From: Podarcis filfolensis
Lineage: Eukaryota
DNA length: 64,000 nt
NCBI GenBank assembly: GCA_964270895.1
Contig: OZ185445.1
Strand: one strand, 5' to 3'
The translations under genes were made by a program, and so were the position numbers. Below are positions 1 through 64,000 of this stretch, in pieces. Within the stretch, counting starts at the first letter, position 1. Each line of letters opens with the position of its first letter. The notes beneath the pieces are model-generated. The model saw only the letters and a program-made list of their open reading frames with translations, did no database searches and was not told the origin of the DNA.

Positions 1-572
1 GTTTTGTGATGCAGTCATATGGACAGGGCATTTATCTCTGAACTAAACTAATGTGTGCAATATTGTAAGGTCCTACTCAGCAACAAATATTGCAAAGGGG
101 CCAAAGGCATGAGTTGAGTGACAGCTGAAGGAACATTCTTGCTGACAAACACTGTAAGAATCAAGTGGTTTTTCTACAACTGCCTCCTTGACTTGAGGAG
201 CAAGAGAATTTTTGACAGATCCTTTCACTTAATTTTTGCGACTTTCTCACATTCAAGCCAGCTGCTAACTAACAGACACCTCTACCTTTATTTGTTGCCC
301 ATGCTACAGAATAGCTTAAAGAGCCCTCTGCCTGTTACTGTTCTGATACAGAAGGGCATGGCTAATAAAGATATATCCTTGGGATCAGAGGCAGTACGTT
401 GGTCAGATAGTAAACGTCTGGAAGCCAGATGCCCCTGAGCCTTCAGTTGCCTAGCTTTATTCTGAATTTGGGTTTTAGACCATCCAAATGTAGGGAAATT
501 TAGTTCAGTCTTGTTCATCTCATGTTCCAAAACAGAGTTACTTTGTTCTTATTCATTGCTTTGCTTCCCTAG

Positions 573-674
573 GCCTTATTTGCAACTGAGACTTTTGCTA
601 TGGGAATAAACATGCCGGCAAGAACAGTGCTGTTCACAAGTGCCCGAAAGTTTGATGGGAAGGATTTCCGATGG
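573..674 (+). CDS. MTREX: MTREX exon (helicase motif V region: [34 protein letters not shown])
   Basis: AG at 571-572, GTAAGC at 675; 102 nt, phase 0/0. Confidence 0.97.
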
Positions 675-3600
675 GTAAGCAGATACAACAAGCTGGATAA
701 GCAAGATGCTGCAACACACAGTTGAAGTCACTTAAGTTTATGACCCATCAGTCTGAGTACAGAAAGCTGCCATTAGCATTCTGAGCTTAATTTCAGGGTT
801 TCCTTTGTTGCTGCTTCTAAAGACATTGTCTCCAAACATTTACATATTGTTGCTTGGATTTTGCCTTCTGTTTATTTTTTTATACACACGCTTTGTTTCA
901 CCAGTTCTTTGTTACTTCGCAAACCTTAAGACTGCTGCTTCAGTTTTCTGTTGTTTTCTCCCTTCTCTCTGTTAGTAACCTTACTTTTGGAATACTGAAA
1001 TACTGTTGGCGCAGTCACTTCCTATATGCAAAAAATGCTTAAAAATATAGCTTCTTACTCAGCCTTTGTATCCCCTCCTCCTGCCTCATCCCTCATGTAC
1101 CTTCCCTCCCATTTGGACTGAGAGCCTTGACTTCTTTTTGCACGTATGCCTATTTGTCTAATTTTGTTATTCTTTCAGATCACCTCAGGTGAATATATTC
1201 AGATGTCTGGTCGTGCCGGACGTCGAGGCATGGATGATAGGGGAATAGTTATTCTGATGGTGGATGAAAAGATGAGCCCAACAATTGGAAAACAACTTCT
1301 TAAGGTATCTTGATCTCTGACAAGAATATTGCTAAAGATGTATAAAGAGCATAATGTGAAGTACTGCATTTCCCCTGTCCTTTGAATCCATGAGGTGCAT
1401 TGCTTCTAAAGGCTTCGTGGCAGTGAGCACAGAAGGGGGTGGTTATGGGGGTAATTCCAAATTTGAACTACCGTATTTTTCCATGTATAAGACTAGGTTT
1501 TCCCCCTTAAAAATAATGTCCAATATTTGGGGGCATCTTATACATGGGGGCCATCTCCCCCCATTTTCTTAAATCGGAGTCCCCAAAATAGGGGGCATCT
1601 TATACATGGGGGCATCTTATAGACTGAAAAATACGGTACATTAAGTAAAATTGAGCAAGTTGTATGTGTATGCTGGTTTAGATAGCAAACTGTATTAAGG
1701 GCCAATACTTTATCCTATAGTACAACAAACGTTTATGGTTAATCTTAGTTGTGGCTAATGTATTCCAGATTGGGGGAAACAGAGCAGTATTATCTTACTT
1801 CCATTCAATTAACAGACTGTTTCAAGAAAGGTCAGCTGGAAAGCTTAATTTGCAATGCAGGTTTGAGTCCTAAGAAGTTTGGCAAAATGAAAGAAAGCCT
1901 GGATCTCTAAATTGCTCATTTTATAGACTGGGATCCCAAGAGGCCTGTGCCCGCCTGCCTGCAAAGCGTTTCCATGAAGGGTGGGAGATCCTGCTTTTCA
2001 GAAGGCCATGGTGCTTCGTGCCTCATTGAATAGTTCTCCCAAAAGTCCCCCCTAAGCTTGAGGAGTGATTTTTCAGGGGACACAAGTACGAAGAGCAGTC
2101 CTGAAGAGCTCTAGTACACATGCAGATGTCTGTACACTGCCTTGACTCCATGCTGTAATTGGTAAACCTTCCCATGGTTGGTTTTGTTTTTTGCAGGCTT
2201 TTCATTTGTAGCAGCTTAGTTTTATAAAATGACAATTAATTTGGAAATACAATTTACCTAGGCTGGAATCCTGAACATGTGTCTTTTTAATCTGTTGAAA
2301 CCTGTGGGAGTTGAACATGATTCTGTGACCTCTTTGGCTCACAGCTAGTGGCACTTCCCACGCTTCGGTCTGCCAGATGCTCCCTCTTAAATAACTGGCT
2401 GCCCTTGTGAAGAACGCTGTGGATACTTCATGACAAAAGCACCTCTCAAACACAGGGTTACTAACCAGTTGTGAAACTACATATCTCACCGCCCTTGCTA
2501 TTGGCTATTCTGGCAGTGGCTGGAGGGAGTTGGGAGTCCCACATCATCAGGAGGTTCACAGGTTAGCCACCCCTGCTGCTCTGTTGTATTCATTCCCATT
2601 CAGTTTTCCTTCATGTTATTTCTTACTGGAGGAGCCTATATTTTACAGTCGACCCCCAAAGCTAATCTCTTGTTGGAAATCGTCTCCTGATCTCTGTGTT
2701 TATGACAAGACAGAGACACAAACCTTCAAGCTGCTGCCAGTGGAATCTGTCCAGCTGTGTAGAGCCCATGTGTAAACATCAGCTGAACACACAGACTTAA
2801 TTGCAGGCTTGTCTGGTTTTGCATCAAGCTCATTCGCATATGTTTCCAAGCATCTCCATGTGTGGGCAGGCTTTGAAAACTTAACTGACCTCAGTTTGCC
2901 AAGGGATGTGACCTGCCAGCCCAGAGCCTGGCATGGATGAATAGCCAGGGCAGTTCAGCAGCAGTCAGTATGTTCAATGCTTTGCTACTCAATTCAAACC
3001 CATTTTTAAACGTTTGTTCCAGGCAGGCTTATTTTACATTAGGCTTAAATCTACCAGGCAGCATATCACGGACTTGCATTTCAGGAAACTACAGTATCAC
3101 GTCCTTAAATCTGTATGTACCGGTAGTTCCTCTATCTAGTAGAATTACATGCATTCTGACAATGGTATCTTATAGGTTGTTTTTCTTACCAAATTTTTAC
3201 AATTATTTGCAATCAGGGTTGCCCCTAAAGAAACACATCAGGCAGTGTTGTTCACCTCAGACAGAAGAAGTTACAGCAGTTATTCAGTCCTTCTAGAACA
3301 GTGGTGGCAAAGGGTGGGCTGGATCTGCCATACTCCCCCCCCCCCCAATTTTGCTAATCGCAGTGGAATTGGCTGAGGTGCTAGAACCAGCATTACTAGA
3401 GCTGCTACCATTTGCACCTTCTGGGAAACAGCACCGAAAGAGGTTGCATCTGCCTTCTCTTACACACAAGCTGCAGTTAGGTGGTGTTGTGGTGATAACC
3501 AGCCGTTCCTGTAAGAGTTTGGAAGTAAAAGAGGGAGGGTGGGTAATAAATGCAGTTCTGGGCTTCAGAACAGTGACAACACTGTGCCCAGAGAACTTAC

Positions 3601-6600
3601 GTCTGAGTAGGCCTGCTTAAGTGCACACATGTCCTTATGTCCTCTTCCACATTGAGGACTAGGACTGGGAGGCGGATGAAGCACATGTTGGCTCCAAGTC
3701 TTATAGAGAAGGTGGCTGCAGTGGGAGGAAATGTCTGGAACGCAGCACATGTGAGCAGTGGTGCCAGGGAACTTGAGGGGTGGCTATGCCAGCATCTGGT
3801 TTCCTGGGGTTTCTTCAGTATCTTCCCTGTATCCAAGCACTTCACATTACTCTCTTCCTGCTCATCAGATGCTAGGGTTGTGTGTGTTTGGAGTGGGTGA
3901 TTTTCAGGGTGCAGAGGTTTCGACCATTGCCCAGCATCATGATGAGGACAAAGCAAATGGTCTGCTCATCAGGTCAGTCATGTGGTGAGTGGAGAGGGGG
4001 CAATAACCTCTCTGCCTCCATGTCAGAAGCTCTGCCTCCCCACTCAGAGGCAGTACGCTTCTGAATGCTAGTTGCTGGAAGCCACAGAAGGGGGGAGTGC
4101 TCTTGTGTTTGGACCCTGGTTGCAGGTTTGCCACAGGCATCTGGTTGGCCATTGTGAGATCTGGATGGCCCATTGGCCTGATCCAGCAGGCTCTTCTCAC
4201 ATGTCCCTGTGTACTATTCATACTCGGTTTTAATTGTATTTTATTGCTTCTTTTATTTATTACTGTATTTGAATTCCATCTGTCTTTTAAAAAGCACTGT
4301 AGCTTTTAGCACAGTTCATTACAGTTGCTGAACAACAGGCAGAATTAAGTTCCCTAGCAATTTTCAAGTGGTCAGTGGGGAGGAGGTTTGGTGTTCCTGA
4401 GCAATTCACTCTTCCCCTGAAAATTTAAAGCCCAGCAGCGAAATACAGGGATTCCTGTAAAGAAGAAGAAGAAACAGACCATGCAAGATAGACGTTGGTC
4501 CACCCTGTGTCATATAGTTTGAAGCCTGCATAGCTATGTTTGATGTGCTTTTCCATCTCTGGAAAATGTTGAGCTGTTAGTATTTCCCCTTTTTCTTTGC
4601 CCACTCTGCAGGTGCCAGATTGCTTTATTGCCCAAATTAAGTTACTTGGCAACTGCTTTGTGTTTGCCAAATTGGTCATAGTGCAGTATTTTATGGTGTG
4701 CTTTTCAGTTAAAAAAAGGAAAACAAAACTGGGTGGGAAGGATTTTAAAGTAAAAGTGTTAGTTAAATGTTTATTATTTTAGCCATTAAGGCCATAACAA
4801 CAAGTAGTGTGTGCGAAAATGGGAAACTTCCTAGGAAGCTGTCATCAGGTTGGGGTGTAATGCAGTATGCACACATTGAATAAAACACATCTCACAGCCC
4901 TGAATTCAAGTCTTTATTTTTCTTCCTTCACTGACAGGTTCCTTGAAGTCACAAACTACACTTGGCAATCTGATTCTATCCATCTCCTGCAATTTGCAAT
5001 AACCTTTTGTAATTGGCATCCTACAACCATACAAAGGGGGTGGGACAAGTGTTTTGATATAACTTTGGGCCAGTTCAGTCCTTATGGTAAACCTCCTGGT
5101 TTATCATGACAGAAACAAGTTGCAATGAGCCTTTGTGTCACCTGCCCGCAGCACAGTTGTGAGGAGAAGCTTTTGCTTCCATTTTTTATTAACTGCAATT
5201 TAGTGTTATATTTCAACCTTGGTTAATCTTGGCTATGGTTTGTTTCAAACAAACCAACTTCATAACCCATGAAATGAAACAAGTTGGACTTGTTTCAAAC
5301 AAACCATAGTGACGTTTAACCACAGTTTTATGAGGTTGGAATGATTTCCATCTCATATCCACCCCAGAGGGAAGGAGTAAATACACAAACTTGAGGCTTC
5401 TTCCACCTCAGTCCCAACACAGCCACCCTTGACTTATGCCGTGAACCAGCTTTGTCTTTTGTTGAGTACCAGCAAATCTTTGACGTATGGTCCAACCTTC
5501 GTTGAATAGTTGGAGTATAGGACTGTGGGGATATAGGTTCAGATATCCTTGCTTGGCAATGGTGCTAGGTGACTTTGAGCCAGCCCTATACTCTCATTGT
5601 AAAGTACGTCATAGGCCTGCTATGAGGATAGACAGAAGAGAGAACAATGTGAACGTCTTGAGTGCCTTGAGGAAACATGGGATTTAATAAATAAATTGCC
5701 TCAAAATAAACACCCTTCTTAGAGCATTACAAAATAACTAGCTGACGGTGATTGGTATTCCATTCTACATCAATGGGAAGGTCTTTCACCCTCAAGGAAG
5801 AAAAGAACGACTTTTACCAATATTAAGCTGAGAGCTATCATAGACCCTCATCTTCTCCCCTCTTTCCAATGTGTGCTTAAGTTCATTGTTTCTATCATGG
5901 TTTGTTTAAACCACAGTTTCCCGTTAGTTCCAAATGTGTGAACTGTACTGTAATCTTGGTTTCTTAACTAGGATGTGAAACGACCATTTCTGCAGTACCA
6001 GACTTACAATTGGGAAGTTACAGATAACACAGAAAGGTCAAACTAGCTTATTGCATGCAAGACAGTGCAAGCAATGATAAAAGACCATTTCAGCAGCTCA
6101 GTACCCTGGGGCAGTTGAAGTTTGTAAGGGGATAGCTCTTCCCAGGCCTCTTTTGCTGATCACACCTGAGGAGCAGTGGGTTAAAGAACCCTTTGCCTGT
6201 GTCGGGGGTGGAGCCAATATTGCTAGCTCTTCCACACTTGATCCATTTACAATATGTCTCTTGGTAAAAATAATGCTGAGCAGAAGCTCACAATTTCTCC
6301 TTGTGACAGCAGCTTTCCATCATAAGGACTGGTTAGCTTCTCTGTACAGCTGCCATTATTGGAAGCAGAAATAAGCTTAATGTTTGCTCCTTCAAATCAA
6401 AAGTTGTTCTGAACCGGTCATTCATAATCTATAATAGCTGCTAAATTAGCCTTAACCTAGCTACTCAGATTTTCTTTTTATACTAATATAGCAAGCGTCT
6501 GTCATTGGTGGGTTAATTTTTAAATTTGTTTTGTTTTTTAAATCTTCCCTGGTTCGTAATCCTACATTCTTCTATTTTGTTGTCTCCTCCCTGTCTTCAA

Positions 6601-9600
6601 AAAATGAATACAGTCACTTAAAGTTGAAGCTATACATTCAACCTTTGCATTGTGTGTTTTTTTTAATTTCCTTAGAGATTATCCAGATTATTTATAATGG
6701 TTCCTTTCTGTTCTTTTAGTTGGATACATATCAAATATTTAAGTTGATATTTTAAGAGGGTGGAATCATAATTAAATAATGCAAGTGAAAAACTGAGTTC
6801 ATATGTAGTTTTCTCTTTGTATGAGTTAGGATGACATTCTTACTTTTTGTGAGACTTTTCTCAGCTTTTCTTAGATGGATTGACATGATCTCTCAAGTGC
6901 GAAAGGAACACTGCAGCCATAGGCCCTAGTCCAGTAACTTTTCTTTGCACGTGAATTTCTCCCATTTCTGGGAATGGCAGCTGCTCCATAGGCAACACAC
7001 TCCCTGCCATTCCCAGGTAAGCATTACAGAGATCCACTAGGTTTGTCTGTCTCTCTGTAAGGCTTACCTTGAAATACCATCCTGGAACACTTGCATGATT
7101 CTTGCAATATATAAATTGCATGTGAACGTACCATAAAGAATAATTTGGGAATTTGAAATGTCAGGCTTCCATTTGTATTCCCAAGATAAAATGTTTTAAA
7201 CATGAATGCTGCCTGCTTTTGCTCATCTTATTTCTCTATTTTAGGGATCTGCTGACCCTCTAAACAGTGCTTTCCATTTGACATACAACATGGTATTAAA
7301 TTTGCTGCGTGTGGAAGAAATTAACCCGGAATACATGTTAGAGAAATCTTTTTACCAATTCCAACATTACAGAGCTATTCCAGGAGTAGTTGAAAGTAAG
7401 TTATGTGAAATACTTAATTGTTTCATCAATTTGCCGACCGTGATTTATATTCCATGGGCTTACCTGCACAGTATTCGCCACAGAGCCAGTTGACCTGTTT
7501 CTAATGAATATGAACTTAGTTGACAAGAACCATTATTCGCCCCAGTTGCCAGGATCCTAGAAGCTTGGGAATGTTTCGTGGATTTTTCTGTCTTATTTTC
7601 TTTTAGTAACAGGTGCCCATGCCAAATCATAAGCTGCTTTTGCGAGTGACCTCCCTTCCAAAAGGAATTTGCCATCTTGCGTCTGGAGTGGGTGGAGGCA
7701 GGAGGTTGTTGTTGAAAGAACACAAGCCCAAAGTCTCCTTGGATATACAGGACTCATTGCCTGCTTGTCAGATCCCCAGCCACTGAGTATAGCTGAACGA
7801 AGGTTTCAGATGTTCAAATCTTGTAACAAACCAAGTGCTGAATGCTGCCAATGCAGCTTTCTGACAAGCATCCCTATACAGTGCATCTGTTTGCTGGCAC
7901 AATTCTGTTGCATTCACACTTTGTGTATTATATTTTCTAGCATATCTTGAGTGTGCACTTAAATTGTAAAGAAGTCCTTGGAAGTCAGCATCGAATATTC
8001 TCCAACAAAATAATTGTTAATAGTAAGCCAGTGCCCTTCTCTGCATAGGTGCAACACCCAGAGGCAGCCTCATAGAGGATAGAAGAATGCTCTTTCACTG
8101 CCCCCCCCCAGTAGCCATGCTGGCACTGCACCAGGTTATTCCCTGTAACACCCTGGGGTGTTGAGCGCCCCTGCCAGGATGAGGAAGGAAATGGAGGGGA
8201 AACGAGAGGCTCTGGGGGGGATTCTTCTACATATGGATAGTGTGTTTCCTTGAGGAATACTCTTGCCATGGTTTGCTACAATATTGTGCGCTTCATATAA
8301 TCTGTTTGTTTTACAATATTTATTTGCAGAGGTCAGTAAGTTGGAACAGCAGTACAATGAGATTGAAATTCCAAATGAGGAAAATGTGGTCATTTACTAT
8401 AAAATCAGACAACAGCTGGCTAAACTGGGTAAAGAAATAGAAGAGTATATTCACAAGCCAAAGTACTGCTTGCCCTTTTTACAGCCAGGGAGGCTGGTAA
8501 AAGTAAGTTGTTTCCCTCCCCCACTTCTATATTTTTTGTAATGTGCATTATTCTGCTAAAGTAGAAACACAAGCATTTTACCATCCAGTTCTTCTACGAG
8601 GCTCCTATGCCATCATAATGTTGGGGTTTTGCACCTGTGGGTCTTAACACTCCATTAATGAGATGCACAAGGTACATTTATTAACAGTAAGTAATAGTAA
8701 TAACTACTATATAATGAAACATTTCAGAAACAGTGCAGCATAATAAAATTATTAATAATATCAAAACATGTCATCATACCGAGAAAAATATCCACAGAAA
8801 AGAAGAGGTATCTCCGAAGTTCACATTGTAAATTTTGTATTTATTTGTGTTTTGTTTTGTTCTGTTCTGGTTTTATCTAGAGTTTCCTCCCCCCTCCCTC
8901 ATTCATATAAATTGTATGTTTTGTTAGGAGTATGTTTCTGAGAGTTTTGCTTTATGTGTGGTATTTGCTTTATCTGTTTGTTTCAGGACATTTAGCATGA
9001 TTAGGAAAAAAATATTATTTATAAATCTTAGTTCGTCATTTCCCCCCTGAAATTGGAAAAGTCAATTCTAGTCTTGTTTATAAAGAAATACCTTCCTACT
9101 GTCACCCATGCACAGCTAGCTCCATTAGGGGTCATATTGCTGCCTCTCTAATACTAGGCATTGCACTACATAGGAGATTAATGTGATATATCTTGAGAAG
9201 TGATAATGAAATGATCCCACCCAACTGCGCACTATTTGTGGGATTATCCTACCCCTCCACAGCCAAATGGGTTGTGGGGCAGAGATAAGAAACAGGGAAA
9301 GCCCTGTTGCAGTAGCTGACTTGCACTAACAGGACTGGTTACTTGAATCCAGCCCAAATGACCAGCATATTGCTGTTTGGCAGCTGTTTACACATGTAGC
9401 TGTTACATTTATTGATTGTTAATTTTCTTGGCTTGGATCCACATTTGCCACCCCACAGACAGAAGGGCTTCTGCTGGAGCGGGGAGAGGGGTGGGCATGT
9501 GCAATTTTCACTGGTTTCTCAGCTGTCCTTGAAGTGAACAATATAATTACCAGCTTTCTTTCCAAATTCACTTCTGGACTTGGTGATCGTTTGCAACCGT

Positions 9601-12600
9601 CTGTATTACAAATGATGTAATTTCCCTTAAGGTCAGAATATGTTATAAATTATTGTTTCAGATGCAGCTTTATATACAAGCTTGATTTTGATTTTAGGTG
9701 AAAAATGAAGATGATGACTTTGGCTGGGGCGTGGTGGTGAACTTCTCCAAGAAATCAAATGTGAAGGTAAAACAATATCCGATGGCCTTTTCTTCCACTG
9801 GTAGATAAATATATACCTGACTGGAAAAAAGCCATATTTTAAAATGACACTTCAGAGTTCATAACTAATATGCTACCATCTGCTCAAGGAATCCTGTATT
9901 TCCCTGTGCTTTTTTTTATTGCCAGTATTAGAACAACTTTTCATATTTAGATGCCATGTAAACTCTTTGTTACTTTAAAATAGGAATAATGTCCTCAGAT
10001 TTCCCAGCGCTGCCTACTCTCACTTGCTGTTTTGATTAATTTTTAAGATACTGATGGGACCCAGATAATTTGGATATTTTTTTTAAATGGTGACAGGCTA
10101 ACTTTGTATTGTTATTTTAACTTGCATCTTTCTCTTTTCCCCTGTGTAATGCACGCTGTATGTTACCAGCAGAATTTAAAAAAGACTCCCTTTTGGAGTT
10201 TTCTGCATGACATACTTGGCTACCTGTTTTAAAGTGCAGCCAGTACTGATGATGTAACCGGGTATTGGTTGTTTTGTGTGCCCTTAGAGTATTTTATGCA
10301 TATGTCAGCCTGTTCCAAGTTTGAGTAAACAGCACATGTTTTAACATGTTGGCTTAAAGCTGCTTTTCCACATATGGGTTGCATTTTCAAATGCAGTTCA
10401 GATGACACAAGTAAACAGAGCTCTTTAAACCAAAATTAAAACAGCTGCTGTAAATATCTTTTGTACGAACTAGGATGGTATTATCCACAACTGTCTTTAT
10501 GAATAAATACTTTGATTATTGGGTAATCTAATAGTGGAACAAATCATGTGTTTCTGTTTACAACTGGCCGTTTTAAAGCTATCTGTGATACAGTGTGAAA
10601 TTCTTCCAATGTCTTCTGATAGTCCTCTTCACATGCTATGCCCTGTCAAGCAAAGCCTCTTTTCTTTTCTCAAAAGGAAGTGAGACGCAAATATCCATAG
10701 CATGCCGTGTGATGAGGTGAGGTGTTTCACTTCTTGCCCTCTGATTTGATCCTTTGCCAGCAGGCTTTTGCTGTATCTGTCTTTTATATATAAATACTTG
10801 AAACGCAGCCATTGGCAACTAAATTGTGGTCTAGGTGAGCAACAGTAACCACAGATCCCTTTCTGGCAAATACCGGCCCTTGGGTGCCCTCCCAGCATAA
10901 AGTGAAATTCCCCGCCTCTTCCAAGTTTTCTTTGCATCTGGGAGAACTCTGAATTGGCTTCACACTGTGCTGGTTGGGACTTGAGAGAGACAACAGTTGC
11001 CCATCTCTCAAGTTCTTAGGCTTAGAACTTGGCGGAAGGAGGAGGTCTTCCAAGAACCTCATGAGTGCCTCAAAATCAGTGTGGGAAGAGAGGCCAGGTC
11101 CTCTCTTGAGCCTTCTGCACATGCCAGTCAATATGGGGGGGGGGGCGGGGAAGCAAAAATCAGCAATTACCACAAATAATAGTTGGCCCAAATCTACAAC
11201 TCAGGTCACTTTAGGAGAAGCAGCAATATTGCTACATATTAAGCTTGCTAAAACAATCTGCTTTACTGGATTTTGTCCTTCCTTATCCATAATTTTTGTT
11301 AGAAGTTAAGCAGTTTTGTATATTTAGAAACTCCTGGATGGGTAATATTTAGACCTGGTGATTTGTCAGTTTTAGGTTTGTCAATAAGGCTCTAGCTCTA
11401 GAACTTTAGCTCTTGTCACAAACTGCTATCCTCATTTCTTCAGATTCCCTTCTTGGGAAAAAACATTTTGGCACTTATATAATTTGCCCTCCATTTCCGC
11501 AGTGAAGAAGGATGCAAATAATTCATTAAGCTTTTATATGTTTTATGAAGGAAACCTTCTTGCCTCTAAGAGGTTCTTTGACTCTGTTCTTTAACTATGC
11601 TAGTATCCTTTTATACCATTTCATAATCTTCAATATACTAACTGAGCTTCTGTTGTGATTTTGAAAAATCCTCAAGCTTTCTGGAGTTTTGACCCTCTTC
11701 AGATTTCCTGTCAAATTATGGCAGAGAGCCATAGACTGAGTGATCTGTGTAGCTATGGATCGAAAGAGGCTCGCAAGCAAAAGCTAATAATTCTTAACGA
11801 CCTGCCATAACATAGATTGACTTCATTTGATCAAGAACCTTATAGTCCACCTCAGCCAAGGAGTTATTGTGGATTTATATCAATATTCTCAGGTTTATGT
11901 AGAATAATAACATCATGTGGAGCTATATAGAACTTAACTAATGGAAACATTCTTGTTTCTCACGCTTCTTTTACTCGTGTTAAAGAATAACTCCTTATTC
12001 ATACTAACTTGGTTTCTTACTACCACTGTAGCCTAACTCCGGTGAGTTGGACCCACTCTATGTTGCTGAAGTCCTCCTGCACTGCAGCAAAGAAAGCTTA
12101 AAAAATTCTGCAACTGAAGCTGCAAAACCAGCAAAACCCGATGAAAAAGGGGAGATGCAGGTGAGATTTCCGCCCATAAAGTAATTAAAACAACAATTGT
12201 ATGGCTTTTCACTTTTTGAAATATGGCAACCCTAAGTATGGAAGAAAAGGATAGACATACATTGATAATAATAAGTAGGTCCCATGTCACTGCCTGGGGA
12301 TAAGTGTGGTCTCAAATGTTTGCTGAAGAGTGGTTTGCTTCTCAGTGGAAATCACAGAAGTGGTTTTGATGTAAAAGATGGTGCAGTGGTCTATGGGTTG
12401 TGAAAGTCTAACTCGATGAAATTGCATCTTGCAGCATTCCCTGTTGGGTAGATGGGTGATCAAGTTATTCACATAGCTATAAGGAGCATCCCTAAAGTAG
12501 GAAGGAATAAATGTGTACAATAAATGCAATAGGTGTACAACCAAATGGAAAAAGATTAAGATAAACCCAGCTATTATCCACGAGGGTTGAGCTGCTCAGC

Positions 12601-15600
12601 CTGCTCTGAAAATATCCCAGCCGTCTTTCTAAAGAATGGCCCAAGGCCATGTGCAGTAAGTAGTAGACGTTAAAACAATGCTATAAAACAGCACAAAAAT
12701 GTTGACAGACTCTTCTGATTCCAAATTCAGTCCCCCAACCCTCCAAGAGGCAGTTGGTAACTAGATTTGAGTTGATCATACAGTTCTGCAATGTAATGCA
12801 TTGGTTTTTGTTTGGGATTTTAAAAACCCCCAAATAACTCCCTCCCCCCCAATCTTATATGCAATTCCTTGCCTGGCTAATAATACATTTAGCCAAGAAG
12901 GAATGAAAAACTGTTGCATTTTCATTTATTATTATTTTTCCATCATTTGGGGTTAACTTTCAAATGTACATAGCTATATTCACAAGTGATTTGTAAAAAC
13001 GGGAAATGGCCTATAATTTATAGTCTGTATATTTTATCCCAAGACTTAGAAATATCGCATGAACTATTAGGTAGCTAGATGGATTCTTTTACATCCTTCC
13101 TTTTTCTGTGCCTTAACCATTCTCTGACAGCATAACAGTGAGTTTACATAGAACAGAGGATGCATAACAGTGATTTAGAACTCTTTGGCTAAAGCAACCA
13201 TAGCAAAGTTACTTCAACCCCCCATCTCCCCCTGCCCTGAAAAAAAAAGATAATTCAAGCTTATAGCAGGCTTCAGTGGTAAATCCCAAGATCTGCCCCT
13301 TAATATTCTGTTGACTTTAAAAAAAAAAAAATTAGACGGGCTCTGAGAGTCTGTTAAACTATTTGTTGGCTTGACAGGAGAAAAGTTCCCTTTTTCATGC
13401 ACCCATTAAACATTAAAGACATTTTCCCTTCACTTCATTCCAACACAGAGTTGACAATTTATTTTGTGGACTTTAAGAAGAAGAAAAAAGTGCCTTTGCC
13501 ATAATGAAACTATTCCAGTTGGCTCCAAGCTAGGCACATTCTGTCACTGAGCATTGTTAGAAGATAATTGTAGTGACTCCATTTGGGTCAGTTGGAGACG
13601 TTCTCCTGTCAGGCAGAGTTGTAAATATAAAATCATCATTTTCCAATATATCTTAAAACAGAATTTATTATTTTTGGAGCTTGCCTCTCCCCCTCCCCTC
13701 TTCAGGAAAACTACTTGTGAAGCTAATTGAACAGACTACGTAGGAAATCAATGCTCAAATGAATGCTGTAGTTCTTAACACATGCAATAGGCACTATTTA
13801 AATGCACATGTGTAGCATGATCTTTGAAAACTCTACGTGTAGAGAAGTCTAGGCTATGCTCAATGTATGCTGTGCACAAAACAATATAACCGCTTAGCAA
13901 TCTGAGATTAATGTGCATTTTTAGTTCATCCATCACCATATGTTTTAATAGGTTGTTCCTGTTTTGGTGCATCTTCTGTCAGCAATCAGCAGTGTTCGCC
14001 TATATATACCCAAAGACCTGAGGCCTCTTGATAACAGGCAGAGCGTACTGAAGTCAATACAGGTACTATAACTTTGAAAAGCTGAAACTGCATAGCACTT
14101 CTTTTCCAAAAACAAAGTACTTCACATTCATGATCTAGTTGTTACCCTTATTGTAAGATAAGTCAGTGTTGTTATTGCCCATATCAGATACCTAAGACCA
14201 CTATAAGTTAATGGCACAGGTGAGATTCGAACTCAATCGTTCATTATTTGTAGCCCAGTCTGTTAACCAATACATGATATCAACTCTCAGAGATCTGAAA
14301 GCATCTTCTTTATGCCATGATGCAATAGAGACCATACTTTTAAACACTTAAAAAAAAGCACCAGATCCTAACATTTGCTTTTATCTGTCTTTTCTTTTAA
14401 GGAAGTGCAGAAACGGTTCCCTGACGGTGTTCCTTTGCTGGATCCTATTGATGACATGGGCATTAAAGATCCAGGTCTGAAGAAAGTAATCCAAAAAATA
14501 GAAGCCTTTGAGCACAGGATGTATTCTCACCCACTTCACAATGATTCTAATTTGGAAACTGTGTACAAACTTTGTGAGAGAAAAGCACAGGTAAGGAAAA
14601 GCTTTTCAAGTGCATCTTATTTTGGAGGGACAATAATTGGGTGATAAGAGTACCCATTTTGCATACAGGTGATCCCAGATTCAATCCCCAGCATCTCCAG
14701 TTTATAAAAGGTGGTGGGTGAAGAGAGAGACATCTGGCCAATCTGCTGACAGGTAGTAGATAATATTGCACTAGGTGGTCAAAGAATCTGTCCTCGTTAT
14801 CGGTCCTGTCAATTATTCCATTAGCCTTAAAGCAATGGGCCACATAAGTACACAGGTAAATTGGTGGTAGTTCCAGATAATTTGAGGAAGGAATATCTCT
14901 CAGAAACACATTGCTGAAGCACTTTTGGAAATGGTAGATTTTCCTTTCATACCCAGAAGCTCAAGGCAGATTCACTGTGTAGTCTTACTCTAAAACGAGA
15001 GCAAAACATATGCATCTCATCTAATATGAAGGGTGCTCACATGTCTACACCACGACTTTTTCCTTCAAAATGCTTGCAGGCAGGGCGATGCCACCTCTGA
15101 GTAACATTAAAAGCAAAAGACACAATTTATGTCTGTGTGTATGTTTGTTAATTACAAGCATGTATGTGAATATTGCATTTGAGTACAAGAACCAGTTGTA
15201 TAAACATTATCGTAAGAGCTGCTCTGAGAAATTGCTGTATTTGATATTCTTCCAGATCAGATTGGCATAAAGAATTGGGAAGGCTTAGGGTTTTTGGGCT
15301 GGTGGTGACTGTTTTTTCACTTTCCCACAAGGCCCACGACTTGGCTCTTGTCCTTGATGGAAGTGTGTCTGCAGGCATCTTGGTATAGTGCCTCATGTGG
15401 TCTGGATAGTGTCAATTAGTCTTTACAGGGCTAAGAATTCCCGCTGGGTTTGTTTGGTTTTTTCTCAAATCGTAGTCTTATACTTGAGCATACATCTCTT
15501 GCTCCATCCCATCAGAATTGAGAGAGGGGGTCGGGTGGACCAGTGCTTAGAAGCAGTGATGTGCTGGTTGTGAGCCAATAAGTAGAAGCTGAATCCTGTT

Positions 15601-18600
15601 ACAACATGGGTGTTATGTGTCCTGAGTTCCCTGGTAGGTGGGGAGATGGCCTGTTCTGGACAGTGTTAAAAGGGACCTCTTGGGGGTACTACTGAATCCA
15701 GCATTATCACTGGAGGCTCAAGCAGCTATATGCCCCCTTTTCAACAGAAATGACTTGGTCACTCTGCTCCATGCTCTGGTAACTTCCAGGTTGGATTATT
15801 GCAACACATTCCACACAGGGTTCCCCTTGGAAACTTTTAACTGGTCCAAAATCATAATTTAGAACTCATATAACCCCTGCTTTAAAACAGCTGTGCTTGT
15901 TACCAGTTTATTTCAGGGACCAGTTCAGAGTGCTCACTTCAGCGTTCAAAGCCCTAAATAACTTAGGACCAAATATCTGAAAGACCACCGACTTTTTTAC
16001 ATACTCTGTCAGGGATTGAGATTGGCACATGGTGCCCTTTAGGTGGGGGGGGGGGGTTTGCCCAGGAGAAGACAGCCCCTAAGCTCTGAATTCCCTCCTC
16101 ACAGAGTGGTGCCTGGCCCTTTTATTCTCTTGTTTTCATTATATGATGCTTAAGACCCACCTCTTTACTCTGACATTGACATCTGGGAAATATATTTCTA
16201 ATACCCACTTTGTTTTGATTGTAAGCTGTTCTAACTGATTTTAATATTGTATTTTCACACTGTTTTAACCTGCCCTGGGATGTTATGGGGAAGGGTGGGC
16301 TAGAAATCTTACCAATAGTTACGATAGTAATGCATTATTGCCATAGAAAATTCTTAAATTTTTGTTTTCTTGCTCACAAATCTGTTTCTCCCTTTGCTTC
16401 GCAGATGTATGGGTGGATATGTGGCCTGTGGAGATTGAAGTTCTACATTCACAATAAAACTTTGGTTTTTTTTCCAGGAGGCAGGGTCAAAAGTGTCTTA
16501 ATGCCTGATTTCTCGTAACACCTCTTTGCTTGTGTTTAACTTCAGATCGCTGTAGACATTAAAGCAGCAAAACGAGAACTGAAGAAAGCCAGGACTGTTT
16601 TACAAATGGATGAGCTCAAGTGTCGTAAACGTGTTTTGAGAAGGTTGGGTTTTGCAACCTCCTCGGACGTCATAGAGATGAAAGGCCGAGTCGCTTGTGA
16701 AATCAGCAGGTAACGTATGTTACTGTTGTAGAAAAGACAGGCAAACAGATGTTTGTATGCAATTTCCCTCTGTGTAATACAGTGGGACATTCTGACACTA
16801 AGGAGAAATCTCATGTTAAAACATATGGGTGGGCAGTATTGAAGTGATCCTAGGTTATTGAAAGTGAAACACACAGTAAATTTAAAGGACAGAAAAGCAC
16901 AGTGAGGCTGGGATCCAGAGAACGCCATGAACCCAGCAGGGCTTTGGTTTGTGTTCTTCTAAACAGCAGCCCCCACATAGCCACTTAAGCAAACTACTTT
17001 GGAAATTGCAGGTCCTTTCAGAAGCAGTTTATTTGAAATACTTTTACCCCACCATTTATCAGGGTGGCACCGGGTATCTCCTGCTCAGAGGAAGTAAAGT
17101 CAAAAATTGTACTGGGTGGGCCCAGTTTGTGAGCATACCTCAAACCACTGTCTGGATCCCACTTTGAAATATGATGTCAAAGATACATGGTATCTACTCT
17201 TTAGATCCCTATATTAGTTTATAAAACAAATATTATGGTGTTTGTGTAAATCATCTAGGAGTGGCACTCACTCTCTGATAGCAACACCTTAACATATTTT
17301 GAATATTCAACACTATTAATTGGTAACAAAAAAGCTGCAAACCCAGAACAAGAATGTGAAATCTGGAACTTTATGCGACTTCTTTGTGTTCATTGTTTAG
17401 ACTCTGCAGAGTGTTCCATTACAGGAGGTGGACTCTTCTTAAGATGAGCTTGGGTGTCCGTCTGTCATGGATGCTTTCACTGAGATTCCTACATTGCAGG
17501 GGGTGGGACTAGATGACCCTCTGGGTCCCCTCCAACTCTATCATCCTATGATTGTCTATTAACTTGCTAATGTTACATCTGAAAATCAGAGGTGTCTTGG
17601 TTTAGCTTGGCAGAATTAACCCAAAATATGTTGTGACTTTGTAATAGTAACCATTAGAGTATAGAAAATTATTTAGAAGCTTGATATATGGTCCTTTTTA
17701 AAATTTTGTTCTTTCTCTCCAAATAAACATGCTTATCCAAGTTTGTTTATTCCCTTCAGTCTCATAAAATACACTGGGCAGGATTCAGCTGGTGAGTTGT
17801 TAGTGGAGGCCCTGCACCAGGGCTTCTGCTCATGCACTGGCCACCTCCTGTTCCCCCAAACACCCCCAGACATTGGCTGCGGGGCTGGGTGAATCTCCAG
17901 AAGAGTGCATGGGAGGAGGCTAGCGGGGATAGATCCATCTGGCAAGCCAAAACCCTTACCCCCATAGTTTTGGCACCAAAGTGCAGTGTAGATTCTGTTC
18001 TGGCTTAATCTCCTCCAGCAAGTCCAGTTTCAGCTTCTGAACACTACATGACATGCTAATCCATCTTGGCCTTTGTTTCCAAATTTTGTTTCTCAGGACC
18101 CCTGTAGTTTTCTGGTATGCCATCTGTAAAAGTTATGACGACATCCAGATACTTCACTTGCTTGCTTGCTCCCCCTCTTTTTCTCCGTGGTAGTGGAAGG
18201 GCACTTTCTGGCTTAAATGTCTTTATTATTAATTATTCTGCCTTTTGAACAGAAGCTACTGATCAGTTTTCCAGAGAATTGCTTTCAAATGTATAAAAGG
18301 ACGAAGAAATATCTAACCCTGTCGATTGCATCTCCTCTTCCAGTGCTGATGAGCTGTTGCTGACGGAAATGATGTTCAATGGACTTTTCAATGACTTATC
18401 TGCAGAACAAGCAACTGCTTTACTAAGCTGCTTTGTATTTCAAGAAAATGTAAGTTAAGTTTGCATAACCAGAAAAACCTAAATTTGATCAGCCGTAATT
18501 TATATCCAAATGAATGTTTTGTTCTACCTTGCTTTCTAGTCAGAAAAGGGGGCTAAAAAGCATTTGTAAAACTAATATACAATCCTAGATTCAAGGTTCA

Positions 18601-21600
18601 TTAAGCTAAAAAAATGGGCATGGTACATGCAGGATCAGACACTACCGTGCAGGGAGGGCAGGAGAGTCCTGGACTTTCACTGGGTTGAGATTTTCTCCTG
18701 ATAAGTAACACCAGAGGAAGCTGGAAACAGACAGTCAAGCAGACAGAACCAGAGCAGAGAAAAAAGGAGTTTAAATGGTACCCACAACAATCAAGACCTC
18801 TCCTACTGAGTTCCTTGTCTCAAAATGATTTTTTTAAAACTCAGTTTTTATTTTAATTTTCCTAGCTGTTTTTATTTTAATTTTCCTATATTATAAAGTG
18901 CATTCCAAAAGTGTCATTGGTCAGGATCCAGAAAGTTTCATGCATGAGAAGAAAGCAGTTCTGTACATTCACAAAGAAGTTTCTGGTTTCTGTTCTCCCC
19001 CCGCCCTACAGCTGTGTTGTCCTGCATTGCATCCCATATTGCTGCCAAAGGAGCCCCTGCCCCTCTGAAGAACATAAGCGGAAGTGGATGTGCACATGAA
19101 ACACCCAAAGTTTATTGCATATATTCAGTAGAGAGGAAAAAGACATTTCTCTGAAAGGCGGAAATGAAAATGCCAAACAAATAAGTATCAGAAACTTAGG
19201 CGGAATCCACTGTTGTGCAGGTGGACTTCCTCTCAGTGTGTGACTTCGCTTTCCTCTCCTCTCACTCCAGCCCCCTATGCACCCCCCAGAATCTGCTCTG
19301 GAGGGGTTCCCTAATCATCTGGAGCAGGTACTGAGGGTATGTGGCAAGCTGCATAAAAGAGGAAGGTGAAGGCTGTTTTACTTTTGCATGGCCAGTGTTC
19401 AGTATTTCTTTCCCCTCATCATTCAGTTGCATTTTTCAATGATAAGTTATTTGTAATCACTGGCTCCTATGTCAAATATCTAAAGAGCATTTTTGAAATT
19501 CTGTGGTTCAGTGGTAATCTCAAAGTTTATTTTTGTTCCAAGTCTATGTGTTGTAATATATTGGCATTGGGATAATATTTCACTGAAAAGAAGTCCAGAG
19601 GCCCATATTCTGGACTGAAGTTTGGCACTACTCTTATTATTGGTCTATTTTCTATAAAAGAAGCTTTCTTAGGAGTGTTAAAGGATTGATGAGCGCAGTC
19701 CACCACGCATTTGATCCCACACGTTCTCTGCTTGTTTCAGACTTTGTGCACCAGCTACATAACTTGTGGTCTTTAGAGAAAAAATTATAAATTAATTTAA
19801 ATAATGCCAAATGAATGGATATTGATGCTTTCTTCATCTTTTTTTCAGTCTAGTGAAATGCCCAAACTAACAGAACAGTTGGCAGGCCCCCTTCGCCAAA
19901 TGCAGGTAAACTTCAGCAGATTTTTCTGGCATAGGAAATGCCGCATTCATTACTAAATGGTTTTACAAGCCATTAAAAGTCAATTACCTTCCCTTTCCTG
20001 CTCTGCAACCTAAACCATACTATATATTTGAGATATTGCACCGGCACAGCTCTTGATATGCCTACACATCGTGCTAGCTTGGTACATTTAAAAATTAAAT
20101 TTTATGGGGTGTTTGGGATGATATAATCCAAAATCTTTCTTGATATCTTTTAAAGTTTGTCTTTAAATTTTAATACCATTAAGATAGCTTGAGGATGAGG
20201 TGAGGTGTTTTGGAATATTTTATCCAGTGAGGGTTTTTGTGTACTAGTGACTTATCCAATATGGTTTTTGCATACCAGTGAGCTACATGAGCCTGTTAAA
20301 CTAGCATTTTCTTCTGTGTTTACTTATGAAGGCCCATGAAGACATCTGTCTGGCAGTCTCCACTTCCTCAATGGCTGCATTTAGATTAACAAACCAAGAT
20401 ACTGCTTTGTAAACTGCCTGGACATATTTAATCAGAAATCAATCTATAAATGTTGCAATTATCCCTCATACATCTCACACACAGCTGCTCTGCTCCTCTC
20501 ATCAGGAGCCAGGAAAACTCCAGTCAACTAGTTTCCTATTACATCCAAACTGGAAGGTATGATAAATGAACAAACCAAGGTGGTTTAAATTTGTCTTAAT
20601 GTCCTGACTTGTTTGGATGCCGCTAGTCATAGCTTCCTGGTTTAGATGTAAAGGAAAATGATCACTATCTGATGTGTTCCTGGCTTGCTCACTTGTTTGA
20701 AGGGAGGAGTGAAGCAGGTATGTATGAGGCAACACAATCAGTGTGCCAGTGTGGTGTAGTGGTTAAGAGCGGTAGTCTCGTAATCTGGGGAACCGGGTTC
20801 GCGTCTCCGCTCCTCCACATGCAGCTGCTGGGTGACCTTGGGCTAGTCATACTTCTCTGAAGTCTCTCAGCCCCACTCACCTCACAGAGTGTTTGTTGTG
20901 GGGGAGGAAGGGAAAGGAGAATGTTAGCCGCTTTGAGACTCCTTAAAGGGAGTGAAAGGCGGGATATCAAATCCAAACTCCTCCTCCTCCTCCTCCTTCT
21001 TCTTCTTCTTCTTCTTCTTATTTCCCTTCATGTACCTGCGTGGGCCTTAAGTTACTCGACGGAGACCTTGGTCTAGGTGGCCCTGGGAAATGAGGTGAAG
21101 TGGGTGGCTGCTGGGAAGTGTAGCTTCTTGCCCATGGCACCCTGACTGGGAAGTTGACTCCATGGAGCAGCTCTCCTGGCTCTGTGGTCTTTTTAGCACC
21201 AGACCTTTGTATTTCTCCAGGCTTTTTATACAACTAATGTGTCAACAGAGTCTTAGCTTTCTGTGCAAGTTGTTTTCTTTTTCAAATTGAGCTTCTTGTC
21301 AGTTGTATTTTCCCTTATCAGAAATGATGTTTTTAATCTTGTTTTTGAACATTGCATTTTCTTGTTCTTTTGTAAGCTACCTACGGAACAAGCGGGCCAT
21401 ATAAATCTAGCGCTGCTGCCACTGAAAATAATAATCTCAGCTTGTTAACAGTCAATTGGCTGGCGTGCATATTTCAGGAAGATAACTTTCATTTGGTTTG
21501 TCTCGAATTTTCAAAATCCTCTTTAAAGGAATGTGCAAAAAGAATCGCTAAAGTGTCGGCAGAAGCTAAATTGGAAATCGACGAGGAAAACTACCTGAAT

Positions 21601-24099
21601 TCGTTTAGGCCGAACTTGATGGATGTCGTGCACACATGGGCCAATGGAGCAACGTTTGCTCACATATGCAAAATGACAGATGTCTTTGAAGGTACGTGCA
21701 CTTGTATTACTACTAATGCATCCGAGGTGTGGGATGGTAGGATAGTACAGTTGTTTGCATGACAACAGTCCCCTCCACTGAGGCCTCCTAATCAGCAGCC
21801 TGTGGGAGAATCTTTCTCTTTTGTCTCTCCTCCCCATGGCATGCTTTCTGCTCCTATTCTTTTTTCTCTTTCTCCCCCGTGTGTCGCTTGTGTTCTGTAT
21901 CTCTCAATGTGCACACATGTAGACAGCCTGATCCTTGGTTCCACTGAATTCAGTGAAGTCTACTCAAATGTTAACTATGCATAGGATCAAAACTGTCTTT
22001 TAACCTTGTGTGGTTGGTACAAGAGGGAGAATGAGAAGTTGTTGTTGCACCTTTTCTCAGGTGCTTCGATTGCTTCCCAGCTACTAGCCATTTCTGCTAT
22101 CTTTGCAATGATGGCATGGATTGTGTGCTGTAGCAGTCATCACTTTGGACACAGCAGAAATGTTATTGGGGGTAAAGAATAAGAGAGGCTTGAAGTCACT
22201 TGTGTCATATACACAATTTATTTGGTTGCAGTGAAGCAGGCAATCAATTCTGTGGATGGTTGCATTTGCAAATGCCATATAAAAATCTCCCCCACCCTCC
22301 TTTCCCATGCAGATAGGTAGTAGCAGTAAGACTTGCCCAATAAGTGAACTTTTTGCTGCTAGCTGGAGACGGAGACTTGCTCGATGGGCCAAGTTTGACA
22401 TGCAGCATCAGGCAGGGTGGGATAATTAAGCTTTGTAAGCTGCCCACAGTAGCAATTTTCATTGGTAGGGTAGAAATTATATAAAACACAGACAAGGCAC
22501 TGACCATAGTAGCATAACCCCAAACCACCATCACACCCATTTTTGCAAACGCAGAGTAAATGGCACATTCTTGTTTCCATATGGCAGATAAGCAATCCCT
22601 TTAACAGAAGAAGGAGTAAATACTGAGAGAAAGGCACTTTTTCTCTTTGTCATGACAAAGTCCATCTTAAGTGAAATTTCAGTGGCCATGTACATCATGT
22701 TGTGGTTGAGAGACTGGAAAGTAGAAAGTTCATATAGTTCAGTATGTCTAGCAGAAAGGCAGATGGAGTATATTTAAATGTCCTTTACTCCATACACACA
22801 TCCTCTGTTTTAACCATACAAAAATGCTTCTGTGGATGTAAAAGTGTTCTTGGTTGCATTTTCATAATGAGCCCTGTAAGAGAAGTCAGTCTATACAACC
22901 AAAGTGATGGTTTGCTCAGAATACAGCATGCAGCAAACCCTTGGAGGATATATCCCAGCTTCTTTTGGCTCAGACTTCTGTCTTTTTGGTAATTGACTCC
23001 AGGTGGCTTTTTACTAGAGTTGCTGGATCCGGAATCAAATGATTAAATTTAATCTCTTGCTGAGACTGGCTGATAAAACCTCGATTTCATTTCTTTTTAA
23101 CTTACAAACTGAGAAGAACACACATTCCTAGCCTATAGATTTCCACACCTTATACCTGCTCCACCATGTATCTAAATGCATCCCATAGTCTTTGAAATGA
23201 AGCCATTCATTTCCTTCATGTACACACTACAAAAATATGCAGGAGGTTAGGAAGAAGGAAGCTTGGTACCCTGCTTCTTATGATGGGGTAGCCTGAGAGC
23301 TGCAATGAGAAGTCTGTGCAAGAAGAATAAGTTAAAAACCTTGCCTTAGGTTGACTTCTAGGTGATAACGTTAGTTGGAACCCATCTTTTCTGATAACAC
23401 AAGTTAGGAAAATTAATACTCATGACCTTATGATTATCTGTTTGGGGGAAAACTATAGGACTGAGATGTTTCAGTCCTGCTTGAGTAGACAGCTTTACAA
23501 CTACCTGGTAGAAAAGGATCTGCTATTCCTCATTAGAAAATGTCTGCTTTTACTGCAAGCCCTTTTTTGCTCATGCAGGGAGCATAATACGCTGTATGAG
23601 GCGGCTAGAAGAATTGCTTCGACAGATGTGTCAAGCAGCAAAGGCCATTGGAAACACAGAACTGGAAAACAAATTTGCAGAAGGTCTGTATGTTCAGCTT
23701 CTTATAAATGGCATGCATCTTGAAATGTAGAGTCTTTTCACAGGCAATTTTAAATTTCTTAAACAAGTCAGAGTGTCCCTAATGTATTAATGGGAGGTTC
23801 CATGTATCCTTTATCTGCTGTGATCCAATTCTTTATGGAGCAGATAACTGGAAAGCCCTTGATGTCTCCACAGCCCCCTCAAACTAGTTATACACGCATT
23901 TGAGATGGAAACTGGGGAAATGATACTCAATTTGAAATTGATACTGAGCTTCAACTCAGGCGCATTGTTAATATATCCCCTGTTTCTAGTATCAGCAATA
24001 GGTACAGCTACTCTTATGACATCATATTATTTTCTTCCCTTAACAGGCATTACCAAAATCAAGAGAGATATTGTATTTGCTGCAAGTCTTTACCTATAA
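573..24099 (+). CDS. MTREX: Exosome RNA helicase MTR4, 3' part of gene (14 coding exons, 565 aa to stop; corresponds to about human exons 14-27). 5' exons lie before the window.
   Basis: Exons 573-674, 1179-1304, 7245-7395, 8330-8502, 9698-9766, 12032-12160, 13952-14062, 14402-14590, 16546-16709, 18344-18449, 19849-19905, 21529-21691, 23579-23683 and 24047-24099 are all AG/GT bounded. They join in frame (1698 nt) to give [18 protein letters not shown]...[10 protein letters not shown]...[12 protein letters not shown], matching recalled human MTR4. Confidence 0.98.
1179..1304 (+). CDS. MTREX: MTREX exon (motif VI: [42 protein letters not shown])
   Basis: tttcAG acceptor, GTATCT donor; 126 nt. 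Confidence 0.97.
1471..1636. mobile_element. Tc1/mariner-superfamily (pogo/Tigger-like) MITE
   Basis: Imperfect 23-bp TIRs (CCGTATTTTTCCATGTATAAGAC / CCGTATTTTTCAGTCTATAAGAT), TA on both flanks, internal direct repeat GGGGGCATCTTATACATGGGGG. Confidence 0.85.
4030..4210 (+). mobile_element. Degenerate 3' end of a squamate CR1-associated LINE/SINE family
   Basis: catctggttggccattgtgag...ggcctgatccagcaggctcttc tail motif; related reverse-strand remnants near 46100-46330 and 48985-49070. Confidence 0.5.
5490..5695 (+). mobile_element. Old MIR/CORE-like tRNA-derived SINE remnant
   Basis: gctaggtgactttgagccag core-like block, 3' gtcttgagtgccttgagg and an aataaataaa tail. Confidence 0.4.
7245..7395 (+). 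CDS. MTREX: MTREX exon ([50 protein letters not shown])
   Basis: ttttAG acceptor, GTAAGT donor; 151 nt. Confidence 0.97.
8330..8502 (+). CDS. MTREX: MTREX exon (arch stalk: [57 protein letters not shown])
   Basis: ttgcAG acceptor, GTAAGT donor; 173 nt. Confidence 0.97.
9698..9766 (+). CDS. MTREX: MTREX exon (KOW region: [23 protein letters not shown])
   Basis: ttttAG acceptor, GTAAAA donor; 69 nt. Confidence 0.96.
12032..12160 (+). CDS. MTREX: MTREX exon ([43 protein letters not shown])
   Basis: ctgtAG acceptor, GTGAGA donor; 129 nt. Confidence 0.96.
13952..14062 (+). CDS. MTREX: MTREX exon ([37 protein letters not shown])
   Basis: taatAG acceptor, GTACTA donor; 111 nt. Confidence 0.96.
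14402..14590 (+). CDS. MTREX: MTREX exon ([63 protein letters not shown])
   Basis: tttaAG acceptor, GTAAGG donor; 189 nt. Confidence 0.97.
14635..14790 (+). mobile_element. Degenerate tRNA-derived lizard SINE
   Basis: B-box-like gatcccagattcaatccccagcatctccag; same family as the copy at 53821. Confidence 0.45.
15480..16310 (+). mobile_element. L2 LINE 3' remnant
   Basis: Residual ORF2 peptide [14 protein letters not shown] (TSRLDYCN at 15782-15805), an upstream ANK-KLNP-like block, and an L2-type 3' end near 16260-16310. Confidence 0.75.
16546..16709 (+). CDS. MTREX: MTREX exon ([54 protein letters not shown])
   Basis: cttcAG acceptor, GTAACG donor; 164 nt. Confidence 0.97.
17410..17553 (+). 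mobile_element. CR1 LINE 3' end
   Basis: gcagggggtgggactagatgaccctctgggtcccctccaactctatcatcctatgatt terminal motif. Confidence 0.75.
18344..18449 (+). CDS. MTREX: MTREX exon ([35 protein letters not shown])
   Basis: ttccAG acceptor with an upstream CTAAC branch-like motif, GTAAGT donor; 106 nt. Confidence 0.97.
19849..19905 (+). CDS. MTREX: MTREX exon ([19 protein letters not shown])
   Basis: tttcAG acceptor, GTAAAC donor; 57 nt. Confidence 0.96.
20745..21019 (+). mobile_element. Relatively intact tRNA-derived SINE (CORE-like body, L2-type tail) ending in (CCT)n(CTT)n
   Basis: A-box-like TGGTGTAGTGG, B-box-like GGGTTCGCGTCTCC, ctgggtgaccttgggctagtca core, retained CpGs, simple-repeat tail. 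An older copy lies at about 50376-50510. Confidence 0.8.
21529..21691 (+). CDS. MTREX: MTREX exon ([54 protein letters not shown])
   Basis: ttaaAG acceptor, GTACGT donor; 163 nt. Confidence 0.96.
23579..23683 (+). CDS. MTREX: MTREX exon ([35 protein letters not shown])
   Basis: atgcAG acceptor, weak GTCTGT donor; 105 nt. Confidence 0.96.
24047..24099 (+). CDS. MTREX: MTREX last coding exon ([17 protein letters not shown])
   Basis: taacAG acceptor; canonical MTR4 C-terminus; TAA at 24097-24099. Confidence 0.97.
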
Positions 24100-24295
24100 G
24101 TATTGTCCTGGCACGGAGTTTGAACATCACCAATTATTCTTCAGAGGCAGAAGTGTAAAGTTAGCGACAGAATCTGCCAATCCTTCCCAAGCAGGAGAGA
24201 TGCTTAACATTCTTGTATGTATTTCACCATAAGCCTCATGCTAGCAAGCATATTACATACCATTGCTGTTTGTACATAAGTGTTACCACATTATT

Positions 24296-24305
24296 TTTAA
24301 TTAAA
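24296..24305. terminator. Palindromic TTTAATTAAA giving ATTAAA polyadenylation hexamers on both strands (candidate PAS for MTREX and PLPP1)
   Basis: + strand ATTAAA at 24300-24305; - strand ATTAAA at 24301-24296; lies between the two stop codons. Confidence 0.4.
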
Positions 24306-24446
24306 AAAAACAGCCAGAATACTGTGTGTTTAAAGCAAAAGCTTGAACCAATAGAGATTTAAAGTTTAGATACCTAAGTGTTACTATATACATGTAAAGT
24401 GAGCATCCAAGAAGTATAATAGCAGCAGCAGTCCCTTCAAGAGGCA

Positions 24447-24457
24447 TTTAATTTATT
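24447..24457 (-). terminator. Candidate proximal PLPP1 polyadenylation signal AATAAA overlapping ATTAAA
   Basis: Plus-strand TTTATT at 24452-24457 and TTTAAT at 24447-24452, about 80 nt after the PLPP1 stop. Confidence 0.35.
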
Positions 24458-24536
24458 TCTTTACATAGGTCAGAAATGCTTGATGTTTTCTTTTTATAGA
24501 AGGGGAGATTCCACAGGGTAATAGCTGTTGACTTTA

Positions 24537-24668
24537 TCATGGCTGGTGATTACTGCCATAGTGATTTCCACTGGTAGGTGTCTCGTGTAAGGTTGTGTGT
24601 GAATCTTCTTCCTCCTTCTGTTTAAATGTACGACCTCTGTCTTTGAAGAAATCAGATACATACACAAC
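24537..24668 (-). CDS. PLPP1: PLPP1 last coding exon ([43 protein letters not shown])
   Basis: Minus strand: atccAG acceptor; TGA stop at 24539-24537. Confidence 0.96.
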
Positions 24669-27600
24669 CTGGATAAACAAATTGAACACATTAGGCAGTG
24701 AGACAGCTGTCAGAGAGAGACAGTACACCAAAATGATTCTTTAAATATGCCTAATAGGTCTGGGCAGTATACCAATAAATTGTCTGAAATCAGACTGCCA
24801 TACCGGTTTCAGACATTTTGAGCTGGCAATACATTGTGGTGGTTGGGGATCTGAGGGCCACAGCACAATGGTAGCTTCACCTGGTGGTATATTGCAGGTG
24901 AAGCAGCCACTGCTCCAGAGTCCCTCTGCCACCATACAGCAGATAGTTTTTTTAAACTTCTCCACACTCCCACGAGCTGGAGGTGGACGGCTTATTCAGC
25001 TGAGAAGCAGGCTTCCTTAAACCATCCCCACAAGCCAGAGTGGGGGCTCAGCTGTGCACTCCCTCAGCAGAGGAGTTTAAAGAAGCTGTGCATCTGGACC
25101 ACCTTTGCACAGGGGTGTGGGTGGGCTACCTCTTGCCAAGGCAAGTGTTCGCAGGGTGCCTTAGGACAGGTGGAGCCAGGACTCCTTCCTCCAGGCGTTG
25201 GAGGAGGAAGCGGTTTTTCCCACCCGACGCCGACAGGAAGAGGCAGAAACTGCACACCGTGACAATAATCGTCTCCATGGCCAGTAATTGCCTTCTTCCT
25301 CCCTGCCTCCTTTACAACATTGTAATATACCACTGTATCAGGAGGTTTAGTTGGTGGTATATTACAGTGTTGGAAAACAGGTATCGACTAGCTCAAATTG
25401 CCTGCCTTTCAGACAGAGAGGTAGACAGAGCTTGAGAAGGTGATTGCCTGCAACCTTCTCACACTTCATCTGCAGGGCTGCCTCTGGTTCATGTGAGCCG
25501 GAGGGCGAGTGCTTAATCGGCTGAGGGATGGGTGGGAGGCTACCCACCCCACAGCTGATCAAGCCTCCATACACGCAGAGGCACCCAGCACTCTAGGCAA
25601 TGTATCTTGGTTGAGTGTTCATCCCCCAAGGTGGTGAGGAAGCAGCAGCTGAGATATGCTGATATATCATGATGTTGACAATATATCACGGTATTTAACT
25701 GCTGATATATCACAATGTTGAAAACCACATATTGCCCAGTCCTAATGCCTAACTTCTGCAGCGTGTTTATAGGCACTTCAGGCTTCTTTCATCTTTGTTG
25801 TCAGAAAGGGAAGTGGGGCAAGTGCCAATAATCTATGCATGCTAGTCCCAATTGGAAAGGCTTTCACTTTTGTAAATAGTTTTGGGAAGAGAGATGTACC
25901 CTAACCCACCTGTACATCATGGTTTCTAAAGGAGGAGTGGAAAAAGAAACGTTGACACTGGGCGTAGTGAATACACTACCTTTTCCCCATCTCACCACTG
26001 TCCCATGGAAACTACAGGAAGCCAGCACTGAACTCGTCAGGAGTGTGCAGGCATCCTCCCTCCACCCCGTTTCATCATCAAGTCAGCAAAAGTAGTTTTG
26101 ACAGAAAGCTATATTGATCAAATGGTAGAGTAATTTTGCATGGACTTACAATAAGTATAGCTACCAGTGCTCCCTGGATAAGTCCGGTCAACACATCACT
26201 CCAATGATGTTTGTAATCAGAAATACGGGAGAGGCCCACGTAGATGGATGCTGCAATAAGACCGAACTGAGCCGTAGGACGCACAAGTCTTGCCCAATCG
26301 CCTTTCATTCTGGCCTGAAGATAAAGCTAAAAACCAAAGGGACAAAAGTTTAGAAGTACAGAAGTCTAGCTAGTTAACAGGGTGGGCAGAAATAGGGTGG
26401 GTCTTTTTTTAATACAGTAGTTCTAACTTGATATTGTTGATTTGCTAGGGACAACGTTAAGTGCAATACTTTTGTACCATAATGAACATTGTGCTGAGTT
26501 GTGGCCTAATTTTACACATGCCCTTTCTATTGAGCTTGCAAATTGGATCATATTGTGTATTGCATATTATCCACCTTTTGATTCAAGCTGCACAATGTTT
26601 CATAATATGTGAGGCATAGCACTAAAGGAACCACTCATTACTTCAATAGTAGCTGTGAGTAGGGAGATCCTTGCTAAACACAGGCAGGTATTCAAATGCC
26701 TAGATGGGAAATGAATTCAGATTTAAATAATTTGTATACTTTCCCTTCAATAAAAATGTTCAAGGTGGATTACAAATAAAAATACAAAGTAAAATACAGA
26801 ATAAAATGAATGGCCTAAACCCCCAGCATAAACCCATACAGGTGAAATGGAGTTAAAAGGCTTGGAAAAATAAAAAAGTTCTTTGTCTACTGCCAAAGTG
26901 GTAGAATTGGTACAAGCTGATGCTCTCTCCAGAGAAAATTCCACAACCACAGTGCCTCCACTGAGAAGTCCCCTTGCCCCTCAAATCACCACTGCCTCAT
27001 CTCCGATGGCCAAGACTCCTTCAGGAAAGCCTCCAAGAAAGATCTCAGAGACGCTGAGGGCAAGAATCAGCCCTCCTAAGGTGTGGGTAGAAATACACTG
27101 GGAGCCAGTACACTTGTTCAAGAACTTGCATTACCTTACCATTGCCTGCTGTCAGTCAGCAACAGAGCAGCTGAATTTGAACAGAAGTTTCCATAGTCTT
27201 AGAAAGCAACTCCACTTACAATGCATTCATCAAAAATGGAGGTTACTGGAGCGTAGATAACAATGGCCAAGCTGTCTGTCTGAGACAAGTCACGGCTGGC
27301 ACACCAGCCTCCGCTAGTATGACAAAGCCGCTCAAGTTTAACCCCAAACTCAGCCTGCTCAAATCATTTCCCCAGGCAGACAAATGGTCCATCAGCACTG
27401 GGATCAACAGTATATCCCTCTGATCTGAAATGAGTTTTGTTTTTTATCCCTTACAGTCCATTACTAATGCCAGACACCAGTTTATTATTTCCAGAACCAT
27501 CACAGGTTAGCATCTACCAAAGGGCTATAGTCTAGCAAGGAGCCCCCTGCCAAGAGCTCTGTAGACCTGCTCCTTCTGTTCACCTGCCTCTTGCTCTGGC

Positions 27601-30600
27601 CCGGAGAACAGAGGAGCAAATGCCACTGCCTGCTTCCTTTTTGGCTCCCTGTTTGGCAAGCAAGCAGGTGGCAGTGAGGTGGAAGAGGAGAAGCAGCTGT
27701 AGCTGGTGATGGTGGTGGTGAGGAGAAGGGCCGAGGTGTCTTCACATCACTCCTGACCACTGGCAAGGCTGGCTGCAGTTGATGGGAGTTAAGGAGAGGA
27801 CATCTGAAGGACACCACACTGATGACACCTGCAGAACTACACCCTGGATTCAACTGGTCAATTCCTCCCTGCTTGATGTTATGAGCCACAATACAGACAG
27901 GAGGCTGCGCTTAGCCAAGTACCTTATCTATTGCCTCATGCTGCAGAAACTCAAAACAAATCCATGAAACCAGACTAGATCAAGCTTTGGATAGTCCACA
28001 GACCGACCTGTAACAAAGGCATAACCTTTTCTAAAACAGGCAGTAACTGGACTTGATGGGATGCAGGTTGTGGCTGGCACTCCCATAGACAACTTCAACC
28101 ATTCCTTGTACCTGTTAGAACCGTTATGGTTGTGTAAATGAATATATACACAGAGCATGCTCTATGTGAGCAGTAGGTGCTACTTTCCAAAGTTAAATAT
28201 TTGGGGAATGCCTAATCGGTTTTTCAAAGCAGCTATTACATCATAGTTTTGGCATCCAAATATTTCATTCTGCTGGTAAAAAAAAAGCTGAAAGTTTAAA
28301 GCTGCATGGAGCAATGTTTAGAAAACCAGATAAAGCTTTTTCCACAGACCAAAGTTGTATTCCAGCTATGTTTTGTTGACAGAAAACTGAAGTTTCTAAG
28401 ACAGTCTGCAGGCATATTTTTCAAAAATGTATATATGTGTGTTCACTATCAACAGCAAAGGTAGGTAATTCCTGCTGCTGCTGAAGTCCAACATAGCAAA
28501 ATTACACAGTACAGTTTCAAGGCTAATACTGTGCTTCCTCAAGGCTTGTTTTTGAGACTAACTTCTACAGCAATGTAAATCATTTAGTCCCAGTGAGAAC
28601 TTGAGACAGCAGTCATGCTGGTGGTCTAAAAAGAGCAGGCTGGCAGTACAGAGCTGGCATACTTCCTTCTTTCCAGCTTACGAATTCCACTGAAGACATT
28701 GAAAAATGCATTCCTTTACTAATAAGGTTTTTCCACACGCAAGCAATTGCTGTAGTTGGCAGAGGAACATTATACACATAAGAGGGAAGGTGGTATATGT
28801 GGTTATGAGTGGGAGAGAAGGTGGGACCTAAGACAGTCCCTTAGAAGATTGTGGTCCATAAGCAAAGAGATTTGAGGGCCCGGGACACAAATCTAGGTGG
28901 TAGGATTTCGTGCTATTTGCCAAGCTGTCAAAACTGAACTGATGATTAAAATGCTGTCCCCAAAACAGAAATGTATCTACAAAACTAGGCTGAGATGGCA
29001 AAACAGGAAACTCGGATTTAATGTTTATTCATGGACTTTAGGAAAGTAGCTACTTGGGCCACAGCTATTTAAGATGTGGAGCTAGGCTGCAATGAGACAG
29101 GAGGCACAGGTTGGGCTGTTCATTCTACCAACAATAAAAGCAGCTGATGTACAAGTCCAAAAGAAAAAGAGGCTCCAAATGCTCATCTCTTCTGGACAAT
29201 GCTGGTGACAGTCCAGATCAGTGGGTTTTCAAGTTGTATAAGCACCTCAGCCAACCTCAAGTGCTGTATGAAGCAGCTGGCTAAGAACTAGTAACTCTAT
29301 ACAGCCAGGAAGCAGTTTCTGCATATACTGTAGAGGAAAGTGAGGGGCAGATGGAGCCTGTCAACCTGGGAAGGTAGCCAATCGAGGAGAAGGAGACATC
29401 CTAAACCTCCACTGCCTTACGACTATACTCATTTGGGAGACTGGGAGTAAACCCTGAGAAAAAATCCATACCCACTGCCTTGCGGGACATCTTCAGAAGC
29501 CTACACAAATCTGGAGTGGAATCCCTAAGACGGTTGGATGGTGTCTTGTATTTGCTCTGCTTTCCTTTGGACCACATCAGCGAGGCTGAGAGAGGGTGTC
29601 TTGTTATCTGGGCAGCCCCAGAGAAATCACTTTGTTGCTGCTAATGCAATTACTGGTCTCTGCAGTCACAGCAGGTGCTGTGATTCTCCAGCAGTTTGAC
29701 TTCACCCCCAGCAGCGCACCCCATTGTCTCTTGAGACAAACAAATGCCAACAAGAGCCTTCCAGAGTCGTCTACACCAAACACTGTCTCTTCAAATAACT
29801 TGACAACTTTACTTTAAGAGCAGCAGCTGCTGCTGTTTGTTGCATATGCATACTTTCATTTTACATGCCTGTTAGCTGATAGGACAGGTTAACTGCTAAC
29901 TTCTCTGAATTTAGATAAACAGCTTGAGCTTGGCTGGCCCCTACCTTGTCATCACAAAGAGCAACAGCAGCCGCTCCCTCCCTGCAGTCTATGAAACAAA
30001 CACCCGCTTATGCATGGAGGCTGACATGCACGCAACCAATTCATTAATTGGCAGCCCTTTTCTCCTATTATTGTTTACACAAGTGATCTGGCAGCTTCAA
30101 GTCATAAAGACAGCTGACTAGTTCTAGTTATGTGCCCATTTTGACACAACAACAAACAGTCCTGTAGCCTCCATTAAGTCACCCGTTTTGCCTCTCCCTG
30201 CCCCCTGGCAAGCTCTTCATTAAACCAACAGACTGAAGTTTCAGGATGGACACCACTTCAAGCAGTAAGTGCCCCAACATGAATAGGGCAACCTAGTCCC
30301 TAGGTTTGGAGATGAGAAAACCCATTCCCACAGTCCCAGAACAAACTGGTGGGGCATGTGTAAATATACTTGCTTTCCAGTAAGATAATAGCTACATTGC
30401 TTTGTTGTACTAAAAAAAGTATTTGTGTACTTCAACAGTAATGGTTTAAAACCCATGGGGCTTACTTCAGAGTAGGCCTGCAAAAAGATTGGGCCTTCTA
30501 ATCTGAGGTTGCCATGGTGACAACTGAGCACAAAAATAAGGAACCCGCTGTATAACAACAGACACAAATAGAAAAAACGGGTCCAGGCCAGCATACAAAG

Positions 30601-32524
30601 ACAATGCATGGCAAGCAAAGTACAATGGATTGTATTAGTCACAATGTACCCACTATTACAAGGCATGTAGTACATACAAGTGGCACTCCAGAATCATCAA
30701 AATAAGTACAATACTATAATTAATGATATATTTTTATATATCTTTGACGCAAGAAAATTCTTGGAAGTGGCAGAGCAGCTGTAGCAAACAGGACTGAAGC
30801 CCGGCGATCCCAGTTTCAAAGAGAAACTCCAGCCTGTGAAGTTAACAAGGTCCCACATTGGGTTGAGGCGCTTGCTGCGTGCTGGCTAGCAGAGCCTAAA
30901 AGGTCACCCACCCCTGGCCTAAGAAGTACTTGCATTACGAACTGAAGTAATAATGTGATGCATTTCTAGCCTGCTAGCAGAAAAGTGATGACAGAAATCA
31001 CTACATGTGGAAAATGCTTACAGCAGTGCCTGCCATAGAGATGCAAATGCCAAGGCCCCTGTAACATGCAGCCTGGCCCTGAGCAAAGGGAGGAACATTC
31101 ATAAATTAGCAGCATGGCAGTTGAATTTCTCCACTATCATTTTTGTCGTCCTCTGAAGGCTGCTGTTTCCTTAGGTATCAGATGCTTTTACCTTTGGTGG
31201 TCTCTGCTTAAAAGTGCCTTTAATTTGCTAAATTAGAATACCCCCACAGCTCCCTTCGAGATGTGTTTATAGAATGTGGTTAAGCTTTCACTCATAATGA
31301 AAACACAGCCTCTTCACCACATACATCCTGAGCACTGTGTTCCTCCCACTCTCTGGTGAAATGCTCCACTTCTGCCACATGCACCACCTTTTAGAAGAAG
31401 CCACAGACCCAAGTGGAAGCAGAGAATGAACTGCTTTTGGAAAGGCATTTACAAATGTTGCAGCAAGCAGAGGTTGCAGTCAAATGGATTTTGGGAGTCA
31501 CTGTTAATACTCTAGAAGATCTGATCACAAGAGGAACAGTGGTAAGCAAGTAATTCTTTCCAGCCATGACAAGGGGAGTGTTATTTCTCCCTCCCCAAAT
31601 GTTGTTTTGTCACAGTCTACATCATGCAACCCGAAGGAGGGCGATCAGTAATTTCATGTGGGTGACAAGCAGAGAAGAAATGGGGAAAGCTAGAAGGAGG
31701 AAGTGTTCAATAGCAAAGGAGGTGCCTTGCACCATTTTGGCTCCAACTCTGTCCACTGCCCTCAACAGACCTAACCCAATCCAACCCAACCCTGCCTTAT
31801 AGCAAATTCTGGTGACTTGGCCTCCAGAGATTCCTTTGCTCTACATGTGTCTAATTCACAAAGGAAGTACCTTCTCTCCTGTGCTAGGGACCCTATTTTT
31901 CTAGCATCTCATCCAGTCTGATTGTACAGGAATAAAGTAAGCTAATCTATGGAATCTACAGGATGAAGGGTGGTATACAAATATTTTGAACAAACACTGA
32001 TGAGATATGTTCTCATGAGTCTCTTACATGAAGGTAGGAAAGGGGGCAGTTTATCATCTGCTTATAAAACTGGATCTCAGTGTGAACTTAACATTTATAG
32101 CCTGTTTAGATTTTTCAGAACTCTTTTCTGATGGGGATTGAGTGAAAGGCAGAACTTTGGGGAGAAAATGAATGTGTGTAGGGGACTGGGCCCAGATTAA
32201 GGGGTGTACAAGATAATGTTTTAGCTTTCAAGCTTTTCTTAAGAATTAATCCAATGTGGTTTTAGGCCCTTCTCTATAGCACCATAGGGGTTACAAACAA
32301 ACCAAAAGCAGAACTACTGGAGACAGTGCGTCAGACCATGCCTGCTGTTTACAGCCACGATTCTGGAGAACCATTAATCCTTTATATATTTTTTTAACTT
32401 GAAGAGGTCATATATTTTAGGGAAGCTTTTCATATCTGAAGGACTATTGTATTTTAATATTTTGTTGGAAGCTGCCAAGAGTGGCTGGGGAAACCCAGCC
32501 AGATGGGCGGGGTATAAATAATAA

Positions 32525-32575
<51 letters not shown>

Positions 32576-35500
32576 TGTTGTTGTTGTTGCTGTTGTTGCT
32601 GTTGTTATTTCATAAGCACATCTTTTGCAATGACAACCATGGCAGGTAATTTTACTTAAGTATAAATAGTGTTGAAATGAATAGGCATTGTGTGTACACA
32701 GTCACTGTCAGCCTGTATACCCAACTGCAGCTGCTGTAGCACTGCATATAGGCTGTAGTGTGCTAAAGAACTCATGGGGCACTCCAGGCAGAATGATAAA
32801 GATAATGCAAAGCCACTTCATGAATTAGGTCCAGAAACACACTTAGTGCAGAGCTGCATGTAAGAGCTTCATGCTATTGCTTTGAAGAGTAAGATGAGTA
32901 TTCATTGTCAGTTACATATACTTCACCTCATTTTAGGACAAGGGTAGAAACCTATGGCCCACCAAAGGCTGTTGGACTACAATTCCCATCAGCCCCAGCC
33001 AGCATAAACAATGGTCAAGGATGATGGGATCTATAGGGCAGGTGAGTGAGTCTTTCACACACTGTTCTCTCGCTCTAATATAAAACATCCTACATTTACA
33101 TGACATATTTATTTAGTTTATTTTACAATTTATATGCTTACGTGTAACAGTAACTCTTGGGGCAGCTAATAAAATATTAACATAATTGCTAAATGCTTTT
33201 ATTAGGAAGCTGTGCAGATAGAGCAATTCAAATTATAATGTGGGCAATTGAGTAAAATAAAAGCTTGCCACTGCTATTTGGCCAAAGAAGAAGGAACCAA
33301 AAATGTTAGATGCTTTGTCTTTCCCAAAAGACAAAAGCTGCTGCTAGCAGGGTTGCAAAGGTATTTATAAGCGTGTTTTTTAAGAGTTTAAAATATTTAG
33401 GCCAAGATCCACCCATCCAAGAGAGCATATGCAACTGCTGCCCACTCTTCTCTATTTAAAATCAAAGATAGCTGCAATGACAGGTTATAATGGATTGTAT
33501 TCAACTGACTTTTACTTGGAGTAGACAGATTTAGGAAAGGTGAGATATAAATGTAGTGAATAAATAACCACTGCTCCACCCACTTTTGCCTCTGGCCCAC
33601 AGAAAGCTTCCCATGAGGGAATACAGCTCTGTGTTTGAAAAAGGTTCCCAACTTGCCTGAAAAGGAAAACATTCGGTTTTCATTCCCTCAGCTCTGAGTA
33701 GAAATAAATGCATGTGGGGTGCTGTTCCCTTAAACCGCAAAAATGACTGCAAGCGGTATTAAAAGTGGCCTTATGTTTCTTATTTGTAATTATTAACAGC
33801 AAGAAAGCTGTAGTTTTAAGAGCATTTTCTGCAAAGATGAAGAGGCTGTGTTTGTCAGACCACATAGTTCTTTGGGAGAGGGCTGGATATAGCACACCAA
33901 AATTGCTTTCAGTGACAATAATGCAACAAGTCAGCTCTCCACCTCCAGCACCAAGACTTCTAATTCCAGAAGAAAATAGGTTCATCCTATATTGACACAG
34001 GAAATCCAGAACTACAACAGTTATCCAGCCTCTGCTTGCAGACCTTGAGTGAGGGGCAGCCCAACAGCCCTCTAGGCAACTGGTTCCACTACTGAACGGC
34101 TCCTGTAGCTTAAGCCCAGGCATGGCCAAACTTGGCCCTCCAGCTGTTTTAGGACTACAACTCCCATCATCCCTAGCTAACAGAACCAGTGGTCAGGGAT
34201 GATGGAAATTGTAGTCCCAAAACAGCTGGAGGGCCAAGTTTGGCCATGCCTGGCTTAAGCCTATTAGATCAAGTCCTGCCATCGGGGGCACCTATTCTAT
34301 GTGACAACCCTTTGGGTCTTCTACAGCCCCACCCCATAGCCTTCTCAAGACAAAACATGCCCAGTTCCTTAAACATTTCCACACCCCTGAATATCTTTGT
34401 TGCATTTCCTGAACCTATTCCTAATTGAAATATCCCATTTTTAAAGTGCAGTGCCCAGAACTGGATACAGTACTCCAGAGGATGTCTGACTGATGCAGAA
34501 TAAAGTAGAACTTCTACTTCCTGTGACTAGGAAACTATGGCCTTCAAGTTGAAACAAGGCAGACTCCTAAGGCACCATGGGAGAGCATCATAAGCTATTT
34601 TCTGCTAGGGAAAGTGCAAATGAGGAAAATGTAAAAGCTTTCCGTGCGCTGTCCATCAGTCACACATGAAAACAGATTATTATTACTATTATTAAGTTGT
34701 ATACTACACTTTATCTGAAGATCACAAAGCAGATCACAACATAAAAATACAAGATGAGAACATAAAATATATAATCAAACACAAACCAATAACCCCCTTC
34801 CCACAAACACGTTTAAAAGGCCATAGAACATGGGTAGGCAAACTAAGGCCCGGGGGCCAGATCTGGCCCAATCGCCTTCTGAATCTGGCCCGCGGACAGT
34901 AAGGGAATCAGTGTCTTTTTACATGAGTAGAATGTGTGCTTTTATTTAAAATGCATCTCTGGGTTATTTGTGGGGCATAGGAATTCGTTCATTCCCACCC
35001 CCACAAAAAAAAATAGTCCGACCCCCCACAAGGTCTGAGGGACAGTGGACTGGCCCCCTGCTGAAAAAGTTTGCTGACCCCTGCCATAGAATATTCAATC
35101 AGCCAAAGGCCTGGCTATAGAAAACGTTTTTGCCTGGTGCTCACACAAAGAAAAGGATAACAAAAATGTTACATGTGCAGTTACATGCACAATTTGTACA
35201 TGGTTTTCCTACACAAGTACTGTTTTAAAAAGTCATCATGCAGAAAACGAAGACCTAGAATATTTATGTACTCTTTATAAATCAGTGCAAAAACTAGGTC
35301 TTGTGTTGCTCAGTGATTGGCTTTGAACCAGCAATTAGACAGAACGTAACCACTGTGATATATTTTATGCATGTGGAAGTAGTAAATGATCATTATTCAG
35401 AGTTGCCTCCTCAAGCACTTCAAATAAGACTAAAACATGGTTTATAGGCTCTAAGAAGTAATGCTTATTACCATTAGACAAAGATTACAGTACGGAAATA

Positions 35501-38500
35501 GATACAGATCTCTGTTTCACTTAGGGCCAAAAGAGACATGACACGGCGGAGCCATGATTGCATCTCTCTCTTTTAAAGGAACACTTAAAAGCAGCTGCTT
35601 GGGGCTCAATTTTACTCAGAGAAGTTGTGCTTAGGGACGTGGTTTTCAGTTTTGTTTAAAATGCCCCACAAGCTACTGTTACATCTTACTTTTGAGCAGG
35701 ATGGGGGAAATATATTCTTTCATTCAAGGAAAAAGAAATCTAGACAGCCTAGAGAGATGTGGCCATCTATCTCTTTGGCAATTCCCATGCCTTCAGGTTA
35801 ATAGCAAACCTGTCGAGTCTTCGAACATCTAAATTGAAGGGGCAGCTAAAGATTGACAGAATTACACCAGAGCTGCTTCTGGGGTTGGGAGGAATCCCCA
35901 TTAGCAAATAAGATGGCTTCTTTCTGCAAAAACTAGGGACACAATGGGTGCCTGGATTGCCAACATCATGTTAATATTTTGGCACATGTTACAAGCACAA
36001 AACCATAGATAAAGGTGTAAAATTCCAACGAATGCGTGGATTAAATTAAAGATTGCCACATCCTATATCAAAAATGTCATTTGCCTCTTGTGCAGATCAA
36101 ATCCACTAACAGCTCATTTCAGCAAATGCTTCACCTCTGTTCCTCTTCAATATACTGGGAACAGTGAGGGAAAAGGCCACTTTCGATGCAGCTTGTGGCA
36201 TTTTGTTGCATGTCCCACTTATATTGGGTTTGTGGGCAGCGTGTGAAAAAAAGGAAAGAAGCCACACAGTGTAACCTTATATACTTCCTTTTTAGCTCTC
36301 AGAGGAGAAGAGAGATTTCTCTACTCAGTCCTGCTTCTTCTTTCTAAGAACACTGATTTACATGCCATGGTGGGGGAGCAAACTGGGCTCCTTCACACAA
36401 CTTTATCTACATGGTTCAAAAATGCTAAGTTTTTAAATTTACTAATATTCCAGTAGGAATCATTACACAACAGGAGATGAGGCACTGGTGCCCCATAGAG
36501 CTTATCCCCCCCCTCCCATGCGCAGGAAAAACAAAATTATTAAAATTCACCATGTATGTAAATTTGCATAATTTAGAGTTGCCATATTTCAAAAAGTGAA
36601 AATCCGGACACAAAGCTTGTTGAGCTTTTGTTTTAAAAAAGAGACTGCCCACATGGGTTGCCATACATCTGGATTTTCCTGGGCATTTTGCCGATTTATG
36701 CCTGGACACTGCTTCCGACTGCAGTATTCCAGGAAATTCTGGATGTATGGCAACCCTAAACAACTCACAAGCTATTTCTGATACAGCAAAAATGGAAATC
36801 CCAGGGGATTTCTCCTAGCAATCCCATGAAATTACACCTGCATGAGTCTAGAGCAACTATTTGGTGGAGGAGTAACAAAGAAAGAGCACAAAGACCCAGC
36901 ATCCCATTTAACAGATACAGTGGTACCTCGGGTTGCATACGCTTCAGGTTACATACGCTTCAGGTTACAGACTCTGCTAGCCCAGAAATATTACCTTGGG
37001 TTAAGAACTTTGCTTCAGGATGAGAACAGCACGGCAGCAGCTGGAGGCCCCATTAGCTAAAGTGGTGCTTCAGGTTAAGAACAGTTTCAGGTTAAGAACG
37101 GACCTCCGGAACGAATTAAGTACTTAACCTGAGGTACCACTGTACTGGGAAATTAAACTTCATTGACTGGAGGCACAATGTAGGCCTGTCTTGCTTCCAA
37201 TTTGCCAACTGCTTTGAGGTTGTTGTTGTTGTTTTTTACAATCAAGTAGTATGTAAATTTTATGAAATAAATAAAGTAATACAGTGGAAAGGGAGTCTTT
37301 ATCAGGGCATATAATCCCAAAGACTTTGGCTGGTTTTATGCTCCCCAAAGATTTCAGCTCATGTCTTGTGTACGTGGTTGACAGGAGAGGACCTCAGTTT
37401 AGAGAAAACATGCATTGTTGAAAGCATTAGTACTGCTCCCTAGGCCCAAATGATGGATCAACCCCCAACCACAAATGTTTCGCTGGGTCAGACTGAAGAC
37501 CTACCTGGTTCAACATTCTCTTGCCAGCATCAGCCAGCCAGATGCTTCTGTGTACTCAGCAAGTAGGACATAAAAGTGACAACCTTTTCCTAACATGTAT
37601 CCTCCATGTTAACTCCCAAATTAACTTCAAGGATCTGTTTACAGAGTCCTGTTAGCAACAGAGAACAGATGTATCTGTCTGAAAAAAGATCGGACCTGGC
37701 TTGCAGCTTACTTATGGAGAGCAAGAATTGCTGCCAGTCAGGCAAAGGAGGGAGGTTTGGGTGGATAAGTATGGATAATGGGTTCTTTTTTTTCTTCTCC
37801 CCAGTTCCCCCATCCAGGCTGCTAACATACTGCAAATTACTTCATCAGTATGTATGTTAAGACTAGCTACAAAATATGGCATAGCAACCTTTGGACTAAA
37901 AGGTGCATGTATGGCCCAAATCTTCAAGACCCTAGCAAGACATGGGACAGCAACACATTTGCTCTGTCTTACTGGCTTCCATGGGCAGCTGGGAGATTTG
38001 CATCCCCTCCCCTTTCTTTTATTGCTTTATTTGTAAGTTAAGGGTTCATGGCAGCTCAGAGCAATGTTGTTTTGCTTATCTTAAGACATATATATAAACA
38101 ATCTCAATGATAAAACAGGGTTATCTACCAACCTTCCTGATAACATGCTGCCATATAGAACCCATTGGGTGTGTAACAGGAGTATTTATTTAAATTGCTA
38201 GGCAACAAGTTTAAAGGAGACTTAAACATAGTTTAAGTCTGTAAGCAATTCTGTAGCAAAGGGATCATGTCAACACAATGCAAACGGCGCAGATTACGGT
38301 TAAGCCCCATGTAAATATCTGCTCCAAAACCCAGCAAACAGCTTATATGCAGACAACTGCCTGTGAACGTATTTGGTCCAACATGAGTCTCGTATTCCAG
38401 GTACAGTTTATTTGCTGACTGCTACCTTCTTCATGAACTATATAAGACCATGTAGCCCTGTCTCCTGGGATACCCCTACAAGGACAGCAAGTCATGAATC

Positions 38501-40461
38501 ACCTCTATATAGGATTTTTATTTTTCCGCGCTTTGGCTGGGTTGGGGAAGGGATAGGCCATTTTCAATAAATGCAAATGCTAAAAGACACGACAACAGCT
38601 GCATTTTCATAGGCAAAGGACAAGTCCAATTTCCACGTCAAGTAAATCTTTCCACTCCTGAGTCAGTAAGATTCAGGGCAGCTGCCCAGCTAACCAGAAG
38701 TTAGATTCCAAACAAGAACGGGGAAGGGATCAAAATCCACATCATAAAACCAACTTTATTTACCTTAAAATCTTGCTAATGTTTCCCCTTTAAAAGCGTT
38801 TCTTCAGAAATTAGATTTTTAAAAAATCTTTTTTTTTTAAGGTCAATTTTGCATTTTATTCTTCAGTTGTTGCCCCCATTATACCAGTCAAAGAATAGAC
38901 TACATTCTCTCAACTGTCCACAAGGGAATAAACATGAATCACTCCCTTCAGTCAGTTCTCTCTAAATAGATGCAACCCCTTGCCGTCAGCCACTTGTGCC
39001 CTGTAAGGAAGCAAAGGGGAGGGAAATGGACTATCATTAGCTCACTCCATTAAAGCAACCTTCACTCATTAGTTGTCAGCCTTCAGTATTCTCAAGGCAT
39101 GTTAGCGTGCAATTTTATAAATTCTTTCCAGATAACTGATAACAGAATATCTGCGAACATTCAATAGTCAAAATAAAAACCAGCCCATAAGCGCCTTTGC
39201 TAGTTTCTTCACTTTGCCACTTAGCTCCTCACCAGTCTGCCAAACAGATTGACCTGGCTGAGAGTTGTGCAAGAGCTTACCCTTTCAAAATGACTCAAGT
39301 CCAAACCCTATGGAAGCGAGTTGAAAAGGAGAGGGTTGGTCTGAGTTCCCGCCGCTCCCCCGCCCCCCGGCCCACTTCCCAAGGATTACTTTGCACACGA
39401 CTACGTAGCTACAAAAATGTCACTTTCATGTAGAAAGCAAGCGAATTTTGTTAGAATCATAGAATCAAAGAATTGTAGAGTTGGAAGGGACCCCAAGAGC
39501 CATCTAGTCCAATTCCCTGCAAAGCAGGAATGTTAGTAGTGAGTGACATGCGTGTATGTGAAAACTGACAGATGGGTAAACTCACTGCTGAAACCACAAC
39601 ACTGGAGCTATGGATATTGCTAGCCATGGATATTTGCACACACAATATATTATTAAGGTTACAAGTCTCAACTGAATTAACTGATTAATTAAGGGAGCAT
39701 CCAAAGCATTTTAGAAAACGAATGGATTGACAGAAACACACAAGTACATCAGCTAAGCAAGCTGTGGCGTTGCTTGGTCACACATAAGTAACTCGGGATA
39801 TGTCAGCCAACAGTGGAAGGGACTCAAGAGCAGAGGATTAAACAGCTCAGCCTCTCCAGACAGAGATTACTCCTAGTTGTGAGCACATTTATCCTAGCAT
39901 GTCACCTCCCTTGAAAAGGGGACACAACAGATGAAACTTCTTCAGCTCAACTGACACATCTCCAGATATTTCTAATGAGTAGAAGTAAGTCAGCAAACAT
40001 GCAAGGGAGATGTGTGGGTGCGTCCCCACTGTTGCTGTCAAAACCTATCACCCTAATGACCACCTCCAGGTATAAAAAAAAAAGGTCTTAAATGCTTTTC
40101 TAAGACCACAATTCAAATCTAAATTGCCTGTTACAGCAGCATCAGTGTTACTGGAAAGGGAGGGGCAAAAGGAATTAACACTCTGACACAGACTGTGGCC
40201 GTTACAATCCTGGGCTTGTGGTTCAGCAAGCTGATTTAAGTAACTGACAAACTGTGGGATCTACCTGAAGGCCAGAACAGACACTCCTGCAGAAAAGAAG
40301 CTGCAACTTACTGCAATCTGGAAGAAGTTAAGAGGTATAGTTTGAAGTGAATGGCAATGGGCTCAGGAGAGTCTGGGGAAACTCTATTGGTTCCTCCAGT
40401 CATCCTGACAGAGCTGTAATCTAGTTGCCAATGTGGTGGCTGTACTGGTTGGGTTTTGTTT

Positions 40462-40526
<65 letters not shown>

Positions 40527-43275
40527 TGTGTGTGTAGTCAGTCACACTAACATAAGTCAGATTCCTCCAGCCCTCAGGAGGCTGAAATTTCAGGCGTCTG
40601 GTTATGATTAACCCAGGCTGTGAGTAATGCCACATGTTAGGAACTGGGGAGTCACGAGCAGCACACAACTGCAGCTGGAGTCAAGCATGTAAATGGCAAG
40701 TTGAAGCTGGGCAGAAAGTACTTTGGGGGAGGGGGGAGGTTATCAGATGCATAAGACTTGACATGGGGCCACTGGCAGAACTCTGTGTTGCCGCATGGAA
40801 AAGTTAGGAGCCGTGAAATGTCTACGTAGAGGGAAAGATGATCATATCTGTATCTTGTAAGCAGCAAATTGCAATAATAGGCAGAACCAGCCTTGGGGTA
40901 AGCCCTTTCTTATTGCACAAGACATAGCCACTAACTCATTAAGGATTGAGAGCATTCCAAACAGGGAGAAGTTCCATATAAATTCTCAAGGTTCTCTTTA
41001 GCTCATCCTGGTTAATACTCATAGGGTAGGAGAGACCCAATTACTACACCATCACTAGAATACATTATAAAGATGTCAAGGATTAGATTGGTCTGCTTGT
41101 AAAGGTAGCATTTCCCCCGCCAATGTGCCAAGGGCAACCTAAGATAAGACTTCTCTGTTATGCTGAACAACTAAACCAGTCTTCAAAATTGTCCAGCACA
41201 TACCACACACAGCTTAGTACATCTCAATTCAACCTATTTTTCTGTAGAATGTTTTATGTGGCTAGTTGTGATCTGGGCATGCATGGAGGCATTCGCAAGA
41301 CTAGCTCAGCACATCAAAGTCTCCTAAAAGTGAAGTCTGTTCACTTTGCCATGCAAAATTGAAAATGAGAGTCACTCATCCCTCTGATTTTGGGCTGACT
41401 CCTCAACTTACTAAGACTAAATAATAATACACCCTTGGATAGATATAAGCATTTGAAGCATCAATGTTCTTTGCATTGAAATGACAGTGTTGGAGCACAT
41501 GCGTTGCACGCCTAAGGCTCTGGTTTCAGTACCAAACATCTCCAGCTGATGGATTTTTCAGTAGCAGTGCCAGAAAATTTCCCCGCAGCTGCCAGGCAGA
41601 GCAGCTGGACACAGGACAGTTCTATAGCATAGCTCAAATTGGTCAGAGCTAGCAGAGACTTTTAAGACACCACTGTCAGTAGTACTGCCACTGTCCATGA
41701 CTGGATAATTTTATTCCATATACTGTAAAGAAGGTTGACTTGGAAGCCTACAATTTATAGGCTCCAAGAACAACAACAAAAATAAGAGGTCTGATTTCAG
41801 GAAAGAATCAGTCAATGCTTAACTATGGCTCCCAACCAAAAAGGAAAAAAAGGGGGGGAAAGGAGGCATTTTTATTAATGTCACTACAGGCTAGATGATC
41901 AGGCTTGTCATTCTGTTGGGAGGTGAAGCAGCTTTGAAATGCTTCAGAGAAATAATAAAACAAACACTGCAAATTAAGTGCTCTTAAAAAAAACACAAAT
42001 ATTTTCCTCCTGAGAACAATCCTACAGCAAGAAACCTTTCTACGCAAAATTCTAAAGCATTATTTTTAACAGTTTTAGTTTTTCAGGTTCTGATATCTAC
42101 ATGTCCACAGAGCCATGCTGGGAATAACTTGCAATATTCATTCCTACACACCCCACTGAAAAAGTGTGTACATTTTTTTGGTATTCATTTGTTTGCTTAC
42201 ATACACAGACATAAAGCTAAAGTCTCCATTTTGACTAGATTGTCCCATCTGCTTTGGTAGTTACTTGTCTCCTGGCCAAAAACAAAGAGCAACAAACAGC
42301 TAGAATGTAGCTTATCAAGACTGGGTGGCAGTCACAAATTAGTACAGTATTTATGTTGCTGAAGCCTGTAAAACATTTGATGGGCGGATTCCCATTCCCT
42401 GCTTCCTTCCTTGCTTTGTTTGCTTAAAGTAGAGACTGGTTGCGCTGGATAGACCATCATCTGCATCACACTCCTGCCTCATGCTAAGCCTACCCAAATC
42501 ACCCAGAGCAAAACATGAAGTTACAAAAAGAATGCCTAGGACTCTCAGTTAGAAAGCGTCCTTACTGCTTCTTACAAGCTTAATTTGCCAGAGGTAGAAA
42601 GGGAAAAAGAGACTCTCCCCCTGCAAAGCGAGCCTGGCCATGCTGCTTACTGAAGTGCATAAGCTTCAGATAAATGGCGGTTGCTGCATTCTATGAGCTG
42701 CTCACTTTTCAGGATAGGCTCAGCCATACAGGCAGAGTAGACAGCTGCCTAGGGTGCCACACTTCAAAGGTGCCTTCCATTTCAGAAGCTGTGCATTAGT
42801 CCCGGGTCTTGAATCACTGCTGGTGTGGCTGATAGCTGACACTAACTGAAAGTGTCCAGGTACCCTCTGTAATGTCACAGGTGGTCCTGGGATGCACTTT
42901 CCGAGACTTCCACCTAGGGTAGCAAAAAAAAAAGCTTGAACTGGCCTTCACACAAAGACTCCGTGGACAATTTAGGGAGGAGCCTACCTAACATGCAGTG
43001 GCCAAATATTCCAACCGTCAAGTGAAAAGATCTCAGAGCAAACATCCACCCCACCCCAGTCTTTTTCATTTTAATGCTTCCTCTGCATAAACAGCCCAAA
43101 TGAAATGCTGATGCAGCAAATGTTTCAGCTTCATGCTATGCAACATAAACAGATTTTTTTAAGCAAAACAAAAAAAAAAAAAACCCATCATAACTGGCTG
43201 CTAAAAAGTATACTTACTGCTAGGAACAGCAAGCAATACATGGAAAACGAAGAATGTCCAGAGTAAAACGACAGT
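24537..43275 (-). CDS. PLPP1: Phospholipid phosphatase 1 (LPP1/PPAP2A), last three coding exons (about human exons 4-6). Exons 1-3 lie beyond 64000.
   Basis: Minus-strand exons 43275-43218 (58 nt), 26326-26150 (177 nt) and 24668-24537 (132 nt) join in frame. They contain phosphatase motifs C2 (SFYSGH) and C3 ([12 protein letters not shown]) and the PLPP1-type tail [24 protein letters not shown]. Confidence 0.96.
25160..25744. mobile_element. Degenerate non-autonomous DNA transposon remnant in PLPP1 intron 5
   Basis: Repeated gatatatca blocks and terminal tattgcccagtccta, resembling TAGGG...-ended hAT-type elements; boundaries uncertain. Confidence 0.35.
26150..26326 (-). CDS. PLPP1: PLPP1 exon 5 ([59 protein letters not shown]; C3 motif)
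   Basis: Minus strand: tttttAG acceptor, GTAAGT donor; 177 nt. Confidence 0.96.
32462..32606 (+). mobile_element. L2-type LINE 3' terminus with (ATT)n/(TTG)n microsatellite tail
   Basis: gaagctgccaagagtggctggggaaacccagccagatgggcggggtataaataataa followed by about 17 ATT units. Confidence 0.7.
33995..34545 (-). mobile_element. CR1 LINE fragment interrupted by a hAT MITE
   Basis: Antisense CR1 motifs ccagcctctgcttgcagacc and gtgcccagaactggatacagtactccag on either side of the MITE. Confidence 0.7.
34117..34252. mobile_element. Palindromic hAT-type MITE, young
   Basis: Long near-perfect inverted arms CAGGCATGGCCAAACTTGGCCCTCCAGCTGTTT; flanking direct repeat GCTTAAGC(C) at 34108-34116 and 34253-34261. 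Confidence 0.9.
34829..35083. mobile_element. hAT (Charlie-like) MITE
   Basis: TIRs CATGGGTAGGCAAACT / AGTTTGCTGACCCCTG; perfect 8-bp TSD CCATAGAA at 34821-34828 and 35084-35091. Confidence 0.9.
36573..36758. mobile_element. hAT-like element(s) with TAGGGTTGCCA termini (two left ends, one right end)
   Basis: tagagttgccatatttcaaaaagtgaaaa near 36573, atgggttgccatac at 36653 and gtatggcaacccta ending at 36758. A matching right end of the same family is at about 12206-12233. Confidence 0.6.
36918..37142. mobile_element. Tigger/pogo-like Tc1/mariner MITE
   Basis: TIRs CAGTGGTACCTC at both ends, TA flanks, internal CTTCAGGTTA repeats. Confidence 0.88.
39452..39531 (-). mobile_element. CR1-type 3' terminus (antisense)
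   Basis: atcatagaatcaaagaattgtagagttggaagggacccc. Confidence 0.7.
40466..40535. repeat. Compound microsatellite (CT)22(GT)13
   Basis: Read directly. Confidence 0.95.
43218..43275 (-). CDS. PLPP1: PLPP1 exon 4 ([19 protein letters not shown]; catalytic C2 motif)
   Basis: Minus strand: ttttTCAG acceptor, GTAAGT donor; 58 nt. Confidence 0.96.
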
Positions 43276-43823
43276 CTGAAAAACAAGAGAATGCCCACAT
43301 ACTTATTACAATTTATACATACATCATTAAGATTTTGACACTCTGTAATTGTATAACAAAGTTCACCTTTGATTTGCAAAATAAAGCTTCAGCAAAGCTC
43401 ACACAGGAAGCTCCTTTATACTGAGTTAGGGCACTAGTACATCGAGCTCAGTATGTCTGCACCAGTGATTCCCAAACTCCCCCCCCCCCCGCCCCCAACA
43501 GACCACTTGAAAATTGTTGAGGGTAATGGATGATGGTTTAATGATTTCTCTGCCTGTTGCATCAACCGAGGAACCATTTTAAAAGGGGTTTCAATGCAAG
43601 CCCTTTCCTGATCCTAGAGCAAGACATGCTCTCAATGCCCGTTAGGATAAACTGGTGGGCAGTGGGAGTGTGCCACTCTCCAGCAAAGGAATAGTCGGAA
43701 ACTCACTCTTACTTCCTCCCCCTAAAATGTATATACTGTTTGACTGTTAAAAACAAAACACCTCAAGTCAATTTCCAAAAAGAATGACACAATCAGGTTA
43801 TCAGTAAAAACAACTATTTAAAG

Positions 43824-43936
43824 CAGTTATTTCTCAAACTTGGGTCCTCAGGTGTTGTTGGACTACAACTCCCATCATCCCTAACCACTAGTGCTGCTAG
43901 CTAGGGATGATGGGAGTTATAGTTTGAGAAACACTG
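43824..43936. mobile_element. Short palindromic hAT-type MITE
   Basis: TIRs CAGTTATTTCTCAAACT / AGTTTGAGAAACACTG; internal ggactacaactcccatcatccct...agggatgatgggag hairpin; degenerate TSD. Confidence 0.75.
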
Positions 43937-45967
43937 ATTAAAGCATTGAAAAAAATAATTAAAATTAATGGCAGATTAAAAACACATGGAAATATTTTAC
44001 ACATCTGTGTAGGCTTTTAGAAAGGCTGGGTGGAAATGTTTTTAGCAGGCACAGAAAAGAGTTCAGTGAATGTGCCCACCTGGGAGCTCCAAAGTATGGT
44101 TCCTGTAACATGAAAATATCAATTTAAAGCTTCCAATTTTTCCTTTGAAGCCACGTTAGTACCTGTGCTACACATGAAGCCACATATGACATCAGGTGTG
44201 GAGCAGGTGGGTGTGGTTTCCTAGGAGTAGCCTGATGGGAGAAACTGGGACCCCTGGCTCGCCAAACTGGACCTGTGGTCTGGAGGTTCCCCACCTCTGT
44301 GGTAAGGCTTGGCCTTACTATTCTTGCAATACTGGTGGAGGGGTGGGGTGGGATTGACAGAGGGCAAACAGCTTGCCTAGGAAAATTCATGACAGAGCTA
44401 ACCCTAAAATTGGGGACTATCTTGATTAGTTTTCTGTTCTTGGATACAAGTTTGCCACGACTGAGAAATGGCATTCTGCTTTATAAATATCCATGTGTTG
44501 ACTACATTATAGGGGCTCCCGTGTTTGTGCTTCAGTTTATTCATATCACAAACACATCACGCTCATCCCGGCACACAGACTACTATGACCAAAACGATAT
44601 CCCTCGGTGCAGCTTCAGCAAAAGTTACCTACTACGCCATCCAGATCCCAGCTGGAAATAGTATCTGTCACTTATTAACCTGTCAGCTGCACACACATTT
44701 GTTTTCTCTCTTCCCTCCTCCTGCCCCACAGTTTTAATACATTAAACAGAGAGAGGCAGAGGGATGGAGAAGCAGACAATAGAAAGGCCTGCTAAACATT
44801 CCTTTGCAGGCAGCTAACCCCCTTCTTCCAAAAGCAGCTCTGACTCGGAACATTCCGTCTCCCCTGCCAGCCAAGAGCCTGAACGTTCATTCCAGACTCC
44901 ACTCCAGTGCTGGTGAGCGTAAACTCCCTTGGTCTCCACCCTGCCACCTTTCCCACCCACCAGTCCCCAACCCCACCACTGGATAAATAAGCATTCCCCA
45001 AAGTGAAAGTACCCCACTGGTGGAAACATCAAGCCCTTACTTTATTGTCTCTCTCCCCTCTCCTTCATCACATTCTTAAAAGACTTAAATCATCCCAGTA
45101 GCAGCCATACATCAGGCCTCCAGAGCTGTCAGGATGTATATTATTGTTTCATGACAACTGGCTTCACATATTTTTCTCTTGGAAGGGTTTATTTCAGCAA
45201 GTCAGAGAATACAAACCAAGAGTGCGTATTTTATTTTGACTTCTCACTCTGGCTCATTAAGTCTAATGTTGACACTTCTTTTTAGAATAAGCTATTTAGG
45301 GCTGTGAAGGAGCCTCTAACACAAGGATGACTTGCACCAAAACCTATTTGTGGGGCCACTAAGCAGGAAATAATCTAGCATGGATTCTTCCCATGCACAT
45401 AAACATGTTGAAGAACATCTAATGGGATCCATCTGAAAAGCACCATCAAGACAGTGGGAAGTTGGGATTTTAATACCTTGACATAGTCTGCACACTGGAT
45501 TTTGTAGTTCTGGGGTATGTCCGTTTTTACTGTAAAGCTCTGTATCCCCTGAAGAAGCTCTGCAGACATTTCATAAATGTCACGTGCTTTCTGTTTAAAT
45601 AACCTGAGTTTGACAGCTTTACGTTCCACATAGTAATAATGTGACCCAATTATGTTAAGCATTTCAGCCTGTTACTACAAACTCACATTTCACACAATTA
45701 GAAGAGAGCAGAGGTTGAATCCAGGGCAGGGAGAAAGGGCATGAAAGTGAGAGGACTGGAACAGATGCAACAACATTAGAAACATTTTTGGTGGATCTTC
45801 CAAGCTGTTTCCAGAATAGTGAGATGGGGCAGGTGAGCAAGTGACCATCTGGCATATTATGCTGCAATAAATCTACGCTTGCCACAAATGAACATTCCAT
45901 GTTGTCACAGTAGCCAAACAGATATATATGAGAAGTCCATAGGTAGGGCATGTGCACAACAGTTTTT

Positions 45968-46096
45968 ATAGAATCATAGAGTTGGAAGGGACCCTAATCC
46001 AACCTCCTGCAGCAGTATGCAGCTGTCCCCTATGGGGATCGAACCTGCAACCTTGGGAGTTATCAGCACCACACTCTAACCAACTGAACTATCCAG
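45968..46096 (-). mobile_element. Short tRNA(Ile)-like-headed SINE with a CR1-derived tail
   Basis: Reverse complement reads ggatagttcagttggttagagtgtggtgctgataac...ggttcgatcccc, followed by ggtcccttccaactctatgattctat. Confidence 0.75.
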
Positions 46097-49000
46097 TAAT
46101 CTCCAACTCATGATCCCCAGAAACTGGTATTCAGAAGCAAGCTGCCTCTGATTCTGATGGTAGTACAGAGGCATCAAGATGAGCAGTTAATGACAGCCAT
46201 CTCATCCACGATCTTGTCTGATCCACATTTAAAGCAATCTGGCAACCATTTCTACATCCTTATAATAGCAAAGTCCATTTACTGTGTGAATAAGTACTTC
46301 CTTTTATCCTGAATGTTCCAACTTCAATTGATAGCCCTCACTGCTAGTACCAGTTCCTACTCCACTTAATATTCTTGGATTTTATTCCACAGCCTGGTGC
46401 GGAGTGGGGGGGGGGATATGTAGAAATAAATCTGTGTATGTGTAATATTTCCCCATAGGGAATTTATGGGGTCCCTTGTTACCAGTCCTGTGTGGTACGT
46501 TTAAGATTAACCAATTCGGGCTGCAATCCTGTATATACTTACCAGGGGGGACTGAAACCCCATGGAATTCAAAGGGCCTTACCCTCTGAGTAATGTACAG
46601 TTATTGTGGCATGAATACACACGACAAATTGTGAAAGCAAGGACTCCTTCTGAAGACAGACCCTTAGTGCTAAGTATTCACAGAGTTGTAATGTTTAAGT
46701 TCCACTATTTCTTTGCAAAGGAGTAGGATAGGAAAAGAACCATAACAGGTGAAAAAGAACCTTAGTTTTTTTTTATCCCAGCAGAAAAGCAATTGTAGCA
46801 GCAGGCACCCCTTCTGAACGAAAACAAAACATTTTTTTCAGTTTTGTAAGGTGTTAGCTGTTTGTAAAATAGCCATGCTTAAATGTCTACTATAGTATCT
46901 TTACAAGAGAGGATGTTGGGGGAGAAAACCAGAACTTGGCCACAACCCTGTGACCTCTTAGTGGCCCCACCAGATCTAGTGGGCATCAGCTGCCATAACA
47001 TACAGGCCAAACTGTAATCCTTCCTGAAACTTAGCCAACACAACTATTGTTTTGTTCACTGCTTACTGTGCCTCTTGGAATTACTGTTGTCCTTATGTTG
47101 AGACAGACTATCTCTGCAACTTACTGGAAGTATAGTACCACAGAATACAAGGAATAATTTGTTCAACAGGAATGGAGTATGAATTCCTTTTTAAAAAGCC
47201 AAACATGAAAGATGTGTGTTTCTTATTCTTTAGGTTTTCAGAGTCACAACATGATTTAAATAGTTATGCATTCTTAAAAAGAACACACTGCACAGCATAT
47301 TCTTTTCTTAAATCATTAGGACAGGCCATCTTATGCTCAAAGTACAAGCGCAGATTCCTGAGAAGAGCTATAGCAACCACTCTCAATTCATGTCCTGTGT
47401 ATTGACTTACATTTGTAAATAACCAGAGTATCACAGTGAGTTCAAGATTTGCAATTGCTGTTTGTGTACAAAAAAAGAGAGTGTTTCTCTATAACTGTAT
47501 TCTAAGATCCATTAAGAGAAAACAATCACCCACTATCTCCTGATGTAGTGACTTTTATCAGAGCAATACATGATACAAGAGAAAACATTGCCAATTCTTT
47601 TCTGGGGTGGAAAATAGACTTCCCATCCTCCTCTGTGTCTTAATGCAGAAATGACTTTTCCAAGGACACAGAGACTACAATGAAGCAAAGGTTAGATAGA
47701 ACACAATGGTCGTATCAAACATAAATGAGAAGTCAGCCTTTCTGGCTTATCATAGTTTACTGACATCAAGCAATGATCTTCCCTTGAGCAAAACAAGCAA
47801 ACAAGCAAAAATCCCGGGAAGTTACATCTGAACCAGGATCATGGTTTGTTTCTCCCTAGCAAGTCAAGATTGCTAGCCAACGTGGAGCAATGGTTTGTTG
47901 TTGTGTTGCCGATTGAAGCTTGTTAGGGAACAACAAAATACAATCCCTGTTAGGAGGTAACATGAAGCCCATGAGTCCTAGTTTGTTTCTGCTCCTCACA
48001 TTAAGGGAGGAGTGAAGGGGGAACAATTGTACTTGCATGCTCCTTGTTCTCAATAAATCATAACAAAGCAGAAAGTCTGGTTTAATGTCCTATGCAAACA
48101 TGGCCAACAGAGTTTGTTTTCTTTCCATAAATAGCTTTCTAGCAGAGTTCCCCACCTCACCCTCAATGAGAAAAGGAAGAATATAGGTAACTGGATCCAG
48201 AAGACAGAATTCTTACAAAACTTACAGATTGCATTAACGGGACTGTTTATATGCAACATGGACTGTTAAAGCACAGTTTAAGTATTTGGTCACAGCATTT
48301 CAGAACATTTTGCTTCAGCAGTATGGAGCTCCTACAAATGCCCATCAGTGGGAAGTAGGCACCTGCTTTTAAAGGACATTTTAAGCAATTACTCCCCTTA
48401 AGATTCCTCTGTCAACCACATCCAGAAGCTGTGTTCAGCTGGTTGCCAGGGGTCTGCTGGACTGCAAATGCTAATTTTCTCAATAATGTGCTAACCTGCT
48501 AAGCATAAAGCTATTTTCGCATTTTCCCAGTAAAAGTAAGATTAATTGGTATTTTTAAGAACCCAAGGGGTTTATAATTCAGTGTACATCATGCACTCAT
48601 TTTGGCACAACTGCCATTAGCTGCTAAAATAAAACGGAAGTACTGTGGCTTATCAACAATGGGACTACTAAATATAAGAAGTTTGTACTCTTTCCAAGGT
48701 TTACATTTGAACCACAGCTCATGTGGAATCTATTTTAAAATGACATTTCTGCTACAAAGAGCACCTCTGAGCATGTGCATGATAGATTAAAGAGTGCTTT
48801 TGCTCATAAGAAATGTACTACATGAATATTAGAGCAAGCCTGTAATTCTAACCCCAGAACTATAACCACAATCCAAGCTAACGGAAGACACAAAGTATGG
48901 ATTCCCCCCCCCCAAAAAAAAGCATTCAGAAAGCTGACTTAAGTGAGCATTTTTCTGTTTCTGTTTTAAAGAGCCAGCATTAAACAACAGCTTGCTCTGA

Positions 49001-51348
49001 GTAATGACCATATCCGATGGATCAGCCCACAATCTATCTAGCCCAGCCCTCCTGTCTTCAGCAGACACTGTCAAATGGCCTATTATTTCTTAAAAGCCAT
49101 CTACAATATATAGGGCATCACAACATTCCATATCACACTAATGACCATTGCAATGTCTTTTCAGTTTTAGGAAATGCAATCCAGCAACTGAAATTGGGCA
49201 GGGGGTAAAAAAGCATTTAGACCAGATGACCCTCAGGGTCCTTTCCAACTCTACAATTCTATGGTTTTATTATTCAGAATTGACTTTGACAATATTGCCA
49301 CCCTCAATGGGAATGTTACTGGTGATCATTCAAAATTTCTTACTTGGGCCTCAAAGCAACAGGTATACAGCACTGGCTGCTTCCTGTAACCAATATGAGT
49401 TCTCCTCTATTAAAAACATCAGTTTCAAAAACTTGCGTTCCATTCCTGTCATTTGTGATCCCAGAAGAGCTGGAAGAAAACCACCCTTCATGCTTCTGAA
49501 GGCACCATTTCCTATGCAGCAAGTCCTCTGAAGTTACAGGCAAACCCCTTATCAAATTGAAATATTTGCAAAATGTTATGAGCTACCCACCAATTCATCT
49601 TCCTAGTCAAAACTGACCCAAACACCTGGTTAAACAACTCTGCAGAGCTATCTCTGGAGAAACTTTTTGATGCATGCTGCAATTAAGAGTCTGTCAGGCT
49701 GGATCAGGATTGTAAATTCCATTTTTATGCTTGATTGCCAAGTACTGCCTCAATTGCACTAAATGCAAAGAAGCCAATTAATCAAGCCTCCCACTACTCA
49801 GATTGTTTTGCTTTTGAACATATATTACCTAAAAACTGAAGCGATGTTTTCTGTTCTCCAACTTAAAGACAGCAAATTTGAAAACATCTGAAGATCTTAT
49901 TGCAGTGCTCTGTATAAAGAGAAACTCTATCCCTATCCTGGCTTGCGCCTGAAAATAGTTTCCAAAATACAGAGATGTATTACCTCAATAGCAAAACCTT
50001 TGCAGGGTTCATTTGATGAGAAAGACAGAGCTCCCTTCTATTGTAGGCCGTGAAATTGTATCCTGCACAAACGATACTAACTTCCACCCATGGTATATAT
50101 GAATATGCATCGCTCACCTCAAAGACTCCCATACACAAAATTCAACCATAAATCAGATCTGCAAGGTGCTGGTTGAAACCATTCCACAAGTTCAAGTGGA
50201 ACTTTGGCATATTATAGGAGAGTGGGCGTCCAGCAATTCCTGCTGGTAGGTAGGAGCCAAGATTTCTGAGAAAATGTCAGCATGGATATCACTCTCATTC
50301 AAGACCACTACTAAAATCACAGACAATGTGGAGAACTCAAAGTAGCAGTTTTCTTTAAATAAAGTAATCCAAGACAGCCAGTGCAATGGAGTGGTTCAAG
50401 TGCCGGACTAAGAATTGGGGGACCAGGGTTCCAGTCCCCACCCAGTTATGAAGCTCACTGGGTGACCTTGGGCCAGTCATTGATTCTTAACTTAACCTAC
50501 CGCACAAGGTTTGCTTTTGAATTGATGGATTGACAGTACACGATATTCAAAACAATTACAGTCTTTCTAAGTCTTAAATGGTTCTATTGAACAATATAAA
50601 AGGAAAGAAAAAAATAATAAAATTAAATAAGTTAACAAATCTTTATGCATCTTAGAAATCTGTGTCCTTTTTAACTCTTTCATCTTTTGAAAATATGTTG
50701 TTGTTTTTAAATATGTTGCACAGGATGTATTGCCACTATGAAGAGTGCTATATATTCACATACCCAGCTGGAATACTATTAGAGGAGAGAAATTTACTCT
50801 TCTGTTAGTTGAAAATAATAATCTTTTAAAGTTGCACTGTGTTTCCTTTTATCAAGTTCTTAAATTGGGAACTATATTGAGTTATATATAACATGTTTAG
50901 AAAAGTAGGTTATTTTTAAATTTGATATATTATTAAATAAATAAAGAAGACCTCAAGTGAGGTAGATACATTGTTGAACAAAGCTGGAAAAATAAATATC
51001 TGGGTGACGACAATTAAATTAGGGGAAGTGTATAAGGAAATGTATCATGACTCTACAGCCAACTTCAAAAATGCATTCTAGAAAAAAAAACAAAAAGTGG
51101 GGGGATGCTTTAATTGTAACTTGTCTGAAGTAGCAAAGCCTCCCTTTGGAGCACTTTTTCCATATATGCAACTACATGTTAATTTTATTTTGAATATGTA
51201 CATTTTGTCTATGTTTAAAACTGGAACAGTCAGTTTAACAGTAATCACCCTAAATAAATAGAAACATCCAAATGAATTTAAGCTGAAATTTAGATTTAAA
51301 AGGTGGGACAACAGCAACAGCAATAATACACATAGGTAGAAGCATCTA

Positions 51349-51351
<3 letters not shown>

Positions 51352-51385
<34 letters not shown>
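51352..51385. repeat. (AC)17 microsatellite flanked by a 13-bp direct repeat
   Basis: GTAGAAGCATCTA at 51336-51348 and 51386-51398. Confidence 0.9.
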
Positions 51386-51387
<2 letters not shown>

Positions 51388-52132
51388 AGAAGCATCTATC
51401 TATCTATCTATAAATCAGTTAGCAAATTGTTACGAGTTCAGCTTTAATTTAAATAATCTCAAACTGTTCCTTTTAAATGGAGTTTTAGCCCATAAGTAAT
51501 TACTAAAAGTAACATTAGTTGGAATTAAAAGCAAGAAAGACAGCTTTGAATGATTTGGGGGGAGGGGATTAGGCGAGACCTAAGAATAGTCAAACTAGCC
51601 AAAATGAGGCAAGAGACTTAATGGAAAAGGACATTTTCCTAACTCGATGAAGAGATGGATAATCAAACACATTTTCCCCTAGAAGAGACTTGGATTCAAA
51701 CCAAAAGGAGAGTTAATCTCTTGTGCAGTTCAAGGAGGCTGGACAAGATCATCCCTCTTAAACAATGAAGTAGCAGAGGCATTTCGTGCAAGCAGCACAA
51801 GTGGTTCCAAGCTGGAAACCAAACTGCAGCATTAGCACACACTGGCGTGTAAGCAGCACACGAGCAAAGGTCATTGCAGAGATTGGCAATCAGGCTGGGG
51901 AGCAGAGCCAGAGAGAACATGGCTGAGCAATGAAACTCCTGGCTGACTCCAGCTGCCTGCTGAATGCTGGCCCCCACCCAGGCTTCCCAGCACAGCTCAG
52001 TTCCCTGGCTCCAAAGGACTCCCTGGCTGCCTAGTTTGATAGGGCCCTAGCCATACCCCAGCTTCATTTTCTGAAAACCTTCAGAATTACATTTTGAGTT
52101 ATTCAGGTATATAAGACTCAGGAGAAGATTTT

Positions 52133-52204
<72 letters not shown>
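52133..52204. repeat. Compound microsatellite (AC)8(AG)28
   Basis: Read directly. Confidence 0.95.
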
Positions 52205-52205
<1 letters not shown>

Positions 52206-52459
52206 ATTCCATTCCTGCTATTTTTTCCTACTTGTCAAACCCCAGGATTTCTTCATTTCCCACTGCCCCAGCTCTCCTTCCACTTGAAACGTTCCTCCTC
52301 ACTCACCCTATTCATCATGCTCTTCCTCTTTTCCAATAAACCTCTAACCTACCCCTCAATTTTCGTTAATCTTCTTCTCTCTCCTCTTCCTTCATATTCC
52401 TCTCCTATTTACACTCCTCCTTTAAATGTTAATGATACATATTATTCTATAATATACAG

Positions 52460-53530
52460 CATTTTATTTCAACAATACACACACACACACTCATGGACTG
52501 TAATAAAACCTCCAAGTAGTTTGCAAGAGATATTAAATTATCGTTTTAAAACAAGTAATTAAAAACATTTAAAAGATTAAATTAAATTAAATTAAAATTC
52601 ACAGTAAAGAATTACAAGACGTCAACATGTATGTGTCTGGAGAGGCTTGCCTGATCAAAAATGTTTTAAGCAGGTGCTGAAAAAAGGTGTCTGCCTAGTC
52701 AATAGCTAAGGAAGTTTCAAAATGGTGCTGCTCCCACACTATAAGATCAATTTCTTACAACTGCAGAAGTCGTTTTATGTGGCACATGTGGCCCCTGTAA
52801 CAGTGCCAGGTCCGCAGATCAAAGCAGTCAAATGAGAGAAGGTGATCCTGCAAGTAAACTGGTCCCTAGCTGTTAAGGGCCTGTGGGTTAGGTAGGACCA
52901 GAACAACTGTGGCATAGTGTGCCCAATTTCCAGAAGGATACCATGGTATTGAAATCTGCAGAGAGATCAAGAAGAAGCAGCAGCAGCTAGGCAACACACA
53001 CCCTGTCTCACTCTCAGTCCCACGGCCAGGCCTGAAGACGGATTGGAATGGATTTAAATAAAAAGTTATTTGAGAATGGGTTACTGTGCCCAGACTATCT
53101 CCGTCCAACAGCAACCATAGCTGGGGATAAGCATGCCTCGCCACTGATGACACAAGGGTTTCAGTCAAAAGGTGGAATCTAGCCCCCAGGATATGCATGT
53201 TATTTCAGGCATAATGCAACCCTGTCAAGAACACTTAATTCCTGGACCCAGGATAACACAGCATCTGTATTATCAGGATTCAGTTTTGAATTTAGACACC
53301 CACGTCCAACTCATTGTAGTTACCAGACACTGGACCAGAATGTGCATGACCTCACCCGATTGAGATGACAAGAAATAGAGCAGGGTGTCATCAGTATAGT
53401 GGCAGCACCCAATATCCTACCAAATTTGGTAGCATATATGCGTGCCTGACAATTGTGACAGTTATTAACCTACCATTTCACTTCTGAGAACCGAGAGATA
53501 ATCTATACCACTTTAACCGTCCATGACACC
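52460..53530 (-). mobile_element. L2 LINE remnant including the RT catalytic region
   Basis: Minus-strand HYTDDTLLYF (YTDDT at 53398-53384; YADD-like), a following KLNPD-like block, and an L2-type 3' end near 52460-52600. Confidence 0.7.
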
Positions 53531-53820
53531 CAGAACAGGACACTGTAAGATACAGCAACTGACATTACCACTTGATTTACCGTAATCAAGTTACTCACTG
53601 TAACCTCAAGTCTGCATGGGTAAGTTATTAAATTTGTTGTAATATAATCCTTTGGAATCTCAGTGTTTCATCCTGCAAAAAGTTAAGTACATTTATCTAA
53701 GAGGATAGTTTTGAGATATGTTGCATAAAAGCCTTCCAAAATGCTAGAATCCCTGTGAAACTGTCAGCAAACATCATTTGTTACTGAAGAGTTAGCTGTG
53801 AAGTAGGAGAGTCCATAATT

Positions 53821-54520
53821 CACTGGTAGAACAGATACTTTGAATGCAGAAGGTCCCAGTTCAACCCTTGACTACTCCAGATAGGGCTTGGTAAAGACTC
53901 CAGTCTGAAAAACCATCCATGTAAACCAGAGATACAAGTAGTCAACACGATTGTGTCCAGATGTTATGGAACTACAAAAAATCCCCTTCCAGAACAGATC
54001 CTGCTCCTGTAATAAGAAAACACCAGATACAATACATCACATAATTTTGGATTGCCCTCTTCTTGACACCCTTTGCAGAGATCTCCTAGTGACTCCTGTA
54101 CAGCTTAAAATGTTGATTTACAAAGAGTCTGTAATCCAATATTTGTTGAGGGATAATACTCCCGAAACTACCAAGATTGTATTTAGCTGAGATTTTTAAA
54201 GCTAAATCTAAAATTGCCTGATTTACTCAATTGTGGCTATGTAGTCTTTTATATATTGTATGTGTTTGGATTCTTAGTGTATTTGTATGATTTTATGATT
54301 TTGTTATTTAAATTTATGCCAATAAAGGCCAAATAACAACTACAACTCCCATCATTACTGGTCATAGCCATGTAGGCTGGGGCTGATGGGAGTTGAAGTC
54401 CACAACGTCTAGATTACAACCATGTTGGATACAACCATGTTGGCTACCCCTAGTGTAGACAAAACTGAAGTAGATGAACCAACTGCCTGACTCAGTATAA
54501 GGTAGATTCCTGTGTCCTTA
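53821..54520 (+). mobile_element. Nested cluster: SINE head, LINE 3' fragment with CCHC-like motif, MITE remnant, SINE tail
   Basis: SINE head 53821-53935; ORF 53951-54190 containing CSC-x5-TIHHIILDCP; 3' UTR ending tgccaataaagg; actacaactcccatca hairpin; SINE tail gtgtagacaaaactgaagtagatg...ctcagtataagg. Confidence 0.55.
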
Positions 54521-57500
54521 TGTGAAGGAATTGACATCTTTTAATGAAGGGTTTTTTGGGGGGAGGGGGCAGCAGGGGAAAGGAAAGGAAGGGGAAATGT
54601 TATTGGCACAGGCAGAATTCCATTGTGCAAATGGACTGACACACTTGAATGTCACCCAGTGATTTTTTGTTTGTTTCTTAGGAAGCACGTGCAACAAGAT
54701 AAATAAGAAAAAAGTAGGGTAAATTTCAACTAGTGCCCCCTCACACAGAGCTCTTTTGTTTGCCAGCTGACTATTCATGGTAAAAACAAGTACACAAGGT
54801 CAAGTCTAGTGCTGCTGCTCTGCTTTCCTTCAGTGTTATAGTTACTATGCTGAGAAGTTGGATCAGCAAGTCAAGGAATGCTCATCTTAATACAGTATAC
54901 CTGACCTTTCTACAAAAGAACTGGGGCATATCATTTTCCACTAGGAAAACGTATACAATTGGCAATACAAATCCCATATTAAATCCTAAAAATATTTTAA
55001 AGTGTATGTAGCACGTATGCCAGAGTTATTTTAGCTTCCTTCCAGTTTTGATGTTAGCACTCTAACCTCACCTACAAATAGAAAAGTTTTCCCCTGGTTA
55101 AACTTTTGTTGCTCTACCTCCTGTAATAACTTAAAAGACACATTATGAACAGATGGGCACCTTATGCTAAAAATATATGTTTATACCTGCATTTGCTTAT
55201 GGCCATTTCACACATGACCCTTCCCTGCCATGGGTACAGAGAAAAAAGGGGGAAAGAAAGAAAAAGCACAGCCATCATGCACCACCAGTCCAAATGGGTG
55301 TATTGTGCTATGGCTAAAATAAGTGGCTGTTTTAGTGGTGCACCCTTATTAGTTATTTCAGCCATTTAAATATTTTAGTAAATTAACTATTTGGTGCTTT
55401 AATCTGAATATATGTTATATGCTGCCTCTCCTCCTGGAAAGCGACTTTGAGAAAACTAATGGCTTCTCTGAAATATAAGGCAGTATACGATTTAACAAAT
55501 ATTACCACACATTGCTTTAACATTGCCTTTCTCCAGTTTGAAAGTACAGCACATGCCCTATTAAAAAGTAACAAACCAAAATACTTTTTTTTTAAAAAAA
55601 GACAAGGCTATCAGTATAGTGGAAAATCCATTGAAGAGAGGCAAATATACAGTTCATCCAACCATTGTTGGATTCAGCCATCTGCTCTTACTGTTAGAAA
55701 GAAAGCAACTATAGTGCCACTTTGAATGACAAATTATTTTTTATTATATTGAGATACCAGCTTAATGGAACCTATCGCGGGGGAACAGGGAGTTAAATGC
55801 AGCTTGTGCACAGACAAAAACTAGACAACTTGTTCTGAATCTGAAGGTAGCAACACAGTTATTTTTCTTTAGATCAGGTAAACTGCAACCCTGGGAAAAT
55901 GTTATTAACATGTAATCTATTTATATTTTACTGACACATTTGTTGAAGGCTGATTTCAAAATAACCTTACTTTGCTCCCTAGACGCTTTTTTTTTTAGTT
56001 TAAAAATACCAAGTGCCCTTCCTTAGGCCAGACAAAGGCAATTTAAATTTAGATGTGCATATTTATGTGCAGTTGTGGGAATCACTCTTTCAGTAAGGTT
56101 TAAAGTTGTATGTTAATTGCAGTAAGACAGCTCACATTAGCTCACAGCGACTTAAAAAAAAATATAGACCAATGATTTGAGTAAAATGAAAACTGACACC
56201 AACATTTAGTTGGTGTTATATGGACATATAAAAACAGCTTCTTACTTTAAGTAACAATTTTAAGATATTCTGGCCACTCAACGTGCTCATAAAGCTGCTG
56301 CTGAAACAGCACAAGCAAACAGCCCAAATAAAACTTCTCACTTTTACAGAGCAATCCAGCTTCTCCCATAGGAATCGTAACTCTGGACACAATCCAGCCA
56401 GTTAAGCACTCTCCGCATTGATTTCAGTGAACAAGAATTAAAAATGTGGTTGTAATCCTATGCACTTTCTAGAGAGTAAATTCTACTGAACAGGACTTAA
56501 GTGTTGGCCAAAGATGATTCAGACTATGCTGCAAATCTATCCTATTAACAGAAAACTGGACTTTAACTTAACTTTCGTTGGATAATGCTCTTTGAGGGAA
56601 ACAGCTTTGAAAGTTGCATTAGGGACAAACTCAACTGTAAATAATGTGTAAATACAATCTTATAAAACACACATACACCACTTATGAACCAGAGTCTGTG
56701 AAGACCTAATGCAATCATTAAAATGCCAGCATCTGTTAAGTTTCATTTACCTGGACATCTGTGGGAATATCTACATGTTCACGGTAGCAGAGTGCCAGTG
56801 CTGGTCTTGGATATTTTGGCATCTGTTGCAAAACGTTAAAATCACACTTGCAAAGCCCTTAGCACCTTTCAATGAGCTTCTCACCAACAACAGATGTCAA
56901 CCAGCTCTTGTTCACAGGACTTTAATGGGGAGCCAAGCCTGGAGGGGTGGAGGAGTAGAAGTATGTGGCACTGCAAAAACCCAGGTGCTTTGCTGTTTTC
57001 CCCCGCCTCCCATGTTTATGTGAAGCAACACAGGACAGACACTTCTAAAATTAACAGCTGCTGAGACTCACAGCGGCAAGTCACATATTTGTCTTAATTG
57101 GCATGGCATTTCAATTGCTAGCTGTACACCTGTACTGCTTTCAATATAAGTAAGATTTAGTCAAGATGCTCAGAATGGATGTGGCACCCACAGGGAAAGA
57201 ATCCCCATTGCTTTCCCCCTTACACTTGGAAACCACCCATTTCCCCCATTTTGTTATTATTAAATGTTTATACATTACAAATAATGCTATGAACAATAGA
57301 AAAATCAAACAAAATGCAGATATAAGGTAATTGGATACACAAATATAACATCAAACAAAATTTACAGAACTGTATATGTGAATATTATCTCATTATTTAT
57401 AAATGCTATTTTAGGTCACAGAAATATAAAGACCTTATTGGAACATGAGTAATAAAAGTTGTTTATGTATATTGTCAGCAAATATTGCTATATGTCCCCT

Positions 57501-57638
57501 ACCATATACTTTGTACTTTGTTACTGGAGTAGAGGAAAAACAGACTCAGTTTTTCCCATTAATTTATAATATTTTTGTCTGCCTTTTCCTTAACCTTCTC
57601 AAATTTCTCTATGTGTCCATATAACCCAGGGAACAATG

Positions 57639-57640
<2 letters not shown>

Positions 57641-57674
<34 letters not shown>
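57641..57674. repeat. (AC)17 microsatellite upstream of the granzyme promoter
   Basis: Read directly; ends 138 bp before the TATA box. Confidence 0.95.
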
Positions 57675-57678
<4 letters not shown>

Positions 57679-57780
57679 CAACAACAACTGTGCATGATAA
57701 TTTTGCTATTATTGATCTTGGCTAGGAGAGGGGCAAAAGGTAGAATAATTTGAGGCGGGAAAAGAGAAAGAAAGAAAAAA

Positions 57781-57820
57781 ACCCACAGCTCACTTCCTTC
57801 AGATAGTCAACCTATATATA
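57781..57820 (+). promoter_or_regulatory. Putative granzyme proximal promoter: RUNX-like ACCCACA, ETS core ACTTCCT, TATA box TATATATA
   Basis: ACCCACA at 57781-57787, ACTTCCT at 57792-57798, TATATATA at 57813-57820, 44 bp before the ATG at 57865. Confidence 0.6.
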
Positions 57821-57864
57821 GCAGGCACATGTTCTGAAGGGGACTCAAAGCAGTTACCAGCACC

Positions 57865-57925
57865 ATGGGGCTTTTCTTGGTTTTGTCCTTCTCGGCGACT
57901 TATTTTCTCTTCAAAATTCAGACTG
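57865..57925 (+). CDS. GZMA: Granzyme exon 1, signal peptide ([21 protein letters not shown])
   Basis: Strong Kozak gcaccATGG, hydrophobic peptide, phase-1 GTAAGT donor matching the phase of exon 2; TATA box about 45 bp upstream. Not in the ORF track. Confidence 0.85.
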
Positions 57926-60900
57926 GTAAGTTAGTTCTACATCTGTTTTGTCTTCCCTCAGCAACACATTCAGTGTAAGGAAAACAGGGCTGGCTTCAGA
58001 TTCATGGGATTTCTGATATCCCTCAATACCTGCATTCTACAAGACTTACCTCCCTCTTGTCAAGTTTGCAAAACTTGGCTGTCCAGCCATTCCCTATTTG
58101 AAGGAGTTACCACTGACTGATAATGGCAAGTAGGTAGAACCTGTGCTGCTGTTAAAAGATTTCAAATTCAGGCAGATAAGCTGGCATGTTGGTAAGTTCA
58201 GAACATGCATTGAAAGGGGCAAATATGGCCACAGAAAGTGTTGCAGCAGAGGCAATTCTACTGCAAACAGTGTGCTCCAAAAAGGGATGTCATGGCAGCT
58301 AGGCGAGAGCTAGGCAAGCCATGGATCCAGCTTCTGGAGAAGGGCTGATTTGGGCACCTCTGCATGGAGCTAGTACAGCAAAAAAAAAAAATTAAAAAAT
58401 AAAAAAAAAAAATTGCAGAAGCTGTCCACCTTACACTGTGGCTGGCAAGAAGTACCTTCAAGCCACTAGTTAAGACTGCTCTGCCAGAGCAAAACTTTAT
58501 TTTGCTTCTCTACATAATTTATATCCCACACTTGCAGCAGAAATGTATGTTTCCAGGGCAGCTAATGAAGTAGCATAATAAATGTGCAATACTTTTGAAA
58601 AATGAAATAAAGGATACAAAGGAAAACAGGAAGAGTCCATTCAATTAGACTGCAAACTCATAATTAATCTAAATTAAAATTTAGCAGTTCTTAAAGCCTA
58701 GGAAAATGGAATTTTTTTGCCTGGCACCTGTATTAAATTGACTATAATAAATTCAAGACAGAAGGGACAGAGCTACTTCCAATTGCTGGGGGATGGATGT
58801 TATCTGAAAAACCTACCCTGCAAGAAGAAAATAAGCACATCAGGCAGAGAGGTTTTAGCCTAGCACTACCTCTGTCATGCTAGCTTTCTACTTGCAGGGA
58901 GCTTTTGAAGTACAGTATGTCAGAGGGATTTTAAAAATGTGATCACCTCTTCCATCTGAAATGTTACAGATTATCCACTTTTCCCCACTTCATTCTGCTG
59001 CATCTGTAAAGCTAGACAAAAAGAGAACGAGAAAACAAGCAGACTGAAAAAGGTTTAAGCATATATAAATTCCTTGTAAACTATTGCTATTTAGGTACTT
59101 ACTATTTACTAAATCTTTGTTATTTTAATGGGACTTGGGCCCACCCAACATTTTGTTTATAGCATCTGGAAAGTATAACACCACAGAAAAGAATTATCAG
59201 TTCTATGTCAATGTTCTATTTTCAATCATATGGCCAAAGTCCCATGTAGTTGGGATGAAAAATAAAACCCTTTTCCTTGCTGGGGTTTTTACTCAAGAGA
59301 AGATCCATTGAAATTAATGGCAATTAACTTCAGTCACTTAATCCCGATGGGTCTACCCTGAGTAACAGCTGGTTGACTACAATTGTGGGTCTCCCAATCC
59401 CACAGGGATTACTTCTGGGCCGCTGCATGGATGTGATGCAGGCTCATAAACGTTGCAGGCTATCTGTCATCAACTTTTGTGGGAACAGCATTTAAATGTT
59501 TGCATGCCCATGCAATCACACCATTGCAGTTTTGAGCAGCGACTATGCCAAAAGTGTTTGAATTAGGCTTCAGGAGCATTAACTGATGTCCTAATATCCA
59601 GCATGCCATTGAATCGACATAAAATTCCATTGATGTGCCTATCAGCATGTGCTTTAACACAATTACATTAACCTTTAATCTGAAGCACAGCATATATAAC
59701 ACAATTTGATTAGTGTGTCTTATTTCTACTTAGGTCAATCTACAGATATAATTGGGGGCAAAGAATCAGTTCCACACTCAAGACCTTATATGGCTGCCCT
59801 CATTATACGTGTTGAAGGTAACACATCCTTATGCGGAGGTACTTTGATTAAAAGGAACTGGGTGTTAACAGCAGCTCATTGTTTTCCGTAAGTATAGAGA
59901 AGTATGTCTATTCTTCAGAGTTCTTCCTGGTATAGTTTTGCATGGCCCTTTAGGCAAGCCCTTTAGTTGTTATTCTGTCAGGTCACAGCCTTTGCCTCCT
60001 AGTGTGAGCTGCTAGTAGCAGCTGCCTGCTGTAAGATCCAAGAAAATGAGAATGGCAAGAAAATCCAGTAGATCAGGGTTGGGTAACTTGTGGTACTCAA
60101 GACTAGATGTTGCAGGACTCCAACTTTCATCAGCCTCAGCCACCCTGGCCAGTATAGTCAGTAATGATGGGAGTTGTAATCCAGCAACATCCAAAAGGCC
60201 ACAGGTCGTTAGCCACTCTGCAGTAAATCATGGATTCTTGACTTAAGTGCAATGTGATATTGCAGTGCGGGTTGAAAATCTGGGAAACATTTTGTTTTGT
60301 GGTCCCAAGTTCAAAGCAGTGCAGATTATTATGAAGTTAACACTTTTACAAAGGACACACAATTGCATGTCACTTGACTACTTAGTATTTGTGGCTGATT
60401 CACAAAGGCATGCACATAAATTTGATTTTCCAGTGCTTGAAGGATTAACTTGATAACTCACAGCTCAATGTGTACGCTTTATCCAGTGGCGTAGCGTGGG
60501 GGTGCAGGGGGGGCCGGCCGCACCGGGCGCAACATCTGGGGGTTAGGGTTAGGGGGCGCAAATCCACGGGTTAGGGGGCGCAAATTACTTGCCTTGCCCT
60601 GGGTGCTGACAACCCACGCTACGCCACTGGCTTTATCTGTGGTGTTTAATCTGTAATGGCTCACATCACATGTGCAAGTCAACACTTCATTATGATCGAA
60701 GATGAAGATGATTCCAGTAGGAATGTAACACACACCCGGTTATTGTACTAGTCAATATACTGAAACCTGTAGGTAATTTACTGGTACAAAGCTGTGGCAG
60801 TTATTTTACAAGAGAAGTGGTGAAGATGTTTTATCAGCTAGCAAACTCCTGCAAATAACTTCTCCAGAGTTCCTCGAGCTTGATTTCAAGGACGGGGGAA

Positions 60901-63497
60901 CAGAACCTTTTATGGACCCACGTTCATAGTGTTAAAACAGTAGAGAAGATTTAATGAACTACTTTATAAAAATATTGAGTGAATGTAGCTGTTTTTAACT
61001 TCTAGAAGTCTTAACTTGATAGGTGTAGAGCAGTGTTTGCAAATGGGGGCCATATACTCCCCCAGGGGCCTCCAGGATATTCCAAGAGGGCCCCAGGTGA
61101 AAAATCTTTTCAGGTCAATTCAAAGGCCAAAGCTATTCAGTGGAGGAGTCAGATGCACCTCTGTTTGAGGGGGAATTCCACAGCTTAGGGCAGTGGTTCT
61201 CAACCAGTGTGCTGTGGCATCCTGGGGTGCCTTGAATGATGGCCAGGGGTGCTGTGGGCAATACTGGCTTCTGTCCCTCTTTCCTTCCCTTCCTCCTCTG
61301 ATGCCCTCTTGCATCCCTGCCTCCCAAAGGCTTGCACAGCTGATCATTGCAGCAGTCCTGGCTACAAGCTCCCCCAGTGAATGATGCCTGTGGGGCTGGC
61401 CAGGGAGCGCTTCCCAGGCCCCTATGGGGCAGTGGCAGGGCGCAGCAACTAAGAGACCAGGGGCGGCAACTGTGGCTGCCCAGAGGACTCCCAAGGAGAG
61501 GGGAGGAGGAGGCTGAGGAAACACTCCACAAGGGAGTGTGTTTGAAAAAAGGGTGAGAGGCTGCCAGCTCTGCAGGCAAGGGTGACATAACTGGGCTCCT
61601 GAGCCCCACAGGGATGCCGCAGAAAGAATGTAGTTGGTCAAGGGAGCCGTGTACTCAAAAAGGTTGAAAACCTCTGGCTTAAGGTCTCCTACAGAGAATA
61701 CCATCTTCTGGGCTACCATCTATTGAACTTCTAAGGGCAACAGCACTACCAAGAGGAATATCTACTGATCTTAACAGCCAAGAGCATCTGTTGGGAAGGA
61801 GGCAGTCTTTCAGATATTATGACGTATTCTGTATCAGGAAACAAATGCTGGCTTTCCATTCATACCTTTCTGTGCAATGCCCACAAGACTTTGGCTTCTC
61901 AACCACACAGTAAACAATGGGGTATTATATCCTGTACTACTTATATAGACGATTAAGTTCAAAATGGATAAAAAACAGCAAAATCTTACACGTTTATTCA
62001 GAAGGGCCATTGTGTCTAGTGGGGCTTACTCCTAAGTATGTTTCAGACTGCAGCCTAAGTATGCAGTATGCAGAGTGTGAAATGTACCGTATGACAACAC
62101 AGACTCAAGAATATTGTGTAAAGCCACAGGAGAGTGCAAAACAAATATTAATGCACTTGCTGGAAGCAAATGTTGATCAAATCTTTGATCTTTTTTTATC
62201 TTTTCAGAAAAGAAAGGAAAAAATCAATTCCACAAGCAATAGTTTTTCTTGGTGCTCATTCACTAACTGGAAAACAACAACAACAGCGCATTAAAATTAT
62301 TGGAAGATATGGTCACCCACAATATAATGAAAAGACAATGGAAAATGATATTATGCTTTTGAAGGTACTTTTAAATGGAATGTGAATATTCTGGGGGCAA
62401 AAATAAATTTTATACTTATCTTTCTAAATATCTTTCTTGTCAAGTGAATTGGATGCCTTAAATTTTAAATAGGCAACAGTGTAATCAATGCACATATCTA
62501 CTCAGAGGTAAGCCCCACAGAGTTCAATGGGAAACATATTACAGCCTTAGTTGGTTATTCAACTAGAAAGCATAGGAAAGTGTTAGTGTTATTCTTTGGC
62601 AAAATTAGTGATCATCATCTGGCTGTTCTTATTCAGCCTGCTTAGTTATATGAGTTTTCCTGGGAGACTTGCCAAAGCCTGAGCTTAAGCAACTTCTACA
62701 AGAAGCATAAAGCAGAGCTTCCTCCTCTTTAGTCTCAATATTGCTCTTGTAGAACTCAGCAATAAGGACTGATCCAAAAATAGAATTAGTTGGCTCTGCT
62801 TGTCATTGGCTCCACCTACTGTTGGTCTCCCAGCCCTCAGCTCTACCAAGCCCAATGGGCGCCACTGACATGTCATTAGAGACTGATGTTTGGTTTCTCC
62901 TACAGATTATTTTTTTAAGTAGCTGAAGGCTGAATCATTTAGATAACTCATTATCATATAGTATAATAGTAATATTGTGCAGGTGCGGGTGTGTAGTTAA
63001 GCAGGTAGGGCTTTCTGATCTTGGAACTGTTAATTCCTGATTCTTTGATCATCTGTAGTAACGCTACCTGTTTGTCACTGAATCATTAGGAGAAACAAAT
63101 GTACATTATATTACAAATATGTTATAGGTCTTACAATGTACTATAAAATAAAAGGAAGTCTAAAATGAGATTATTCAATTGTGCTCTGTTTATAAGTACT
63201 CTTTCCCTTTATTCTTCTTTTAAGATGGAGAAAAGTGCGAAGACTGACCAACATGTCAAATGCATTGAGCTTCCTAGCACTTCCAATGATGTTGAGGCAG
63301 GAACACAGTGTCTAGTAGCTGGGTGGGGAATTACTGATAACAAAAGCAGGAATATATCCACTATGCTTCGTGAAGTTAATGTCACTGTTATTCAGAGAAG
63401 TGTCTGCAATGATGAGAATCACTATAAGCATTCGATGTATGTGACAAGTAACATGTTGTGTGCAGGAGATGACAAGGGAGGAAAAGATGCTTGTGTG
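57865..63497 (+). CDS. GZMA: Granzyme A-like trypsin-type serine protease, exons 1-4 (215 codons). Exon 5 with the catalytic Ser lies beyond the window.
   Basis: Exons 57865-57925, 59734-59887, 62208-62364 and 63225-63497 join in frame with the granule-protease phase pattern (1,2,0,0). They encode a signal peptide, a TD dipeptide before [12 protein letters not shown], His57 (LTAAHC), Asp102 (NDIMLLK), VAGWG, CNDENHY (GZMA-like rather than GZMK-like by recall) and Asp189 (GGKDAC). The A-versus-K assignment needs a phylogeny. Confidence 0.85.
59734..59887 (+). CDS. GZMA: Granzyme exon 2 (QSTD|[46 protein letters not shown]; His57)
   Basis: acttAG acceptor, GTAAGT donor; 154 nt. Confidence 0.95.
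60074..60220. mobile_element. Older palindromic hAT-type MITE in granzyme intron 2
   Basis: CAGGGTTGG.../...CCACTCTG ends; TSD CAGTAGAT / CAGTAAAT (1 mismatch). Confidence 0.75.
60484..60629. mobile_element. Very young GC-rich hAT-type MITE with TTAGGG motifs in granzyme intron 2
   Basis: Perfect 17-bp TIRs CAGTGGCGTAGCGTGGG; perfect 8-bp TSD GCTTTATC at 60476-60483 and 60630-60637. Confidence 0.93.
61191..61676. mobile_element. hAT (Charlie-like) non-autonomous element inserted into an L2 remnant
   Basis: TIRs CAGTGGTTCTCAACC / CAGAGGTTTTCAACC; TSD GCTTAGGG / GCTTAAGG. The flanks (gaattccacagc... and ...ggaggcagtctttcagata) resemble antisense L2 sequence. Confidence 0.8.
62208..62364 (+). 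CDS. GZMA: Granzyme exon 3 ([52 protein letters not shown]; Asp102)
   Basis: tttcAG acceptor, GTACTT donor; 157 nt; phase fits exon 2. Confidence 0.93.
63225..63497 (+). CDS. GZMA: Granzyme exon 4 ([17 protein letters not shown]...CLVAGWG...CNDENHY...[15 protein letters not shown]; Asp189)
   Basis: tttaAG acceptor, GTAAGA donor; 273 nt. Confidence 0.95.
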
Positions 63498-64000
63498 GTA
63501 AGAGTGTTTTTATTTACCCATTCTGTCTTCCTTAAAAAAGCTATCAACTGATTAAAGAACTTAACCATCTACCTATCCACTGTTTGACAGATAAATAAAT
63601 TTGTATTTAATCAAAGTCACATGTGTGTCTATGAGATATTGAAAGAAGTGTACAATAAACTGCAGTGCAATCCACATGTTTACACGGAAATAGGTTCCAA
63701 TATATTATGAGATGCTTACTTGTAGGAATGTATATTTAGGGTTGAAATTCTGAAAGTTAATGAACAAAAACTCGTGAATAGGAGGAAAGCAAAAAGCAGA
63801 TCCCTACTCAAGAATTTCCAAACTAAATTTGAAGTTAGGCAAACAGTTTTGATTAAATATGCATGTGATTATTATGTCCTGCTGCACCCCTATCCACACT
63901 TACTAAGAGCCAGCCACACTAAATTCAGTGGAACTCACTTCAAGGAAAACATGGACATGATTATGTTGGATTACATTTTTTTACTTCTAACCGTTTCATA

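Follow-up and report, generated by a model that had tools for sequence, protein, structure and literature searches.

A serine protease gene of the granzyme A/K family lies on the plus strand of the 64,000-nucleotide stretch of Podarcis filfolensis DNA analysed here (the window), where it appears to sit head-on within intron 3 of PLPP1. It is most likely a paralogue that was relocated at the DNA level and is restricted to lacertids, and we hold this account as a whole, an extra granzyme A/K paralogue nested in PLPP1, to be highly probable. A sequence-only reading of this DNA had proposed a granzyme antisense within PLPP1 intron 3, and the Podarcis muralis genome bears this out, as PLPP1 exon 3 there lies beyond granzyme exon 5.

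The host gene runs on the minus strand. We located PLPP1 exon 4 at 43275-43218 (58 nt, with the C2 motif SGH and a tblastn match to PLPP1 residues 164-184), exon 5 at 26326-26150 (177 nt, with the C3 motif SRxxxxxHxxxD, a Pfam PAP2 match at 1e-9 and a tblastn match) and the coding part of exon 6 at 24668-24537, which was also matched by tblastn and ends in a stop codon at 24539-24537. The PAP2 and tblastn matches reproduced exactly the coordinates that had been claimed for these exons, from 43275 down to 24537. Exons 4-6 were 81-100% identical to PLPP1 proteins, with 100% identity to P. muralis PLPP1 (P0422) over the coding part of exon 6. The 3' exons of MTREX, encoding the stalk, beta-barrel and DSHCT domains, occupy 7245-24096 on the plus strand (open reading frames; Pfam MTR4-like_stalk, MTR4_beta-barrel and DSHCT), and with its stop codon at 24094-24096 the gene is convergent with PLPP1, as it is in Rhineura, Eublepharis and Anolis. 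The PAP2 domain, the C2 and C3 motifs, orthology and the convergent MTREX together identify the host as PLPP1. When full-length PLPP1 proteins were searched against the window by tblastn, only residues 164-285 were matched; residues 1-163 gave no match at E<=1 across the window, and translation of its whole length in six frames showed no PLPP-like setting for a KxxxxxxRP motif. These negatives agree with the earlier statement that exon 3 is missing from 43276 to 64000. The window sequence is gap-free, with no N, and the PLPP1 intron hosting the granzyme exceeds 20 kb.

Granzyme exons 1-4 were found at 57.8-63.5 kb on the plus strand, where they had been predicted together with a promoter, and they are recognizable by a TATA box, a Kozak ATG, canonical splice sites and exons matching Pfam Trypsin. 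By direct reading of the sequence, the TATA box, TATATATA, is at 57813-57820, 45 nt 5' of the ATG, and the start codon is at 57865 in the context CACCATGG. The coding part of exon 1 (57865-57925) encodes a hydrophobic signal peptide and ends in phase 1 at a gtaagt donor; 19 of its 20 residues match P. muralis. Exon 2 (59734-59887) encodes the end of the propeptide, the IIGG N terminus and His57 (TAAHCF), exon 3 (62208-62364) encodes Asp102 and ends in ENDIMLLK, and exon 4 (63225-63497) encodes Asp189 (GGKDAC), the tryptase-type S1 pocket residue, before a gtaaga donor. All four exons are open, and with them the window covers the 5' four-fifths of the gene. Ser195 belongs to exon 5, past the end of the window, and we saw its GDSGGP motif in the P. 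muralis and Zootoca orthologues; Gly at 216 and 226 (VSFG ... YPGIY) was likewise read in the orthologue's exon 5. The S1 pocket is of the tryptase type, with Asp189 taken from the window and Gly216/Gly226 from the orthologue. High-copy interspersed repeats lie within intron 2 (60000-61800), with contig depth in four sequencing runs reaching hundreds to thousands at 60.0-60.2, 60.4-60.8 and 61.2-61.8 kb; depth over most of the remaining stretch was about 0-30, mostly 0-5. A weak granzyme-like tblastn match at 55708-56013 on the minus strand (E 5e-4) contained several stops and no protease motifs, and we rejected it as chance. Rfam and tandem-repeat scans of the window returned nothing relevant.

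In this genome the window holds the host exon 4, and we infer the far side of the nesting from collinearity with P. muralis. Positions 53923-63804 align in order with positions 1-11472 of the P. muralis locus (L003), in which granzyme exon 1 is matched at 4778-4837. Pairwise alignment showed that the last part of the window, 63805-64000 in intron 4, is not collinear; it is probably a repeat insertion, which would have displaced exon 5 past the window end. In P. muralis, granzyme exon 5 begins 453 bp past exon 4 (L003 11620-11781), and PLPP1 exon 3 follows on the minus strand at 15324-15043, 3.3 kb past the granzyme's last exon. Since granzyme exon 5 and PLPP1 exon 3 lie outside the window, both the completeness of the gene and its nesting in P. 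filfolensis rest on this collinearity, which places the granzyme gene, as predicted, wholly between two consecutive PLPP1 exons, on the opposite strand, in intron 3. NCBI annotation of P. muralis has a PAP2 gene enclosing an opposite-strand 'granzyme A-like' gene: a 286-aa PAP2 gene on the minus strand spans the whole 21.8 kb of the locus, and a 154-aa Trypsin gene lies on the plus strand. The suggestion that the gene might already be annotated in other sauropsids was thus correct, with XP_028604941 and several Ensembl and UniProt models covering it. The P. muralis annotation already shows the nested pair, and the finding of nesting is correct but modest. An assembly artefact that joined a granzyme locus to PLPP1 is extremely improbable, and we found nothing in its favour. 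In an independent assembly, that of P. muralis (GCA_964188315.1), the part that begins at the equivalent of window position 53.9 kb, includes the granzyme and reaches PLPP1 exon 3 is arranged in the same order and orientation, and the window has no gaps; the misassembly that had been named as grounds for abandoning the arrangement is in practice refuted.

Exons 2, 3 and 4 match consecutive positions of the Pfam Trypsin profile (PF00089; 1-44, 52-93 and 95-176), exon 2 with E 7e-14, and the P. muralis orthologue (P0022), which is 95% identical in amino acids over exon 2 and 94% over exon 4, matches positions 1-219 at 8e-58. Exon 4 is 89% identical to Zootoca XP_034956474.1. Among solved structures, exon 4 scored best against granzyme A (1e-24, 89 bits) and granzyme K (4e-21, 78 bits), with the next match at 1e-14 and <=57 bits, and a full-length orthologue (P0140) gave 216 bits for granzyme A, 187 for granzyme K and 154 for trypsin. 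The nearest database proteins are all named 'granzyme A(-like)', and no sequence named granzyme K was among the listed matches or in the tree. By these scores, granzymes A and K are the S1 proteases nearest to the nested one, and the earlier description of it as granzyme A-like stands, with exon 4 and the full-length orthologue scores assigning it to the A/K family. We considered a chymase/granzyme A mosaic, since the top PDB scores of exons 2 and 3 were for chymase, duodenase and cathepsin G, and rejected it: these scores are close, the PDB references are nearly all mammalian, a granzyme A-like protein from a squamate shares up to 75% identity with exon 2, and over its full length the orthologue clearly favours granzymes A and K. 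On their own, exons 2 and 3 gave PDB matches that do not discriminate among S1 proteases. At the position of Cys93, the unpaired cysteine through which granzyme A proper forms a disulfide-linked homodimer, the orthologue has Gln (YGHPQYNE versus FPYPCYDP), as does exon 3 in the window.

In human, GZMK and GZMA lie outside PLPP1, as the sequence-only reading had stated. We found a separate canonical array adjoining GPX8 in P. muralis, on the chromosome that carries the nested copy and at a distance of about 180 kb, and adjoining CDC20B in Hemicordylus. In the tree, the nested sequences formed a clade with 100/99 support, falling within a group of gecko, scincoid and lacertid genes. The clade has a long stem and was sister to a Hemicordylus array gene (91/87), a placement that we do not regard as strongly supported. 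An AU test rejected a clade of the nested genes with lacertid canonical granzyme A (p 0.0019), and the trees assign the nested gene to an old squamate paralogue group, apart from that granzyme A. The usual granzyme introns are retained, which argues for duplication or relocation at the DNA level and not for retroposition. A granzyme A/K paralogue would thus have left the nearby array for PLPP1 intron 3, from a lineage whose cordylid relatives still reside within the canonical array, and the nested position appears to be restricted to lacertids. The gene, which has its own TATA promoter and signal-peptide exon, would encode a tryptase of cytotoxic cells that is secreted or stored in granules. 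Some lacertids may have a functional copy and others a decaying one.

The sequence-only reading had left open either a different ancestral position or a transposition. We consider it improbable that squamates or sauropsids had the gene at the nested position ancestrally and that other lineages lost it from PLPP1 repeatedly. In favour of such a history, the gene lineage is old, falling among paralogues of geckos and scincoids and not grouping with the canonical granzyme A of lacertids. Against it, the other squamates sampled show PLPP1 without a nested protease. At the DNA level, Anolis PLPP1 intron 3 held no granzyme remnant: 150 granzyme proteins gave no match better than E 0.2. In annotation, no gene other than PLPP1 and MTREX is listed at this locus in Anolis, Eublepharis or Rhineura, of which Rhineura is the closest outgroup; absence of the nested gene in Rhineura and Eublepharis is by annotation only, and the comparison of PLPP1 loci left out Zootoca and Hemicordylus. 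Those related Hemicordylus genes that could be located are all inside the canonical array or close to it, without overlapping any PAP2 gene. Transposition, the second of the two options, fits these observations better.

A more serious alternative to a working relocated paralogue, which we rate as possible though clearly below even chances, is that the nested copy is a duplicate, non-functional or dying, on its way to becoming a unitary pseudogene, and that its open exons in the window are residual. The current P. muralis reference haplotype has a premature stop in exon 3 (KERKK*) and also a 3-nt deletion, and a TIR element of ~330 bp lies exactly in the TATA box, splitting a sequence that is otherwise kept. 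The stop codon and the promoter insertion make function doubtful in some lacertids, and the current NCBI models are truncated, beginning only in exon 3 or 4 (P. muralis, 154 aa; Zootoca, 145 aa). The copy in the window has neither the stop nor the TIR element, and it retains canonical splice sites, an intact TATA box, the Kozak ATG, His57, Asp102 and Asp189. Substitutions relative to P. muralis amount to 1.87% in exons and 3.67% in flanks and introns, so that exons diverge half as fast, with 12 changes observed against about 24 expected. Eight of the 12 are non-synonymous and one is the stop, and dN/dS is about 0.55 on these few sites, a value that can also be read in favour of decay; the constraint suggested by these counts is modest. 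At the position of the stop codon, Ser is found in an older P. muralis protein, XP_028604941.1, which implies that the stop is recent or polymorphic and counts against the pseudogene reading.

The earlier reading had raised possible transcriptional interference, and we judge it very unlikely that the head-on arrangement is regulatory, with granzyme transcription in cytotoxic cells interfering with PLPP1, or the reverse. The argument for this is purely geometric, as a promoter would fire against the direction of its host inside an intron of >20 kb; against it, P. muralis tolerates null alleles of the nested gene. Vertebrates commonly have intronic genes on the opposite strand that show no demonstrable interference. 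The four sequencing runs, none of them recorded as RNA, yielded low-depth, DNA-like contigs over exons and introns alike, with no exon-exon joints, and are therefore uninformative on expression. The fullest version of the relocated-paralogue account, a third, hitherto undescribed granzyme A/K locus in lacertids that encodes a functional monomeric tryptase expressed in cytotoxic cells, affects the transcription of PLPP1 or is affected by it, and segregates functional and null alleles (stop codon, promoter transposon) in wall-lizard populations, strikes us as a rather long shot.

Akula et al. 2015 (PMC4646688) describe the granzyme A/K locus as the haematopoietic protease locus whose position is most conserved, all the way from sharks to humans. 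The PLPP1-nested copy clearly departs from this pattern, as it belongs to the family but lies in the intron of a neighbouring gene in one lizard family. It adds to the evidence for a large, unexplored granzyme A-like expansion in squamates and may offer a natural example of how a gene arises and decays, with intact as well as disabled alleles. As the RefSeq models are truncated, the nested gene structure is useful as an annotation guide. The practical consequences are modest, the nested-gene arrangement is itself common, and no long-standing question is opened. Our literature search found no paper on a PLPP1-nested granzyme or on lacertid granzymes.

Of the known systems, the closest is the P. 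muralis 'granzyme A-like' gene (XP_028604941, UniProt A0A670JSD6), which by shared position, orientation and collinear flanks is the orthologue. Among solved structures, granzyme A (GZMA) was the one that both exon 4 and the full-length orthologue matched best, and the nested gene is predicted to share with it the S1A fold, the His/Asp/Ser triad (Ser from the orthologue) and Asp189 tryptase specificity. The exon layout is also that of GZMA, the signal peptide having an exon of its own and His57, Asp102 and Ser195 lying on later exons. Unlike GZMA, the nested gene lacks Cys93, carries an insertion of 6 residues following His57 and, in exon 2, a loop 3 residues longer with slightly higher scores for chymase and cathepsin G, and lies inside PLPP1, away from the GZMK-GZMA locus that adjoins CDC20B/GPX8. 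Granzyme K (GZMK) was the second-best match (187 bits) and is of the monomer type without Cys93, as is the nested gene; the absence of Cys93 has served as a criterion for calling non-mammalian copies K-like (Akula et al. 2015, PMC4646688). The nested gene differs from GZMK in scoring lower against K than against A and in its chromosomal position. The 'additional chymase-related locus' of birds and reptiles was ruled out as its home by its borders, which are GNA11 and NCLN and not PLPP1 (PMC8537139). As in other opposite-strand nested genes of vertebrates, the host is broadly expressed and one of its long introns contains a complete gene with its own promoter. Unlike in typical nested pairs, however, the guest here would be a lineage-specific copy of an immune effector, and the array it came from would lie at a distance of only about 180 kb.

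The granzyme A/K-type protease gene lies on the plus strand of the window, where we read a TATA box (TATATATA, 57813–57820, +) followed, 45 nt past it, by an ATG at 57865 (+) in CACCATGG context. Exon 1 encodes a 20-codon hydrophobic signal peptide, ends in phase 1 and is followed by a gtaagt donor. Exon 2 (59734–59887, +) extends from the mature N terminus IIGG to TAAHCF with His57, exon 3 (62208–62364, +) ends with ENDIMLLK and thus Asp102, and exon 4 (63225–63497, +) contains GGKDAC with Asp189; the ag/gt borders of these three exons are canonical throughout. The Ser195-bearing exon 5 falls beyond the window end. Pairwise alignment showed that collinearity with the sister genome of Podarcis muralis is broken over the last 196 bases (63805–64000, in intron 4), which look like a repeat insertion within that intron. 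Intron 2 holds high-copy interspersed repeats at 60000–61800, with a contig depth of hundreds to thousands in four runs whose pattern otherwise resembled low-coverage DNA from a relative, and its GC-rich stretch at 61.1–61.7 kb gives spurious minus-strand open reading frames of 158–199 amino acids. There is an (AC)17 microsatellite at 57641–57675, about 140 bp upstream of the TATA box; others in the window are (AC)n at 51352–51385 and (AG)28 at 52149–52204.

On the minus strand, PLPP1 exon 4 (43275–43218), exon 5 (26326–26150, carrying the C3 motif) and exon 6 (24668 to the stop codon at 24539–24537) have canonical splice sites and PAP2 matches, exactly where the sequence-only reading had placed them. 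Its negative observation for PLPP1 exon 3, made for positions 43276–64000, also held. A six-frame motif scan, which recovered C3 in exon 5, detected no C1 motif (KxxxxxxRP) in PLPP context anywhere in the window. When full-length PLPP1 proteins, taken from a representative library searched with a piece of P. muralis exon 3, were used for tblastn (word size 2, E up to 1), residues 164–285 alone matched and residues 1–163 had no match in the window, which contains no N. The last exons of MTREX (+) end at 24096, upstream of PLPP1 (−) in window coordinates, and the two genes are therefore convergent, as is also annotated in Rhineura, Eublepharis and Anolis. Their stop codons are only 441 bp apart (24094–24539), so a tail-to-tail overlap of the 3′ UTRs is probable; the gap between annotated gene ends is 446–461 bp in the other three genera.

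The far side of the nest was read from P. muralis. The exon 4 open reading frame, used in a word search, led to a Zootoca vivipara 'granzyme A-like' protein (89% identity), and a profile search led to P. muralis A0A670JSD6 (94–95% identity over exons 2 and 4), which shares a cluster with RefSeq XP_028604941. The orthologous P. muralis locus (L003; GCA_964188315.1) has two called genes, a Trypsin gene on one strand and, on the other, a 286-amino-acid PAP2 gene that covers the entire 21.8 kb. Window positions 53923–63804 are collinear with L003 1–11472; outside exons, substitutions amount to 3.7%, which marks the window as coming from a near relative of P. muralis and not from that species. In L003, granzyme exon 5 (11620–11781) is followed on the opposite strand by PLPP1 exon 3 (15324–15043, with SLTDIAKYSIGRLRPHF). 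The granzyme gene therefore sits antisense between PLPP1 exons 4 and 3, that is, in intron 3, as the sequence-only reading had proposed, to the extent that the collinear P. muralis sequence stands for the far side. That reading had also raised misassembly of the junction, which is very unlikely, since the same arrangement recurs in an independently assembled genome of another species. The finding is correct and tidy, and of modest interest. RefSeq and Ensembl both already annotate this gene in P. muralis as overlapping PLPP1; the sequence-only reading had suspected prior annotation in other sauropsids. Surveys of haematopoietic protease loci by the Hellman group found granzymes A and K at essentially one place from sharks to humans and do not mention PLPP1 (PMC4646688, PMC8537139). 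We found no literature on lacertid granzymes or on a PLPP1-nested granzyme.

Granzymes are also present at the expected place. Beside the P. muralis GSHPx (GPX8) gene stand two granzyme A-like genes in tandem, fused as a single 491-amino-acid model; the nested gene is about 180 kb away. In Hemicordylus capensis, several tandem granzyme A-like genes adjoin a CDC20-type WD40 gene, and a second small group lies 270 kb away. Neither the GPX8-side pair nor the located Hemicordylus genes overlap a PAP2 gene. The canonical locus has thus been kept, and the nested gene adds a further copy. Whole-gene PLPP1 records, obtained through isoform X1 proteins, spanned 113 kb in Rhineura floridana, 104 kb in Eublepharis macularius and 91 kb in Anolis carolinensis, and contained no called genes beyond PLPP1 and the convergent MTREX, a result at annotation level for Rhineura and Eublepharis. 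For Anolis, we searched the DNA of intron 3 (44136–63835 of its PLPP1 locus, L006) with 150 granzyme proteins, and no match was better than E 0.2. The Anolis gene has two alternative copies of exon 2 (L006:22892–23050 and 32282–32407; 51% protein identity), a pair that fits PLPP1 isoforms X1 and X2 (286 and 285 amino acids) seen across vertebrates. Granzyme A-like genes of squamates show large expansions that are apparently undescribed: Hemicordylus (CM050091.1, 35.29–35.60 Mb; loci L001, L002 and L005) has at least nine models, split between two clusters some 270 kb apart, and Thamnophis elegans has at least seven, with several in geckos and several in skinks.

We built a maximum-likelihood tree of 51 sauropsid granzyme A-like proteins, with the P. 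muralis orthologue as proxy for the window gene. P. muralis and Zootoca formed a clade (support 100/99) whose stem is long (0.46) and which falls within a squamate-only group made up of genes from geckos, scincoids and lacertids. Sister to this clade was a canonical-array gene of Hemicordylus (91/87), a placement that is tentative because that gene has a long branch. Lacertid canonical granzyme A was placed elsewhere, with Rhineura (97/96), and an AU test of a grouping named after the tree had been seen rejected the union of the nested clade with the lacertid canonical genes (p 0.0019). From the tree placement and this test, the lineage of the nested gene is older than its current location in PLPP1. 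The simplest reading is that, in the lacertid lineage, duplication or relocation over about 180 kb would have brought an array member into PLPP1; retroposition is excluded by the retained introns.

Evidence on whether the gene still functions points both ways. All four window exons are open, with promoter, Kozak context and splice sites intact, and the exons have 12 differences from P. muralis in 642 sites (1.87%), as against 327 in 8,919 outside them (3.67%), both of which favour function. However, the 12 differences comprise 4 synonymous and 8 non-synonymous changes (dN/dS of about 0.55), which argues against function or for weak constraint. On the same side, exon 3 of the current P. muralis reference (L003:9875–10027) is cut short by a premature stop (TCA to TAA, KERKK*), and a Gln run in it has a 3-nt deletion. 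At the stop position the earlier XP_028604941.1 carries Ser, and its run has four Gln; the stop is thus recent or polymorphic, and together with the deletion it may mark a segregating null allele. The P. muralis TATA box (L003:4377–4734, equivalent to window 57813–57820) is split by a non-autonomous DNA element of about 330 bp that has terminal inverted repeats of 24–26 nt (CAGTGGTGCCTCGCAAGACG...) and is accompanied by a TA duplication; this element is missing from the window TATA box. Present RefSeq models start late, in exon 3 for P. muralis (154 amino acids) and in exon 4 for Zootoca (145 amino acids).

Exons 2, 3 and 4 match consecutive positions of the Pfam Trypsin profile (1–44, 52–93 and 95–176). 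Against solved structures, exon 4 scored best with granzyme A (1e-24, 89 bits), then granzyme K (78 bits), with all others at 57 bits or less. Exons 2 (59736–59885) and 3 (62209–62364) alone were non-discriminating, with chymase, duodenase and cathepsin G marginally above granzyme A, probably only an effect of the mammalian reference set. The exon 2 loop exceeds that of granzymes A and K by 3 residues, and the protein has a six-residue insertion after His57. Bit scores for the full-length P. muralis orthologue were 216 with granzyme A, 187 with granzyme K and 154 with trypsin. The combination of Asp189 with Gly216 and Gly226, the two Gly being taken from the orthologue, predicts tryptase specificity. 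Granzyme A forms a disulfide-linked dimer through Cys93, whereas the orthologue has an aligned Gln there, and window exon 3 has identical residues. Akula et al. 2015 (PMC4646688) use a criterion under which a protein without Cys93 is K-like and monomeric, and by it the predicted nested-gene protein is K-like.
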